Of a DNA stretch of 64,000 bases, positions 1 to 64,000 are shown one piece after another. A program made the translations under genes and the position numbers. Within the stretch, counting starts at the first letter, position 1, and the number at the start of each line of letters is the position of its first letter. The notes under the pieces were generated by a model. The model was not told the origin of the DNA and searched no databases. It saw only the letters and a list, made by a program, of their open reading frames with translations. Source of the DNA: an uncultured Chloroflexia bacterium (GTDB lineage Bacteria; Chloroflexota; Limnocylindria; Limnocylindrales; CSP1-4); contig CAVRGP010000006.1 of assembly GCA_963720755.1 (NCBI GenBank), positions 96,001 to 160,000 on the forward strand. The letters are read 5' to 3'.

Positions 1-1047
1 CTCGCCGGCGACGCGGGCAAGATCGGGTCGGAGATCCTGCGTCCGGTCATGCACGTTCCCCGTCATCCATTGGCTCTCGCTAGGTTCGGCCTCCCGGCAC
101 TGCGGTCGGCCGAAGGTCTCGCTCGTAGCCGGTTCGACGGAGACGATGCCCGCGCCCTGTTCGGTGGGATCGCAGCCCATGCCATGCTCCGTCTCGATCG
201 TCCGTTGAGCGCCTCGTTTGGACTGGTCCTGGCAACGTATGCCCACGCGGTCGGCTGGCCGATGATCCGGGGCGGGGCTGACGCGGTGGCAGGGGCCATG
301 GCGGCCGAGCTCCAGGAACACGGCGGGGACATCGTCACCGGGCAACGCGTGGATGACATCGCCGAGCTTCCGCCCTCGCGGGCGGTCCTCTTCGATACGA
401 CACCTCGGCAGCTCGTCGCCATCGCCGGCGACCGGCTGTCGGGGCGCACTCGGTGGCTGGCTCAGCGGTTCCGCTACGGTTCGGGCGTATTCAAGGTCGA
501 CTGGGCCCTCGATGGGCCAGTGCCGTGGGCGGCCGAGGGTCCGCGCCGCGCGGCCACCATCCACCTCGGCGGCACGCTCGACGAGATCGCCGCTTCTGAG
601 GCGGATGTCGCGGCCGGTCGACATCCGGATCGACCCTATGTGCTGTTCGTGCAGTACGCTCCGTGGGACACGACGCGAGCCCCGGCAGGCAAGACGACCG
701 CATGGGCGTATTGCCACGTGCCGTCAGGTTCCGGCGTCGACATGACGGACCGGATCGAGGCCCAGGTCGAGCGGTTCGCTCCGGGGTTCCGCGATCGGAT
801 CCTGGCGCGTGCCGTTGCGGGGCCTGCCGCCATCGAGGCGCACGATGCGAACTACATCGGCGGCGACATCATCGGCGGGATCCAGGACATCCGCCAACTC
901 ATCTTCCGACCGTGGCCCTCACTCGATCCCTACCACGTCGGCGCGGGCCTCTACCTCTGCTCCTCGTCCACACCACCCGGTGGGGGCGTCCACGGGATGA
1001 GCGGGATGCTTGCCGCGAACTCCGCCCTGCGCCACGAGCTGCGCTGA
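1..1047 (+). CDS. Phytoene dehydrogenase-related NAD(P)/FAD-dependent oxidoreductase (5'-partial)
   Basis: Frame open from the window edge; C-terminal 'LYLCSSSTPPGGGVHGMSG' and 'TAWAYCHVP' motifs typical of the COG1233 family. Confidence 0.85.
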   Translation, partial: LAGDAGKIGSEILRPVMHVPRHPLALARFGLPALRSAEGLARSRFDGDDARALFGGIAAHAMLRLDRPLSASFGLVLATYAHAVGWPMIRGGADAVAGAMAAELQEHGGDIVTGQRVDDIAELPPSRAVLFDTTPRQLVAIAGDRLSGRTRWLAQRFRYGSGVFKVDWALDGPVPWAAEGPRRAATIHLGGTLDEIAASEADVAAGRHPDRPYVLFVQYAPWDTTRAPAGKTTAWAYCHVPSGSGVDMTDRIEAQVERFAPGFRDRILARAVAGPAAIEAHDANYIGGDIIGGIQDIRQLIFRPWPSLDPYHVGAGLYLCSSSTPPGGGVHGMSGMLAANSALRHELR

Positions 1048-1102
1048 CCGAGCCACTGCAGGTGGTCGAAGCCGGGCCGCCGCCGGGTCGATAATGTCGG
1101 AC

Positions 1103-2203
1103 ATGAGGACTCGGATCGTGGACGGTCTGGCGGGCCTCGATGCGTTGCGCGACGGTTGGATGCGGCTCGAGCAAGGGGCGGTCCTCCCGATGCAGCAGTT
1201 CATCTGGTCGCGGGCGGGTGCGGCCACATTCACGTCCGATGCCGAACTCCGGGTCATCGCGCTCGATGATGGGAATCGAACGGTGGCGATCGCGCCACTG
1301 ATCTACCGAACGTCCAGCGCCCGCCTCGAATGGCTCGGCGTGGCAGAGCTGTACGAACCGATGGATGCTCTGTACGAGAGCGAGGATGTGGTCCCCTTGC
1401 TGGCGGCGGCCATCGTCGATCTGGAACTACCCATCTTCCTCCGCCGGATCCCGGTCGCCTCGCCGCTCACGGATGCCCTCGCGAGGGCCTATCGGTCTCG
1501 TGGGACGTCGATCTGCCGACCCGACAGCGCGTGGCCAACGATCACGTTGGATGATGCCTGGGCGGATCCGGAGAGCAAGTTTCGCGCCCACCGTCGCGCC
1601 TATCTGCACCGCGCGCGCCGGATCGCGGAGGAACTCGGAACCGTCGAATCGGAAGTCCTGACCCCGACGCCTGAGAACCTTCCGCCACGGCTGGAGGAGG
1701 CCATCGCCGTTGAAGCGTCCAGCTGGAAGGGCAGGACCGGCACCGCGCTCGAGTTGGATCCGATCCGAGGCGCCTTCTACCGCCAGTATGCGGCGGCCGC
1801 GGCGGCGCAGGGCACCCTGCGTCTCTGCTTTCTCCGCATCGACGGGCGAGCCATCGCGATGCAGTTGGCGGTCGAGTTCGCCGACGCCTTCTGGCTCCTG
1901 AAGATCGGCTACGACGAAGCGTTTGCGGCTTGCTCTCCCGGCAACCTCCTGATCCGCGAGACGATCAGCGCAACGGCACAGCGCCATGTTGGTTCGATCG
2001 CATTCCTCGGGGCGGTCGAGCCCTGGAAGGAGGAGTGGACCCACGAGCAGGATCCGTGCGTCGTCCTCCGTGGATACCCGTCAGGTCGTCGGGGCCTGCG
2101 GCGACTCACGACCGACTTGGCTGGGGCTGGCCGCAGGCGACTCCCCTTGTCGGGCCGAACGGACAGAGAAGCTCGGGCACGGGACCGCGGCGATCACGGG
2201 TGA
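1103..2203 (+). CDS. GNAT family acetyltransferase (CelD/BcsL-like)
   Basis: 'ASSWKG', 'LKIGYDEAFAACSPGNLL' and 'FLGAVEPWKEEW' motifs; start placed at ATG 1103, 7 nt after a GATAAT -10-like box (ATG 1094 is the alternative). Confidence 0.75.
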   Translation: MRTRIVDGLAGLDALRDGWMRLEQGAVLPMQQFIWSRAGAATFTSDAELRVIALDDGNRTVAIAPLIYRTSSARLEWLGVAELYEPMDALYESEDVVPLLAAAIVDLELPIFLRRIPVASPLTDALARAYRSRGTSICRPDSAWPTITLDDAWADPESKFRAHRRAYLHRARRIAEELGTVESEVLTPTPENLPPRLEEAIAVEASSWKGRTGTALELDPIRGAFYRQYAAAAAAQGTLRLCFLRIDGRAIAMQLAVEFADAFWLLKIGYDEAFAACSPGNLLIRETISATAQRHVGSIAFLGAVEPWKEEWTHEQDPCVVLRGYPSGRRGLRRLTTDLAGAGRRRLPLSGRTDREARARDRGDHG

Positions 2204-2448
2204 GCGCATGGTCGAGGTCCACGGACAACCTTGCGAAATGTTCACCCACGGACCGCTATGCCAACTCAGGCGGGCCAAATGCCTTTACTTGGAGCGAGTT
2301 CCGCCGATCGGTTGCCTCGGCTGAGCGCGAACCGGCGGCGGACAGGCGACCGCCGCATACCGGCGCTGAGGCGGACCTGCCCTAACGGTCTACCCATGAG
2401 AGTCCTGCCAGGTGCGCGGCTGCGGGTCACGTCGGCCCGGCCCTCTCG

Positions 2449-3204
2449 TCAGGCCGACAGCTGGCGCCGGAGCCAGAACCCGAACACCAGCGCCCCGACG
2501 GCTGGCACCACGGACAGCGCCATCAGGAGTAACAGCATGACGACGATGACGACCCGGACGTCCTCGACCGAGGCCTCGACCACGCCCGACCGCAGTCGCT
2601 CGGCCAGAACGGCGGTGCTGTCGCCAAGCTGACCGAGCGACGCTGCGTTGGCCTCCAGTGATGCCTGATTGGTGGCCAGTCCGTCGGCGATCGACGTGAG
2701 CCGCGAGTCGAGCCCTTCGATCGAGCCCGCGATGCCATCCACCGCGCCCGCCGCGGGACCGAGCGGCGAGACGCCCAGGATGTTGACGGCGCTGAGTACG
2801 TCGCGCAGCGTCTCGAGGTTGGTTCGGACCCCGATGATCGTATCGGCGGCGGCCGCGACCGACGCCTGGGTCCGGTCGAGCGTGACCGAAAACGTCTGGG
2901 CCGTGGACGAGGCGTCGTGGAGGACCTGGGCCGTCCGCTCCAGCGTCGTCGCCAGCGGATCCATCGACGCCGCGACCCGTTCACCCGCCGCGTCGATCCG
3001 ACCATTGACCCAGACCAGAGTCCCCAGCCCGATGAACGCCACGACGAGCCCGATGATCCCGTAGGCGATCAGCCCGCGACTCAGGCGATGGAGGCCACGC
3101 CGGAGATCGAGCTGTGGTGGGGCGGTCTCGGGTGGGGCCCCGCCCGGCGCGACCGGCGGCGTGGTGGGCACCGGCCCGTAGTCCTCGGTCGGCGAATCGC
3201 TCAT
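2449..3204 (-). CDS. Hypothetical membrane protein (2 TM, helical or coiled-coil middle)
   Basis: Hydrophobic N- and C-terminal segments, heptad-like middle; ATGA overlap with the upstream gene at 3201-3204. Confidence 0.7.
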   Translation of the reverse strand: MSDSPTEDYGPVPTTPPVAPGGAPPETAPPQLDLRRGLHRLSRGLIAYGIIGLVVAFIGLGTLVWVNGRIDAAGERVAASMDPLATTLERTAQVLHDASSTAQTFSVTLDRTQASVAAAADTIIGVRTNLETLRDVLSAVNILGVSPLGPAAGAVDGIAGSIEGLDSRLTSIADGLATNQASLEANAASLGQLGDSTAVLAERLRSGVVEASVEDVRVVIVVMLLLLMALSVVPAVGALVFGFWLRRQLSA

Positions 3205-3965
3205 CCATCCCACTCCACGACGTCACCGATCGCGGTCGGCACGGTCCGGACATCGGGGGCGAGTTCGGCCGCGTACTCGACGAACGCGGCCGGCGGCTCG
3301 ACGAGCCGTTCCGGAAAGACTCGTCCGAGCGCGTGGGGCCAGTAGGTGCCCCAGTGGATCGGCGTCGCCGCCCGCGGCCGGATCAGGCGCAGGGCCATCG
3401 CGGCGCGGAATGGGTCGAGATGCAGGCCCCGGCCCAAGGTCGGACCCCAACCCCAAACGGGAAGGAGCGCGAGGTCGATGGGCTCGCCGAGTTCGCCCAT
3501 GCCGGCGAACAGATCCGTGTCCCCGGCGAAGTAGATCGTCCGACTGCCCCGGATCACGAAGCCCAGGGGCGGGGCGGTCGGACCGAGCGGCGGCCGATAC
3601 CCGGAATGGACGGCCGGGACCGCACGGATCACGACTCCGCCGACCGACGTCGCGTCGGCGACCGCCATCTCCCGGACGTCGGTGAAGCCGGCGGACCGCA
3701 TCCAGGCTCCCGATCCGGCGGGAACGAACATCGGCACATCGCGCCCGAGGCTCCGCAACGACGGGACATCGAGGTGGTCCCAGTGGAGGTGCGAGATGAG
3801 GACGGCGTCGATGCCGCGCAGCCGGTCGCGACGCGGCACGGGCTCGACTCGTCGCAATGGCCCGACTCGGGCCCGGGTCACCGGATCGGTCACCAACCGG
3901 ATCCCGTCGATCTCGATGACGACCGTCGAGTGGCCGATGAAGTCGAGAGCGACGGGCTCGGTCAT
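3201..3965 (-). CDS. MBL-fold metallo-hydrolase (UlaG/NAPE-PLD-like)
   Basis: 'GHST', '[10 protein letters not shown]' (HxHxDH), 'YFAGDT', 'PIHWGT'; true start MTEPVAL lies inside the longer ORF. Confidence 0.85.
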
Positions 3966-6079
3966 CGCCAGCCGGTTCGGGCAGCGTCCGGATACAGGCG
4001 GACCCGCCGGTACGGCTCGCGGCCACGCGACCGTGACACGAGATTGGCCCGCTCCGCCATCTGGTGCTGGAGTCGGCGGATGTACGCGTTCTGGGGCGAC
4101 AACTCGATCGCCTCCGACGACGACAGGACGGACTCGATCGCGTCCTCGGTCTCGCGCATCGCCGCCTCGCGTGGGTCGATCTCGAGCGAGAAGATCGAGG
4201 TCAGGCTCGACTGCATCTGCGGGATCGTGTTGCTCTTGAGCACGTAGATCGGCATCGCTCGATCCTCGGCGTCGCGAAGCAGCGGGGTCTTCTGCTTGTA
4301 TTCGTTGCGGAGGGTCATGACCACGTCCGCCTCGTCCACGTCCCGGGCGATCACGACGGGCAGTTGCAGGTCGCGAACCGCCTGCTCGAGCCGCTTCCGG
4401 CTGATGCCCTGGGGGAGGACCCGCAACGTCGGCAGCGGCGACCCGCCGGGTGTCAGCACGGTCGTGCCGTCCGGACCCTCCTCGGCCCCCAGTGGCAGGC
4501 GATCGAGATCGTCGTCCTCCAGATCGTCGGCGTTGACCGGACCGGTGCCGTCCTCGGCGCGCATCGCGTTGAGGGCCTTGCTGGCCTGGTCTCGCCACGC
4601 CTTCTGGCGCTCCAGCTCACGGGCCTCGCGAGCCCGGGTCTCGGACGCGGACAGGGCCGCTCCGCGCTCGAGCGGGCCTCGATCCGCGATCTCGCCGGCA
4701 ACGAATGGATCCTCCGAGCCGGCGACCTCGCCACGGCTGCCGGCCGGTCTGCGCCCGCTGGGCGACGGCGGGGAGGCGAACCGTTCACCGGGGATCGTGC
4801 CGGCCCAGCCACCCTCCGATGTCGTGCCCCGGGTGGCGGGCTCACGCCCGGAACCGCCTCGCGAAGCCCGCCAGCCCCCAGTCGCCCCAGGCCGATATCC
4901 GGGCCTGGCGCCGCCGCGATCCGCTTCCCGATAGCCGCCGTTTCGATACGCCCCTTCGCCGCGCCAGCCCGGCTCCATCCGCCATGGCGTCCCGGCCCCG
5001 ACCAGGCCGGCGAACCGTTCGGCGCCGAGTTGCTCGCGAGGCGACGGGCGCGGCCGGCCCTGGCTCCGATGGACGCCCTCCTCGTCGCGCCAGCGAAGTT
5101 CCGGAGCGACCTGATCGCCTCGGAGCATCGCATCGATCGTGTCGGCGACGTCCGCATGGACGACCACGCGCTCGCGATCGACGATCTCCACGATGACATC
5201 GAAGGTCGGTGGTGCCTTGCGTTCCAGGACGCTCTTCTGGGTCCGCCGGCGGCGCGCCTCCTCGTCGCCGAGGGTCACGCTCTGGATCCCGCCGATCAGG
5301 TCGGACAGGGTCGGATTGAGCATCAGGTTGTCGAGGTTGTTGCCGTGCGCCGTCCCGATCAGCTGGACTCCGCGCTCGGCGATCGTCCGGGCCGCCTGTG
5401 CCTCGAGTTCGGTCCCGATCTCGTCGATGACGATGACCTGGGGCATGTGGTTCTCGACGGCTTCGATCATCACCTCGTGCTGCAGCGATGGCGTGCGGAC
5501 CTGCATCCGGCGTGCCTTGCCGATCGCCGGGTGCGGGATGTCGCCATCGCCCGCGATCTCGTTCGAGGTGTCGACCACGACGACGCGCTTGCCCATGTCG
5601 TCGGCGAGGACGCGCGCCGCCTCGCGCAACATCGTCGTCTTGCCGATGCCCGGGCGACCCATGATCAGGATCGACTTCCCGGTCTCGACGAAGTCGTTGA
5701 TGATCTCGATCGTTCCGTAGACGGCGCGACCGATCCGGCAGGTCAGCCCGACGATCTTGCCGTTCCGATTGCGGATGGCGCTGATCCGATGGAGCGTCCG
5801 CTCGATGCCTGCGCGGTTGTCGTCGCCGAACGTCCCGATGTGCTCCACGACGAAGGCGATGTCGGCCTCGGTGATCTCACGATCCAGCAGGCTCACCTCC
5901 GAATCCGGGAAGCGCGCCTCCGGGCGCCGGCCGAGATCCATGACGACCTCGATCAGCGCGTTCCGATCGGGCAGGGCGTGGACCGCAGCCACGATCTCCG
6001 GGGGCAGCGACGCGAGCAGGGCATCGAGATCGTCGATCGACTCGCGCGGGCGTTCGTCGGATCCCATCCTGACCTCCAT
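3962..6079 (-). CDS. Ycf45/SpoIIIAA-like AAA+ ATPase with C-terminal R3H domain
   Basis: Walker [10 protein letters not shown], '[12 protein letters not shown]', '[18 protein letters not shown]'; R3H '[11 protein letters not shown]'. Confidence 0.9.
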
Positions 6080-7143
6080 TAGCGGACGCCGGCCGGCACG
6101 AGGGCCGGTTCGGCGACGCGGACGAGGGTTTCCTTCATCAGCAGATTGACCCTGGCGACCGATCCGAAGCCGGCCTCCTCCAGGCGACGGTCGATCGGCG
6201 ATTCGTAGGTCCGGACCGGCGCGATGACGCCGTGATCATGGCGGTGGTCGCCCTTCGACGTCTGGGCCGCGATGGCGCCCAGGCCGTAGTCGACGAGGTC
6301 CGTCACGTCGACCTCGGGGCGGGCCATCACCCTGAGGTAGTGGGGCTGGTCCTCCTTGGCCACGCCGATCTGGAGGAAGCCGTCGAGCTGCGTCCCGTCC
6401 GGGCCGCCATCCGGCGACGTCTGGACGAATCCCTCGACATCGGCGAACCGGAGGATCGGCGTGAGGCTGGATCTCGGCACGCGCCAATGCGAGCCCTGCC
6501 GCTCCCAGTCGGTCAGCCGGATGGCCTCGAGCCGGGCGACCGGGGCCGGCGTCACTGCGGAATAGAGTCGTGCCAGCGGCAACGCGTCGAGGCTATCCGT
6601 GGGCCGGATCCGACAGGCGGCCGCGCGATCGTCGGGCCAGGGCGCCGGCAGCGCCTCGCCGGGCGCGCGGAACAGGACGTGTTCCTCGCCGTAGCGCATG
6701 AAACCGGCCTGCATCAGCAGCTCGACGTTGCCGTCGGCGTCGGCGCAGGCGACATGGAATCGCGCGGCAGCGCGTTTGGCCCCCTCGCGCAGGAGCTGCT
6801 GCACGAGCCGGTACCGGATGTCGCCCGCGTTGGCCATCCCGACCGCGTCGAGCTCGACGATCGTCCACTCGTCCCGAACGTTCTCGCGTTCCACGCGGAC
6901 CAGACCGGCGATCCGGCCGTCCTCTTCGTAGACGAACATGAGGTCATTCGGTCGGAAGGCGCCGAGCGGCAGTCGGAACAGGCTGAATACCCCGATCGGC
7001 GGACCGTTGACCGGGAGGCCAAGCGAGCGCGTCTCGGCACCGTCGGACTGGCACAGCCGCGACAGCTCGCCGAGGGCGGCCAGATCGGTCAGGCGGGCGG
7101 CCCGGACCTTGCCGGAGCTGCGCGGCTGGCGAAGCGTGGTCAT
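6079..7143 (-). CDS. Hypothetical protein, tandem GNAT-like fold
   Basis: 'VRAARLTDL', '[10 protein letters not shown]', and 'LMQAGF' / 'LEEAGF' GNAT-type end motifs; coupled to both neighbours. Confidence 0.65.
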
Positions 7144-7796
7144 CGGTCGGCTCGATGGTGATGCGCTGCGCGTTCGCGGCGAGTCGGGTGCCGGCGCCGG
7201 CCGGAACCCTCGGCGGGGTCGTCGTACTCGGCAGCCATGGTGGCGACGAGCCGGTGGAACCGGGTCTCCCCCGCGAGCTCCGGATGGAACGCGGTCGCGA
7301 CGATGTTCCGTTGACGAACCGCGACGATCCGTCCGTCGTCAAGGCGAGCGAGGATGTCGACATCGGGACCCGTTCGCTCGACGATCGGTGCCCGGATGAA
7401 GACGGCGTGGACCGGGGTGTCGCCGAGGACCGGGACGATGAGGTCGGCCTCGAACGATTCGAGTTGGCGGCCGAATGCGTTGCGGGCCACGGTCACGTCA
7501 AGAAGCGGAAGGATCGGCGGCTCGCCACCGGAGATCTCGGCGGCCAGGACGATCATCCCGGCGCACGTCCCGAAGATCGGCGCACCGCGCTGGGCCAGGT
7601 CGAGGATCGGCCCGCGGAGGCCCCAGCGGTCGATGAGCTGGCGCATGGTCGTACTCTCACCGCCCGGCAGGATGAGTCCGCCCACCCCATCGAGGTCGGC
7701 CGGCTCGCGCACGCGGACACCAGCGACGCCGATCGCTTCAAGCGTATCGAGGTGCTCGCGGAACGCCCCCTGGAGGGCCAGGACGCCGATCCTCAT
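7140..7796 (-). CDS. pdxT: Pyridoxal 5'-phosphate synthase glutaminase subunit
   Basis: 'IGVLALQG', 'LPGGESTT', 'GTCAG', 'RNAFGRQ', 'FHPEL'. Confidence 0.95.
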   Translation of the reverse strand: MRIGVLALQGAFREHLDTLEAIGVAGVRVREPADLDGVGGLILPGGESTTMRQLIDRWGLRGPILDLAQRGAPIFGTCAGMIVLAAEISGGEPPILPLLDVTVARNAFGRQLESFEADLIVPVLGDTPVHAVFIRAPIVERTGPDVDILARLDDGRIVAVRQRNIVATAFHPELAGETRFHRLVATMAAEYDDPAEGSGRRRHPTRRERAAHHHRADR

Positions 7797-7827
7797 GTCA
7801 TGGTCGCCAGCGAGGTCGTCGGTCGCC

Positions 7828-8715
7828 CTACCAGCCGCGCACCGCGAGGCGATCCTGCTCGGCGATCTCCTCGAGGGCGATGCCGCGCATCGGGGCTCCC
7901 AGGCCCTTCGAGACTTCGGCGATCTTCTTGGGATCGTCGAAGAAGGTCGTCGCCTGGACGATGGCGTTCGCCATCCGGGCCGGATCTTCGCTCTTGAAGA
8001 TGCCCGATCCGACGAAGACACCCTCGGCGCCGAGCTGCATCACGAGCGCAGCATCGGCCGGCGTGCTGATCCCGCCGGCGACGAAGTTGACGACGGGCAG
8101 CTTGCCGTCGGCCGCGACGCCGCGGACCAGGTCGTACGGGGCACCGAGATCTTTGGCCGCCACGAACAGCTCGTCGTCGCGCAGGCCCTGGAGCCTGCGG
8201 ATCTCGGCCAGGACATCGCGCAGCTGGCGAACCGCCTCCACGATGTTGCCGGTACCGGCCTCGCCCTTGGTCCGCATCATCGCGGCACCTTCGTTGATCC
8301 GACGGAGCGCCTCACCGAGATCGCGGCAGCCACACACGAACGGCACCTTGAACGCGTGCTTGTCGATGTGGTTGCGCTCATCGGCCGGGGTCAGGACCTC
8401 GGACTCGTCGATGTAGTCGACGCCGAGGGCTTCTAGGACCTGGGCTTCGACGAAGTGACCGATGCGTGCCTTGGCCATGACCGGGATGGTCACCGCGTCC
8501 ATGATCCCCTCGATCATCGAGGGATCGGACATCCGGGCGACCCCGCCGTCCTTTCGGATATCGGACGGGACGCGCTCCAGCGCCATCACGGCGACAGCGC
8601 CGGCATCCTCGGCGATCTTGGCCTGGTCGGGCGTGACGACATCCATGATGACGCCGCCCTTGAGCATCTGGGCAAGGCCCTTCTTGGTGGCCCAGGTGGA
8701 CGTCTCGACGGTCAT
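7828..8715 (-). CDS. pdxS: Pyridoxal 5'-phosphate synthase lyase subunit
   Basis: '[16 protein letters not shown]', '[13 protein letters not shown]', '[10 protein letters not shown]'. Confidence 0.97.
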
Positions 8716-8859
8716 GTGGGTGGGATCCCTCTGGTTCCAGGCGCTCGGGTCGCCGGCCGGGTCTGGCCCCGGGGTCGTCGCCCGTTCGAGTCGGCCGAGC
8801 CCCTCGCGCGCGTCGATTATGGCACGACGATGCACGAAGGCCCGAGCTGGGCGCTCGGC

Positions 8860-9630
8860 TCAGCGGGCGACGGTCCGCACGACGCCCGACATCAGCTTGG
8901 TCGCCCGGCGGGCGGCCGTTGGCGACAGGCGGGACAGGGTTTCGACGAGGTCCACGACGTCGTCGTCGGGAAGGCCGCCCAGCAGGTCGAACAGGCGCAG
9001 GATCGTGGCGTCCGGGATCCGGCCCAGAAGCTGCAGCGACCTCTCGAGTTCCCGCGGTTCCACTTGCGGGAGCAGCCCGACCGCTCGGTCGAACAGCCGG
9101 ACGAAGACGAGGAACGCCGACAGCCAGTCCCGGAGGCCTTGAAGTTCGAGATCTCCCGGGTTCGCCTCGAGCGCCAGGGTGGCCTCACGTTCCTTCACCT
9201 CGAGGACCGCCACGATCGGGTCACCCTCGCGCACCTTGCGCTCGGCGACGACGCGACCGAACCACTGCCAGTGATCGCCGACCGCCAGGTAGGCGACGCC
9301 AGCGGGGCCGCGCCGACCCACACGGCGAGGCTCGGGCACACGCTCCACGATGCCCCACGACTCCGCTTCGGCCAGGGCCATGCTGGCTGCGCGATGGCTG
9401 AGTCCGAGCGCTTCCCGAACCTCGCGTTCGGTCAACGGCTCCTGCCGGGCCATCAGATAGGCCTGAACACGGGCGATCGCCGGGGTCACGCCCCATGCGG
9501 TGCCCATCGACCCCCAGGCCTCGGCCAGTTCTATCCGGATCGACTCGGCCGTAGCCGATCCGCCATCGCCGGATGCGACTCGACGATCGTCCGAAAGAGG
9601 CGCCTTGACAGTAGCGAGTTTGAGGTCCAT
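8860..9630 (-). CDS. GbsR/MarR-family transcriptional regulator with C-terminal helical extension
   Basis: 'WGSMGTAWGV...ARVQAYL...PLT..EVREALGLS...SMAL..AESWGIV' winged-helix pattern. Confidence 0.75.
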   Translation of the reverse strand: MDLKLATVKAPLSDDRRVASGDGGSATAESIRIELAEAWGSMGTAWGVTPAIARVQAYLMARQEPLTEREVREALGLSHRAASMALAEAESWGIVERVPEPRRVGRRGPAGVAYLAVGDHWQWFGRVVAERKVREGDPIVAVLEVKEREATLALEANPGDLELQGLRDWLSAFLVFVRLFDRAVGLLPQVEPRELERSLQLLGRIPDATILRLFDLLGGLPDDDVVDLVETLSRLSPTAARRATKLMSGVVRTVAR

Positions 9631-9638
9631 AACTTGCT
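9605..9638 (+). promoter_or_regulatory. Putative sigma70 promoter with overlapping inverted repeat
   Basis: TTGACA(9605-10)-N17-CATAAC(9628-33); IR AGCGAGTT(9613-20)-N10-AACTTGCT(9631-38). Confidence 0.5.
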
Positions 9639-9671
9639 ATGCCAGAGTAGCACGTGCTGAGGTGCCCGTAG

Positions 9672-10142
9672 ATGCGGTCGAGAGATCCGCGCGGTGCGTG
9701 GATCGGCGCGTTCGCCGGTCTGACCCCGACGCTCATGTTGTTCGCCTGGCTCCAGATCACTGGCTGGTCCGGCGATGCTAGCCAGCTGGCGGTCGCGATA
9801 TTCCTGCTCGGTGCGGTGGCCGTCGCTGCGGGTGTGATCGTCGGGCCGCGGCTCGGTGCCGGCATCAGGGCCAGCCTGGTCGGGGTTATCGCCTACGCAC
9901 TGGTCGCCTGGTCGATCTATGTGCCGGTCGGCGTCATCGCTTCGACCGTTGGAGGGATCGCAGACGGGACGCTTCAGGGTGTGGCGGCGATCGTCGGCAG
10001 CGTCGTCGGCTACCTCGCCTATGCGCTCGTGACCAGCCTGTACGTCTGGATCTTCCTCGTCCCGTTCGGCATCGGATGGATCCTCACGGTTCGCATCCTT
10101 CGAGCGGTCCGTCGGACGCCGCCCGACCGAGTCAGTGCCTGA
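9672..10142 (+). CDS. Hypothetical membrane protein (about 4 TM)
   Basis: Hydrophobic ORF with genome-typical codon use. Confidence 0.65.
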   Translation: MRSRDPRGAWIGAFAGLTPTLMLFAWLQITGWSGDASQLAVAIFLLGAVAVAAGVIVGPRLGAGIRASLVGVIAYALVAWSIYVPVGVIASTVGGIADGTLQGVAAIVGSVVGYLAYALVTSLYVWIFLVPFGIGWILTVRILRAVRRTPPDRVSA

Positions 10143-10581
10143 GTCTGAAATTCCACCAACGGCAGTTACCCGGTCGAGCGGCGATACGGACTCGGCGCGG
10201 GTCGCGCGGGGGAGGCGGAGGACGTGGGTGGTGTCCTGGCTCCTCGGGATCGCGCTGGGGATGTTCGCGGGTGGAGGGATCCTCGTGGCCGGGGTGTTTG
10301 GGCTCCTGCTCCTGGTCGCCTCCGTCGTGTGGGCAGCACGTGAGCGGGCGCGTCCACTCGGGCTCGGCGGCCTGCTCATCGGGCTTGGAGCAGGGAGCGG
10401 CGGGCTGCTCGTGCTCGCGAACGCGCGATGTGCGGCCTCGAACGTGACCGCGTCGGACCACTTCTCCGGCTGCGTCGCCCCGGATCTCACACCGTGGTTC
10501 GTTGCCGCCGCGGTATCGGCGGTCATCGGAGTCGCGGTGTCGTTGCTTGGGATGGCTCACACGGAGTTGCGATCCTCCTGA
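10135..10581 (+). CDS. Hypothetical membrane protein
   Basis: Three or four hydrophobic segments, Cys pair in a loop; overlaps the previous stop. Confidence 0.6.
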   Translation: MPESEIPPTAVTRSSGDTDSARVARGRRRTWVVSWLLGIALGMFAGGGILVAGVFGLLLLVASVVWAARERARPLGLGGLLIGLGAGSGGLLVLANARCAASNVTASDHFSGCVAPDLTPWFVAAAVSAVIGVAVSLLGMAHTELRSS

Positions 10582-10635
10582 CCTGTTCATGAATCGTTCC
10601 GGGGCGTCAAGGTCCATCCGTCTATCCTCGTCGGC

Positions 10636-12252
10636 ATGACCGTCCTGCGCAGCCGGCTCGACCCTGCCACCACCGAGACGCGCGCGAATCACGATGCGAT
10701 GGCGTCGCTCGTCGACGACCTGCGGGCGCGCCAGGCCGCCGTGTCCGAACGTGGCGCGGGCGGCGACGACCGCTCGATCGCACGGCATCGCGAGCGCGGC
10801 AAGCTACCCGTCCGCGAACGGATCGAGCGACTGATCGACCCGGGCTCCGCCTTCCTCGAGCTGTCCCCGCTGGCCGCGACCGGTCTCTATGACGACGACG
10901 CGCCCGGCGCGGGGATCGTCACGGGCGTGGGCCGGGTCGAGGGCACGACGTGCGTGATCGTGGCCAACGACGCGACCGTCAAGGGCGGCACCTACTACCC
11001 GATGACCGTCAAGAAGCACCTCCGGGCGCAGGAGATCGCCCTCGAGAACCAGCTCCCGTGCATCTATCTCGTCGACAGCGGCGGGGCGTTCCTGCCGCTG
11101 CAGGCCGACGTCTTTCCCGATCGCGACCACTTCGGCCGGATCTTCTACAACCAGGCTCGGATGTCCGCGGCCGGGATCCCCCAGGTCGCGCTGGTCATGG
11201 GTTCGTGCACGGCCGGCGGCGCCTACGTTCCGGCGATGAGCGACGAGACCGTCATCGTCAAAGGGACCGGCACGATCTTCCTCGGCGGCCCGCCGCTGGT
11301 GAAGGCCGCCACCGGGGAAGAGGTGACGCCGGAGGACCTGGGGGGCGCCGAGGTTCACACCCGCCGCTCGGGCGTGGCCGATCACGAGGCTCTCGACGAC
11401 GACCATGCGCTGGCCCTCGGACGCTCGATCGTCGCCAACCTCAATCGGAAACCGCCCGCCGCACCATGGGACCGACGGGCGCCGGAGCCTCCGGCGGTGG
11501 TTCCAGCCGGCGACGACCGTGCCGCGTCGCTCTACGCGGCCGTGTCGCTCGACGCGCGTCGACCCATCCCGGTGCGCGAACTGATCGCTCGACTCGTCGA
11601 CGGCAGCCGGTTCCACGACTTCAAACCGCTCTACGGGGAAACGCTCGTGACCGGGTTCGCGCACATCGATGGCTATCCGGTCGCCATCCTGGCCAACGAC
11701 GGGATCCTGTTCAGCCAGTCCGCCCTCAAGGGCGCCCACTTCATCGAACTCGCCTGCCAGCGGCGGATCCCACTCGTCTTCCTCCAGAACATCACGGGGT
11801 TCATGGTCGGGCGCGAGTACGAAGAGGCGGGGATCGCCAAGGATGGGGCCAAGCTGGTCACCGCGGTCGCCTCGGCCGAGGTGCCCAAGTTCACCGTCCT
11901 CATCGGCGGGTCGTTCGGGGCCGGGAACTACGCCATGGCCGGCCGGGCGTACCAGCCGCGGTTCCTGTGGTCGTGGCCCAACAGCCGGATCTCGGTGATG
12001 GGCGGCCCCCAGGCCGCACGCGTCCTGTCCACGGTCCGCGGCGGGTTCGCGTCGGACGGCGAACGCGATTCCTTCGAGGCACCCATCCTCGAGACGTACG
12101 AACGCGAAGGGTCGCCGTACTTCGCGACGGCCCGGCTGTGGGATGACGGGGTCATCGATCCACTCGATACCCGGCGGATCCTGTCGATGGGCATCGAGTC
12201 CGCGCTCCATGCCCCGATCCCCGAGACGCGCTTCGGCGTGTTCCGGATGTGA
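10636..12252 (+). CDS. Methylcrotonoyl-CoA carboxylase, carboxyltransferase (beta) subunit
   Basis: '[26 protein letters not shown]', '[15 protein letters not shown]', C-terminal 'FGVFRM'. Confidence 0.93.
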
Positions 12253-13019
12253 CCGCGCTTCGAGCGGCTCGGTTCTCGATCGCGCCGGTCCGAAGTCTCG
12301 GTCTCGAGCATCCGAGCGAGATCGATGTCACCAGCGTCGGCGTCCTGGAGGATCGCCGGTTCTTCCTTGCCGATGACGCCGGCCGGCTGGTCGACCGGCT
12401 CGTCATCCCGGGGCTGGTGCAGATCGAGGCCCATACCGATCCAGACGGGCGCCAGCTTCGACTGACCTTTCCCGACCACGAAACGGTCGACGGGGACGTC
12501 CAGCTGGGAGATCCCGTCGAGGTTCCCATCCATGGCCGGACCGGGGTCGGGCACATCGTCGTGGGGCCCTGGGCCGAGCCGCTCTCCGCGTTCGCCAAGC
12601 GGACGATCCGACTCATCCGCTGCGACCGGCCAGGCGGCACCCGCGATGGCAACCCAACCAGCCTCGTGACCGACGGTTCGATCGAGGAATTCGTCCGCCA
12701 CAGCGGTGTCGATCGGGTGGATGCCCGACGGTTCCGGATGCTTATCGAACTCGAAGGCGGCGCACCCCGGGAGGAGGACTCCTGGATCGGACGCTCCATC
12801 TCGATCGGTGACGCCATCCTCGCCGTCACCAGGCCAGACGCCCGGTGCGCGATCACGACCCAGGACCCGGACACCGGCGAACGGGACCTGGACACGCTCC
12901 GAACGCTCATCGCCTACCGCGGCCTGCGCGATGGGAAGCACGCTGACTTCGGCGTGCTCGCGGACGTGGCGAAGCCCGGGCGCATCCGGCTCGGCGACGA
13001 GGTCGCCGTTCTCGACTAG
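12249..13019 (+). CDS. MOSC domain protein
   Basis: 'DRRFFL', 'DARRFRM', '[14 protein letters not shown]', 'FGV...PGRIRLGD'. Confidence 0.88.
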
Positions 13020-13492
13020 GAAGGGACCGGGGCGCTCGCGAACCGGCGGACCGTCACCACCCACACGGCTGCGCCCACGGCCACGAGCGGGGCGATGGCG
13101 ACCGCGGCGGACTCACCCGCCCGCAACACCGGGCCGGCCAGATCGGCTCCGAGCAGCGCCCCGAACACGAACGCGCCGATGACCAGCGAGGTCACGGCCG
13201 CCACGGGACCCCCAAGACCGAAGGCGACGCCCGCGACGACCGCGTCGATCCGTGAGCCGATGGTCGTCGGGGCGAGTCCGGCGCCCAGGAGCGCGACACC
13301 CGGGAGCCCGAGCGCAACCACGATCATGGCGATGTCCCGCGGAACCTTGTCGTCCATCGGGGCCAGGGCACCGAGCGGCAGGTAGACGATCGCGGCCAGC
13401 AACGCCCCGCGCCGGGCAGCGCGGATCATCGTCAGCCGGCGACCGGTCTCGTCGGGCCGCCAGTTCGGCGACCACGGGTTGTCGGGTCCCAT
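13016..13492 (-). CDS. Hypothetical membrane protein
   Basis: Four hydrophobic helices; TAGGCT -10-like box 6 nt upstream of the ATG. Confidence 0.6.
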   Translation of the reverse strand: MGPDNPWSPNWRPDETGRRLTMIRAARRGALLAAIVYLPLGALAPMDDKVPRDIAMIVVALGLPGVALLGAGLAPTTIGSRIDAVVAGVAFGLGGPVAAVTSLVIGAFVFGALLGADLAGPVLRAGESAAVAIAPLVAVGAAVWVVTVRRFASAPVPS

Positions 13493-13560
13493 CGAGGCAG
13501 CCTACGGCCGGGCGGGTCGACCCGGTAGGGGTACGTCCGGCTGGTACCTGGGGCGACCCA

Positions 13561-14307
13561 CTACGGCTCGACGATCCAGTGGCAACCGAGCAGGTCCGCT
13601 TCGTGCGCCTCCCGGCCGGGGACGGCGAGCCGGATGGTGACATCCGGGGCTCCGACGCGTGGACGCGGCCGGATCCGCACGATCTGCGGGCCGATATCGG
13701 CGTCGCGGGCGCCGCGCCCGAGCAGCGACGGGCGGAACCGCAGATCGAGCGTCGAGAGGAAACGCAAGGTCGTTCGGGCGACGTCATCGACGGCGAGTTC
13801 GATCGCCGTGAGTCGGGCCCGGTCGGCCGATCGGGCTGCGCGCTCCTCCGGGGTCCACTCGGCGCTCGCCACGTCGTGCTCGATGACGAATGGCGGGAGA
13901 TCCGGGCCGAGGGCCGGCGGCGCGGCCAGGCGCCACCGGACGACGCGGCCATCTGGACGGATCCGCTCGCCGGTCTCCGCCGCGGAGACGTCGGAGCCAG
14001 CCGCCCGAAGACGGTCGACATCGGCCTCGATGGCATCGGATGCCAGTGCCCAGGTCGCCAGTCCGCCGCCGTCCTCGAGGGCGCGTAACGTCGGTCGCCC
14101 GACCCACGAGGCCCGCGCCAGCTCGGGATCGAACACGCCGATCAGTTCCAGGTAGGAATCGCCCAGCCAGATGAGACGGTTGAACGTGCCAAGGCGGTCG
14201 TGGCGTCCGCCGCCGCCTGCCGTCAGGCCGAGCTCCGCTGCCAGGGCATCGACGGCCGCGTCGGGATCCGGGACGGCGACCACCAGGTGGTCGATGCCGG
14301 TAAACAT
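13561..14307 (-). CDS. VOC/glyoxalase-like protein
   Basis: 'IDHLVVAV', 'GGRHDRLGTFNRLI..GDSYLELI', 'RPDG..VRW', 'PFVIEH'. Confidence 0.85.
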   Translation of the reverse strand: MFTGIDHLVVAVPDPDAAVDALAAELGLTAGGGGRHDRLGTFNRLIWLGDSYLELIGVFDPELARASWVGRPTLRALEDGGGLATWALASDAIEADVDRLRAAGSDVSAAETGERIRPDGRVVRWRLAAPPALGPDLPPFVIEHDVASAEWTPEERAARSADRARLTAIELAVDDVARTTLRFLSTLDLRFRPSLLGRGARDADIGPQIVRIRPRPRVGAPDVTIRLAVPGREAHEADLLGCHWIVEP

Positions 14308-14349
14308 GGCCAGAGCGTAGCGGGTCGAGTGGGTCGCTAGGATTGGCCG

Positions 14350-15174
14350 GTGAGCGGTATCGCGGAAGAGCACCTGCGGGTCGAGCGAACCGGGCCGTCC
14401 GGCGTGGTCGCCCGGGTGACCCTGGCCCGTCCTGCGGTCCACAACGCCTTCGATGCGACCCTGATCGCCGAGCTGCGCGCGACGTTCACGAGGCTGGCCC
14501 GCGAGGAACCAGCCGACCTGCGGGTGGTCGTGCTCGCCGGGGATGGTCCGTCGTTCTGCGCCGGCGCCGACCTCGGATGGATGCGCACGGCCATGGCACT
14601 CGAGATCGAGGCGAACGAGCAGGACGCGATGGCCATGGCCGACATGTTCGAGACCATCGACACCTGCCCGGTCCCCGTCATCGCCCGCGTCCATGGGGCG
14701 GCCCTCGGAGGTGGGATGGGCCTGTGCGCCGTCGCCGACCTGGTCATCGCCGAATCGGGCACCCGATTCGGGTTCACGGAGACGCGTCTCGGGATCCTGC
14801 CGTCGGTCATCGGCCCGTTCGTGATCGCCAAGATCGGTGAAAGCCACGCCCGGGCGCTGTTCCCGGGCGGTCGCCGATTCGATGCCACCCGGGCTGCCCG
14901 GATCGGCCTGGTCCACGAGATCGCCGAAGGCGAGGAAGCGCTGGACGCGGCGGTCGCCGGTGCGGTCGACGACATCCTGGCATCGGGTCCGACGGCCACC
15001 CGAGCGGCCAAGGCGGTCATCCGCGAGGTGCGTGGCCTCGGCCATGGTTCGGCCAAGTGGCACACCGCCCGCGTGATCGCCCGACAACGGACGACCGAGG
15101 AGGCGCAGGAGGGGTTTCGGGCCTTCACCGAGAAACGACGTCCCGCCTGGGCGCCCGACGAGCGAGATCGCTGA
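14350..15174 (+). CDS. Enoyl-CoA hydratase (methylglutaconyl-CoA hydratase, LiuC-like)
   Basis: 'HNAF', 'FCAGADLGWM', 'ALGGGMGL', 'FTETRLGILP'; context with MCC and HMG-CoA lyase. Confidence 0.88.
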   Translation: MSGIAEEHLRVERTGPSGVVARVTLARPAVHNAFDATLIAELRATFTRLAREEPADLRVVVLAGDGPSFCAGADLGWMRTAMALEIEANEQDAMAMADMFETIDTCPVPVIARVHGAALGGGMGLCAVADLVIAESGTRFGFTETRLGILPSVIGPFVIAKIGESHARALFPGGRRFDATRAARIGLVHEIAEGEEALDAAVAGAVDDILASGPTATRAAKAVIREVRGLGHGSAKWHTARVIARQRTTEEAQEGFRAFTEKRRPAWAPDERDR

Positions 15175-15181
15175 GCGCCAG

Positions 15182-15685
15182 ATGGTCGCCCCGACGATCG
15201 CCTGCGTCGGCTGTGGTGCGCTCGTCGACGACGTGGACGGGCCGACCCATCGATACCTCGGGGCGTCCGCGGGATGCTGGGCGGTGTACAGCCCGCTGAC
15301 CGTCGCGAACCTGGCCATCCCGATGCCCGAAGGCGCACTGACGGTCGATGCCTACGCCGTCCAGCATCCCGGCGTGGAAGGCCCGCAGTCCACCCCGTCC
15401 GTGTGGATCCACCTCATCACGCTCCAGCTGGTCCTGGAGGATGGGTGGCGGCCGGACCAGGCGATCCGGATCAGGAAGCTCGCAGCGGACGCGTTCGATC
15501 GATGGCCGTGGCTCGAGCCACCGAGGTCGATGGGACCGGTGACGGTCGTCGATCTCGCATCGGCCCCGGCGAGCGACGTTGCCGGTGTCGGTTGCGCCTG
15601 GGTCGACGGCGCATGGGCGGCGTGGGCGGGACACCATCAGTCCGTCCGGGCGCAGGCGGCGCGACTCGTCGCGGGACTCGACTAG
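15182..15685 (+). CDS. Hypothetical protein (DUF5946-like)
   Basis: 'C.GCGA...GPTHRY.GASAGCW', 'VDAYAVQHP', 'IHL' pattern. Confidence 0.65.
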   Translation: MVAPTIACVGCGALVDDVDGPTHRYLGASAGCWAVYSPLTVANLAIPMPEGALTVDAYAVQHPGVEGPQSTPSVWIHLITLQLVLEDGWRPDQAIRIRKLAADAFDRWPWLEPPRSMGPVTVVDLASAPASDVAGVGCAWVDGAWAAWAGHHQSVRAQAARLVAGLD

Positions 15686-15720
15686 CCGGGCGTCGTCGGC
15701 CATCCGAGTGGCGCCCATAT

Positions 15721-15747
15721 GCGGCATGTGCGACGATCGCGACATCA
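15721..15747 (+). promoter_or_regulatory. Three 9-bp imperfect direct repeats (candidate operator)
   Basis: GCGGCATGT / GCGACGATC / GCGACATCA at 15721, 15730 and 15739, directly before ATG 15748. Confidence 0.35.
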
Positions 15748-17796
15748 ATGCGCGATGAATTGAGCCCGAGCCAGGCAGCGGCGCGGATCGGCACGACGAC
15801 ACGGACGGTCCAACGGTGGATCGGGACGGGTCGACTGCCTGCGCGACGCGTCGGTGGACGCTGGCGTGTCGCGATTGACGCGATCGACGCGTTAGTGGAG
15901 ATCGCGAGCGCGGATCAATCGGCCCAAGCCCGGGCCCGGACCGATCGCGGCGTGCCGCCCCGCCCCATCCGAGCGGTCTTCATCGCCAACCGCGGTGAGA
16001 TCGTCACCCGCATCACGCGGACATGTGACCGTCTCGGGATCCGTGCGGTCGCGGCAGTGATCGATGGACCCGACGCAGTCGACCTCCTCGACATCGACGG
16101 CGTCGTGGCTGCCGCACGTCGGGCGGAAGCCGACGCGATCCATCCAGGCTTCGGGTTCCTGGCCGAGAACGCGGCGTTCGCCGAGGCCGTACAGGTCGCC
16201 GGGTTGACCTGGATCGGGCCCCCTGCGGCAGCGATCCGGGCGATGGGCGACAAGGGCGCCGCCAGGCATCTAGCGGCAAGCCTGGGCGTGCCGATCCTGC
16301 GGGGCTACGACGGCGACGATCAGACCGACGGAGCGCTGGCGACGGCGGCGGCGGCGATCGGCTATCCGATCCTGATCAAACCCTCGGCCGGCGGTGGCGG
16401 CAAGGGGATGCGCGTGGTCCGGGAGGCCGGCCGGCTCGGCGACGCGCTCGACGCCGCCCGTCGCGAGGCGTCGAGCGCATTCGGCGACGAGCGGCTCATC
16501 CTCGAGCGGCTCGTCGAAGGGGCCCGTCACGTCGAGATCCAGGTCCTGTTCGACGCACACGGCACCGGGATCCAGCTGGGTGATCGCGATTGCTCGATCC
16601 AGCGGCGACATCAGAAGATCCTCGAGGAGTCCCCCTCGCCGGCCGTCGGGGCACCGCTCCGGGAGCAACTCGGCGAGGCAGCGGTCCGTCTCGCCGGTGC
16701 CGTCGGCTATGTCGGTGCCGGGACCTGCGAGTTCCTGGTGGATGACCACGGCGAGCCAGCGTTCCTCGAGATGAACACGCGCCTCCAGGTCGAGCACCCG
16801 GTGACCGAGCTCGTGACCGGCCGCGATCTGGTCGCCGACCAGCTGTGGATCGCCGCCGGCGGCCGACTCGACGATCCGGCGCACGGGATGGGCGGCCACG
16901 GGATCCCGGGCGGGCACGCGATCGAGGTGCGCCTGTACGCGGAGGACGCCGAGGATGGCTTCCTGCCGGCGACCGGAAGGGTCGAGGCGTTGGGCTGGCC
17001 CGTCGGCGACGGTGTCCGGGTCGATCCCGGGATCGAACTCGGCACGGAGATCGGCGGGCGCTTCGATCCGATGCTCGCGAAGATCATCGCCTGGGGGCAG
17101 GATCGGGCAACGGCCCTGGAACGCCTCACCTCCGCGCTCGACGACACGCTCGTCCTCGGGATCGTGACCAACCTCCGATTCCTCAGGTGGCTCGTTCGTG
17201 AGCCGGTCGTGCGATCTGGTCAGACCCGGATCGACACGCTCGATCGCATCTGGCCCCCCGACGACTGGGCCGAGCGCGTCGCGATCCCCGAGGACGCGTG
17301 GCGTGAGGCGGCGACGATCGTCGCATCCGACGGCCCCGGCGATCCCTGGGCGGGCGGCTGGCGGCTCAATGCGGCACCATCGGTCCGCCTGGCGACCGGC
17401 GGTCTCGTCCGATCCGTCCCTGCCACGGGTCGGGTCGACGCCTGCGCCGCCGTCCGTGTCGGCGCGACCGTCCACCTGGACCTCGCCGGACGAAGCACGC
17501 CCTTCACGGTCCCACCGCCGCCCGACGTCGACATCACGGCCCGGGCGGCGATCGCGCACGGCGTGGTCGGCTCGGGCGGGCCTGTCGAGCTGATCGCACC
17601 GATGCCGGGCGCGGTCCTGCGCGTCCATGCCGGTCTCGGGTCGATGGTCGAGATCGGTGACCCGGTGGTCACGCTCGAAGCCATGAAGATGGAGCACGTC
17701 GTGGCCGCACCGTCGCCCGGTCGTGTCACGGAGATCGGCGTCCACCCGGGTGACCAGGTCACTCGCGGGCAGTCACTGGCGATCATCGAGCCCTGA
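15748..17796 (+). CDS. Xis/MerR-like HTH fused to biotin carboxylase-BCCP (MCC alpha-like)
   Basis: N-terminal 'LSPSQAAARIGTTTRTVQRWIGTGRLPARRVGGRWRV'; then 'IANRGEI', 'HPGFGFLAEN', 'GGGGKGMR', 'DCSIQRRHQK', 'EMNTRLQVEHPVTE'; BCCP 'EAMKME'. Confidence 0.9.
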   Translation: MRDELSPSQAAARIGTTTRTVQRWIGTGRLPARRVGGRWRVAIDAIDALVEIASADQSAQARARTDRGVPPRPIRAVFIANRGEIVTRITRTCDRLGIRAVAAVIDGPDAVDLLDIDGVVAAARRAEADAIHPGFGFLAENAAFAEAVQVAGLTWIGPPAAAIRAMGDKGAARHLAASLGVPILRGYDGDDQTDGALATAAAAIGYPILIKPSAGGGGKGMRVVREAGRLGDALDAARREASSAFGDERLILERLVEGARHVEIQVLFDAHGTGIQLGDRDCSIQRRHQKILEESPSPAVGAPLREQLGEAAVRLAGAVGYVGAGTCEFLVDDHGEPAFLEMNTRLQVEHPVTELVTGRDLVADQLWIAAGGRLDDPAHGMGGHGIPGGHAIEVRLYAEDAEDGFLPATGRVEALGWPVGDGVRVDPGIELGTEIGGRFDPMLAKIIAWGQDRATALERLTSALDDTLVLGIVTNLRFLRWLVREPVVRSGQTRIDTLDRIWPPDDWAERVAIPEDAWREAATIVASDGPGDPWAGGWRLNAAPSVRLATGGLVRSVPATGRVDACAAVRVGATVHLDLAGRSTPFTVPPPPDVDITARAAIAHGVVGSGGPVELIAPMPGAVLRVHAGLGSMVEIGDPVVTLEAMKMEHVVAAPSPGRVTEIGVHPGDQVTRGQSLAIIEP

Positions 17797-17844
17797 CGAC
17801 ACACATTCAGGTACGCTCCCGTACATCCGATCCCCGAGGAGCCG

Positions 17845-18042
17845 ATGGACAAGCACGAAACGGCGCCGATACCCCTGCCACAGACCCGAGTCGAACTACT
17901 CGCCCTCCACCGCGAGACGCGTCGTCGCCGGAATGCGGCGGCGCACGGTAGTCCGGACCATGTCGCGGCGATCGACCTGCTCGGCCGGATCGAGGTCGAG
18001 GTCGCCCGTCTCGAGCGGGCGATGGACCCGCCGCTCGTCTGA
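17845..18042 (+). CDS. Small hypothetical helical protein (65 aa)
   Basis: GAGGAG SD before the ATG, typical codon use, fills the gap. Confidence 0.65.
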   Translation: MDKHETAPIPLPQTRVELLALHRETRRRRNAAAHGSPDHVAAIDLLGRIEVEVARLERAMDPPLV

Positions 18043-18072
18043 TCCGACCCGGCGACCCCGACTGACACTGCC

Positions 18073-18996
18073 ATGACCGAACACGTCCGCGTCTACGAGG
18101 TCGGTCCACGCGACGGTCTCCAGAACGAGGCGACGCCGATCCCGACGGCGGTCAAGGCCCGGTTCATCGAGCTGCTGGCCCGGGCCGGTCTGCGCGAGAT
18201 CGAAGCGACGAGCTTCGTGTCCCCCAGCGCGATCCCGCAGCTTGCCGACGCCGACGCCCTGCTGGCCGGCCTGGACCGCACGACGGGCGTCCGCTATCCC
18301 GTCCTTGTCCCGAATCTTCGTGGCCTCGCGCGAGCCGAGACGGCCGGCGCCGATGCGGTCGCGGTCTTCACCGCGGCGACCGATGCCTTCACGGCCAGGA
18401 ACATCGGGATGACCGTGACGGAATCGCTGGCGGCCTTCGCGCCGGTCCTGGATCGGGCCAGCGAGCTCGGCTGGTGGCGCCGTGGCTACGTGTCGACCGC
18501 GTTCGGCTGCCCGTACACAGGAGGGGTGCCTCCGGATCGGGCCGTCGAGGTCGCCCTGCAACTCCTCGAACTCGGTGTCGACGAAGTCTGCTTCGGCGAC
18601 ACCATCGGGGTCGGCGTGCCGGGCCAGGTCGCGGCGTTGACCGGTCTGGCCGTCGAAGCGGGACTTCGACTCGACCAGATGGCATTCCACTTCCACGACA
18701 CGCGGGGGACGGCTCTGGCCAATGTCGCCGCCGGATTGGACGCGGGCGTCCGTTGCTTCGACTCGTCGGCCGGCGGCACGGGTGGCTGCCCCTATGCGCC
18801 GGGCGCGGCCGGGAACCTCGCGACGGAGGACCTCGTGTACTTCCTCGATGCGTCCGGCTGGGAGTCAGGGGTCGCCCTTGACGGCGTGCTGGCAGCCGCG
18901 CGATTCATCGCCGATGCACTCGGGCGGCCGCTGACGACCAAGGTCGGGCAGGCCGGCGGGTGGGATCCGACGACCGGCAAGGCGACGTTCCGGTGA
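18073..18996 (+). CDS. Hydroxymethylglutaryl-CoA lyase
   Basis: 'EVGPRDGLQNE', 'HFHDTRG', 'GGCPYAPGAAGNLATED'. Confidence 0.95.
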   Translation: MTEHVRVYEVGPRDGLQNEATPIPTAVKARFIELLARAGLREIEATSFVSPSAIPQLADADALLAGLDRTTGVRYPVLVPNLRGLARAETAGADAVAVFTAATDAFTARNIGMTVTESLAAFAPVLDRASELGWWRRGYVSTAFGCPYTGGVPPDRAVEVALQLLELGVDEVCFGDTIGVGVPGQVAALTGLAVEAGLRLDQMAFHFHDTRGTALANVAAGLDAGVRCFDSSAGGTGGCPYAPGAAGNLATEDLVYFLDASGWESGVALDGVLAAARFIADALGRPLTTKVGQAGGWDPTTGKATFR

Positions 18997-20348
18997 CCGA
19001 CACCCGCACTGGCCGGGTCGACGCTGGTCGATCGCTCCGAACGATCGCGCCCCGCAGCACGCATGCCGCCTGGCGACCCGATCCCGACCGGCGTGACCCG
19101 ATCGCCATCCTTGAGGAGACGGCGACCACGCGCGTACCGGAACTCGTCCCGTTCCGGTATGGGCGGATGGCGACTTCGCCGTTCGCCTTCCTGCGCGGCG
19201 CCGCCGCGGTCATGGCCGCCGACCTCGCTGCCACCCCGATGACCGGCCTCCGGGTCCAGGCGTGCGGCGACGCGCACGTCGCGAACTTCGGCCAATTCAA
19301 GACCCCGGAACGGCGCCACGTGTTCGACATCAACGACTTCGACGAGACCCTGCCGGGCGCCTGGGAATGGGACGTGAAGCGGCTCGCCGCCAGTATCGAC
19401 CTCGTGGCTCGGATCCGGATCGACGACCCGGCGGTCCGACGGGACATGGTCGCCTTCGTAGTGCGCAGCTACCGGGAGCGATTGCGCAGCTTCGCCCAGC
19501 TTCGCGTCCTCGACCTCTGGCATGCCCGGATCGGCATCGACGACGTCCTCGCCCATTTCCCGGCCCGCTATCGCCCGCTCGTCGAGCGCGATCTGGCTCG
19601 CTCCCGGGCACGGAACCATGGACGCGCCATCGAGAAGCTCACCAGGCGCGTCGGCGACCACCGACACTTCATCGAGAACCCACCGCTCATCGTCCGTCTC
19701 GAGCGGACGGGATTCGACATGGACGAGGCGCTCGGGCTCCTCGAGAGTTATCGCGCCTCGCTGACGGACGATCAGCGCGCCCTCCTCGATCGGTTCGAGC
19801 TCGTCGAGGTGGCCCGCAAGACGGTCGGGGTCGGGAGTGTCGGGACTCGCTGCTGGGTCGCCCTGTTCGAAGGTCCCGACCACCCGCGCGGCGATGCGAT
19901 CGTCCTGCAGGTCAAGGAGGCCGGACCATCGGTCCTCGAGCCCTATCTCGGGCGGGCGACCCTCCCCCACCACGGCCAGCGCGTCGTGGTGGGGCAGCGG
20001 TTGACCCAGTCCGCCAGCGATGGATTCCTCGGCTGGGCGACCGGGCCAACCTCGGGCCGTCACTACTACGTTCGCCAGCTCTGGGACGCCAAGGGCCAGG
20101 GCGACACCGAGACGATGGACCGCTCGAACCTGACCCACTACGGCGCGTTGTGCGCCTGGGCTCTGGCTCGCGCCCATGCGCGCACCGGTGACGCCGTGGC
20201 GATCACCGCCTACATGGGCCGCGGGCAGACCTTCGACCGGGCGATCGCCGAGTTCGCGTCGCGCTACGCCGACCAGAGCGAACGGGATCATGCGGCACTC
20301 GTGGACGCCATCCGTGACGGCCGGATCGAAGCACGGACGGATCCGTGA
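18993..20348 (+). CDS. DUF2252 family protein (kinase-like)
   Basis: 'RYGRM..SPFAFLRGAA', 'CGDAHVANFG', 'FDINDFDE', 'GVGSVGTR', 'LQVKEA'. Confidence 0.88.
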   Translation: MTDTRTGRVDAGRSLRTIAPRSTHAAWRPDPDRRDPIAILEETATTRVPELVPFRYGRMATSPFAFLRGAAAVMAADLAATPMTGLRVQACGDAHVANFGQFKTPERRHVFDINDFDETLPGAWEWDVKRLAASIDLVARIRIDDPAVRRDMVAFVVRSYRERLRSFAQLRVLDLWHARIGIDDVLAHFPARYRPLVERDLARSRARNHGRAIEKLTRRVGDHRHFIENPPLIVRLERTGFDMDEALGLLESYRASLTDDQRALLDRFELVEVARKTVGVGSVGTRCWVALFEGPDHPRGDAIVLQVKEAGPSVLEPYLGRATLPHHGQRVVVGQRLTQSASDGFLGWATGPTSGRHYYVRQLWDAKGQGDTETMDRSNLTHYGALCAWALARAHARTGDAVAITAYMGRGQTFDRAIAEFASRYADQSERDHAALVDAIRDGRIEARTDP

Positions 20349-20385
20349 GCCGCACGATCCGGACGTTCTGCTATCGTCCGGCGAA

Positions 20386-20901
20386 ATGGACGGTGTCGTA
20401 CTCGTTCTGAACCAGAACTACGAGCCGCTCAACGTCTGTAACCTGCCTCGCGCCTTCCGGCTGGTCTTCGGCGAGAGGGCGGAAGTGATCGAATACGACC
20501 ACCAGGTGATCCGGACGCCGCGGACCGAGTATCGCGCGCCCTCCGTCATCCGCCTCCAGCACATGATCAGACGCCCGCGCCCGCGAGTGAAGCTGTCCCG
20601 CCGCGAGATCTTCGCCCGCGATCGGCACACCTGCCAGTACTGCGGCCGCCAGGCCCATGACATGACCCTCGACCACATCGTTCCCCGTCATCGCGGCGGC
20701 GGACACACGTGGGAGAACCTCGTGACCGCGTGCAAGACGTGCAACCACCGCAAGGGTGGCAAGACGCTGGAAGAGGCGCGTCTCCGCCTGCTCCAGCAGC
20801 CGCACGAACCGCGAAGCGACATCTACGCATTGTTCAAGTCGTATCTCGCCGACGAGAACAACGAAGCCTGGCGCTCGTACCTGTTCCTGGGTCGCAACTG
20901 A
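20386..20901 (+). CDS. HNH endonuclease (McrA-like)
   Basis: 'VLVLNQNYEP', 'RD.HTCQYCG', 'TLDHIVPRHRGG.HTWENLVTACKTCN.RKG'. Confidence 0.9.
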   Translation: MDGVVLVLNQNYEPLNVCNLPRAFRLVFGERAEVIEYDHQVIRTPRTEYRAPSVIRLQHMIRRPRPRVKLSRREIFARDRHTCQYCGRQAHDMTLDHIVPRHRGGGHTWENLVTACKTCNHRKGGKTLEEARLRLLQQPHEPRSDIYALFKSYLADENNEAWRSYLFLGRN

Positions 20902-22265
20902 CGGGCACGCCGGCCGGGCTCGAGGCATTGATCCCGGGCGCTGTCCGCGACCTGCTCGCTGGCCTGTGGTCCGCGGGCCATGCGGCCTACCTGGTCGGTG
21001 GGTCGTTGCGCGACATCATCCTCGATCGACACCCCGCCGACTGGGACCTCGCGACCGACGCGCTCCCGGATCGGGTGACGGCACTCTTCCCGGGTGCGGT
21101 CTACGAGAACCGATTCGGCACCGTCACGGTCCGGAGATCGGGCGAGACCTTCGAGATCACGACCTTCCGGACCGATCACGACTACGCCGATCATCGCCGC
21201 CCGGATCACGTCGAGTTCGGCGACTCGATCGAGGCCGACCTTGCCCGTCGCGACTTCACCGTGAACGCGATGGCGTGGGGCGCCCGACCCGGGGAGTCGC
21301 CTGCGTTCCTCGACCCGCAGCACGGTCTGGCGGACGCGCGGGCGAGGATCCTGCGGGCGGTCGGGGAACCGCGCGCCAGGTTCGAGGAGGACGCCCTGCG
21401 GATGATCCGAGCGGTCCGACTTGCCGCCGCGCTCGAATTCGGGATCGACGCCGGGACGCTCGCCGGGATCCAGGCGATGGCCGACCTGGCGGCCAACCTG
21501 TCCGGCGAGCGGATCGCCGCGGAGCTGACCAAGCTGCTCGCCGCCCCCGTCCCGTCGATCGGCCTTCGACTGTGGAGCGACACGGATCTCCTGATGCCGA
21601 TATCACCGGAGCTGGCGGCGCAGCGCGGGATCCCCCAGAACAAGGTGCCCGGCGAGGACCTCTGGGATCACACCTTGCGGTCCGTCGACGCGGTGCCCGC
21701 CTCTCGGCCGATCGTCAGACTGGCGGCCCTGCTCCACGACATCGGCAAGCCAGCGACCTCCGCGGATGGCCACTTCGTGGGACACGACCTGGTCGGTGCC
21801 GAGCTCGCCGGCCAGTTCCTCGATCGGTTGCACGTCGCCCACGCGACTCGCGATCGGGTCGTCGGTCTCGTTCGGAACCACATGTTCAGCTACGAGTCGA
21901 ACTGGTCGGACGCGGCGGTCCGTCGGTTCATCCGCCGGATCGCTGCCCTCGGCCCGGGTGCCCTGGAGGAACTGCTGGAGCTGCGGGCGGCCGACAACGT
22001 CGGGTCGGGGCTGCCGGCCGAAGCCGGACGGCTCGATGAGCTGCGAGCCAGGGTCGACGCCGAATCCGCCGCAGGCTCCGTCATCGACCTGCGCGGCCTG
22101 GCGATCGACGGCAGCGACCTGATGACGGTGGTCGGCGTCGAGCCCGGACCGCGTCTCGGTGCCATGCTGGACGACTTGCTGGAGCGTGTCATCGTCGATC
22201 CGTCGCTGAACGATCGCCAGACACTGTTGGACATCGCCCGGTCGATGACGACGGAGGAACGATGA
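20898..22265 (+). CDS. CCA tRNA nucleotidyltransferase with HD domain (start uncertain)
   Basis: 'YLVGGSLRD...DWDLAT', '[12 protein letters not shown]', 'EDALR', 'LLHDIGKP'; start either CTG overlapping the HNH stop or TTG 20928. Confidence 0.88.
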
Positions 22266-22852
22266 TCGAGTTGCTGCTCCAGGCGGAACGAGCCCTGTCG
22301 GTCGGGTTGCTCGACCGAGCCGAAGCCCTCTACCGCCAGGTCGCGACGGCCGACCCCCGGAATTCGATCGCGGTCGTCGGATTGGCACGAGTCGCCCTCG
22401 ATCGGAACGACGACGTCAGGTCTCTTGAACTCGCGCGCCAGGCGCTGACCATCGATCCGGAGAATGCGGCCGCGCAACGCATGGTGGCGCGCCTCGAGGA
22501 GGTCCTCGAGTATCGCCACGCGAGCGAGGTCGTCGCCGAGCCTGTGGTCGTGGTCGAGCCTGAGCCTGAACCCGAGGTCGTCGCCGAGTCCGCGGTCGTG
22601 GCGGAACCCGCGGTCGTGGCGGAACCCGCGGTCGTGGCCGAGCCGGAGCCTGCTGTCGAAGTCGCGCCGCCCGAACCTGAGCACGTGCCGGAGCCCGAGC
22701 CCGAACCTCGGCCGGAGCCGGAGGCGGAGGTCGAACCCGAGCCCGAGCAGAACGATCCGCTGGTGGTGGCCTCCCCGGCGACACAGGCGTCACCCTTGCC
22801 GCGCTGGCGCTCGTTCCTCGATCGACTGCTCCGGCGTCTCGGGCGTCGCTGA
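22262..22852 (+). CDS. TPR protein with Pro/Glu-rich low-complexity tail
   Basis: TPR-like '[17 protein letters not shown]' and '[13 protein letters not shown]'; AVVAEP and PE repeats. Confidence 0.75.
22592..22645 (+). repeat. 18-bp coding tandem repeat (AVVAEP) x3
   Basis: GCGGTCGTGGCGGAACCC units. Confidence 0.8.
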
Positions 22853-22896
22853 CCGTTCGGTTCGCTGATCCCGGCCATCGGTGTACCGTCCGCGCC

Positions 22897-23781
22897 ATGC
22901 CGGACATCACCATCCGTCGAGCCGAGACCGATATCGACCTGGCGGCGTGGAACCGAGTCCGGCGGATCGTCCTCCCCGACGAACCCGTACCGACCATCAA
23001 CCAACTGCGGGCGGCCGGCCCCGACCGCCTCCATCTCATCGCGGAGATCGGCGGCGAGACGGTCGGCCACGGTTTCGCGAGCGATTCGAGCCTCGCCGAT
23101 GGGTTCGCCATGGTTCGGATCCTCCCGGGTCAACGTCGACGCGGGATCGGGAGCGCAGTCCTGCGCGCCGTCCTCGACCTCCAGTTGGCCGCCAGACGTC
23201 GAACGGTCGCGTCACATGCTCAGGACGACGGCGCGATGGCATTCGCGGCGCATCATGGATTCGTGGAGGTCGATCGCCAGATCGAACTGGTTCGTCCGGT
23301 CGCTCCCGGCGAGCCCGAGCCCCCGCCCTATCCCGGTGTCGAGTTCGCGACGATCGCCGCCCAGCCCGACCTGCTGGGTCGCGCGTACCCCCTTGCCCAG
23401 CAAGGTCATTCGGATCTCGCCCTGGCGACGGGACCGGCGAGGATCACCCTCGACGACTGGCTCGGGGAGGAGGCGACCCTGCCGGGTGGCTCGATGGTCG
23501 CTCTGGTCGATGGCGAGGTCGTCGGGTATGCCGGGCTCACCGCCTGGAACGACGATGAGTCGCGCGCCGAGAACGGCCTGACGGTGGTGGATCGCGCCTG
23601 GCGCCGCAAGGGTCTGGCGACCGCCCTCAAGCGTCGGCAACTCGCGTGGGCGTCGGCCAACGGTATCGTCGAACTCGTGACCTGGACCCAGCAGGGCAAC
23701 GACGCGATGCGCCTCGTCAACATGCGACTTGGCTACGCGACCCGCTCGATGACCCGGACGGTCCGCCGCGACCTGCCGTGA
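22897..23781 (+). CDS. Tandem GNAT acetyltransferase
   Basis: Two acetyl-CoA motifs 'RRRGIGSA' and 'RRKGLATALK'; 'N..M..VN.RLGY'. Confidence 0.85.
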   Translation: MPDITIRRAETDIDLAAWNRVRRIVLPDEPVPTINQLRAAGPDRLHLIAEIGGETVGHGFASDSSLADGFAMVRILPGQRRRGIGSAVLRAVLDLQLAARRRTVASHAQDDGAMAFAAHHGFVEVDRQIELVRPVAPGEPEPPPYPGVEFATIAAQPDLLGRAYPLAQQGHSDLALATGPARITLDDWLGEEATLPGGSMVALVDGEVVGYAGLTAWNDDESRAENGLTVVDRAWRRKGLATALKRRQLAWASANGIVELVTWTQQGNDAMRLVNMRLGYATRSMTRTVRRDLP

Positions 23782-23868
23782 ACCTGGTCGACCTGTCCTC
23801 CTGCACTGGGCTCAGCGGACGGTATCAGGCGCGAAGCGGCAGCAGAGCGCACCGCGTATCGTTCGGTC

Positions 23869-24864
23869 ATGACGAGGATCCTGGTCACCGGCGGGGCCGG
23901 CTATGTCGGTTCGGTCTCGATCAATGCGCTCCTCGATGCGGGCCACGAGGTCGTCGTCCTCGATGACCTGACGACCGGCCATCGCAGCGCCGTCCCCGCG
24001 GGGGCGACGCTCAGCGAGGGCACCTACACGGACCAGGCGGCCACGACCCGCCTGCTCGCGGATCAGCGCATCGAGGCCATCCTTCATTGCGCGGCGCGCT
24101 CACTGGTCGGCGAATCGATCGCGGACCCGTCGAAGTACTACCGCGACAACGTGGCCGGGGGCGTCGCACTCCTCGAGGCAGCGCGCGCGACGGGCGTGAA
24201 CCGGATCGTGTTCTCCTCGACCGCAGCGGTGTATGGCGCTCCGGACGTGACGCCGATCCCGGAAGACGCGCCGCTTCGCCCGATCAATCCGTACGGTGAG
24301 TCGAAGCGCACTTTCGAGACCGCCCTTGCCTGGTACGGGCGGGCGTACGGACTGCGCAGCGTGAGTCTTCGATACTTCAACGTGGCGGGCGCGACGGACA
24401 CGCTCGGTGAGATGCACGACCCGGAAACGCACCTGATCCCGAACGTCCTGGCGGCGGCCGAAGGACGGCGCGACTTGACGGTCTTCGGCGACGATTACTC
24501 GACGCCGGACGGGACGTGCATCCGCGACTACATCCATGTCAGCGACCTGGCCGACGCCCATCTCCGCGCGATCGACGCCACGGCCCCGACGGATGGGCGG
24601 ACCGACGAGCCACTCGTCTGCAATCTCGGCAACGGCGGAGGGTTCTCGGTCCGCGAGATCGTCGACGCCGCGCGGACGGTCACGGGCGGCGAGATCCCCT
24701 TCTCGGTCGGTTCACGACGTGCCGGCGATCCGCCCGTCCTCGTGGCCAGCTCGGCGCGCGCTGCCGAGGTCCTCGGTTGGCGACCGCAGCAGCCGACGCT
24801 CGAGCAGATGGTCGGCTCGGCTTGGGCCTGGCGCCGCCGACACCCGACCGGCTATCCGGACTGA
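23869..24864 (+). CDS. galE: UDP-glucose 4-epimerase
   Basis: 'TGGAGYVGS', 'FSSTAAVYG', 'PINPYGESK', 'LRYFNVAGA', 'DGTCIRDYIHV'. Confidence 0.93.
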   Translation: MTRILVTGGAGYVGSVSINALLDAGHEVVVLDDLTTGHRSAVPAGATLSEGTYTDQAATTRLLADQRIEAILHCAARSLVGESIADPSKYYRDNVAGGVALLEAARATGVNRIVFSSTAAVYGAPDVTPIPEDAPLRPINPYGESKRTFETALAWYGRAYGLRSVSLRYFNVAGATDTLGEMHDPETHLIPNVLAAAEGRRDLTVFGDDYSTPDGTCIRDYIHVSDLADAHLRAIDATAPTDGRTDEPLVCNLGNGGGFSVREIVDAARTVTGGEIPFSVGSRRAGDPPVLVASSARAAEVLGWRPQQPTLEQMVGSAWAWRRRHPTGYPD

Positions 24865-26183
24865 CCTATCAGCTCGCCCGATCCGGCCCAATCGTCGCGG
24901 ACCGGCCATACCAGCCACAATCCGATGAGCATGGTCGCCAGCAGACTCAGGACCGCGACCTGGTACGCCCCGCTGCCCATCGAGTCGAGCAGCAGGAACA
25001 GGATCAGGCCGTACAGCAACTGCCCGACGACCTGCGAACCCTTGCCGACCAACCCGTAGATCCCGAAGAACTCGCCGATCATCTCGGGTGGCGACAATCG
25101 CACCATGAGCACGCGATCTGCGACCTGCACGCCACCGAGCCCGGAGCCGAGGATCGCCCCAGCCACGAGGAACAGCGGCAACCCGGACGGGCCGAAACCG
25201 ATCGAGATGCCGCCCAGGACCAGCCCGACCGCCCAGGAGATGAGGACGACGACGAGGGTCCACTTCGGTCCTCGGCGGTCGACCGACAGGCCCCAGACGA
25301 AGCTCATCGCGATCGCGACCAGGGTCAACAGCAGCAGGACCAGGACACTCGTCTGATCGGTCAGGCCCATCGCCTTCACGGTCACGACACTCATGACCAC
25401 GATGACTGTGTTGACCGCGTCCGAATAGAAGAATCGGCCGACCAGGAAGCGCCCCAGGCCGGGCACCGATCGAGCGTGCGCGATCGACCGGCGCAGCTGA
25501 CCGAACGAATCGCGGACATCGGCTGCGCGGATGGACGGTCCGCCGGACACACGCGGTTCGTGGACGAACACGAAGATCGGGACCGCGAACAGGGCGAAGA
25601 GGAGCGCGGTCACCCGGAAGCGGTCGACCACCGGGATGTCCAGCAGGAAGATCAGCAAGCCGACGAAGACGGTCCCGCAATAGCCGATGGCGGTACCCAA
25701 ACCGGATAGCTTCCCCCGGGTCGCCGGGTACCCGACCGTCTTGAGCGTCGCGTCGTAATAGATGAGGGCGGCCTGGTAGGCGAAGTTCGCCACGATGAAC
25801 AGGAGCAGCCCGATGACCGGCGGCAGATCCGCGATGAAGAACGTCGCGCCGATGCACAGCGCCGTGAAGAACAGGAGGAACGGCATCCGGCCGGGGCCTC
25901 GATCCGACAGGGCCCCGAGGATCGGCGAGACGAGCGCGTTGACCCCGACACTCGCGACGACCGCGATCGACAACAGGGCGTTGCCGTCCCGCTCGCCGAA
26001 CTGGGCGTCGTTGACCAGGTACAGGCCGATCGCCCCGGACACCACGGCGAACGAGAAGATGGTGTTGGCGAAGTCGTACAGCGCCCACGAGGCCGGCACG
26101 ATCGCCCGGCCGCTGGGGGTCAGCCCGGCCAGGCCGCGCCCGGACCCGGACCCAGGACCGCGGGACGGGGCGGCACTCGTCAC
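24852..26183 (-). CDS. MFS transporter (UMF1/ATG22-like)
   Basis: 'SWALYDFANT', 'LGALSDR', 'GEFFGIYGLVGK'; about 12 TM. Confidence 0.88.
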   Translation of the reverse strand: MTSAAPSRGPGSGSGRGLAGLTPSGRAIVPASWALYDFANTIFSFAVVSGAIGLYLVNDAQFGERDGNALLSIAVVASVGVNALVSPILGALSDRGPGRMPFLLFFTALCIGATFFIADLPPVIGLLLFIVANFAYQAALIYYDATLKTVGYPATRGKLSGLGTAIGYCGTVFVGLLIFLLDIPVVDRFRVTALLFALFAVPIFVFVHEPRVSGGPSIRAADVRDSFGQLRRSIAHARSVPGLGRFLVGRFFYSDAVNTVIVVMSVVTVKAMGLTDQTSVLVLLLLTLVAIAMSFVWGLSVDRRGPKWTLVVVLISWAVGLVLGGISIGFGPSGLPLFLVAGAILGSGLGGVQVADRVLMVRLSPPEMIGEFFGIYGLVGKGSQVVGQLLYGLILFLLLDSMGSGAYQVAVLSLLATMLIGLWLVWPVRDDWAGSGELIGQSG

Positions 26184-26223
26184 CGGCCGATGATAGCGGC
26201 GCCGGGACGGGTAGGATTTGCCG

Positions 26224-26922
26224 ATGGCACAGGACGAGCGCGTCTCGCGCGACGACCCGCATCAGGTCATCGAGACTCTCCGACCCCAGGAGTTCGGCAC
26301 CGGTTCACCGGCCAACGTCATCGATCCGATCATCGAACCGCTGTGGATGGGCGTCCGGGCACTGGCCGCCGTCAGCGGCGACGGCGCTCGACTGATCGAC
26401 GACGAAGCCGGCCCGGTCGAAGGGATGGCGGCCATCGTCGATGCCCTGGTCGACGGCCTGCGGGCGACCGGCCTGGTGGTCGATGGCGTCGTGACGAAGC
26501 AGGCGATCGGGCACGAGGTCGCCGTCTACGAGTGGTCGTCAGAGACGCCGTCGCTGGGCTCGCTCATCGGGCTGCGACGGAACCGGGCGAACGATACCGC
26601 CGCGCTCCGCGAGGAGGCGCTTGAGGCGATCACGTTCGAACCGGACGATCCGATCGCGTTCGTGGCCACGGACCTCCTGTGGCTCGACGGCACACCTCTG
26701 CTTGACATCCCGCTCCTCGAACGCCGCCGCCTGCTCGAGTCCGTGCTGGTCGAGTCGGACTCGGTCCGTCACGGGATCCACGTCCGTCCCCCACTCGGAT
26801 CCTGGATCGGGTCATGGCGCGCACAGGGCTTCAGCGGCCTCACCTACAAGGCCGCCAACAGCCGCTACCGGCCCGGTGAAGTGAACCCGGACTGGGCCGT
26901 GGGAGGGATGCCGCGCCGCTGA
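26224..26922 (+). CDS. ATP-dependent DNA ligase adenylation-domain-like protein, apparently catalytically inactive
   Basis: Scaffold 'DLLWLDG.PLL..PLLERR.LLE' and 'K..NSRYRPG' retained; motif I reads EPLWMGVR; no OB domain. Confidence 0.7.
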   Translation: MAQDERVSRDDPHQVIETLRPQEFGTGSPANVIDPIIEPLWMGVRALAAVSGDGARLIDDEAGPVEGMAAIVDALVDGLRATGLVVDGVVTKQAIGHEVAVYEWSSETPSLGSLIGLRRNRANDTAALREEALEAITFEPDDPIAFVATDLLWLDGTPLLDIPLLERRRLLESVLVESDSVRHGIHVRPPLGSWIGSWRAQGFSGLTYKAANSRYRPGEVNPDWAVGGMPRR

Positions 26923-26940
26923 GGGTGGTAGGGTTCTGGG

Positions 26941-28308
26941 GTGCCAGAGACAACCCTGACACCGGCCATCCGCGATGAGATCTCGCGACTCGGTCGGGCC
27001 GACATCATGGTCGGCATCCCCAGCTTCAAGAACGCTGCGACGATCGGATACGTCGTCCGCGCGGCCCAGGCTGGACTCGTCCAGTACTTCCCCGACCTGC
27101 ACCCGATCGTGGTCAATTCGGACGCTGGCTCACCTGATGGGACGGGTCGCGTCGTGGTCGAGACGGAGCCGCCGGACTACGTGGAGCAGATCCTGCTCGT
27201 CCGGCCGACCAACCGGCTCGAGCGGGTCAGCCTGACCTACCCGGAGATCGACGGCGTCGGTGGCAAGGGCGCCGCCCTGCGCACGATCTTCGAGATGGCC
27301 GACGCCCTCCAGGTCCAGGCCCTCGTCGTGGTCGACAGTGACCTGCGCAGCATCGTCCCGGAGTGGATCGAGCTGCTGGCCGGACCGATCCTGAAGGGCG
27401 GCTACGACTTCGTCGCGCCGCTCTACGCACGGTACAAGTTCGACGGCACGATCACCAACACCGTCACCTACCCGCTGACTCGAGCGCTCTACGGGCACCG
27501 GATCCGACAGCCGATCGGCGGCGACTTCGGCGTCTCGGGCGATCTCGTCAAGCACTATCTCGAACTCGACGACTGGACGCCCGAGATCAGCAAGTTCGGC
27601 GTCGACATCTGGATGACGACGTCGGCGATCACCGCCGGTTACGCCGTGTGCCAGACGCGACTCGGGGCCAAGATCCACGACCCGAAGGATCCCGGGTCGG
27701 ACCTCGGGCCGATGTTCCGACAGGTCGTCGGGACGATCCTCGAGCTGGCGAATCGCTACCCCGAGCATTGGCTGTCCATCCACGGCAGCCACGACGTCCC
27801 GGCCTACGGCTTCGAACGGATCATCGAGCCGCCGCCGCTGGAGGTGAACACGCTTCGACTCCTGTCGGAATTCCACGCGGGCTCGCTCACGCTGGCTGAG
27901 ACGTGGGCGCACATGCTCGCACCGGCAACGCTGGAGACCGTGCTGGAACTGGCGGCCGAAGCCGGTCGGCTGGGTGACACCGCGGTGAACCGTCTCGGTC
28001 TGGGCGGGGACGTCGCATCGACGACTGCGACGACCCTCGAGATGGCCGACGCCGTCTCCACGTTCCACTTCCCGGACGACCTGTGGGCCCGGGTCGTGTA
28101 CGACCTGATCATCGCCGCCCGCGATCCGCGACCGTCGCTCGAGGCGATCGTCGCCGCCCTCGTGCCGATCTACTTCGGCCGCGTCGGCAGCTTCGTCATC
28201 GAGAACCGCAACGTCACGACAGACCAGGCCGAAGAGCGGGTCGAGCGCCAGGCCCGTGAGTTCGAACTGCTCAAGCCGTACCTGGTCGAGCGCTGGAACG
28301 CGTCCTGA
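26941..28308 (+). CDS. GT-A glycosyltransferase, glucosylglycerate synthase (Ggs)-like
   Basis: 'ADIMVGIPSF.NA.TIG.VV', 'NSD.GS.DGT', 'GKGAALR', 'VDSDLRS', 'RQPIGGDF', 'FGVDIWMTT'. Confidence 0.8.
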   Translation: MPETTLTPAIRDEISRLGRADIMVGIPSFKNAATIGYVVRAAQAGLVQYFPDLHPIVVNSDAGSPDGTGRVVVETEPPDYVEQILLVRPTNRLERVSLTYPEIDGVGGKGAALRTIFEMADALQVQALVVVDSDLRSIVPEWIELLAGPILKGGYDFVAPLYARYKFDGTITNTVTYPLTRALYGHRIRQPIGGDFGVSGDLVKHYLELDDWTPEISKFGVDIWMTTSAITAGYAVCQTRLGAKIHDPKDPGSDLGPMFRQVVGTILELANRYPEHWLSIHGSHDVPAYGFERIIEPPPLEVNTLRLLSEFHAGSLTLAETWAHMLAPATLETVLELAAEAGRLGDTAVNRLGLGGDVASTTATTLEMADAVSTFHFPDDLWARVVYDLIIAARDPRPSLEAIVAALVPIYFGRVGSFVIENRNVTTDQAEERVERQAREFELLKPYLVERWNAS

Positions 28309-30290
28309 TGGCCCCCAAGACACCGCTGCCGACGAGGGTCCTGATCCCGGTCGCCAACCCGATGACCGCCGAGGAACTCGTTCGCCTCGGGGTCGCCATG
28401 CTCGACGAACGGTCGGGCGAACTGTCGGCGCTCGGGATCGTGGAAGTCCCGGAGGGGATGCCGCTGTCCGAGGGGGCGACCCGCGCCCGCCATGCCCGCC
28501 GATTGCTCCAGCGGGTCCTGGACTTCGCCCCGGACGGCGCAACCATCCACCCGATCGTCCGGATCGGCCGGCATGCCGCGGAGGGCATCATCGAGGCGGC
28601 CGCCGAGCAGGAGGCGGAGCTCATCATCTTCGGTTGGGGAGGTCGCGCGGCCGGCGGCCGGGCGGGCAGCGGTCCGACCATCTTCTCGTCGACGATCGAT
28701 GAAGTCGTCCGAGACGCGCCCTGCGACATCGCGGTCGTCAAACAGCGCGGTTACAAGCCGATCCGGCGCGTCCTCGTGCCCGTCCGCGGCGGACCTCACG
28801 CGGAACTCGCGCTCCATTTCGCCGACGCGATCGCCCGCCACCACGGTGCGAAGGTCGTCGTCCTCCATCTCGTCCCGCCCGGCATCACCCTGGCGGTCCG
28901 CGCTCAGGCGGAACGGGCGCTCGCGTCGTTCGTCAAGCAGCACATCAGCGGTGAGAGTGAGGCACTCCTCCATGAGGCGCCGAACGTCCGCAACGCCATC
29001 CTCAAGGAAGCGGAGAGCGCGGACCTCGTGGTCATGGGCGCCTCGGCCCCGACCGGCAACGCCGACGGCGAGAGCTACCTGTTCGGTGCCCTGCCCGAAG
29101 CGATCGCGGCACGGGCCAAGCCGAGCGTCATGGTCGTCAAGACGCGCGAGGCGGTCGAGCGGGCGACCTTCGAGCAACTGGCCGCACGGGCCGAGACCCT
29201 GGCCGCCGCCGATCGAGCCGCCGAGGAAGCTCGGGCCGTCCCGATCCGGGTGGAACGCTGGTTCGGGGAGTCGAATTTCCACCACTCGGAGTTCGCCGAC
29301 CTGCGCCGCCTGGCCACCCTGAAGGAGAAGCAGAACCTGACCGTCAGCCTCGTCCTGCCGACCCTCAACGAAGAGGAGACGATCGGGCCGATCGTGCGCC
29401 GGGCGCTCCGCGAGATGGTCGGTCGCGTGCCGCTCCTCGACGAGGTCCTCGTCATCGACTCGGCGTCGACCGATCGGACCCGGGAGATCGCCGAGGCCGA
29501 GGGTGCCCGGGTCGTGCAGCACCCGGACGTCCTGCCCCGCTACGGGTCGTTCGCCGGGAAGGGTGAGGCCCTCTGGAAGTCCCTCTTCGAGACGAGCGGC
29601 GACATCATCGTCTGGGCCGACACGGACGTGAAGCACTGGCATCCCCGGATGGTCTACGGCACCCTGGGCCCGCTGCTCCACGAACCCCGCCTCCAGTACG
29701 TCAAGGGCTACTACCAGCGGCCGATCGTCGAGGGCGGTGTCCTCAAGGAGGGCGGTGGCGGCCGGGTCACGGAACTGGTCGCGCGGCCGCTGATCAACCT
29801 GTTCTTCCCGGAACTGTCGGGCATGATCCAGCCGCTGGCGGGCGAATATGCGGGGCGGCGGACCCTGCTCGAGTCGATCCCGTTCTTCACCGGCTATGCG
29901 GTGGAGATCGGGCATCTCATCGACACCACCGAACGGGTCGGGATCGAGGGACTCGGCCAGGTCGACCTGGAGCGCCGGATCCATCGCAACCAGGAGCTCG
30001 AGGGTCTGTCGCGGATGTCGTTCGTCATCCTCCAGGCGGTGATGAAGCGGCTCGAAGAGCGACGCAAGGCCCGGTTGTTCGCCGAGCTTGGCTCGACCAT
30101 GAAGCTGCCGCGATCGGGCAAGGGCCGGCTCTCGCTCGAAGTCATCGAATTGGCCGACCAGGAACGTCCGCCGATGAACCGGATCCCCGAGTACCTCGAG
30201 CGACGGCGGCCGGCGGACGGGTCGGCCGATGACGCGACACCCGCGACCGACCGACCCAAGCCCCGTCGGCGACGCACGCCCGCGTCGTGA
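28308..30290 (+). CDS. USP-USP-glucosyl-3-phosphoglycerate synthase (GpgS) fusion
   Basis: Two USP domains ('RVLIPVAN', 'RRVLVPVRGGPHA', 'DLVVMGA'); GpgS 'GKGEALWKS', 'YVKGYYQRP', 'GGRVTELVARP', 'QPLAGEYAGRR', 'GYAVE'. Confidence 0.88.
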   Translation: MAPKTPLPTRVLIPVANPMTAEELVRLGVAMLDERSGELSALGIVEVPEGMPLSEGATRARHARRLLQRVLDFAPDGATIHPIVRIGRHAAEGIIEAAAEQEAELIIFGWGGRAAGGRAGSGPTIFSSTIDEVVRDAPCDIAVVKQRGYKPIRRVLVPVRGGPHAELALHFADAIARHHGAKVVVLHLVPPGITLAVRAQAERALASFVKQHISGESEALLHEAPNVRNAILKEAESADLVVMGASAPTGNADGESYLFGALPEAIAARAKPSVMVVKTREAVERATFEQLAARAETLAAADRAAEEARAVPIRVERWFGESNFHHSEFADLRRLATLKEKQNLTVSLVLPTLNEEETIGPIVRRALREMVGRVPLLDEVLVIDSASTDRTREIAEAEGARVVQHPDVLPRYGSFAGKGEALWKSLFETSGDIIVWADTDVKHWHPRMVYGTLGPLLHEPRLQYVKGYYQRPIVEGGVLKEGGGGRVTELVARPLINLFFPELSGMIQPLAGEYAGRRTLLESIPFFTGYAVEIGHLIDTTERVGIEGLGQVDLERRIHRNQELEGLSRMSFVILQAVMKRLEERRKARLFAELGSTMKLPRSGKGRLSLEVIELADQERPPMNRIPEYLERRRPADGSADDATPATDRPKPRRRRTPAS

Positions 30291-31450
30291 CCGGCCGACC
30301 GGCCACGGTCCTCATCGCGCCCGACTCGTTCAAGGGCTCGCTGACCTCGGTCGATGTCGCCCAGGCGCTCGCCGACGGCTGGCGCCGGGCCCGGCCCGAG
30401 GACACGATCCTGCTCTGCCCGCTCGCGGATGGAGGCGAAGGCACCCTCGAATCGGTCGCCGGGGCGGGCGGCTGGGATTGGCAGGAGATGATCGTTGCCG
30501 ATCCCCTGCACCGACCGGTCCGGGCCCGCTGGCTGCGGTCGTCCGATGGCACGCGGGCCGTCATCGAGATGGCCGAATCCTCGGGCCTGTCGCGTGTGGC
30601 TCCACCCGATCGCGATGCCGTCCACGCGACATCGACCGGACTCGGCGAGCTGCTGGCCGCGGTCGCGGCTTCCGGGGTCGGCGAGGTCATCCTCGGGATC
30701 GGCGGGAGCGCCACCACGGACGGCGGACTCGGGATGCTCGTCGCGCTCGGGCTGGACTACACCCCACGGACAGAGGCGAGCAGACCGCCCCGGGGGATCC
30801 CGGCCGATCTCGCCGGCGTCGACCCGACCGGGCTGGCCCCGGCGCTGGCTCACGTCCGGCTGTCCGTCGCCTGCGACGTGACCAACCCGCTCCTCGGTCC
30901 GGACGGCGCGGCCGCTGTCTACGGCCCACAAAAGGGAGCGACGCCGGACCAGGTCGTCGATCTCGATGGCCGGATCGGCCACCTGGGCGACTTGCTGGAT
31001 CGAGCCCTCGACTGGCCTGTGTCGCTGCGTGACCAACCGGGGGCCGGTGCGGCGGGCGGCGTCGGATTCGCGCTGATGGCGATCCAGCGCTCGTTCGCGG
31101 CATTCGCGCTCCGTCCGGGTGTCGATCTCGTGATGCACGCGACCGATTTTGACGCGCGACTCGCCCGCGCCGACCTGGTCATCACCGGCGAAGGGCGGAT
31201 CGATGCCCAGACCGCCTTCGGCAAGACGGCGCTCGGCGTGGCCAGGCGATCGCGGACGGCCGGCGTTCCGTGTGTCGCCGTCGGCGGCGGCGTGGAACCC
31301 GAAGGGGTCGAAGCGCTGGCCGCGGTCGGGGCGATCGCGGTGCCGGTCATCGAGGGCCCGAGGTCGGTCGAGGCGGCGATGGCGGCCGGGCGGGCGCCCC
31401 TGGAACGGACCGGCGAACGGCTGGCCCGGCTCATCGCGCTCCAGGTCTGA
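30287..31450 (+). CDS. Glycerate kinase (GlxK/GarK family)
   Basis: 'IAPDSFKGSL', 'ADGGEGT', 'GIGGSATTDGG', 'CDVTNPL.G..GAA.VYGPQKGA', 'TGEG..D.QT..GK'. Confidence 0.93.
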   Translation: MTGRPATVLIAPDSFKGSLTSVDVAQALADGWRRARPEDTILLCPLADGGEGTLESVAGAGGWDWQEMIVADPLHRPVRARWLRSSDGTRAVIEMAESSGLSRVAPPDRDAVHATSTGLGELLAAVAASGVGEVILGIGGSATTDGGLGMLVALGLDYTPRTEASRPPRGIPADLAGVDPTGLAPALAHVRLSVACDVTNPLLGPDGAAAVYGPQKGATPDQVVDLDGRIGHLGDLLDRALDWPVSLRDQPGAGAAGGVGFALMAIQRSFAAFALRPGVDLVMHATDFDARLARADLVITGEGRIDAQTAFGKTALGVARRSRTAGVPCVAVGGGVEPEGVEALAAVGAIAVPVIEGPRSVEAAMAAGRAPLERTGERLARLIALQV

Positions 31451-31646
31451 CCGAGGCGAATCGCGGCCGGACCCGACGGGACGGCGTCAAGACGGCCAAA
31501 CGTCCCGGTCACGAACTTCCGGCGCTCGCGGGCACCGGGCTTCCGTGCGCGGTCCCGTGGGCGCCGGGACCAATGTCTCATTGTCGCCCCGTGACGTGAC
31601 CGGCAGGATTTCGCAATCTCCCGCAATCATCCAGGGAAGTGAGATC

Positions 31647-32111
31647 GTGCCGAGCCTTCGTACACCCGGAACTCAGACCCGGCGATCCCGCCGTCGACCG
31701 CGCTCGCGTGGCCAGGCGCTCGTCGAATTCGCCCTGATCCTGCCGGTCTTCCTCCTGATCCTGTCAGGCGTGCTCGACTTCGGGTTCATGCTCTACTCGC
31801 GGATGACCGTCATCAATGCGAGCCGCGAGGGCGCCCGGCTGGCCGTGACCGCGGCCGACCCGACGACCATCCCGAGCATCGTCAAGGGCCAGGTCCTGGC
31901 GGTCTCCGGCGGTCTGGTCAAGTCCGACGTGGCGATCGCCACGTCGTGCGTCGCGATCGTCTCACCGTCCTGCAGCTGGAACACCAAGACGTCCTCGCAG
32001 GCCGGTGACGCCGTCAACGTCACGGTGAGCTACCAGTACCACACGTTCTTCCCCTTGCTCTTCGGACAGACCATCGACCTCGCGTCCACCGTCCAGATGG
32101 TCAGGGAGTAG
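31647..32111 (+). CDS. TadE-like minor pilin
   Basis: Prepilin motif 'RGQALVEFALILP', 'DFG', 'NASREGAR'. Confidence 0.85.
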   Translation: MPSLRTPGTQTRRSRRRPRSRGQALVEFALILPVFLLILSGVLDFGFMLYSRMTVINASREGARLAVTAADPTTIPSIVKGQVLAVSGGLVKSDVAIATSCVAIVSPSCSWNTKTSSQAGDAVNVTVSYQYHTFFPLLFGQTIDLASTVQMVRE

Positions 32112-32116
32112 CCCGA

Positions 32117-33802
32117 GTGTTCAAGGTCCGCACTGACGAGAGGTCCACCGTCGAGCACAGTGCGCCGGCGCTCGAAGACCGGCGCCCCCGCCAGCAGGGG
32201 CAGATCCTTGTCCTGTTCACGATCGTCCTGGTCGGGATGCTCGCCTTCGCCGCCCTCGTCGTCGATGTCGGGGTGCTGCGGAACGACCGGCAGACGCTGT
32301 CGAACACGATGGACGCGGCGGCCCTGGCCGGCGGGACCCTCCTGCCCGTGGACGGCTCCCTGCCCGGGGCTGCGGCGAAGATGAACAACCTGATCGTGAA
32401 GATCGTCAAGGCGAACTTCCCCAGCCTGCCCAGTTCCGCGTACACGATCTCGTACATGTGCCTGATCGGCGTGGACACCAGCAGTCCGCCCAAGCCCTAT
32501 ATCTCCCGCGATATCCCGCTCGTCTGCGACCCGAGCAAGTCGCTCGGGCGCGCCCCCGTCGCCAGCGACTTCCATGGCGCGGGCCCGACCCGGTTCTCAT
32601 CGTGCAACCCGGCCGTCGGCGACAAGTGCAATGTCGTCCAGGTGGCCGGCAACGCGACCACGCCGTTCACGTTCGCCCGGGTCGTCGGCGTCGATCAAGG
32701 CAACACCGGCATCGTCACTTCGGCGGCGTGCAACGGTCCGTGCGGTCAGTCGCCGCTGACCCCGGTGGACGTCGTGATGATCATCGACCGCACCGGCAGC
32801 ATGAGCGGCCTGGACACGACCAACGCGAAGGCCGCCGCAAACTCGATCATCCCGACCTACGACCCGTCACTCCAGTGGCTGGCCCTGGGCACGCTGGGTC
32901 CGAGCGTCACGTCCGGCGGCTGCGTGGCCGGTGGGGCTAGTTCGATCGGGACGGCGAATGCCCCCGCCGACCTGCGCCGATGGGTGCCTATCGGCCTGAG
33001 CGGCACCGGGTCGTCGTTCAGCACGAACTACACCAAGGTTACGAACGCGATCAACTGCTACACGAATTCGAGCACCGGCACGGACCTCGCAGATCCGGTG
33101 ACGATGGCCGTCTATGAGCTGTTGAACAACGGCCGGCCCGGTGTCCGGAAGGGGATCATCCTCGAGACGGACGGCCAGCCGAACAACGCCGTCGGCAGCG
33201 GGCCTAACTATTGCAACCTGGCGGCCGCAGCGGCCACCGCCGCGAAGGCCAAGAACATCGAGGTCTTCACCATCGGGTTCGGGCTCGATGCGGCGAGCGG
33301 CGGCGATCCGAAGTGTCCTGACACCTCGGGTACCTGGAAGGGCCAGACGGCGACCGCGCTCCTCGCCAGCATGGCCACCTCGCCGATCGTCGGGACCACG
33401 ACCTGCGACGCCGCCGAGAACAACGACGGCGATCACTTCTTCTGCATCGGCAAGACGGGTGCCTCGACCGACCTGTCGAACATCTTCAAGGCGGCCGCGG
33501 CCCAGCTCGCCAAGGGCGGTTCGCACCTGGTCCAGCTCTACCCGGTGCCGGTCCTGACGGGTATCGGCCCGAACAAGGGCACCCACCTTGGCGGCACGAC
33601 CGTGACGATCAGCGGCCAGTACTTCACCGGGGCCACCTCGGTCACGTTCGGTGGGAGCTCCGTGAGCTTCACCGTGACGAGCGACTCGACCATCACCGCC
33701 ACGGCGCCGGCCGGAGCGATCGGGAACAGCACCGACATCGTCGTACGGACACCCGGCGGGGCGACCAGCGTCTCCTCTGCCGGCAAGTACACCTGGAACT
33801 GA
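32117..33802 (+). CDS. TadG-like pilus tip protein with vWA and IPT/TIG domains
   Basis: 'QGQILVLF...VDVG...DAAALAG'; MIDAS 'DRTGSMS', 'ETDGQPN', 'FTIGFG'; IPT 'P..G...GGTTVTISG..F'. Confidence 0.85.
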   Translation: MFKVRTDERSTVEHSAPALEDRRPRQQGQILVLFTIVLVGMLAFAALVVDVGVLRNDRQTLSNTMDAAALAGGTLLPVDGSLPGAAAKMNNLIVKIVKANFPSLPSSAYTISYMCLIGVDTSSPPKPYISRDIPLVCDPSKSLGRAPVASDFHGAGPTRFSSCNPAVGDKCNVVQVAGNATTPFTFARVVGVDQGNTGIVTSAACNGPCGQSPLTPVDVVMIIDRTGSMSGLDTTNAKAAANSIIPTYDPSLQWLALGTLGPSVTSGGCVAGGASSIGTANAPADLRRWVPIGLSGTGSSFSTNYTKVTNAINCYTNSSTGTDLADPVTMAVYELLNNGRPGVRKGIILETDGQPNNAVGSGPNYCNLAAAAATAAKAKNIEVFTIGFGLDAASGGDPKCPDTSGTWKGQTATALLASMATSPIVGTTTCDAAENNDGDHFFCIGKTGASTDLSNIFKAAAAQLAKGGSHLVQLYPVPVLTGIGPNKGTHLGGTTVTISGQYFTGATSVTFGGSSVSFTVTSDSTITATAPAGAIGNSTDIVVRTPGGATSVSSAGKYTWN

Positions 33803-33853
33803 CCGCCGCACCCATCATCGTCCCGGCGCCCGAAGACCCGCCGGGACCACTCG

Positions 33854-33895
33854 AGAGGCGCCTTTTCTCCGGGGGGAAGGGCGCCTCTTCGATTT
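33854..33895 (+). terminator. Putative intrinsic terminator
   Basis: AGAGGCGCC...GGCGCCTCT stem after the Tad cassette; weak U-tract. Confidence 0.55.
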
Positions 33896-33928
33896 GACGT
33901 CGTTCCGTGGACCGTCAACGATTGGCCC

Positions 33929-34762
33929 GTGCCGACCGCCAGCCGCACCCCGACCCGCCGAGCGCGGCCCCGCAAGCGCCGCTTCTCCGACCCGGGGCGA
34001 ACCTGGGCGAAGCGCCTCGAGCGGTATCGGCCGGGTCTCGTGGCGTTCGTGCTCGATGAACTCGGGGCCGCCTACGGCCGCCCGACCTGGGAGCGCCGGC
34101 TCGGCCCGACCAGCGAATTGATCCTGACGATCCTCACCCAGAACAGCGCGGACACGAATGCAGAGGTCGCGTTCCAGGCGCTGCGAGATCGCTATCCAGG
34201 TGACGGCGAGGCACGTCCGCACAACCCGGGCAAGGGCTGGGGCGGCGATGGATTGCCGGACGGGGTCGCGCCGGACTGGTCGGCCATCGAGCACGCGCCG
34301 CTTCCCGAGCTGGTCGACACCATCCGACCGGGCGGCCTCGCCAACCAGAAGGCGCCCCGGATCCAGGCCACGCTCCGGAGGATCCGCGAGGAGCGCGGCG
34401 ACTATTCGCTCGAGTTCCTCGGCCAGTTGGCCGCGCTCGAGGCGCGTGACTGGCTGACCGGGATCGACGGGATCGGCAAGAAGACGGCGTCGGTCCTGCT
34501 CCTGTTCTCGTTCGGGCTGCCGCTCATGCCGGTCGACCGGCATGTCGAGCGGGTCGCTCATCGGGTCGGTCTCGTGGGACCCAAGGTGTCGGCCGACGAT
34601 GCCCACGACCTGTTCCTCGGGATGCTCGAACCCGACCAGATGTACGAAGCGCACGTCAACCTCATCCAGCACGGCCGGAAGGTCTGCCACGCGCAGCGAC
34701 CCGACTGCGATCATTGCCCGCTGCGGCTCCGCTGCCGGTACGTGGACCCGAAGGCTCTCTGA
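33929..34762 (+). CDS. nth: Endonuclease III family HhH-GPD glycosylase
   Basis: 'TILTQN..D', 'GIGKKTA', 'PVDRHVER', Fe-S motif 'CHAQRPDCDHCPLRLRC'. Confidence 0.85.
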   Translation: MPTASRTPTRRARPRKRRFSDPGRTWAKRLERYRPGLVAFVLDELGAAYGRPTWERRLGPTSELILTILTQNSADTNAEVAFQALRDRYPGDGEARPHNPGKGWGGDGLPDGVAPDWSAIEHAPLPELVDTIRPGGLANQKAPRIQATLRRIREERGDYSLEFLGQLAALEARDWLTGIDGIGKKTASVLLLFSFGLPLMPVDRHVERVAHRVGLVGPKVSADDAHDLFLGMLEPDQMYEAHVNLIQHGRKVCHAQRPDCDHCPLRLRCRYVDPKAL

Positions 34763-34908
34763 GCCAGGTCCGGGACCGCGCGGCCCGGCCGTTCCGCGAA
34801 ATCCGGCGCATCGAGGCACCACGAACCGCGCCGGAGACGGATCCACCCCTAGTCAGGTCCGGGGCCTGCGGCTACCGTTACCGTGTATCCATCTATGAGG
34901 TACCACAG

Positions 34909-35973
34909 TTGATCCAGGAACCGACCCCGCTGACCCCGATGCCGACCGGGTTCGAACCGAGTCCGGCGCCGCGGCGACCGCGCTCATCTGCGCCGTGGCT
35001 CGTCGCCGTCGTCATCGCACTGTTCGTGGGTGCCGTGTCGTTCGCCTGGGTCCTGGCCGCGAGCCCGACCTCCCCGACCGCGGCCGCGGCGGGCGCCACG
35101 GCAGCGGCAACGCCGGCCGCCCCGACAGCGACCAAGGATCCCGACGGCGACAAGTCGGGCAAGGGACGCGGCTTCGGCTGGGCGAATGGCTTGTCGAAGA
35201 TCGGCAAGTTCGGCTTCGGGCAGGACTTCGGCAAGGGCAAGGGCGCCGTGCGCGGGCCGATCACCATCAAGTCGATCAACGGTTCGGATCTCCATCTCGG
35301 TACGGACGATGGATGGACCCGGACGATCACCGTCACCGCCGATACGAAGATCACCAAGGGCGGCCAGACCATCGCGGTCGGTGCCCTCAAGGTCGGTGAC
35401 GAGGTCCGCCTCAACCAGACGCGGAACGCGGACGGCACGTACACGATCACGGCGATCGTCGTGCCGACACCCAAGACCGGTGGCGAGGTCACCGCGGTCA
35501 GCGGCAACCAGATCACCATCAAGAAGCGCGACGGGTCGGCCCAGGTGGTCACGGTGAACGGTTCGACCGTCTACACCCTTGGCAAGGCCGCCGGCTCGAA
35601 GGCCGATGTGACGGTCGGCGTCGATATCGCCGCCGAGGGCACGCTCGTCGGCACCGACTTCACCGCGCTGTCCGTCCATGTCGCCCTGGCGAATGTCGGA
35701 GGCGAAGTGACGGCCAAGAGCAGCAACACGATCACGGTCAAGGGTCGCGATGGGACCGAGACCGTCATCCACGTCTCGTCCACGACGACCTTCAAGGTCC
35801 GGGGCGCGGATCCGGCGACCATCGCCGACATCGCGGTCGGGGACTTCGTCGGGGCCGACGGGGTCCTGCGGGCGAACGGCTCGCTCGATGCGGTCGGCGT
35901 CTTCGGCATCGGCCCGAAAGGCGACTGGGGCAAGCCGAAGCCGTCTCCCACCACGAACACCACCCCAGGCTGA
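34909..35973 (+). CDS. Membrane-anchored repeat protein (DUF5666-like)
   Basis: TM helix, then three beta-rich repeats 'G.V.A......IT.....G....V.V...T'; TTG start with GAGG SD. Confidence 0.7.
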   Translation: MIQEPTPLTPMPTGFEPSPAPRRPRSSAPWLVAVVIALFVGAVSFAWVLAASPTSPTAAAAGATAAATPAAPTATKDPDGDKSGKGRGFGWANGLSKIGKFGFGQDFGKGKGAVRGPITIKSINGSDLHLGTDDGWTRTITVTADTKITKGGQTIAVGALKVGDEVRLNQTRNADGTYTITAIVVPTPKTGGEVTAVSGNQITIKKRDGSAQVVTVNGSTVYTLGKAAGSKADVTVGVDIAAEGTLVGTDFTALSVHVALANVGGEVTAKSSNTITVKGRDGTETVIHVSSTTTFKVRGADPATIADIAVGDFVGADGVLRANGSLDAVGVFGIGPKGDWGKPKPSPTTNTTPG

Positions 35974-36033
35974 TCGTCCCACCCGGTACGATCGGGGCAT
36001 TGGTCCGCCCGCCTCGCGCCCTACAATGCCGCC

Positions 36034-36654
36034 ATGGTCTGGGACACGGGATTTACCAACGACGGCGGGCTCAGGGACGAAGGCGCTGAACAGCACCGCG
36101 AGCCGATCGAACTCATCGGCACCCACCTTCGGCTGACGGGCACCGTCGCGCTTGGCCGGTTCGGTCGCCTGACCGACTTCGTCAATGCCTCGAGCGGGTA
36201 CATCCGGATCCAGGATGCGCGCCTCCTCCGCCGGAACGGCGATCCGACGAACCTGGTCCTGCCGGAACTCATGGTCGATCAGGACGAGATCTCGTTCATC
36301 GCCCAGCAGGAAGTCCACGCCTCGGCCGAGCTGCACGCCACGGGCTTCATCGAGGATCGGGCCGCAGCAGCGCCTGGCGTCGAGAACCGCACGCCTCGTG
36401 AGTTCGTGATGTTCACGCCTGGCCACACGGTCACGGGCAAGGTCTTCGTGTTCGGGCAAACGGACCTGGCGGGGTTCGTCGACGCCAGCGATCCACGCTT
36501 CGTCCCGGTCAAGGACGTGACCGCACGCTCGCTGGCCGATCGCCGGGTCATCAGCCATTTCCCGTTCGTGCTGATCAATCGCACCCAGATGATCGCTGCA
36601 TCGGAGATCGGGCGAGCGGGCGACGTGAACGCCGACGACGTCCCGGATCTTTGA
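36034..36654 (+). CDS. Hypothetical protein with internal duplication (DUF6812-like)
   Basis: Two halves align ('LTGTV...RLTDFVN' vs 'VTGKV...DLAGFVD'); TACAAT 6 nt upstream of the ATG. Confidence 0.65.
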   Translation: MVWDTGFTNDGGLRDEGAEQHREPIELIGTHLRLTGTVALGRFGRLTDFVNASSGYIRIQDARLLRRNGDPTNLVLPELMVDQDEISFIAQQEVHASAELHATGFIEDRAAAAPGVENRTPREFVMFTPGHTVTGKVFVFGQTDLAGFVDASDPRFVPVKDVTARSLADRRVISHFPFVLINRTQMIAASEIGRAGDVNADDVPDL

Positions 36655-36705
36655 GGACGTCCCGGCCCGCGTAGTCCAGCCTCCAGCCACTGCTATCCTC
36701 GGACG

Positions 36706-37455
36706 ATGTCGAGCCTCTGGCCGGGTGGGCAGCGGGTGCAGGCCCCCCGGATCCTCATCGTCGATGACGACCCGAACCTGCTGATCCTGCTCGCCGAGCA
36801 GCTCCGAGCGGACGGGTTCGAGACGGCCACGGCCCGCGACGGCGTCGAGGCTCTCAGGCGCCTGGAGATCTCCTGGCCGGACCTGCTGATCATCGACATG
36901 ATGATGCCGCGGATGGACGGACTGTCGCTCGCACGCGAGATCAAGTCGAGGGCGGATCTCCCGGTCATCGTCCTGTCGGCGATCGATGCGGGCGACTCCA
37001 AGGCGGACCTGCTCGAGGAGGTCGCCGAGGACTACGTCACCAAGCCCTACCACTACCCGGAGCTGCGGGCCCGGATCAATCGTGTCCTGAGGCGGCTCGG
37101 CGACAAGGTCCCTCGCCAGAGTCTCGTCCTCGGTCCGGACCTGACCCTGGATCTCCACCGGCGCGAGGCGACGGTCGGCGGTCGGGTGGTCGAGCTGACA
37201 CCGACCGAATCCCGCCTGCTTTATGCGCTGGCCGCCAACCTCGGACAGACCGTGCCGACCGAGTCCCTCCTCGCCCGAGGCTGGGCCGACACGGATGGGG
37301 CCGATCCCTCGTACGTGTGGGTCACGATGCGGCGGCTGCGCCAGAAAGTCGAGGTCGATCCCAACAAGCCGATCCACCTCCAGACCGTCCGTGGGGTTGG
37401 ATACCGACTCGTGTCGAAAGCGACGGATCCCGTGGCTGGGTCGCCCGGTGACTGA
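36706..37455 (+). CDS. OmpR-family response regulator
   Basis: 'ILIVDDD', 'DMMMPRMDG', 'YVTKP', 'LTPTE', 'RRLRQK.E.DP..P..LQTVRGVGY'. Confidence 0.92.
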   Translation: MSSLWPGGQRVQAPRILIVDDDPNLLILLAEQLRADGFETATARDGVEALRRLEISWPDLLIIDMMMPRMDGLSLAREIKSRADLPVIVLSAIDAGDSKADLLEEVAEDYVTKPYHYPELRARINRVLRRLGDKVPRQSLVLGPDLTLDLHRREATVGGRVVELTPTESRLLYALAANLGQTVPTESLLARGWADTDGADPSYVWVTMRRLRQKVEVDPNKPIHLQTVRGVGYRLVSKATDPVAGSPGD

Positions 37456-37464
37456 CGGCGACCG

Positions 37465-38883
37465 ATGACCGACGGTGATCGCCCGCCTGGAATGAGCTTC
37501 CGCAACCGACTGACCGGGGCGTTGATGCTCGCGTCGCTGGGGCCGCTGGCCATCTTCGCCATCTTCGTCCTGACCGTCGGCGTCGCGCTGGGTGGGCCGA
37601 CGGCCGATGCGAACCTGGAGCGGCTTCTGCTCTTCGGGTTGACAATCGTGGCGGTCTTCTCGATCCTCGGTTCCTACCTGCTCGTCGGTGACCTGACCCG
37701 GCCGTTGCGCGATGTAGCACAGGCCGTCGATCGCGTGTCGTCCGGCGACCTGTCCACCCCGATCCGGGTCGCCGGCGACGACGAGCTGGCCCGCCTCGCC
37801 GACAGCCACAACACGCTGGCCGCATCGCTCGAGCGGCGCAACCGCGAACTGGACCGGATCCTGGCGGCCATCGAGGCGATGTCGCCCCGTGACGGCGTGG
37901 AGAACCTCGTCCGGCGCGCGGGTGAGGACGCGCGGGTCGCGTTCGGGTTGATCGATGCCGCCGTGATCCTCGGCGATCCGGCGCTGGTGCCCGAGGTCGA
38001 AGCGGTCGCCGGTGAGGTGCGCCAGGTGCGAACCGTCCTCGGCGATGGCAAGGACGAGTTCGGCGTGCTCGTCGGGCGGCTGCCGGCGACTCGGCGCTGG
38101 GAGCCCGCCGATCAGGATCTCCTCAAGCTGTTCACCAGCGAGGTCGCCATCGCCATCAGGAACGCGGAGCTGTTCGGCCAGGTCGAGAGCCAGAACGCCA
38201 AGCTGCTGGAGCTCGATGCCGCCAAGGACGACTTCCTTCGGGGCGTCAGCCACAACCTCCAGACGCCGCTCACGAGTATCCGGGCGTACGCCGAGCAGCT
38301 CGAGGCCGATCATCCCGATCGACGGCTCGCGATCATCTCCGAGCAGGCCGAGCGACTGTCCCGGATGGTCCGTCAGCTGCTGACCGTGAACCGACTCGAG
38401 TCCGGCGCGCTTCGACCACGGGCCGAGGTGTTGTCGCTGGCGACGCGTGCGCGACGAGCCTGGGAAGCGCTCGGCGCCGACGACGTCCAGTTCACCCTCG
38501 ACGATCAATCCGGCGGCTGGCTCGCCATCGCCGACGGGGACCATCTCGATCAGGTGCTGTGGGCCCTGCTCGACAACGCGCTCAAGTACGGCGGGCGAAC
38601 GCCGATCAGCGTCGCCATCTCGGTGGACACGGAGGCGGCGCGCCTGCGCATGACGATCTCCGACCGCGGGCCGGGCATCGGGCCGGAGGATCGGTCGAGA
38701 CTCTTCGCGCGGTTCGCCCGGGGCGACAACGGCATATCGAGCGAGGGCAGCGGCCTTGGGCTCTACGTGTCGAGGGAACTGTGCCGGGCCATGGGCGGCG
38801 AACTCAGCCTCGCCGACGACCACGTCGGGCTGGGCAGCACGTTCAGCATCCGCCTCCCGGGCGAGCCGGGAACCGAGGCGTGA
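37465..38883 (+). CDS. Sensor histidine kinase (2 TM-HAMP-GAF-like-HisKA-HATPase)
   Basis: H-box 'SHNLQTPLTSI', N-box 'LLDNALKY', 'DRGPGI', 'GSGLGL'. Confidence 0.9.
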   Translation: MTDGDRPPGMSFRNRLTGALMLASLGPLAIFAIFVLTVGVALGGPTADANLERLLLFGLTIVAVFSILGSYLLVGDLTRPLRDVAQAVDRVSSGDLSTPIRVAGDDELARLADSHNTLAASLERRNRELDRILAAIEAMSPRDGVENLVRRAGEDARVAFGLIDAAVILGDPALVPEVEAVAGEVRQVRTVLGDGKDEFGVLVGRLPATRRWEPADQDLLKLFTSEVAIAIRNAELFGQVESQNAKLLELDAAKDDFLRGVSHNLQTPLTSIRAYAEQLEADHPDRRLAIISEQAERLSRMVRQLLTVNRLESGALRPRAEVLSLATRARRAWEALGADDVQFTLDDQSGGWLAIADGDHLDQVLWALLDNALKYGGRTPISVAISVDTEAARLRMTISDRGPGIGPEDRSRLFARFARGDNGISSEGSGLGLYVSRELCRAMGGELSLADDHVGLGSTFSIRLPGEPGTEA

Positions 38884-39144
38884 TCCCTGGCAGCTCAGCA
38901 CGATCCGGCTTCCCCCGGTGATCGAGGCTCTCGTCGCCTCGCAGTCCTTCGTCCCCTCGCGTTCCTTTCACGATGTGCGGAACCGCTAGGGATTCCCCGC
39001 CGGCACCAGACCGGGGACAGGAGGGCAGGACTTCCGGGTGACTTGTCTGCCACTTCTGGGCGACCCACTGTGGACCGATGAAGCGAGCCACCACCGCGAT
39101 CCCGTGGTTCACGAACGCAACGGACGCTGGTGAAATTCAAGAAT

Positions 39145-39190
39145 GGCAAGGTACGGCGAAAGGTTGCCCGGATAGCCTCCGTACCATGCC
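39145..39190 (+). promoter_or_regulatory. Inverted repeat overlapping a -10 box and the start codon
   Basis: GGCA-A-GGTACGG...CCGTACC-A-TGCC; TAGCCT at 39173-78; ATG at 39186. Confidence 0.4.
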
Positions 39191-40369
39191 TGCCAATCAC
39201 TCAAGTGACCGGATCGGACCGCGCGTTCCCGCCCGCGTTTCGTCGCAACCCACGCGATCGAGAACCGGCCGCCCGGATCGTCGCTTCGGCCGGGCAAGTA
39301 CGGACCGGTCGCGCGCTCAGGCCCTGGTCGAGTTTGCCCTGATACTGCCTCTGCTCCTGCTGTTCCTGCTGGGGGCGATCGACGCGGGTCGACTGTTCTT
39401 TTCGTACGTTCAGGTCAGCAACGCTTCACGGGAAGCGGCGTCATACGGCGTCGTCTATCCGAACGACACGGCAACGATGACCACTCGGGCCATGCGTGAA
39501 GCGAACGTGCAGGGCCAGGCCGGAGAGAGCACCCTCGTGGTCGCAGCCGTCTGCGCGAATTCAGCAGGGACCACGATCGCATGCGTCGATGCCGCAGGCG
39601 GCGGAGGCGCGGGCAACACCGTGACGGTGAACGTCACGGAGCACTTTTCGTTCCTGACGCCGTTGATCAACACGTTCTTCGGCGGTGGCCTTGACATCAA
39701 GGCCGCATCGACGGCCGCGGTCCTTGGCCTCGCTCCCAATGGCGGCTCGACGCCTCCATCAGGGTGTGCGCCGCCGACCAGTGCCGCATTCACGGTTACG
39801 GTTTCGACGTTTGACGTCACGCTGGATGCGACGGCGGCGACCCCGAACAGCGGTGCATGCGCCATCGCCAGCTATGACTGGGATATGGGCGACGGTCTCG
39901 ATCCATTCCCCCCGTCGTCGGCCGGACAGTCGGGCTATACGTACGCTGGGGCGCAGATCTATGCGATCACGCTCACGGTCAGCAACCCAGGAGGAACGCT
40001 CGTCTCAACGCAGTTCATCCCGGTCGGACCAGGCGCAACCCCGAGCCCGACACCGACGCCCACTCCAACCCCGACCGCAACGCCGACTGCGGCACCGACA
40101 CCGACAGCCCCCGTGTGCAACTTCGTCCCTGACTTCACGCTGGCAAAGTCGCTGCGGAAGCAAGTCCGGTCAACTTCCATGGATCCTACAGCGGCCAGCC
40201 AGTGCCAATCACCTGGACGTTGGGACTATGGCGATAACGACTTCGGATACGGGGCCGGGCATTCCAAAACACCTACCACGTGTACGGGAACTCGAGTAGC
40301 AAGGACGTGGTCTTGACGGTCACGAACGGCTCATGCACCAACTCGGTCACCAAGTCCGTCAAGCCGTGA
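39186..40369 (+). CDS. TadE-like pilin with PKD domains; 3' part frameshifted (ORF track stops at 40316)
   Basis: 'RAQALVEFALILP', 'NASREAA', PKD 'YDWDMGDG'; second PKD split across frames and ending 'VVLTVTNGSCTNSVTKSVKP*' at 40369. Confidence 0.7.
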
Positions 40370-40875
40370 TGACTGGGCGCAGGCACTCTAGGCGGCGCGG
40401 GCAAGGGCTCGTCGAATTCGCTCTCGTGCTGCCGGTCTTCCTGCTGATCCTGTTCGGGCTCGTCGACGTTGGCCGCCTGGTATACATGAATACCGTGCTC
40501 TCGCAGGCGGCTCGAGAAGCCACGAGGGTGGGGTCGGTCGAGGCCAGCTGGATCGGTTCCACCGACGCGAGTTGTGGAACGACCGGGGGTCCGACCTGCC
40601 CAGCCGATTACAACGCATGGCATGCGGACGTCGCGAGTGCCGCGAACCGCATGGTCACCCCATTCGGGCCGATCCCGATAAACAAGGTGTTCACGAAATG
40701 CACCGCGGTAGCGGCGCCTTCGGGGGCCTGGACCGACCAGACCTGTGGTTCGCCCTCCAACGGCAATCTCATTTCGGTTCGTACAGAACTCACCTTTCGA
40801 CCGATCACGCCAGTCATCGCCAGCATCGTCGGCAATGTGACACTCGCCGGTGCGGCGACCATGTCAATCAATTAG
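40369..40875 (+). CDS. TadE-like minor pilin
   Basis: 'RGQGLVEFALVLP', 'DVGR', 'QAAREATR'. Confidence 0.85.
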   Translation: MTGRRHSRRRGQGLVEFALVLPVFLLILFGLVDVGRLVYMNTVLSQAAREATRVGSVEASWIGSTDASCGTTGGPTCPADYNAWHADVASAANRMVTPFGPIPINKVFTKCTAVAAPSGAWTDQTCGSPSNGNLISVRTELTFRPITPVIASIVGNVTLAGAATMSIN

Positions 40876-40892
40876 AGAGAAGGCAAGAAATC

Positions 40893-41948
40893 ATGTCGGA
40901 GAGACGTAGGGCCCGCACAGGCGGTCAGATGATCGCCCTCTTTGCCCTTAGCCTTGTTGTCATCGTCCTCCTCGTCGGTCTCGTGATCGACGGCGGAAAT
41001 GCCCTGGTCCAGCGACGGGACGCGCAGAACGCGTCCGACTTCGCGGCGATGGCTGGTGCGCGGGTTGTCGCGGTTAGGATCGGCGGAGACACCGCGAATG
41101 GGAGCGATTTCTATGTCAAGGACGCGATCATCGCGTCCGTCGCCGCCAACAAGGGAACGCCCATCGTCTTCGGTGCACCGAATGGCCCACGTTACGTGGA
41201 CGCCGCCGGCGCCGCATTGGCATATGTGGGCAACGGAACGCTTCCGCCGTCCGCTGTCGGCGTCAAGGTGTCATCGAGCCGAACATGGAAGCCCTACTTC
41301 CTCTCGATCGCCGGCTTCGGCGACTGGACCGCCACCGCCGACGCAACAGCGCGCGGCGGTTATGCGGCCGGTGGACCGGGTGGCGACGTCTTCCCTGCTG
41401 GGATCGCCCAAGCCTTCTTCGACGGGCGTCAACCTTGTTCCGGGCCAGTCAGCAACATTCCGTCGGATCCGTGCTATCCCGCCCACATGACGCCGGGGAC
41501 GCTCAATGTCCCCGGTGGCTTCGGATGGCTCAAGTTCGGTTGCTCCGGATATGGGCTCGGGCAGGGCCCCGCCGGCGGCTGCGCCAATTCAAAGCCGTTC
41601 CTTCAGAGCGAGATCGGGCCACCCGCGGATAGCTACGGCTGCTGCACGCAGGTCGGCCTCTCAGGCAGCGCGGACAAGATCGGCAACCTCCCTGGCAACA
41701 AGGCCAGCGCAGACTGCGACTACTACATCACCAACAAGATCGTCGTGACGGTGCCCGTCTGGGACGTTGCCGGGGGTACCGGATCGAACGCCTGGTACCA
41801 CATCGTCGGGTTCACGGGCTTCCAGATCACGGCGTGCCACGGCGGCAAGGACATCGAAGGCGTTTGGCGCGTGCCGTTCTTCCTCGGCCCGACCACGAGC
41901 ACACCCGGGTTTGCCGGTGCTCCGCTGGCCGTGCAGCTCATCCATTAG
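40893..41948 (+). CDS. TadG-like Flp pilus assembly protein (Cys-rich)
   Basis: 'GGQMIALFAL...VIDGG...QNASDFAAMAGA', 'PGGFGWL', 'YHIVGF.GF'. Confidence 0.82.
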   Translation: MSERRRARTGGQMIALFALSLVVIVLLVGLVIDGGNALVQRRDAQNASDFAAMAGARVVAVRIGGDTANGSDFYVKDAIIASVAANKGTPIVFGAPNGPRYVDAAGAALAYVGNGTLPPSAVGVKVSSSRTWKPYFLSIAGFGDWTATADATARGGYAAGGPGGDVFPAGIAQAFFDGRQPCSGPVSNIPSDPCYPAHMTPGTLNVPGGFGWLKFGCSGYGLGQGPAGGCANSKPFLQSEIGPPADSYGCCTQVGLSGSADKIGNLPGNKASADCDYYITNKIVVTVPVWDVAGGTGSNAWYHIVGFTGFQITACHGGKDIEGVWRVPFFLGPTTSTPGFAGAPLAVQLIH

Positions 41949-41970
41949 ATCGGTACTCCCCTCGACCATC

Positions 41971-41997
41971 GGGCCGCGACGCAAGTCGCGGCCCTTT
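41971..41997 (+). terminator. Intrinsic terminator
   Basis: Perfect GGGCCGCGAC-GCAA-GTCGCGGCCC hairpin followed by TTT. Confidence 0.7.
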
Positions 41998-42086
41998 CCC
42001 TCTCTGGCAGTTACCGGGCCGCGGTTCGATGGAGTCCGAGCCTGCACATGGTGAAGCGACCGCTGCGTACCCGTACAATCGTGACG

Positions 42087-42860
42087 ATGTCACCCAACGA
42101 GGCCGGACTGCCCGCGCCGGTCCCCCGTCTGTCCTGGTTCTTCCCGGCCCACAACGAGGAGGCCAACCTCGAGGGCTTGATCGCCGAGGCGCTCGAGACG
42201 CTGCCGAAGCTGGCCGAAACGTTCGAGATCATCGCGGTCGATGACGGGTCGACAGACCGGACGCCGGAGATCGCCGATGCGCTCGCCGCCGCGAACCAGG
42301 ACGTCGTTCGGGTCGTTCACCACCCGACGAACCTGGGCTATGGCGCGGCACTCCGATCAGGCTTCGGCGCCGCCCGCTACGAACTCGTGGCCTTCACCGA
42401 CGGCGATCGCCAGTTCCAGGTCATCGACATCGGCCGCTTGACCGAACGGATGGTCGAGGACGATCGGCCGGATGCCGTCGTCGGCTTCCGGATCAAGCGC
42501 GCGGACGCGCCGGTTCGGCTCGCCTACGCCCGGGCGTATCGGCTCGCCAATCGACTCTTCTTCGGGCTGCAGGTCACCGACGTCGATTGCGCGGCCAAGC
42601 TCTTCCGACGCGAGGCGCTCGAGGGGCTGCGGGTCGAATCGGACGGTGCGTTCTTCTCGGCCGAGATGATGATCAAGCTGCGCGCATCCGGCCGGACCGT
42701 GGTCGAGGTCGGTGTCCCTCACTACCCGAGGACGGCCGGATCAGCGACCGGTGCCAAGCCACAGGTCGTCTTCCGAGCGGTGCGCGACTTCTGGCGGTTG
42801 CGCCTGCACATGTGGGTGAATCGCTCGCGGGCGCTGCGTCGAGGCGCCCCGCTGGTCTGA
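42087..42860 (+). CDS. GT2 glycosyltransferase (Dpm1/polyprenol-phosphate type)
   Basis: 'FFPAHNEE', 'VDDGSTD', 'NLGYG.AL..G', 'TDGD.QF'; TACAAT 7 nt upstream. Confidence 0.88.
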   Translation: MSPNEAGLPAPVPRLSWFFPAHNEEANLEGLIAEALETLPKLAETFEIIAVDDGSTDRTPEIADALAAANQDVVRVVHHPTNLGYGAALRSGFGAARYELVAFTDGDRQFQVIDIGRLTERMVEDDRPDAVVGFRIKRADAPVRLAYARAYRLANRLFFGLQVTDVDCAAKLFRREALEGLRVESDGAFFSAEMMIKLRASGRTVVEVGVPHYPRTAGSATGAKPQVVFRAVRDFWRLRLHMWVNRSRALRRGAPLV

Positions 42861-42927
42861 GGGCGGTCGGCCGCCGGCGCCCACCAGGCCCGGCGTCTGG
42901 ACGGTCGGCCCGCCGACGCCGAGCCGG

Positions 42928-43680
42928 TCAGCCGCCGATCGTCGTCTCGAAGCCGGGGTCGACGAGCTCGACAGTGCCGCCGTCGTATCGCGCGATGACG
43001 CTGTCGATCGTCTCGCGCCGGTCGAAGCCCATCTGGATATGGGTCAACAGGACGCGCCCCGCACCCGACCGCCTGGCCAGCTCGCCGACCTCTGGCCCAT
43101 CGAGATGCCATGCGCCCTCCACGGCCGGCCCGGGTCCGAACGAGACTTCGGAGAGGAGCGTGTCCCCCGGCCGGATGAGTTGGTCGAGGTCCTCGGCACG
43201 ACCGCAATCGCCGGAATAGACGATTCCCGCTTCGCCGCTCGGAAGTCCGACGCGGAAGGCATAGCTGGAGTCCGTATGCGCGACCCTGGCGGCCTCGATC
43301 TCGAACGGACCGATCTCCAGCCGGCCGGGGGCCAGATCCTCGATGTCCAGGGCGGCGTCGGCGAAGCCGGGCTCGTCGTGGAGTCCGTCGAGCTTGCCGG
43401 CCAACCCGGCCGGTCCGACGACACGGACGCGGCGACGCGGTTCCTCCCAGCGAAGGTACAGCCGAAGCGGGATGAGGTCGATGAAATGGTCGGGATGAAG
43501 GTGGCTGATGAGGATGGCATCGAGGTCGGCCGGATCGAGGAGGTTGGCCAGGCGTGGGAAGGAGCCCTGACCGAGATCCAGCAGGACGGCACCGTCGCGG
43601 TGGCGGATGAGGTAGGCGGCCCCGGTCGAACCCGGCCGGTCCGTGTAGGCGGGACCGGCGCCGACCACGGTGAGCCGCAT
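42928..43680 (-). CDS. MBL-fold metallo-hydrolase (RNase Z/ElaC-like)
   Basis: 'LLDLGQG', 'SHLHPDH', 'YSGD', 'H', 'LLTH'. Confidence 0.82.
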   Translation of the reverse strand: MRLTVVGAGPAYTDRPGSTGAAYLIRHRDGAVLLDLGQGSFPRLANLLDPADLDAILISHLHPDHFIDLIPLRLYLRWEEPRRRVRVVGPAGLAGKLDGLHDEPGFADAALDIEDLAPGRLEIGPFEIEAARVAHTDSSYAFRVGLPSGEAGIVYSGDCGRAEDLDQLIRPGDTLLSEVSFGPGPAVEGAWHLDGPEVGELARRSGAGRVLLTHIQMGFDRRETIDSVIARYDGGTVELVDPGFETTIGG

Positions 43681-43818
43681 CCGGTCGTCACCATGGCCAC
43701 CCGTCACGGCGTCATCAAGGTCCACATCATCCTCTAGCTGTCGGCATCGGCATGGTGCCACGATTGGGCTCGCGAGGGTCGGCCGTCGCTACATCGGCCG
43801 CGGCGTGCCGGGCATCGG

Positions 43819-44679
43819 CTATGGGGTGCCGGGCATCGGTACGGCGACACGTGCCTCGCGCGGTCCGCGCCGGAAGGTGAGTTCCGAGAAGCCGGAATCG
43901 GCTGCGATCGCGTAGCCCTGGTCGAGCCCCCAATTGGCGTTCTTCGCCCGGTGCGCGTCGGAGCCCACCGTCACGGCACGCCCGCCCAGCTCCCGGAACC
44001 TGGCCACGATGGCCGGGTATGGGAACGGGGCCGCGATCGCGTACCGAAGCCCGCTGGTATTGACCTCCAGGGCCGTGCCACTTTCGACGAGGGCCCGCAG
44101 GATCGGCTCGTACAGCTCCGGGGCCGCCTCGAAGGCGGTCGGCAAGACATGCGGGAAGAGGTACCGCTTTACCACGTCGATGTGCCCGATGGCATCGAAC
44201 AGGCCCGACCTGGCGGCCGCTTCGACCTCGTCGAACGATGGCGCAACGATCTCCGCAAGCGAGCGACCGGCCACGAATCCTGCGACCTGCCCGGCCGAAT
44301 ACGGTCCCGTGACCCGATCGTGGACGGATCCGATCGTGAAGTCGTAGGCGTGGTGCGCGAGGTGGTCGCGGATGTCGGCCTCCCACGCTCGGTCGTAGGT
44401 CAGTTCGACACCGAACCGGATGAGGACCCCTTGCGGCCCCCAGCGCTCGGCGGCATCGCGGACCACACGCTCTCGATCCTCGAACGTCGTGTAGCCGAAG
44501 GCCGGCGCCCCGGGCTCGAAATCCACGTGGTCGGTGATGGCGATCTCGGCGATGCCACGCTCGAGCGCGCCCGCCGCATACACGTCGATCGGGACGTTGC
44601 TGTCGGGCGACAGGTCCGTGTGCATATGCGCGTCGAGCGGCAGGTCCCGGGGCAGTCGATCGATCATCGGAGTTGCCAC
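43819..44679 (-). CDS. Histidinol-phosphatase HisJ-family PHP hydrolase
   Basis: 'DAHMHT', 'ITDH', 'IGSVH', 'GHID', 'EVNTSGLR', 'GSDAH'. Confidence 0.85.
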   Translation of the reverse strand: MATPMIDRLPRDLPLDAHMHTDLSPDSNVPIDVYAAGALERGIAEIAITDHVDFEPGAPAFGYTTFEDRERVVRDAAERWGPQGVLIRFGVELTYDRAWEADIRDHLAHHAYDFTIGSVHDRVTGPYSAGQVAGFVAGRSLAEIVAPSFDEVEAAARSGLFDAIGHIDVVKRYLFPHVLPTAFEAAPELYEPILRALVESGTALEVNTSGLRYAIAAPFPYPAIVARFRELGGRAVTVGSDAHRAKNANWGLDQGYAIAADSGFSELTFRRGPREARVAVPMPGTP

Positions 44680-44723
44680 GCCGGGCGGCGTGCGAGGCTC
44701 GCTGATGCGGGCACGTCGCTCGA

Positions 44724-44890
44724 TGATGCTTGAATCGGGGCATCTTCCACGGCGTCCGTGTCGGTATGCGTGTAGGCGGCATACCGGTGGGGGCCGGCAG
44801 GTGCCGAGTGGGCCGATCGCCCGCCCGGAATATGCCGCCTACGGGCATCGGGAACGTGGACGGCTCCAGACGCCCCGGATTCAAGCATCA
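44724..44890. repeat. 167-nt nested inverted-repeat element (REP/MITE-like or structured RNA)
   Basis: Outer arms TGATGCTTGAATCGGGGC / GCCCCGGATTCAAGCATCA; inner perfect 12-bp GTAGGCGGCATA(44772-83) / TATGCCGCCTAC(44831-42). Confidence 0.7.
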
Positions 44891-44968
44891 AGGGCGGCCC
44901 CGCCAGGGCCCCGCCAGGGACAAGGCCACCCTGCGGACAGGGCCCCACTGCTGGGGACAGGGCGCCCC

Positions 44969-46189
44969 TCAACCGGCGATCAGACCAAGCTCGCGACCGA
45001 CCCGGTCGAACGCGGCGAGGGCGAGATCGAGCTGCTCATCGCTATGGGCCGCCGACACAATCGTGCGGATGCGCGCCTTGTCGATGGCGACGGTCGGGAA
45101 GACGACGGGCTGAGCGAAGACGCCCTCCGCGAGCAATCGATCGCTGAACCGGCCGGCGGTATCGGGGTCGCCCATCATCACCGGCGTGATCGGGGTCTCG
45201 GACCGACCGGTATCGAACCCGAGCCGCGTCAACTCCGCCTTGAACCGCCGGGTGTTCGCCCACAGGCGCTCCTGCAACTCCGGCTCGTCCTGCATCACCC
45301 GGATCGCCTCGCGGCAGGACGCGACCACGGACGGCGGGTGCGACGTGGAGAACAGGAACGGGCGGGCACGCTGGGTCAGGATCTCGCGCAGCGCTCTCGA
45401 CCCCGCCACATAGCCACCCAGCGAACCGACCGCTTTGGACAGGGTGCCGACCTGGATCGCCACCCGGCCGTGCAGCCCGAAGTGGTCGACCGTGCCACGA
45501 CCGTCCCGCCCGAGGACGCCGGACGCATGGGCGTCATCGACCATGACGGCCGCGCCGAACGCCTCGGCCGCCTCGACGATCCCGGGGAGTGGCGCGATGT
45601 CGCCATCCATGGAGAACACACCGTCGGTGACGACGAGGATCAGGCGATGCTCGCCACCACCCGGGCGCCCATCCCGCCGAGCGCGCTCGAGGACCTCGCG
45701 GAGCCCCGCCACATCGCCGTGGGGGTAGATCTCGCGCGGCGCCTTGGACAACCGCATGCCATCGATGATCGAAGCGTGGTTGAGCGCATCCGACACGATC
45801 AGGTCCGTCTCGCCGGTCACCGCCGGGATCACCCCGGTGTTGGCGGTGAAGCCGGACTGGAACGTCAGCACGGCCGGCGTCCCCTTGAACTCGGCCAGCT
45901 CCGCCTCGAGCGCCTCGTGCATCGACATCGTCCCGGCGATCGTCCGGACCGCCCCGGAACCGACGCCGAAGTCCTCGACCGCCTGGAGGGCCGCGGCCCG
46001 GATCCGCGGGTGGTGGGTGAGCCCGAGATAGTCGTTCGATGACAGGCTGACCAGGCGCTGCCCGTCGACCGAGACGATCGGCCCCTGGGCGGACGACATG
46101 ACCCGAAGCGCCCGATACAGGTGTCGCTCACGCAGAGCGGCGACCTCGTCGTCCAGGAAGGCGAGCGGGTCCGGCCGCCCGGGGCTCAT
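44969..46189 (-). CDS. kbl: Glycine C-acetyltransferase (2-amino-3-ketobutyrate CoA ligase)
   Basis: 'SSNDYLGL', 'SDALNHASIIDG', 'TDGVFSMDGD', 'DDAH', 'TLSKA'; adjacent to tdh. Confidence 0.9.
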   Translation of the reverse strand: MSPGRPDPLAFLDDEVAALRERHLYRALRVMSSAQGPIVSVDGQRLVSLSSNDYLGLTHHPRIRAAALQAVEDFGVGSGAVRTIAGTMSMHEALEAELAEFKGTPAVLTFQSGFTANTGVIPAVTGETDLIVSDALNHASIIDGMRLSKAPREIYPHGDVAGLREVLERARRDGRPGGGEHRLILVVTDGVFSMDGDIAPLPGIVEAAEAFGAAVMVDDAHASGVLGRDGRGTVDHFGLHGRVAIQVGTLSKAVGSLGGYVAGSRALREILTQRARPFLFSTSHPPSVVASCREAIRVMQDEPELQERLWANTRRFKAELTRLGFDTGRSETPITPVMMGDPDTAGRFSDRLLAEGVFAQPVVFPTVAIDKARIRTIVSAAHSDEQLDLALAAFDRVGRELGLIAG

Positions 46190-47214
46190 GACGTCCAGTC
46201 CATGACGACCTTGCCCGAATCGCCGGAGCGCGCGGCGGCGAAAGCCGCCTGGAACTCACGGAAGCCGAACCGGTGGGTGATCGCCGGCGTGATATCGAGC
46301 CCGGACTGGAGCATGACCGTCATCTTGTACCAAGTTTCGTACATCTCGCGACCGTAGATACCGCGCACGGTCAGCATCTTGAACACGATCGCATTGACGT
46401 CCAGGGCGATGTCCCCTGTCGGGATGCCCAGGATCGCGACGCCGCCACCGTGGGCCATCGAGTCGATGGCGGCCCGAAGGGCACTGGCGTTGCCGGACAT
46501 CTCGAGGGCGATGTCGAACCCCTCGACCATGTCGAGCTCGGCGAAGACGTCAGCCAGGGTCCGTTCGCGCGGATCGATCGCGATCGTGGCCCCCATCTGC
46601 ATCGCCAGGCCTCGGCGGTAGGCGTTCGGTTCACTGACGACGACGTGGCGTGCTCCCGCGTGGCGGGCGACCGCGGTCGCCATCAGCCCGATCGGCCCCG
46701 CGCCGGACACCAGCACGTCCTCGCCCAGGACCGGGAAGGCGAGCGCCGTATGGACGGCATTGCCGAACGGATCGAAGATCGCCGCGACCTCCTCGTCGAT
46801 GCCCGGCCAGTGGCTCCAGACGTTGGTCATCGGCAGGGCGACGTACTCGGCGAAGGCGCCGTCTCGACCGACCCCCAGCCCGATCGTGTGGGCGCACAAC
46901 TGTCGCCGGCCGGCCAGGCAGTGACGGCAGCGCCCACAGACGACGTGACCCTCGCCGGACACGATCTCGCCCGGCCGGAACCCCACGACATTGGACCCGA
47001 CCTCGACGATCTCGCCGACGAACTCGTGGCCGACGACGAGCGGTGGCACGATCGTCTTGGCTGCCCACGGGTCCCACGACTCGATGTGGAGGTCCGTTCC
47101 GCAGATGCCCGTCTTATGGACCCGGATGAGGACGTCGTTGATTCCGACCGCCGGCATCGGGACCTCGCGCAGGTCCAGACCAGGTCCCGGACCGGTCTTG
47201 ACCAGGGCAAGCAT
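46186..47214 (-). CDS. tdh: L-threonine 3-dehydrogenase
   Basis: 'GICGTDLHI', 'GHEF', 'SGEGHVVCG.C..C', 'DPFGNAVH', 'GIYGREMYETW'. Confidence 0.93.
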   Translation of the reverse strand: MLALVKTGPGPGLDLREVPMPAVGINDVLIRVHKTGICGTDLHIESWDPWAAKTIVPPLVVGHEFVGEIVEVGSNVVGFRPGEIVSGEGHVVCGRCRHCLAGRRQLCAHTIGLGVGRDGAFAEYVALPMTNVWSHWPGIDEEVAAIFDPFGNAVHTALAFPVLGEDVLVSGAGPIGLMATAVARHAGARHVVVSEPNAYRRGLAMQMGATIAIDPRERTLADVFAELDMVEGFDIALEMSGNASALRAAIDSMAHGGGVAILGIPTGDIALDVNAIVFKMLTVRGIYGREMYETWYKMTVMLQSGLDITPAITHRFGFREFQAAFAAARSGDSGKVVMDWTS

Positions 47215-47225
47215 CGTCGGCCGGC

Positions 47226-48191
47226 TCAGCGTTCGCCGAGGATGTCGTCGAGATCGACGTCGGCTGCAGCGCCTTCGAACGCGTCCTCGACATCGAACCA
47301 GTCGACGATCGGGTTCTCCACCGCACCGATCCCCTCGATCGCGCACCGTGCCCGATCGCCCGGCACGAGGAAGACCGGCGGGTCGCGGTAGACCCCGACG
47401 CCCGATGGCGTCCCGGTGGCGATGATGTCGCCTGGCTCGAGGGTGATCGAGCGGCTGATGAATTCGATGAGTTCGGCCACGGTCCAGATCATGTCGGCGG
47501 TCGTGCTGTCCTGCATGAGGATCTCACCCCCGTCATCCGGGCCGGAACCCGGGATCCGCCAGGATCGCAGGCGCAGGGCCTGCGGATCGGGGATCTCGTC
47601 CGCGCTGACGAAGACCGGGCCCATCGGCAGGAACGTATCCGACCCCTTGGCTCGAAGCCACTGGCCGTCGCCGACCTCGCCCTCGGCCAGCGCCGCCGGC
47701 ACGCCCTGCCAATCGCGGGCGCTCACGTCGTTGACCACCACGTACCCGGCGACGTGGTCGAGGGCGTCCTCGCGGGAGACCCGCTGGGCCAGCGTCCCGA
47801 TCACGACCCCGAGTTCGACCTCCAGGTCGAGGGCTCGGGTGCCTTCCGGGCGGACGATCGCCTCGCCGTCCGCGATGATCGCATTGCTGAACTTCGAGAA
47901 CAGGAGCGGCCGCTTCGGCATCGGCCGACCGCCTTCCGCGGCATGCGCCCGGTAGTTGAGACCGACGCAGACGATCTTGCCCGGATCCGGGATCGGGGCG
48001 ATGACGTCGACGTCATCGAGCGACATCCCGGCCGCTCCCTCGAGCGCCTCGGCGCGAACGGCGAGCTCGCCGAGGGCCAGGGGGTCGAGCTCCACCCCGG
48101 TCAGGAACCCCTCCATGATCGGAACGAGCCGGTCGCCGACCAGCAGCGCCGTGCCGGCGTCATCGGGACCGAGGTACGAGACGAGACGCAT
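47226..48191 (-). CDS. Fumarylacetoacetate hydrolase family protein
   Basis: 'KIVCVGLNY', 'EVELGVVIG', 'NDVSARD', 'TLEPGDIIATGTPSGVG'. Confidence 0.9.
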   Translation of the reverse strand: MRLVSYLGPDDAGTALLVGDRLVPIMEGFLTGVELDPLALGELAVRAEALEGAAGMSLDDVDVIAPIPDPGKIVCVGLNYRAHAAEGGRPMPKRPLLFSKFSNAIIADGEAIVRPEGTRALDLEVELGVVIGTLAQRVSREDALDHVAGYVVVNDVSARDWQGVPAALAEGEVGDGQWLRAKGSDTFLPMGPVFVSADEIPDPQALRLRSWRIPGSGPDDGGEILMQDSTTADMIWTVAELIEFISRSITLEPGDIIATGTPSGVGVYRDPPVFLVPGDRARCAIEGIGAVENPIVDWFDVEDAFEGAAADVDLDDILGER

Positions 48192-48198
48192 CGATCGG

Positions 48199-49035
48199 CT
48201 ACTGCGTCATGGCCGACGCGCTCGGGTTCGGGTCGTTCGGCGTCGGGCAGAGTTTCTCGGTGTTGGTGATGCCGCCCCACTGGTTCCAGAACGCGGTGAT
48301 CTCTGCGGCATCGAAGGCCTGGAGCGGCAGGACCCGGCCCCAGACCAGTGCCTGGAACGGCGTGCTCATGTCGTCGAACCGGGCGATCACCGGGCCGCAA
48401 TCGGCGACCGGCGGAAAGCCCTCCCAGAACGCCTTGAGCTGGGCCTGGCCCTCGGCCGTCGCGCCGGCGCTGCTGCCCTGGTAGAGGATGACGAGGCCGC
48501 CGTGCTCGAGGTTGTGGATCCAACCTTGCGGGATGACATTGTCGCTCGGCCCGTACACCCGAGCCGCGATCGGCCCCTGGCCAGCGACGTTGATGTGCTT
48601 GCCGGAGGCCGGCGCGCAATAGGTATAGGTGACCTTCGCGCCGGGTGCGACGTGGTCGTGGCCCATGTCGGGCTGGACATAGCCGAGGTCGGGCGTCGCG
48701 CCGGGCGCCGGCGAGGCCGTCGCCTCTGGGGTCCAGATCGTCGAACAGGCGTAGGCCGGCTGCGCGGCCGAGGTGAACACGAAGAGCGACAGGAGCGCCA
48801 CCCCGGCCAGGGCGGCAACGACCACGATCGCGGTCCGATAGCGCTCCAGGAAGGTCGGCTGCTGCGTCGTGCGCTGGCGCTCGCGGCGGCCCGCCCGGGT
48901 CGATGACGGACGCGTGGTCGCGGCACCGGCCGCGGACGCGGACCCGGCCGGAGTGGCGGCCGCGGACCCGGCCGAGGCCGGATTGCTCGTTGTCGGACTG
49001 CCGGGTTGCTGGCGCCGGCGGCTGGCTTTGGTCAC
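48199..49035 (-). CDS. Membrane-anchored DUF3105-like protein
   Basis: TM helix, 'H', 'P.SG.H', 'HNLEHG....Y', 'W.R'. Confidence 0.8.
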   Translation of the reverse strand: MTKASRRRQQPGSPTTSNPASAGSAAATPAGSASAAGAATTRPSSTRAGRRERQRTTQQPTFLERYRTAIVVVAALAGVALLSLFVFTSAAQPAYACSTIWTPEATASPAPGATPDLGYVQPDMGHDHVAPGAKVTYTYCAPASGKHINVAGQGPIAARVYGPSDNVIPQGWIHNLEHGGLVILYQGSSAGATAEGQAQLKAFWEGFPPVADCGPVIARFDDMSTPFQALVWGRVLPLQAFDAAEITAFWNQWGGITNTEKLCPTPNDPNPSASAMTQ

Positions 49036-49132
49036 GTGGTTGCCTCATTGGATGCGCGAGGGATGGCGGCGCGCGATGGCTGCGCGCACACGGAGGGTAC
49101 CGTCCCGGCCGCCATCGCGGGCCCGAACGGGT

Positions 49133-49504
49133 TCATGGCTCGTCCAGGTAGGTCCGGACTTCCGGCCGAAGCAAGCCCCGGAACAAGGCCAGGCTGAACG
49201 TGGCCACGAAGATCGCCTCGACGATCAGGCGGCTCAGGGCGAGCAACGGGATCAGCGGGATCGTCAGGGTGGCGAGGCCCAGGGCAAGCCCCCGGGCTGC
49301 CTGCTTGCGCTGCAGGACGAGGGTGGTGGTGAAGATCGTGTAGGCGAGCAACGCCATGACCACGATGCCCTCGAAGCTGACCGGCGCCGAGATCGCGAGG
49401 TCCACCACGGATCGCATGCTGATCCCGATCCCGGCCAGGATCAGGAACGCATAGACGAGATAGAGGCGGATGCCACCGGGCATGGCGCGGATGCGAGCGA
49501 TCAT
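49133..49504 (-). CDS. Small hypothetical membrane protein
   Basis: Four hydrophobic segments; TACGAT upstream on the minus strand. Confidence 0.65.
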   Translation of the reverse strand: MIARIRAMPGGIRLYLVYAFLILAGIGISMRSVVDLAISAPVSFEGIVVMALLAYTIFTTTLVLQRKQAARGLALGLATLTIPLIPLLALSRLIVEAIFVATFSLALFRGLLRPEVRTYLDEP

Positions 49505-49601
49505 CGGGCATGCATCGTACCGGAGCCGGAGGATCGGGGCCCGCGCGAGGATCGGGGTCGCGGTTTGATTCGGGGCCTTCGTGCCGGTAACGTCCTCGAC
49601 C

Positions 49602-51098
49602 ATGCCGGCCGATATCCCCACCTGGGTCCGCGACGCGATCTTCTACCAGATCTTTCCCGATCGGTTCGCCTCGAGCGATCGGGTCAGGAAACCCGGCACG
49701 CTCGAAGCCTGGGAGGCGCCGCCGACCGTCCACGGGTTCAAGGGCGGCGACCTGCTCGGGATCGTCGAGCGGCTGCCGTATCTCGAGGACCTCGGCGTCA
49801 ATGCGCTCTACCTGACCCCGATCTTCAGTTCCGCGTCCAACCACCGATACCACACCTACGACTACCTCACGGTCGACCCGCTTCTGGGAGGCGACGACGC
49901 CCTGCGCGAGTTGCTCGATGCCGCCCACGGCCGCGGGATGCGCGTGATCCTCGATGGCGTGTTCAACCACACCGGCCGCGGGTTCTGGGCCTTTCACCAC
50001 GTGGTCGAGACGGGAGCCGCGTCGCCGTATCGCGGCTGGTTCCACTTCGACGACGCACGTCTGGACCGTGGCCAGCCGCTCGACCCGTACCCGGAGCCGG
50101 ACGCCCCGCCGGCCGACCTCGGCTACACCGCCTGGTGGGGTCTTCCAGCGCTGCCGAAGCTCGATACCGACCATCCCGAGGTCCGCGAGTACCTCTTCGC
50201 GGTGGCCGAACACTGGCTCCGATTCGGGATCGATGGCTGGCGCCTCGACGTTCCGGGCGAGATCGACGACGAGTCGTTCTGGCAGGAGTTCCGGCGGCGC
50301 TGCCGGGCGATCCGACCGGATGCCTACCTCGTCGGCGAGATCTGGCATGTGGCACCCGACTGGCTGCGCGGCGACCGCTTCGACGCGTTGATGAACTACC
50401 CGCTGGGCGAAGCGATCCTCGGGTTCGCGGCGGGTTCCCGGTTGGACCTGTCCGTGGTCCGCGGACACTTCGAGTACGAACGGTCGATCCGGCCGCTCGA
50501 CGGCCAGGCGTTCGCGGCGCGGATCGCCGAGCTGACGAGCGCCTACGATCCGGACGTCGTCGGCGCTCAACTGGGGCTGATCGGCTCGCACGATACCCCG
50601 CGCGCACGTTCGGTCGTCGGCGACGATTTAGCCGGCGTGCGCCTTGCCACCCTGCTCCTGGCGACCTTGCCCGGGGCACCGTGCATCTACTACGGGGACG
50701 AGATCGGCCTGCGCGGCGGCAACGATCCCGCGTGTCGCGCCGGCTTCCCGTGGGATCCGGGCCAGTGGGAAGCCGGCTTGCGGGATGCGGTCCGCGCGGT
50801 CCTCCACCTCCGGCGCGCCGAGGCCGTCCTCCGCCACGGCGAGGTGCGGGTCGTCGCCACGGCCGGATCCGCCGTGGCCTTCGAACGGAGGTCCGGCGAT
50901 GCCCGACTGGTCATCGTGGCCAACGCCGGCGACGTGCCGGCGACCCTCGATCTCGTCCTCGACGGCGTTTCGGACGGACGGGTCGAGCCCGTCGAGATGA
51001 CCGGCTGGGGCGGGGTCCCAGGTGCGTCGATCGTCGAAGGACACGCCCGGATCGAGGCCCCGAGCCGATCCGGCGGCGTCCTCCGAGTCCGGATCTGA
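49602..51098 (+). CDS. GH13 neopullulanase/cyclomaltodextrinase
   Basis: 'FYQIFPDRF', 'GGDL.G', 'SNHRY', 'DGVFNH', 'DGWRLDV', 'VGEIW', 'SHD', 'IYYGDE'. Confidence 0.92.
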   Translation: MPADIPTWVRDAIFYQIFPDRFASSDRVRKPGTLEAWEAPPTVHGFKGGDLLGIVERLPYLEDLGVNALYLTPIFSSASNHRYHTYDYLTVDPLLGGDDALRELLDAAHGRGMRVILDGVFNHTGRGFWAFHHVVETGAASPYRGWFHFDDARLDRGQPLDPYPEPDAPPADLGYTAWWGLPALPKLDTDHPEVREYLFAVAEHWLRFGIDGWRLDVPGEIDDESFWQEFRRRCRAIRPDAYLVGEIWHVAPDWLRGDRFDALMNYPLGEAILGFAAGSRLDLSVVRGHFEYERSIRPLDGQAFAARIAELTSAYDPDVVGAQLGLIGSHDTPRARSVVGDDLAGVRLATLLLATLPGAPCIYYGDEIGLRGGNDPACRAGFPWDPGQWEAGLRDAVRAVLHLRRAEAVLRHGEVRVVATAGSAVAFERRSGDARLVIVANAGDVPATLDLVLDGVSDGRVEPVEMTGWGGVPGASIVEGHARIEAPSRSGGVLRVRI

Positions 51099-51140
51099 CG
51101 GCTGAGCGACCGAGCCGAATTCGGTCATACTCCCGCTTCT

Positions 51141-51749
51141 GTGGCTGACCTACCGATCGAACTGAAACCCGAACTCGCCGAGCGACTGGCCGCGGCCCTG
51201 GACGTCGACGGCAAGATCCCGCGCGCCCTGGACGCCCTCGGTCCGGTCGCGGGACGCGATGTCCTGCTCCTCGACGGCGCGGATGGGATCCGTGCCCGGC
51301 AGCTCCGCGAGCTCGGCGGGCGGGTCGCCTACGCCAGCGTGGACGCGACGGCCGGGATCGAGGCGCCCGACGATTCCGCCGATGTCCTGATCAGCCTGTG
51401 GGGGCCGTTCCGGGGGGTGGATGGGACGGAGCGAGCAGAGGCGGCACGGGTCCTGCGCCCAGGCGGCCGGCTGCTCATCGTCCTCGACTACGGCCGGGAC
51501 GATGTCTCCCACCTGCGCGGCGACCTGCCCGAGTACGGCCGCCTGAGCCGCCGTGGCGGACCGCTCCTCGGTGGCGGCTGCAAGGTCCGAGTGGTCCATT
51601 GCTTCTGGACGTTCGCGACGATGGACGATGCCGGGTCGTTCCTGCGAGCCGCCTTCGGTCCGACGGGTCGCAAGGTGGCCAAGGAGATGAAGCGCCCCCG
51701 GTTGGCCTACAACGTTGCCGTGTATCACCGCTCGGTCGAGGCGGCGTGA
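51141..51749 (+). CDS. Class I SAM methyltransferase-like protein (degenerate)
   Basis: 'PDDSADV', 'EAARVLRPGG.L'; motif I lacks a canonical GxGxG. Confidence 0.55.
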   Translation: MADLPIELKPELAERLAAALDVDGKIPRALDALGPVAGRDVLLLDGADGIRARQLRELGGRVAYASVDATAGIEAPDDSADVLISLWGPFRGVDGTERAEAARVLRPGGRLLIVLDYGRDDVSHLRGDLPEYGRLSRRGGPLLGGGCKVRVVHCFWTFATMDDAGSFLRAAFGPTGRKVAKEMKRPRLAYNVAVYHRSVEAA

Positions 51750-52087
51750 TGACGGCCACCCGCGAGCCGACGCCGTCCAGGATCCGGATCAGCCCAGGGG
51801 TCGTCTTTCTCGCCGTCGCCCTCATCGGCTCGGTCGCCTTCGCCCTGTATGCGGTCACCGTCCGCGACGCATCGCAGATCCCGCTGCTGGCCGCCGGCGG
51901 CGTGGCGCTTGGGATCGTCTTCCTGGCGCTCGCGGTGTTCACGCTTCGGGCGACCTGGCGAGCCGGGATCGCCGGTCGCGACGGACGTGCGCTCGCGCTC
52001 GGTGTCGGCGGCGGTATCGCCGCGATCATCGGGTTCGGGTGTATCGCCGGCGCCCTCATCCTGTTCCTGCTGTCGCAGGCGTCCTGA
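51749..52087 (+). CDS. Small hypothetical membrane protein (3 TM)
   Basis: TGATG coupling with the upstream gene; hydrophobic. Confidence 0.65.
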   Translation: MTATREPTPSRIRISPGVVFLAVALIGSVAFALYAVTVRDASQIPLLAAGGVALGIVFLALAVFTLRATWRAGIAGRDGRALALGVGGGIAAIIGFGCIAGALILFLLSQAS

Positions 52088-52138
52088 TCACGCTCGCCGG
52101 ACCCGCGACGACCCTCTGGTAGACTCCCCGGGCGCCCT

Positions 52139-52215
52139 GCCCCCATCGTCTAGAGGCCTAGGACGCCACCCTTTCAAGGTGGAGATCAGGGGTTCGAATC
52201 CCCTTGGGGGTACCA
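52139..52215 (+). tRNA. tRNA-Glu (TTC)
   Basis: Acceptor GCCCCCA/TGGGGGT, anticodon arm CCACC-CTTTCAA-GGTGG, T-loop TTCGAAT, encoded CCA; TGGTAGACT extended -10 upstream. Confidence 0.97.
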
Positions 52216-52262
52216 CACCCGGGGCCGTGCCGGCGCCCGGGACCCTGCTACCATCGGGCCCG

Positions 52263-52616
52263 ATGGAGATCATGGGCGTCCAGATCCGGACGATCATCAA
52301 GGACAACGTGGCGACCCGGTGCGATGGCTGCCTGCAGGTCATCGACGGAACGCCCTGGCGGATCAACCTGCTCGACATCGTCGCGGCCGAATCGCCGGTC
52401 GACTGGACGGACCGCCCGGCCGTGAATCCAGGTCCGTTCCAGTTCCACGGCGATCCCGTCTGCGTCCACCGATGGATGGCCGCCAGGGACTACCTGTTCT
52501 GTCGCCGAGGCGAGGTTCGCGAGATCATGCGCCCGGTCGAGATCCCGACCGACCCACCCCGATGGGGCCTGTGCGATGGGATCCATCGCGACGAACACGA
52601 GTTCGTCCCCGCCTGA
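52263..52616 (+). CDS. Small hypothetical Cys/His-containing protein
   Basis: 'CDGC', 'FH...C', 'C', 'CDGIH...H'; TGcTACCAT box 8 nt upstream. Confidence 0.7.
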   Translation: MEIMGVQIRTIIKDNVATRCDGCLQVIDGTPWRINLLDIVAAESPVDWTDRPAVNPGPFQFHGDPVCVHRWMAARDYLFCRRGEVREIMRPVEIPTDPPRWGLCDGIHRDEHEFVPA

Positions 52617-52632
52617 GGACCGATCGACAGCG

Positions 52633-53316
52633 TTACGACGCCGCGACCGCGGTGAGGTCCTTGTCCTCCATCTCCCACGCATGGTCGAGCGTGTGGAAGG
52701 CCGAGTGCCGGATGAGGAATGGCAGCGTCCACGACCGCATGCGGCCCTGGGCTTCTCCCGCGTTGTAGGCGCGCATCGCCGCGACGTACGCCTCCCGGTA
52801 CGTGCGCAGACCATCCGGGGTCAGGGCGGCACCCTCCGGCGTCCGCAACCCGACCTTCCCCGCGAAGTCCTCACTCTCGACCCGGATGGTGTGGCTGATG
52901 ATCCGGTCACGATCGCGTCCTCCCCCGCGCGGACCCTTGCGCATCTCCGGCGAGACCCGGGCCGCGACGCCGTCGAAGAACGTCCAGCACGCCCGCAGGA
53001 GCCCGATCGCGCGCTCGAGCTCCGCCTCACTCATCGGGCCGTGTTCGGCCGCGCAGGGCGTGAAGGAGATGCCCCAGAAGTCGGTCGAACCGGTGCCGAC
53101 CTTGTCCTCCACGATCTCGAGGGTTCCGGCGGCAGCGAACTCGGCTGCCAGCCCGGCGAGATCCGCGACGGGGCGGTAGCGCTCCCGATACGACTCGAGC
53201 GTTTCCAGGGCAAGCTCGGGGGTTTTCGCGCCCCGACTCCAGCCCGGCCAGTCGATCCCGAACGCGACCGACCGCTTCCCCTTGGGCCCTCGTTCGATGA
53301 CCGTGCGGACCGACAT
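52633..53316 (-). CDS. Hypothetical protein (HicB-like N-terminus, DinB-like helical C-terminus)
   Basis: 'DWPGWSRGAKT.E.AL..L', 'GPRGGGRD', 'RHSAFH.LDHAWE'. Confidence 0.65.
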   Translation of the reverse strand: MSVRTVIERGPKGKRSVAFGIDWPGWSRGAKTPELALETLESYRERYRPVADLAGLAAEFAAAGTLEIVEDKVGTGSTDFWGISFTPCAAEHGPMSEAELERAIGLLRACWTFFDGVAARVSPEMRKGPRGGGRDRDRIISHTIRVESEDFAGKVGLRTPEGAALTPDGLRTYREAYVAAMRAYNAGEAQGRMRSWTLPFLIRHSAFHTLDHAWEMEDKDLTAVAAS

Positions 53317-53348
53317 GGCTGCAGTATCGCATCGGGCACAGCGGCCGT

Positions 53349-53427
53349 TTGACAGTGGCCGGTCGGGGCGCCTATCCTCCGCCCGGTCTGCACGGAACCG
53401 CGATACCCAGATTCGCATAGATTTGTA
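53349..53427 (+). promoter_or_regulatory. Sigma70 promoter plus 10-bp direct repeat
   Basis: TTGACA(53349-54)-N18-TATCCT(53373-78); CAGATTCGCA / TAGATTTGTA at 53408 and 53418. Confidence 0.55.
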
Positions 53428-53461
53428 GGTCAGCTTCCCCCAAGCGCACCCGAGGCGTCAC

Positions 53462-54151
53462 GTGCCCGACTCCGCCCCCGCCGACTCGGCCACTCGACCG
53501 ATATCCGACCTGTCGGCGCAAGCCACGTGGCTGTCGCTGGGCCCGGCGAGCCGGCGGATCGGGGTCGATCCGGACACGCTCCGGCGGTGGGCCGACGAGG
53601 GCCGGATCGAGGTCTACCTCACGCCGGGCGGGCACCGTCGCTTCGAACGTCGGGCGATCGAGGACCTGATCTCGACGCGCCGGCCCGGTAGTCGCCCGCT
53701 GGCGAGCCTCGGGGCCAGCCCGGAGCGGGTCACGCGCGCCTATCAGCGCACGTACGCGGCCAATGTCGGCGGGCACGGCGTGGCTGCCGGCGACGACGCG
53801 ACGAGGGAGCACTACCGGCAGGATGGGCGGCGGCTGGTCGAGGCCCTCGTGGCCCATCTCGACGCCGATGTCACCGACGCCGCCGGGCGGGACCAGGCGG
53901 AGGCCGACGCGACCGCCCTGGTAGACGACCTGGCCCGGAGGCTCGCGGCGTCGGGCACCAGCCTGACCGAAGCGGTCGGCCTGTTCGTGGCTGCCCGGCG
54001 GCCCTTCCTGGACGCCTTGACTGGACTCGGCCGCCGGCGAACGCTCGACGCGGCCCGCCTCGCCACGCTGTACGACGATGCGTCGAGTCTGCTCGATCGG
54101 CTCCTGCTCCGCCTCATCGCGACCTTCCAGGAAGCGACCCGGCCAGCATGA
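53462..54151 (+). CDS. Xis/MerR-like HTH regulator with C-terminal helical-bundle domain
   Basis: 'WLSLGPASRRIGVDPDTLRRWADEGRIEVYLTPGGHRRF'. Confidence 0.85.
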   Translation: MPDSAPADSATRPISDLSAQATWLSLGPASRRIGVDPDTLRRWADEGRIEVYLTPGGHRRFERRAIEDLISTRRPGSRPLASLGASPERVTRAYQRTYAANVGGHGVAAGDDATREHYRQDGRRLVEALVAHLDADVTDAAGRDQAEADATALVDDLARRLAASGTSLTEAVGLFVAARRPFLDALTGLGRRRTLDAARLATLYDDASSLLDRLLLRLIATFQEATRPA

Positions 54152-55263
54152 ACCCTGCGGTCGTCCTCCCGGCGCTGACCTCGCTCCTGGCCCTGGCCTT
54201 CGCTGTCGCGCTGTTCGACCAATGGCGCGAACGGCGCGGTGGGTTCCAGTTGATCTGGGCGATCGGGATGGTCTTCTATGGCGTCGGGGCCGGCAGCGAG
54301 GCCATCGCCGCGGCCAACGGCTGGAACGAAGCCCTCTACCGGACCTGGTACCTGACCGGCGCGGTGTGGACCGCGGGATGGCTGGGCCTCGGGACCGCCT
54401 ATCTCCTCGGCCGCACACGGTTCGGCTACAGCTTCGCCCTGTGCCTCTTCCTGGCCGGCCTGTTCACCTTCCTCCTCCGCAACAAGCCCGAGTACGCCGG
54501 CGCCGGCACCCTCCCGCTCCTCTACTTCATCGCTGCCGGTCTGCTGGCACTCGCCGTCGCGGTGGAGACCTACTTCGCCAACGATCGCTGGCCGGTGCTG
54601 GCCGCCGCAGCCGTCATCGGAGCGACCGCCCTCAGCCTCGTCCTGATGGCGACGACGACCCTGGCGGCACCCGGGTACGCCGTCGACCCGGCGACGGGAG
54701 CACCGGTCGCGACGCTCTTCCCGCCGCAACTCCGACTGCTGACGCCGTTCCTCAACATCACCGGCGCCTTCGCGTTGATCCTCGGAGCGATCTTCTCGAC
54801 CTATGTGTTCATGCCCAAGCGGCGTGTGCTGGCTTACTCGCTCGATCCCAACCAGCCGGGTGACGAGTTCCTGTTCAATCTGATCATCGCGCCCGTGGCG
54901 ATCACCGTGAACCTGGTTGCGTCCCTGCCGGGCGCGGCCCGGGCGTTGGTCGCCGGGAAGCTCCACAGCCGGGTGCCGGCGACGATCCTCATCGCGATCG
55001 GTGCCTTCGTGGCGACCCTCGGTGACACGCTGAATCGCTTCGGCATGACCGAGTGGTTCCAGCTCGGCAAGTTCCTCGGCGTCATCTTCCTGTTCGCGGG
55101 CTTCCTCGTCTCGGTGGAGGTCTTCCGCGTGGTCCGCGTGCCATTCACCTCGATCCGGCTGTCGCGGACGCGCCACGAGCCGGCTGGCGCCGAGGCGCTC
55201 GTCGCGGCATCCGAGGCGGCCCTCGGTCACGGTCCGAGCGACACGGAGACCGCGCCGAGCTGA
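54148..55263 (+). CDS. Polytopic hypothetical membrane protein (about 9-10 TM)
   Basis: Many TM segments, Trp/Tyr/Gly-rich 'YRTWYLTGA.WTAGWLGLG'; ATGA overlap with the HTH gene. Confidence 0.75.
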   Translation: MNPAVVLPALTSLLALAFAVALFDQWRERRGGFQLIWAIGMVFYGVGAGSEAIAAANGWNEALYRTWYLTGAVWTAGWLGLGTAYLLGRTRFGYSFALCLFLAGLFTFLLRNKPEYAGAGTLPLLYFIAAGLLALAVAVETYFANDRWPVLAAAAVIGATALSLVLMATTTLAAPGYAVDPATGAPVATLFPPQLRLLTPFLNITGAFALILGAIFSTYVFMPKRRVLAYSLDPNQPGDEFLFNLIIAPVAITVNLVASLPGAARALVAGKLHSRVPATILIAIGAFVATLGDTLNRFGMTEWFQLGKFLGVIFLFAGFLVSVEVFRVVRVPFTSIRLSRTRHEPAGAEALVAASEAALGHGPSDTETAPS

Positions 55264-55351
55264 CCGACGGGAACGTCCCTGGATCGGGGCCGGCTCCGCG
55301 TTCGGGCCATCGGCCCTACGATCGACGGATGCGCTGCCGATCCCGACGTCG

Positions 55352-56401
55352 ATGACGAACCGATCCCCGATCGCGGGCTTTGCGATCGTCATCGCCGCCG
55401 CCTCCATGTTCGGGATGCTCGGGCCGCTGTCGAACTTCGCGTATGACGCCGGGATGGAGCCGCTTCCCTTCGTCGCCTGGCGAGGCGGGATCGGTCTGGT
55501 CGCGACGATGGCATTCATCGGATGGCGGATCGCTCGCGGCGTGGAACACCCGACTCGCCTCGCAGCACTCGATCGCGGGGCCCGGGTCAGCCTGCTCGTG
55601 GCCGCGCTGGCTGGGTTCGGGCTGAACCTGGCCATGTTCATCGCCTTCGACCTGGTCACCGTCGCCCTGGCGCTGCTCGGCTTCTACACATACCCGGTCG
55701 TGGTGGCGATCGTGAACGTCGCCCTCGGTCGCGAGTCGCTCGATCGACCGCGCGTCGCGGCCCTCGTCCTGGCTGTTTGCGGCATGATCGCGGTGGTCGC
55801 CTCGCAACTCGATCCCGCATCCGGGATCCGGTTCGATGCCATCGGGTTCGGGCTTGCCCTCGGCGCCGCGGCATGCCAGGCCGTGTTCGTCATCATCAGC
55901 CGGAGCGGCTACGCGGCCGTCCCGGCGACGCAGGCGATGGGCTTCATCCTGGGCACGACGGTGGTCGCCAGCCTGGTCGTGGCCATCGCGGCCGGGTCCG
56001 TGGAGGCACTCGCCTACCCCCTCCGCGATCTGTCCGTGATGCCGCTGCTCCTGTTCACCGGCCTGTTCGCGGCAGCGATCCCATCGATCCTCTTCCTGAC
56101 CGGGATCCGCATCGTCGGCGGGACCCGTGCCGGCATCCTCATGTTGTTCGAGCCGGTCGTCGGGGTCATCCTGGCGGCGGCGCTCCTCGGAGAGCGGGTC
56201 GCCCCGATCCAGGTCCTCGGTGGGCTCATGATCCTGCTGGCGGCCCTCATCCTCCAGCGCTCCGCGGCTCCGGGTGGCCGGGTGATCGTCGCGCCAGCGG
56301 TCGAAGCGGACGCGGCGCCCGGCGTGGACGAGGCGCCACCTGCGGACGAAGGGTCCGAGACGAAACCCGGTGCCGATGCGGACGTCGGCGCGACAGCCTG
56401 A
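55352..56401 (+). CDS. DMT/EamA family transporter
   Basis: About 10 TM in two repeats, 'FYTYPV', 'EPVVG...AA.LLGE'. Confidence 0.88.
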   Translation: MTNRSPIAGFAIVIAAASMFGMLGPLSNFAYDAGMEPLPFVAWRGGIGLVATMAFIGWRIARGVEHPTRLAALDRGARVSLLVAALAGFGLNLAMFIAFDLVTVALALLGFYTYPVVVAIVNVALGRESLDRPRVAALVLAVCGMIAVVASQLDPASGIRFDAIGFGLALGAAACQAVFVIISRSGYAAVPATQAMGFILGTTVVASLVVAIAAGSVEALAYPLRDLSVMPLLLFTGLFAAAIPSILFLTGIRIVGGTRAGILMLFEPVVGVILAAALLGERVAPIQVLGGLMILLAALILQRSAAPGGRVIVAPAVEADAAPGVDEAPPADEGSETKPGADADVGATA

Positions 56402-56474
56402 CCCAGAGTCTGCCGGCGGTCCAGACTACGGCGACCAGGGGTATCAGATCATCGACACAGGAGGGGACGAGGCC

Positions 56475-56945
56475 ATGGACGACAGCGAGCGCGCGAACCT
56501 CCTCGATCGATACGCTGGCGGCGCCGACGCCGTCGATCGAACCCTCGAGGGAGCGACCGAGACGGACCTGGACCGGCGACCACCATCGGGCGAATGGACC
56601 GCGCGAGAGGTCGTTCACCACCTGGCCGACTCGGAGGCGATGGCCTACATCCGACTGCGCCGGCTGATCGCCGAGGACCGACCGGTGATCGCCGGATATG
56701 ACGAGCCCGAATGGGCGCGCCGGCTGCACTACGACCGCCCGATCGGGTCATCCCTGGCCGTCCTCCGTGCGGTTCGAGCGGCGAGCCTTGAGCTCCTCCA
56801 GGGGCTGGACGACGACGCATGGGAACGATCCGGCACCCATACCGAATCGGGCCGCTATGCCGTCACGGATTGGTTGCGCATCTACGCGTCGCACAGCCAC
56901 GACCATGCCGACCAGATCGCTCGCGCCCTTCGCGGCGCGGACTGA
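56475..56945 (+). CDS. DinB/YfiT family protein
   Basis: 'WTAREVVHHLADSE', 'YDEPEW', 'H..DH..QI'. Confidence 0.88.
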   Translation: MDDSERANLLDRYAGGADAVDRTLEGATETDLDRRPPSGEWTAREVVHHLADSEAMAYIRLRRLIAEDRPVIAGYDEPEWARRLHYDRPIGSSLAVLRAVRAASLELLQGLDDDAWERSGTHTESGRYAVTDWLRIYASHSHDHADQIARALRGAD

Positions 56946-56960
56946 CCTCGGGTTCGGACG

Positions 56961-57677
56961 ATGACCACCGTCGTCTTCCTCCACGGCACTCGCCTGACCG
57001 GATCGATGTGGGCGCCCCAACTGGCTGGCCTCGGCCCGGGGTTCCGAACGCGGGCGATCGACCTCCCGGGGCACGGCCGACGGGCAGATGAGCGTTTCAC
57101 CCTGGATCGTGCGGTCGAGGTCGTTGCCGAGGCGATCGACGACGAGCCGGTCGACGGGGCGGTGATCGTCGGACTGTCGCTGGGCGGGTATGTGGCCATG
57201 GCGGTCGCGGCAGCCGTGCCGGAACGAGTCGGGGGTCTCGTCGTGGCGAGCGCCACGGCAGAGCCGGTCGGGCTGCGGGCGGTCCCGTTCCGGGCCATGG
57301 CAGGGGTGATGGAGCGGGTCGACGGACCTCGATTCCAGCAGGTCCAGGCGCACTACTTCAGGTCGCGCTACTCGGCCTCGATCGCCGAGCCGATCATCTC
57401 CGGGGGCTTCTGGGCCGAGGGCGGCGCGACCGCGCTGCGGGCCATCGCCGGCGAGCGGTTCATCCCTCGCCTGGCCGCCTACCCGGGTCCTGTCCTCCTT
57501 CTGAACGGGGAGCTCGACTTCGCCTTCCGACCGGGGGCACGGGGGTTCGCCGCGGCTGCCCATGACGCCCGCCGGGTTCGGATCGCCGGCGCGACCCATC
57601 TGGCCAACCTGGACCGTCCGGCCGCATTCAACGAGGCGATCCGGCGCTTCGCGGGCTCGATCGTGGCCGGAGTCTGA
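56961..57677 (+). CDS. Alpha/beta fold hydrolase
   Basis: 'FLHG', 'DLPGHG', 'GLSLGG' nucleophile elbow, 'NGELD', 'GATH'. Confidence 0.9.
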   Translation: MTTVVFLHGTRLTGSMWAPQLAGLGPGFRTRAIDLPGHGRRADERFTLDRAVEVVAEAIDDEPVDGAVIVGLSLGGYVAMAVAAAVPERVGGLVVASATAEPVGLRAVPFRAMAGVMERVDGPRFQQVQAHYFRSRYSASIAEPIISGGFWAEGGATALRAIAGERFIPRLAAYPGPVLLLNGELDFAFRPGARGFAAAAHDARRVRIAGATHLANLDRPAAFNEAIRRFAGSIVAGV

Positions 57678-57966
57678 GCGCGAGCCGGCGAGGGCGGCGG
57701 CGGCGGCGGCGCGACGGCGGCGGACGGCGGCCCGGCAGGGGGCGCGGCCCGCGGCCTGCGGCCCGGCTCCCTCGACTACCTGGCAGGATTTGCATCCACA
57801 GACCGTTGTGCCACCTGTCGGGACATCGAGGCGCTCGATTATCGCGTTGTTGAGGTGACCCGAGGCGGATCCACGCTCGAGGCAAGGATGTCCGCGCTCG
57901 TCGACAGCGCCGGCGGCGTTCCAAACTGCCATACCTGTCTGCCGGTGAAAATCTCGCCATGTTGAT

Positions 57967-58216
57967 GTGGCCGCGTGCCGAGTTTCGGGGGCACGACGCG
58001 GGCTCGGTCGTGGCCGCGTGCCGAGTTTCGGGGGCGCGACGCGGGCCCGATCGTGGCCGCGTGCCGAGTTTCGGGGGCGCGACGCGGGCCCGGTCGTGGC
58101 CGCGTGCCGAGTTTCGGGGGCGCGACGCGGGCTCGGTCGTGGCCGCGTGCTGAGTTTCGGGGGCACGACGCGGGCTCGGTCGTGGCCGCGTGCCGAGTTT
58201 CGGGGGCACGACGCGG
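57967..58216. repeat. 43-bp tandem repeat, about 5.8 copies, each forming a hairpin
   Basis: Unit GTGGCCGCGTGCCGAGTTTCGGGGGCACGACGCGGGCTCGGTC at 57967, 58010, 58053, 58096, 58139 and 58182; 0-3 substitutions per copy. Confidence 0.95.
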
Positions 58217-58332
58217 ACGCGGCCCCGGATCCGTTGCCGCCAGCGACCGGAGCCGGGCCTGTCTGACCGGCCGAACTCGTGCCCGCCGCTATACTGGCCC
58301 GACCCGCCTATCCCCGTTCACGCTGAGGTTCG

Positions 58333-59211
58333 ATGCGCGTCCGCAAAGCTGTCTTCCCTGCCGCTGGCTGGGGAACCCGTTTCCTGCCAGCCACCAAGGC
58401 CCAGCCCAAGGAGATGCTGCCACTGGTCGACAAGCCGATCATCCAGTACGCGGTCGAGGAGGCCGTGGCGGCTGGGATCGAGCAGGTCATCATCGTCACA
58501 TCCAGCCAGAAGCGCGCGATCGAGGATCACTTCGACCTGTCGTTCGAGCTCGAGCACCTGCTCGAGGAAAAGGGCGATATCGAGATGCTCCGGCAGGTCC
58601 GGGCGATCAGCGATCTTGCCCAGGTGGCGTACGTCCGGCAGAAGGAACAGCTCGGCCTCGGACACGCGGTGCTGATGGCCAAGGACCTGATCGGCCACGA
58701 GCCATTCGCCGTCATCCTGCCCGACGACGTGGTCATCGCCGATCGGCCGTGCATCGGCCAGCTCATCCACGCCTATCAGCAGACGCATGGGTCGGTCGTG
58801 GCCGTCCTGGAAGTCCCACCGGAGGACACCAGCCGGTACGGGATCATCGCGTCGGAGCCGTCGCAGGACCCGCTCGATCACGGTCGCCTGCACCGGGTGA
58901 CCAGGATCGTCGAAAAACCGGAACCGGGAGCGGCACCATCGAACCTCGCGGTCATCGGTCGATATGTCCTGACCCCCAAGATCTTCGACAAGCTCGAACA
59001 GACCCAGGGCGGCGCCGGCGGTGAGATCCAGCTGACCGACGCGATCGCCGCGCTCATGGAGGAGCAGGAGGTCTTCGCCTACGAGTTCGAGGGCACGCGA
59101 TACGACGCAGGGACGACGATGGGTTGGCTCAAGGCGTCCGTCGAGATCGCCCTTGGCCGGCAGGACCTCGGGACGGAATTCCGGGCCTACCTCCAGGGAC
59201 TCCAACTCTGA
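58333..59211 (+). CDS. galU: UTP--glucose-1-phosphate uridylyltransferase
   Basis: '[26 protein letters not shown]', '[12 protein letters not shown]', 'VEKP', 'EIQLTDAI'. Confidence 0.95.
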
Positions 59212-59287
59212 CCGTACCGCGCGTGGGGTACGATGCGGCCCGCAGCCGGCCGCACCGAATGGCCACCATCAGCAGATAGGGGACGAC

Positions 59288-61018
<1,731 letters not shown>

Positions 61019-61042
61019 GATCGCCCGCGCGGGTCGCGCGGA

Positions 61043-61423
61043 TCAGTCGGGGCGGTCTCCGGTCGATCGGGACCGGCGGATCTCGACCGAGGCATGGTCG
61101 AGGGGTCCACCGAGTCTGACGTCCGGTTTGCGGACCCGGACGACGACGTCCGCGACCTCGAACGTCGCCAGGAGCTCGCGGCTGATCGCCTCAGCCAGGG
61201 CTTCGAGCAGGCGGAACGAGTTCGTCGTCACGACCTCCCGGACGATCTCATAGACCTTGCCGTAGTCGATCGACTGGGTCAGGTCGTCGTCGATGCCGGC
61301 CGGCCGGAGATCGAGCCACAGCTCGACGTCCACCTCGAACCGCTGCGGTGCCATCCGTTCCTCGTCGTAGTAGCCGTGGATGGCATCGAAGCGCATGTTC
61401 GAGAGGACGATCCGATCGGTCAT
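61043..61423 (-). CDS. folB: Dihydroneopterin aldolase
   Basis: 'DRI.L....F.A.HG...EE....Q.F.VD', 'DDL..SIDY', 'LLEALAE', 'VRKP'. Confidence 0.92.
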   Translation of the reverse strand: MTDRIVLSNMRFDAIHGYYDEERMAPQRFEVDVELWLDLRPAGIDDDLTQSIDYGKVYEIVREVVTTNSFRLLEALAEAISRELLATFEVADVVVRVRKPDVRLGGPLDHASVEIRRSRSTGDRPD

Positions 61424-62316
61424 CGAGGGCTGTCCGCGGCCTGAACCTCGGACCACGACCCACGGACGACCGCGTCGCTCACCCGCGCCGCGCGAACGTT
61501 GGCCTGGACGTCGTGGACCCGGATGACATCGGCCCCGGCCGCGATCCCGAGGGCCGTCGTGGCCAGCGTGGCCTCCAGGCGCTCACCGGCGGGCAGGTCG
61601 AGGATCCGTCCGAGCGTCGACTTGCGGCTCGTCCCGAGCAGGATCGGCCGTCCGAGCAGGCGCAGTGCCGACAGTTCGCGCAGGACCTCGAGGTTGTGAT
61701 CCGGGGTCTTGCCGAACCCGAACCCGGGATCGACGATCAGGTCGTCCCACCCCACCCCGAGACGGAGCGCCCGCTCGATCGCCCGCTCCAGGTCGGCGAT
61801 GACCTCGGCCAGGAAGGTCGTGTACGTCGCCTCGGCCCGATTGTGCATGATGACCAGCGGGACCCCGTGATCCGCGGCGACGCGGACGAGCGCATCGTCC
61901 GGACCGACCCCCCAGACGTCGTTGATGAGGTCGGCGCCGGCTGCCAGCGCGGCCTCCGCGACGGACGGCTTGGTCGTATCGATGCTGATCGGCGTCGCGG
62001 GCAGGGCGGCGCGGAGGGCGGCCACGATCGGGACGACCCGGGCGCGCTCATCGGCCGGGTCGACCGGGGCGTGACCCGGCCTCGTGGATTCCCCGCCCAC
62101 ATCGAGGAGGTCGGCGCCTTCGTCGACCATGCGACGGCCGATGGTCACAGCAGCGTCGGCCGGGTCGCCGGAGCCCGCGAGCAGGCCGTCGCTCGAGAAC
62201 GAGTCGGGCGTCACGTTGATGATCCCCATGACGTAGGTCCGAGCACCCCAGGCGAACACGGCAGGACCGATCCGGGTCGGCGCTGGCGTGGCGTTCGATC
62301 GGCTGGACGTGGTCAT
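61420..62316 (-). CDS. folP: Dihydropteroate synthase
   Basis: 'MGIINVTPDSFS', 'DVGGESTRPG', 'SIDT', 'DPGFGFGK', 'SRKS', 'RVHDV'. Confidence 0.95.
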   Translation of the reverse strand: MTTSSRSNATPAPTRIGPAVFAWGARTYVMGIINVTPDSFSSDGLLAGSGDPADAAVTIGRRMVDEGADLLDVGGESTRPGHAPVDPADERARVVPIVAALRAALPATPISIDTTKPSVAEAALAAGADLINDVWGVGPDDALVRVAADHGVPLVIMHNRAEATYTTFLAEVIADLERAIERALRLGVGWDDLIVDPGFGFGKTPDHNLEVLRELSALRLLGRPILLGTSRKSTLGRILDLPAGERLEATLATTALGIAAGADVIRVHDVQANVRAARVSDAVVRGSWSEVQAADSPR

Positions 62317-63662
62317 GACGCCTCGGTGGGATCCACTTCCGGGTCGCGCAGGGCCGGGTCGTCGACGAGGTAACCCCGGGTCGCCCCGACAAGATAGAGC
62401 GAACCGGCCACGACGATCGGACCGGACCGTGCGCGTGCGCGTTCGATGGCGGCGATCGGGTCGGGCTCGGACAGCACGTCGGTCAGCCCGGCCGCCCGCC
62501 ATCGACTCGCGAGCGCCTCGGCGGACATGGCTCGGGGCAGTTCGAGTCCGGTCGCGATGACCGTCGCACCGGTCATCGATGCCGACCGTGCCAGCGCGCC
62601 GATGACGCCATCGACGTCCTTGTCCGCCATCGACGCCGTCACCAGGGTGAGTGGCCCGGGAGTCAGGAACGGGCGCAGATCGTCGAGCGCGACCGCAAGC
62701 GCGGCGGCACCGGTCGGATTGTGGGCGCCGTCGAGCAGCACGTCCCGATCGTCGATGCGCACGAGTTCCAGACGACCGGGCCAGACCGCGCCCGCGTAGC
62801 CTGCCCGGCGTGCCGGATCCGGGACGGTTGCGATCCCGGCACGCTCGAGAGCATCGAGCAGCGCATCCGCGACAGCCGCGTTCACGGCCTGATGCCGTCC
62901 GCGCAGACCGACCCGAGTTCGACCGAGCCGGGGCAGATCCACCTCGATCCCGTCCCGGTCCCAGGCCAGCAACGGTGGGTCGGCGACCTCGGTGAGGGGC
63001 ACGGCCATCCTCCGCGCGCGACGCCGGATGACCGCAAGGCCGTCTCCGCGCGCGCCCGTCACGGCCAGATCCCCGCGTTCGATGATCGCCGCCTTCTCGC
63101 GGGCGATCAGCGTGATCGTGCCGCCCAGGCGATCCATGTGGTCCAGGTCCACGTTGGTCACGACCGCGATGCCGCCATCCCAGGCGTGGGTCGCATCGAG
63201 CCGGCCGCCAAGACCGACCTCCACGAGCGCGACATCGGGTCGGACCTCGGCGAACCGGGCGAACACGACGGCCGTGAGCAGTTCGAATTCGGTCGGGTCG
63301 CCGAAACGGGGGGCCACGCGGTCGGCGGCGAGCAGCACCCGTCCGACAAGCCGGGCCAGGTCGGCGGGTGCGATCGGCTGGCCATCGACCTGGATCCGCT
63401 CCCGATACGTGACCAGATGCGGCTTCGGCGTGGTCGCCACCCGGTACCCCGCGGCGAGCAGGGCCGCCGACGCGAGCGCGAGCACGCTGCCTTTGCCGTT
63501 GGTTCCGCCGATCAGCGCGCCGCGGACGGTCCGCTCCGGGTGGCCCAGCTCGCGCAACAGGGCGCGCGTGCGTCCCAGGCCGAGTCGGACCCCGAACCGA
63601 CCGCGGGCCTCCAGCGCGTGCAACGCCTGCGGGTAGGTGAGATCGGACCCCGGATCGGTCAT
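62313..63662 (-). CDS. folC: Folylpolyglutamate/dihydrofolate synthase
   Basis: 'GTNGKGS', 'PHL..Y.ERI', 'EVGLGGRLDAT', 'EKAAI', 'WPGRLE', 'LDGAHN', 'GSLYLVG'. Confidence 0.93.
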   Translation of the reverse strand: MTDPGSDLTYPQALHALEARGRFGVRLGLGRTRALLRELGHPERTVRGALIGGTNGKGSVLALASAALLAAGYRVATTPKPHLVTYRERIQVDGQPIAPADLARLVGRVLLAADRVAPRFGDPTEFELLTAVVFARFAEVRPDVALVEVGLGGRLDATHAWDGGIAVVTNVDLDHMDRLGGTITLIAREKAAIIERGDLAVTGARGDGLAVIRRRARRMAVPLTEVADPPLLAWDRDGIEVDLPRLGRTRVGLRGRHQAVNAAVADALLDALERAGIATVPDPARRAGYAGAVWPGRLELVRIDDRDVLLDGAHNPTGAAALAVALDDLRPFLTPGPLTLVTASMADKDVDGVIGALARSASMTGATVIATGLELPRAMSAEALASRWRAAGLTDVLSEPDPIAAIERARARSGPIVVAGSLYLVGATRGYLVDDPALRDPEVDPTEAS

Positions 63663-63672
63663 CGACGCACCG

Positions 63673-64000
63673 TCACTCGCGGGTCAACTCATCCTCATAG
63701 AACACGCATTGGTTGAAGCGTGGGGTCAGGCACACGTCGTTCACGTAACCCTGCTCCATGTGGACCCCGCCCCGGAGCTGGCAGCGCGACGTGTTGCTGT
63801 CCTGACGGATGAGCGCCTTGAGCAGGTGCGGGGCCTGGATCGGGATCGCCCCCCTGGACCCGGTCATGTAGAAATGAGGACAGACGTTCCGCCGAAGATT
63901 GGGCAGGCCGAACCCGGCCCGCGGGCCGGCGGGCATGACCGTCGGGTCCGTTCCCGCCTCCGCCGACCGCGACGGGTTGACGCGGGCGATCGGGCCGACG
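63673..64000 (-). CDS. Hypothetical protein, C-terminal part (5'-partial, Cys-containing)
   Basis: Frame open to the window edge; 'CPHF...C...C.....FNQC.FY'. Confidence 0.55.
   Translation of the reverse strand, partial: VGPIARVNPSRSAEAGTDPTVMPAGPRAGFGLPNLRRNVCPHFYMTGSRGAIPIQAPHLLKALIRQDSNTSRCQLRGGVHMEQGYVNDVCLTPRFNQCVFYEDELTRE

Follow-up and report, generated by a model that had tools for sequence, protein, structure and literature searches.

The gene described here lies in a 64,000-nucleotide stretch of DNA (the window) and encodes a biotin-dependent carboxylase subunit with a winged helix-turn-helix head at its N-terminus. As judged from this sequence and those of its relatives, the fusion is probably a self-repressing enzyme-regulator. 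Two candidate operators, O1 at the start of the gene and the inverted O2 within the sequence coding for the head, appear to be linked to the head, on the grounds of their position, their conservation and their absence along with it.

The fusion protein and its neighbourhood

The stop-free translation of the frame contains both the helix-turn-helix peptide quoted in an earlier, sequence-only reading and the motif EAMKME (residues 644-649), and Pfam bears out that reading's description of a single frame joining a helix-turn-helix, a linker, an intact biotin carboxylase and a biotinyl domain. The order is an HTH_17/excisionase-type winged helix (residues 5-51), a variable linker, biotin carboxylase, BT and BCCP (Table 1). 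The head matches HTH_17 (PF12728) within the whole protein (E 8.4e-10, 39.2 bits, cut-off 27) and as a 72-aa segment by itself (44.1 bits), as well as NCBIfam TIGR01764, "excisionase family DNA-binding" (39.8 bits, cut-off 28.8). Behind it follow Biotin_carb_N, CPSase_L_D2 (168-375), Biotin_carb_C (393-499) and Biotin_lipoyl (614-680), with E-values of 1e-23 to 1e-63 for the N, ATP-grasp and C domains of the biotin carboxylase. The active-site core is intact: among 39 sequences no variation occurs in the glycine-rich loop GGGGKGM, in the EMNTRLQVEHPVTE block or in E644-E649, a segment that agrees with the (A)MKM biotinylation motif and includes the biotin-attachment lysine, K647 (codon 17686-17688).

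The closest solved relatives of the fusion are the 3-methylcrotonyl-CoA carboxylase (MCC) alpha subunits 3u9s (E 9e-129) and 8j4z (E 1e-122). Of the seven PDB sequences that match best, six bear the name of an MCC alpha subunit or can be recognised as one (among them 3u9s, 8j4z, 8rth, 8f3d and 8f41, with 9tps labelled just "biotin carboxylase"), and all outrank PCC alpha. All 60 PDB matches listed begin at query residue 51 or later, none covering the head, and the alpha protein reached none of the NCBIfam equivalog cut-offs. By homology, the gene product is the alpha subunit of MCC, which unites biotin carboxylase and BCCP.

Table 1. Coordinates of the fusion gene, its parts, its neighbours and the candidate operators (positions in the window)
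Feature	Position	Strand	Remarks
Carboxyltransferase (MCC beta) subunit	10636..12252	+	Carboxyl_trans E 2.3e-142
Enoyl-CoA hydratase, probably methylglutaconyl-CoA hydratase	14350..15174	+	ECH_1 E 3.9e-44
O1, candidate operator	15717..15743	+	Over likely -10 region, 4 nt before start codon
HTH-MCC alpha fusion gene	15748..17796	+	682 aa plus stop
Winged helix-turn-helix head, residues 5-51	15760..15900	+	Pfam, NCBIfam, AF2, Foldseek
O2, inverted candidate operator	15868..15894	-	Codons 41-49 of HTH coding sequence
Linker, residues 52-72, length and sequence variable	15901..15963	+	Identity 0.17, pLDDT 54-57
Biotin carboxylase (ATP-grasp), residues 73-500	15964..17247	+	Pfam
Biotinyl (BCCP) domain	17578..17793	+	Biotin_lipoyl E 2.7e-13
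Conserved 65-aa ORF between alpha and HMG-CoA lyase genes	17845..18042	+	Family f1 only
Hydroxymethylglutaryl-CoA lyase	18073..18996	+	NCBIfam NF004283, 358.7 bits, cut-off 246

With genes for a beta subunit, a hydratase and HMG-CoA lyase alongside, the alpha gene belongs to a predicted leucine-catabolism cluster, in which the beta and hydratase assignments are based on general families. The beta subunit that the earlier reading had placed at 10636 is confirmed by its Carboxyl_trans match, and its gene is syntenic in 36 of 40 fetched loci; the hydratase gene upstream of alpha and the lyase gene downstream are present in all 40. In one of the two families that carry the fusion (f4), the hydratase gene directly precedes alpha, which starts just ~30-50 nt after it, while up to ~3 kb intervenes in the other (f1) and in one f4 locus. 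The 65-aa ORF has tblastn matches in 14 of 20 f1 loci and E-values of at most 1e-3 in 768 of 771 candidates, the top-ranking of which are 78-100% identical; no Pfam domain was found in the ORF or in these candidates. No integrase or mobile-element context is present around the fusion gene.

The AF2 model of the head comprises a helix (residues 7-14), a recognition helix (18-27), two strands (32-35 and 38-42) forming a wing (32-42), and a helix from residue 43, which in the window protein is predicted to extend to residue 66 at low confidence only. Model confidence is high in the head (pLDDT 82-92) and drops in the linker. Profile searches of the PDB with the head matched Xis (4j2n, 6e-9), RacA (5i41, 1e-6) and BldC (6amk, 7e-6), and Foldseek superposed the model on Xis and BldC-DNA chains with TM scores of 0.78-0.80 and an rmsd of 1.5-2.1 A; a query of the ESM Atlas with the head gave no usable match. 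Eight head residues (P7, A11, R19, Q22, R23, W24, G28 and G36) are invariant in the 39 sequences. Of BldC, whose DNA contacts have been described (PMC5859096), Lys26, Arg30, Trp31, the interface residue Gly44 and the wing residue His46 align with R19, R23, W24, G36 and R38 of the head; conservation is complete or no lower than 90% at each of the five, the wing residue being arginine (R38, in 38 of 39 sequences) where BldC has histidine. The four other HTH_17 domains of the same genome have different recognition helices. Judged by profile and fold alike, the head is homologous to solved DNA-binding domains.

Classical MerR proteins, LiuR among them, have a long antiparallel coiled coil, a C-terminal effector domain and a palindromic operator within a long -35/-10 spacer. 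The head, which the earlier reading called "excisionase/MerR-like", is BldC/Xis-like and no classical MerR: Pfam finds no coiled-coil or effector domain, the linker is unconserved, and the candidate sites, which cover the -10 region and the start, are arranged as direct repeats.

Distribution of the fusion and selection on the head

The open frame extends 5' of the assigned start to 15274, where it overlaps a DUF5946 gene (15182-15685), and an ATG or GTG stands at the position homologous to M1 (15748) in all 38 excised fused relatives. A check for an artefactual fusion had been proposed with the earlier reading. The fusion is real. In a second soil run, a contig of 377 nt spans 15716-16092 with two other letters and no gap, and no indels at the junction were reported in four soil runs, all of a single study and possibly including the source sample. 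Nor is the fusion confined to one genome: a 120-aa query covering the HTH and the start of the biotin carboxylase finds a match in 96 of the 201 genomes of the class, contrary to the absence from all relatives that had been named as a refutation.

By family, matches occur in 30 of 60 genomes of f1 and 65 of 66 of f4, and in none of f2 (0/7), f3 (0/66) or f5 (0/1). The census beyond the class sampled one phylum, Chloroflexota, with 401 genomes; matches were again restricted to f1 (8/23) and f4 (16/16), with none in the roughly 80 further families of this sample. The fusion is old and, within these samples, belongs to two families of one Chloroflexota class. It is not a property of every MCC alpha subunit of the class, as family f3 has a syntenic unfused alpha. 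Stand-alone orthologs of the head were likewise sought among short high-identity matches; those inspected (14 of the 150 listed were fetched) were mostly fragments or frameshifted copies of the fusion.

Mean pairwise identity is 0.67 in the head, 0.17 in the linker and 0.63-0.71 in the biotin carboxylase domains. Invariant head residues are encoded by two to six synonymous codons, and 55-64% of the differences between codons leave the amino acid unchanged. The head, conserved like the catalytic domains and with mainly synonymous codon differences, is under selection at the protein level. The loci are phylogenetically related, and locus counts here and below overstate independence.

Candidate operators at and within the alpha gene

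O1 consists in the window of three 9-bp direct units, ATATGCGGC, ATGTGCGAC and GATCGCGAC; the conserved element reads as two such units (AT-rich/GCGA/C, with a purine after each). Its core, a 14-mer at 15730-15743 with the pattern GCGAC(A/G)(A/C)TCGCGAC, recurs at the homologous place in 39 of 39 fused loci, matching at 12-14 of 14 positions. In f4 it directly adjoins the start codon (0 nt), and in f1 3-10 nt lie between the two. At 14-15 positions the information content amounts to 1.2-2.0 bits; in the flanks it is 0.1-0.6. Across the 201 genomes the exact 14-mer has 73 copies, 59 of them on the same strand 0-40 nt upstream of an HTH start, and a reversed control pattern has none; the site is essentially single-copy per genome.

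Part of this conservation may reflect the promoter itself. O1 can largely be read as a TG at -15/-14, the hexamer GACAAT and a GC-rich discriminator ahead of a leaderless start, and its conservation alone requires no repressor. One alternative, which we consider rather unlikely, is that the head binds DNA but not at O1 or O2, O1 being a constrained leaderless promoter and the inverted copy serving another factor or role; the head would then anchor the carboxylase to the nucleoid or contact other DNA with little specificity. This would fit the plausible extended -10 and discriminator of O1, the -10-like boxes found 7-10 nt before the starts of other cluster genes, and the architectural roles of RacA and Xis, close structural relatives of the head. 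One f3 locus with an unfused alpha (L061) carries GCGACAAT before its start, so the first half of O1 may simply be inherited promoter. A plain promoter does not, however, account for the discriminator half, CGCGAC, which is as invariant as the -10 half in two families, whereas the beta, hydratase and lyase promoters have only about a hexamer in common between families. Also unexpected for a plain promoter are the 9-bp units, an inverted O2 held by rare codons, and the joint absence of O1 and head in G200 (locus L026). The syntenic alpha of this genome has neither, and G200 nests within the fused f1 clade (SH-aLRT 98-99 in quick trees); head and O1 were thus lost together only once, on a long branch. 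O1 is also absent from three f3 loci whose alpha is unfused. A scan of positions 9500-19500 with a sigma-70 consensus found no promoter-like sites and is uninformative for this lineage.

O2, on the minus strand, likewise has three 9-bp units in the window (TAACGCGTC, GATCGCGTC and AATCGCGAC). It lies ~137-139 bp downstream of O1, matches it in inverted orientation at 11-13 of 14 positions, and scores 19.4 bits with a PWM derived from O1, the best match other than O1 in an 18-kb stretch. PWM matches of at least 12 bits have a 30-fold higher density up to 200 bp from O1 than elsewhere in the loci (35 vs 50 matches); of those 35, the minus strand carries 32, and for 31 the distance to O1 is 136-156 bp. 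Two loci of one group (g9) have an inverted copy ~95 bp upstream instead, and O2 is missing from 8 of 39 loci (L023, L024 and six of f4). O2 itself lies in coding DNA, a position that does not alone rule out function.

Only 0.25% of 2000 synonymous recodings of the window O2, which uses the rare codons ATT and TTA, score as high, and in 25 of 39 loci O2 scores above at least 95% of recodings. Minor codons fill 33 of 34 places at two codon positions 9 bp apart in 17 f1 loci (2.5 expected), and there the AT-rich triplet is constant while the amino acid varies; the peptide encoded at O2 differs between f1 and f4, with the DNA motif kept in both. As this codon usage indicates, the inverted copy of f1 is held by rare AT-rich codons.

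An inverted pair flanking a start codon could also act as RNA: pairing of O1 with O2 in transcripts reading through from the hydratase gene would hide the alpha start. The pair would then serve in translational control, or as a processing site, and the head would play no part. Their spacing, the 11-13 matches of 14 and the proximity of alpha to the hydratase gene in f4 agree with such a role. We nevertheless regard it as quite improbable, as the minimum free energy fold of 15715-15905 leaves O1 unpaired with O2 (z -1.06; an equal or better fold in 26 of 200 shuffled sequences) and Rfam reports no family at threshold. Differences between O1 and O2 are uncompensated, including a constant mismatch in f1 (GCGTC in O2, GCGAC in O1), and the three tandem 9-bp units of f1 O2, with their AT-rich triplets, have a periodicity that fits protein binding rather than a helix. 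If the mRNA is leaderless, moreover, O1 is not transcribed.

The candidate operator is restricted to the alpha gene. Over the 45 nt preceding the beta gene at 10636 no score exceeds -10.7 bits, and the beta promoters of f1 hold no match to O1; those of f4 have a core GCGAYAATCG in common, with just 7-13 bits in 8 of 20 loci. We accordingly rejected the beta promoter as a second operator, there being no match in the window or f1 and only a weak likeness in f4. No candidate sites were found at other liu genes, so the head would exert at most self-control and not control of the pathway. In its own genome the degenerate O1 pattern has 294 matches with at most one mismatch (57 for the reversed control) and is common in coding DNA. 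A genome-wide PWM scan ranks O1 second, and its other top matches lie inside long high-GC3 open frames; as their number is about that expected by chance on a rough estimate, a wider regulon was also rejected.

Proposed autorepression and its relation to known systems

In the mechanism that we favour, a flexible linker tethers the BldC/Xis-type winged helix to the N-terminus of alpha, and the heads of two or more alpha chains would bind head-to-tail on the 9-bp direct repeats of O1. O1 covers the likely extended -10 and transcription start of the alpha gene, so that binding would repress transcription; at O2, a second site, an oligomeric enzyme could bridge to O1, or elongation could be blocked. 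Alpha would in this way limit its own synthesis by negative feedback, which in f4 may include the tightly following lyase gene. Here we infer both the binding of the head to O1 and O2 and the direction of regulation; a different BldC-like protein could be their binder.

A more elaborate form of autorepression is possible, if doubtful: the assembled carboxylase, an oligomer whose linker-borne heads would occupy the opposed arrays O1 and O2, would close a loop of ~140 bp (~13 helical turns) enclosing the promoter and the gene's 5' end, and would stop alpha synthesis once enough holoenzyme is present. Binding could additionally depend on beta assembly, biotinylation or acyl-CoA load. Free alpha, its biotinylation state or its assembly with beta, which the earlier reading put forward as signals, are conjectural, and so is the balancing of alpha against beta that it envisaged. 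Looping, and any such metabolic signal, we infer likewise; if true, a metabolic enzyme complex would act as an autorepressor that loops DNA, and would have its operator written into its own frame by means of rare codons.

The probability is very small, in our view, that the head has ceased to bind nucleic acid and is now a protein-protein or assembly module, or a relic, neutral by now, of an upstream regulator gene that became fused. The pathway is present without the head in the G200 lineage and in f3, in keeping with such a view, but the head is conserved like the catalytic domains, its conserved residues are the DNA contacts of BldC, and a relic would have decayed as the linker did. Lastly, the fusion might stem from faulty assembly or gene calling and represent two genes, or a protein that starts after the head; in one relative, G100 (locus L037), head and biotin carboxylase are in different frames. 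This has a negligible probability and is already refuted as a general explanation by the single open frame in most of the 96 matching genomes, the bridging contig, the start codon kept at M1 and purifying selection on the head.

The autorepressor proposed here compares with BldC of Streptomyces (6ama, 6amk), whose winged-helix fold the head has (rmsd 1.5 A), likewise without a conserved coiled coil or effector domain. BldC protomers are described as each binding a 9-bp direct repeat, AATTxxxx(C) (PMC5859096), and the O1 and O2 candidates are also 9-bp direct repeats with an AT-rich start and C at position 9, although their core is GC-rich (GCGAC), unlike BldC sites. BldC, at 68 residues, stands alone as a pleiotropic regulator and acts on many targets; the head has its fold and contact residues but is fused to a 610-aa enzyme subunit, with an essentially single-copy candidate site at its own gene. 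By sequence and fold, the closest solved relatives of the head are Pukovnik Xis (4j2n) and RacA (5i41/5i44), which are architectural or recombination proteins and not enzyme fusions. RacA has the recognition-helix motif TVQRW in common with the head and is described as binding GC-rich DNA (PMC5859096).

As in the trigger enzymes BirA, PutA and NadR, catalytic and DNA-binding domains are combined in one polypeptide (for the N-terminal DNA-binding domain of BirA, see PMC4016012 and PMC3199775), and the candidate operator overlaps a promoter, as with bifunctional enzyme-repressors. The fusion differs from these in that its enzyme is a biotin-dependent carboxylase subunit, itself biotinylated, with another type of head; its apparent target is its own gene only, and one candidate site lies in its own coding sequence. 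LiuR, a protein of the MerR family described as repressing the liu genes of leucine/branched-chain catabolism in proteobacteria (PMC3223726), brings a helix-turn-helix of the MerR superfamily to the same pathway, as the head putatively does, but is a separate full-length MerR acting on several operons; the fusion has only the winged-helix part, candidate direct repeats and one gene. A related case is accBC of Escherichia coli, for which negative autoregulation by AccB has been proposed (James and Cronan 2004, cited in PMC11602165). There, too, a BC/BCCP operon would be under its own BCCP-bearing product, with subunit levels kept in step. According to PMC11602165, AccB lacks a DNA-binding motif and acts by a mechanism not yet understood, whereas the fusion has an explicit DNA-binding domain and candidate operators. 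The earlier reading had known of no characterised carboxylase alpha subunit with a DNA-binding head, and our literature searches found no description of one; O1 and O2 were not predicted there and are new.

Biotin-dependent carboxylases are among the best-studied enzymes, and the present lineage belongs to abundant uncultured Chloroflexota of soil and freshwater in which little is known of gene regulation. The fusion is a directly testable model for feedback of a carboxylase subunit on its own gene. It would extend BldC-type DNA recognition, through the candidate sites, from small free-standing regulators to an enzyme fusion, and it offers a clear case of a candidate regulatory element overlaid on coding sequence and kept by rare codons.

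Fusion protein and gene neighbourhood

Translation of the fusion gene gives a stop-free frame of 682 aa in which Pfam matches HTH_17 (residues 5-51; 39.2 bits, cut-off 27), Biotin_carb_N, an ATP-grasp domain, Biotin_carb_C and a biotinyl domain with EAMKME, bearing out the sequence-only reading, which had proposed one frame joining a helix-turn-helix (HTH) head to a biotin carboxylase (BC) and a biotinyl domain. NCBIfam assigns the head to the excisionase-family DNA-binding domains. The open frame reaches upstream to 15274, overlapping the DUF5946 gene there, and the start used by relatives corresponds to M1. G+C is 68-71% all along the window. The Biotin_carb_N match is split into two stretches (15964-16240, residues 73-165); compared with the Pfam model and relatives in family f4 (one of five families, f1-f5, of the class), the N domain in the source genus appears to be shorter by about 15 residues in the stretch from the first strand-helix unit to HPGFGFL. 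The active-site motifs are intact.

The closest solved relatives of the enzyme are alpha subunits of 3-methylcrotonyl-CoA carboxylase (MCC), and of the three biotin carboxylases in the source genome only this one carries the fusion. We read the protein as the MCC alpha subunit in a leucine-catabolism cluster; the beta subunit previously placed at 10636 is indeed found there, as a carboxyltransferase. The order beta ... hydratase - alpha - lyase is kept across 40 loci fetched from relatives (beta syntenic in 36). Of these 40 loci, L030 alone shares the DUF5946 insertion seen in the window, and the content between the hydratase and alpha genes differs among f1 loci.

Features of the MCC cluster and related elements in the window
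Feature	Position	Strand	Remark
carboxyltransferase beta subunit	10636-12252	+	neighbour of fusion
MOSC protein gene	between beta and hydratase genes		neighbour of fusion
glyoxalase-like gene, divergent	between beta and hydratase genes		neighbour of fusion
enoyl-CoA hydratase	14350-15174	+	neighbour of fusion
DUF5946 gene	15182-15685	+	inserted between hydratase and alpha genes
O1, candidate operator	15717-15743	+	14-mer core at 15730-15743
fusion (alpha) gene	15748-17796	+	HTH head and MCC alpha
O2, inverted candidate operator	15868-15894	-	within the fusion gene
65-aa ORF	17845-18042	+	between alpha and lyase genes
HMG-CoA lyase	18073-18996	+	downstream of 65-aa ORF
second MerR/HTH_17-type head, fused to RsbRD_N-like domain	53462-54151	+	229 aa

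The 65-aa ORF is, judged by its homologues (768 of 771 candidates at E<=1e-3), a real and highly conserved small protein. Its best matches are 78-100% identical, exceeding the identity of the flanking enzymes; the matches listed all bear the name 'hypothetical' and lack a Pfam family. The ORF occurs in 14 of 20 f1 loci and is absent from f4. As guesses, its product could be an accessory subunit for the carboxylase or could interact with the head.

Distribution of the fusion

With residues 1-80 as query, 818 proteins among 1382 candidates matched at E<=1e-3. All of the 120 matches listed contain PF12728 and all but two also contain biotin-carboxylase families, the two exceptions having the ATP-grasp domain alone besides PF12728; their source names are Limnocylindrales, Chloroflexi or Chloroflexota MAGs, and the database names of fusion proteins reflect automatic naming only. 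In a class survey with a 120-aa query spanning the head and the BC start, 96 of 201 genomes matched: 30/60 in f1, 65/66 in f4, 0/7 in f2, 0/66 in f3 and 0/1 in f5 (f4 is 61/62 without the unpublished genomes G113, G122, G147 and G180, which these tallies include). A phylum sample of 401 genomes gave matches only in f1 (8/23) and f4 (16/16), and the fusion was not found in about 80 other families of that sample. The non-matching f1 genera possess just the two paralogous carboxylases, and the f3 alpha genes are syntenic but unfused, with translational coupling to the hydratase gene in two of three loci examined.

An artefactual fusion, the weakest rival reading, is in general excluded by these 96 genomes and by a contig from another run that crosses the HTH-BC junction without indels. 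From these comparisons the fusion is judged real, old and lineage-specific. The sequence-only reading had put it forward as a candidate for an undescribed system, and full-text literature searches yielded no description of such a fusion; in one Limnocylindria paper neither the word 'carboxylase' nor 'fusion' occurs.

Two related loci depart from this arrangement. The alpha gene of G200 (locus L026) starts directly at the BC domain, with neither head nor O1, and nests within the fused f1 clade on a long branch (support 98-99, two quick trees), which suggests that the head was lost secondarily; this is one event only. L026 (G200:C1:560100-578100, 5675-11037) is a compact operon of an acyl-CoA dehydrogenase C-terminus with beta, hydratase, alpha and lyase immediately after it. 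In G100 (L037), a frameshift in the linker (oriented positions ~7998-8213) puts head and BC into different frames; the assembly may be wrong here, or the gene has naturally split to give a free head and a headless enzyme.

The head and its resemblance to BldC

Mean pairwise identity is 0.67 in the head, 0.17 in the linker and 0.63-0.71 in the BC domains. P7, A11, R19, Q22, R23, W24, G28 and G36 are invariant in 39 sequences, each encoded by one to six different codons, and the AF2 model forms helix, helix, wing and helix at pLDDT 82-92 (linker ~55). The head is thus, on sequence and model, a functional protein. A PDB profile search with the 39 heads returned Pukovnik Xis (6e-9), RacA (1e-6) and BldC (7e-6), again the top three in Foldseek (TM 0.6-0.8, rmsd 1.5-2.1 A), where the shortness of the domain limits E-values to 3e-3 to 1e-2. 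A non-DNA role of the head is an unlikely rival reading.

The source genome has five HTH_17 domains, and the recognition helices of its other HTH_17 proteins differ from that of the fusion head. The second such head in the window has a helix and wing (TLRRW, GGHRRF) that look BldC-like. After the fusions, the head is best matched, at 30-40% identity, by proteins 400-660 aa long that carry 5-8 HTH_17 repeats in tandem (P0122, P0123, P0137, P0155, P0156 and others).

BldC protomers form a head-to-tail dimer, and each occupies one direct repeat of 9 bp, AATTxxxx(C). The G of a YpG step is recognised by Arg30; Lys26 also makes base contacts, Trp31 touches the DNA backbone, Gly44 is part of the dimer interface and His46 enters the minor groove (PMC5859096). 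In a profile alignment Arg30, Trp31, Lys26, Gly44 and His46 align with R23, W24, R19, G36 and R38 of the head, all invariant or nearly so. O1 likewise consists of two 9-bp direct units, in f1 ATAT-GCGA-C and (A/G)(A/C)TC-GCGA-C, with A or G after each, and the window O1 has a third unit upstream; the candidate element has, by sequence, the anatomy of BldC sites. The head, an HTH_17 member, would work most like BldC by sequence comparison, although it is not a small free-standing protein of the kind typical of the BldC family.

Candidate operators and proposed autoregulation

GCGAC(A/G)(A/C)TCGCGAC stands directly 5' of the start codon in 39/39 fused loci, flanked by unconserved DNA; the 14-mer is identical and adjoins the start codon in 20/20 f4 loci, and the gap is 3-10 nt in f1. 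The 201 genomes contain 73 exact copies (reversed control, 0), 59 of them 0-40 nt upstream of an HTH start on the same strand, so O1 marks essentially one gene per genome. The remainder comprises 5 elsewhere in fusion genomes and 9 in fusion-free genomes (without unpublished G180 and G130, the total is 71, with 58 upstream of an HTH start and 13 others). A rival reading is that O1 is a promoter only; part of it would fit an extended -10 (TG, one base, GACAAT) of a leaderless mRNA. TAnnnT-like boxes 7-10 nt 5' of the starts of other cluster genes suggest that leaderless transcripts are common in the source lineage. These boxes lie at 10610-10635, 14330-14349, 18050-18072 and homologous places in the 40 loci, with no Shine-Dalgarno-like sequence; in f4 the alpha stop codon forms part of the lyase gene box (CTAAGATGG and similar).

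With a position weight matrix (PWM) derived from O1 sites, the best other hit in many f1 and f4 loci is O2, a minus-strand site whose distance from O1 is 136-139 bp or greater by one 9-bp unit. The density of hits of at least 12 bits within 200 bp of O1 (35 hits in 31,200 positions, 32 of the hits on the minus strand) is 30 times that elsewhere in the loci (50 in 1.36 million). O2 is GCGACGAACGCGAC in f4, coding for V-S-R-S-S, and three tandem 9-bp units in f1, coding for V-A-x-D-A-x-D-A; it is missing in L023, L024 and six f4 loci among the 39. Against 2000 synonymous recodings per locus with the amino-acid sequence fixed, the observed score exceeds at least 95% in 25/39 loci and at least 99% in 12/39. 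At the two x positions of 17 f1 loci, where the amino acid varies, 33 of 34 codons are minor (TCT, TTT, ATT, AGT, TTA, TTG; the codon usage of these genes predicts 2.5), with a mean of 2.59 A/T letters per codon vs 0.81 in the remaining gene. This codon choice reflects selection on DNA with a 9-bp period; pairing of O1 and O2 as RNA is a rival reading of the two elements. In L019 and L020 (genus g9) an inverted copy lies ~95 bp upstream of O1 on the minus strand (15.0 and 21.8 bits), not within coding sequence.

Within the window, PWM scans found no O1-like site at the genes for beta, hydratase or lyase, and in the source genome no convincing second O1-type site, and the head would therefore exert at most self-control, not pathway control. 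The f4 beta promoter, GGCGATAATCG(C/G)C ~10-25 nt 5' of the beta gene in L039-L058, has the core GCGAYAATCG in common with O1 and ranks in the top 10 of ~36,000 PWM positions in 8/20 loci (7-13 bits); this core may act weakly as a second site or may reflect shared promoter ancestry. The f1 beta promoters (CCTATCATC) are unlike O1.

Negative autoregulation of alpha is the best-supported reading, and one towards which we lean with some reserve. The heads of alpha chains would bind O1 across the -10 region and the start of their own gene, and O2 would help this binding; we infer head binding to O1 and O2, the sign of the regulation and any looping. MCC is an oligomeric enzyme. Free alpha, its biotinylation state or assembly with beta might act as signals on this binding, as the sequence-only reading proposed. 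Under negative autoregulation, the whole fusion protein would be akin to BirA-type enzyme-repressors in logic, to LiuR in pathway (PMC3223726) and to E. coli AccB autoregulation in purpose (PMC11602165).
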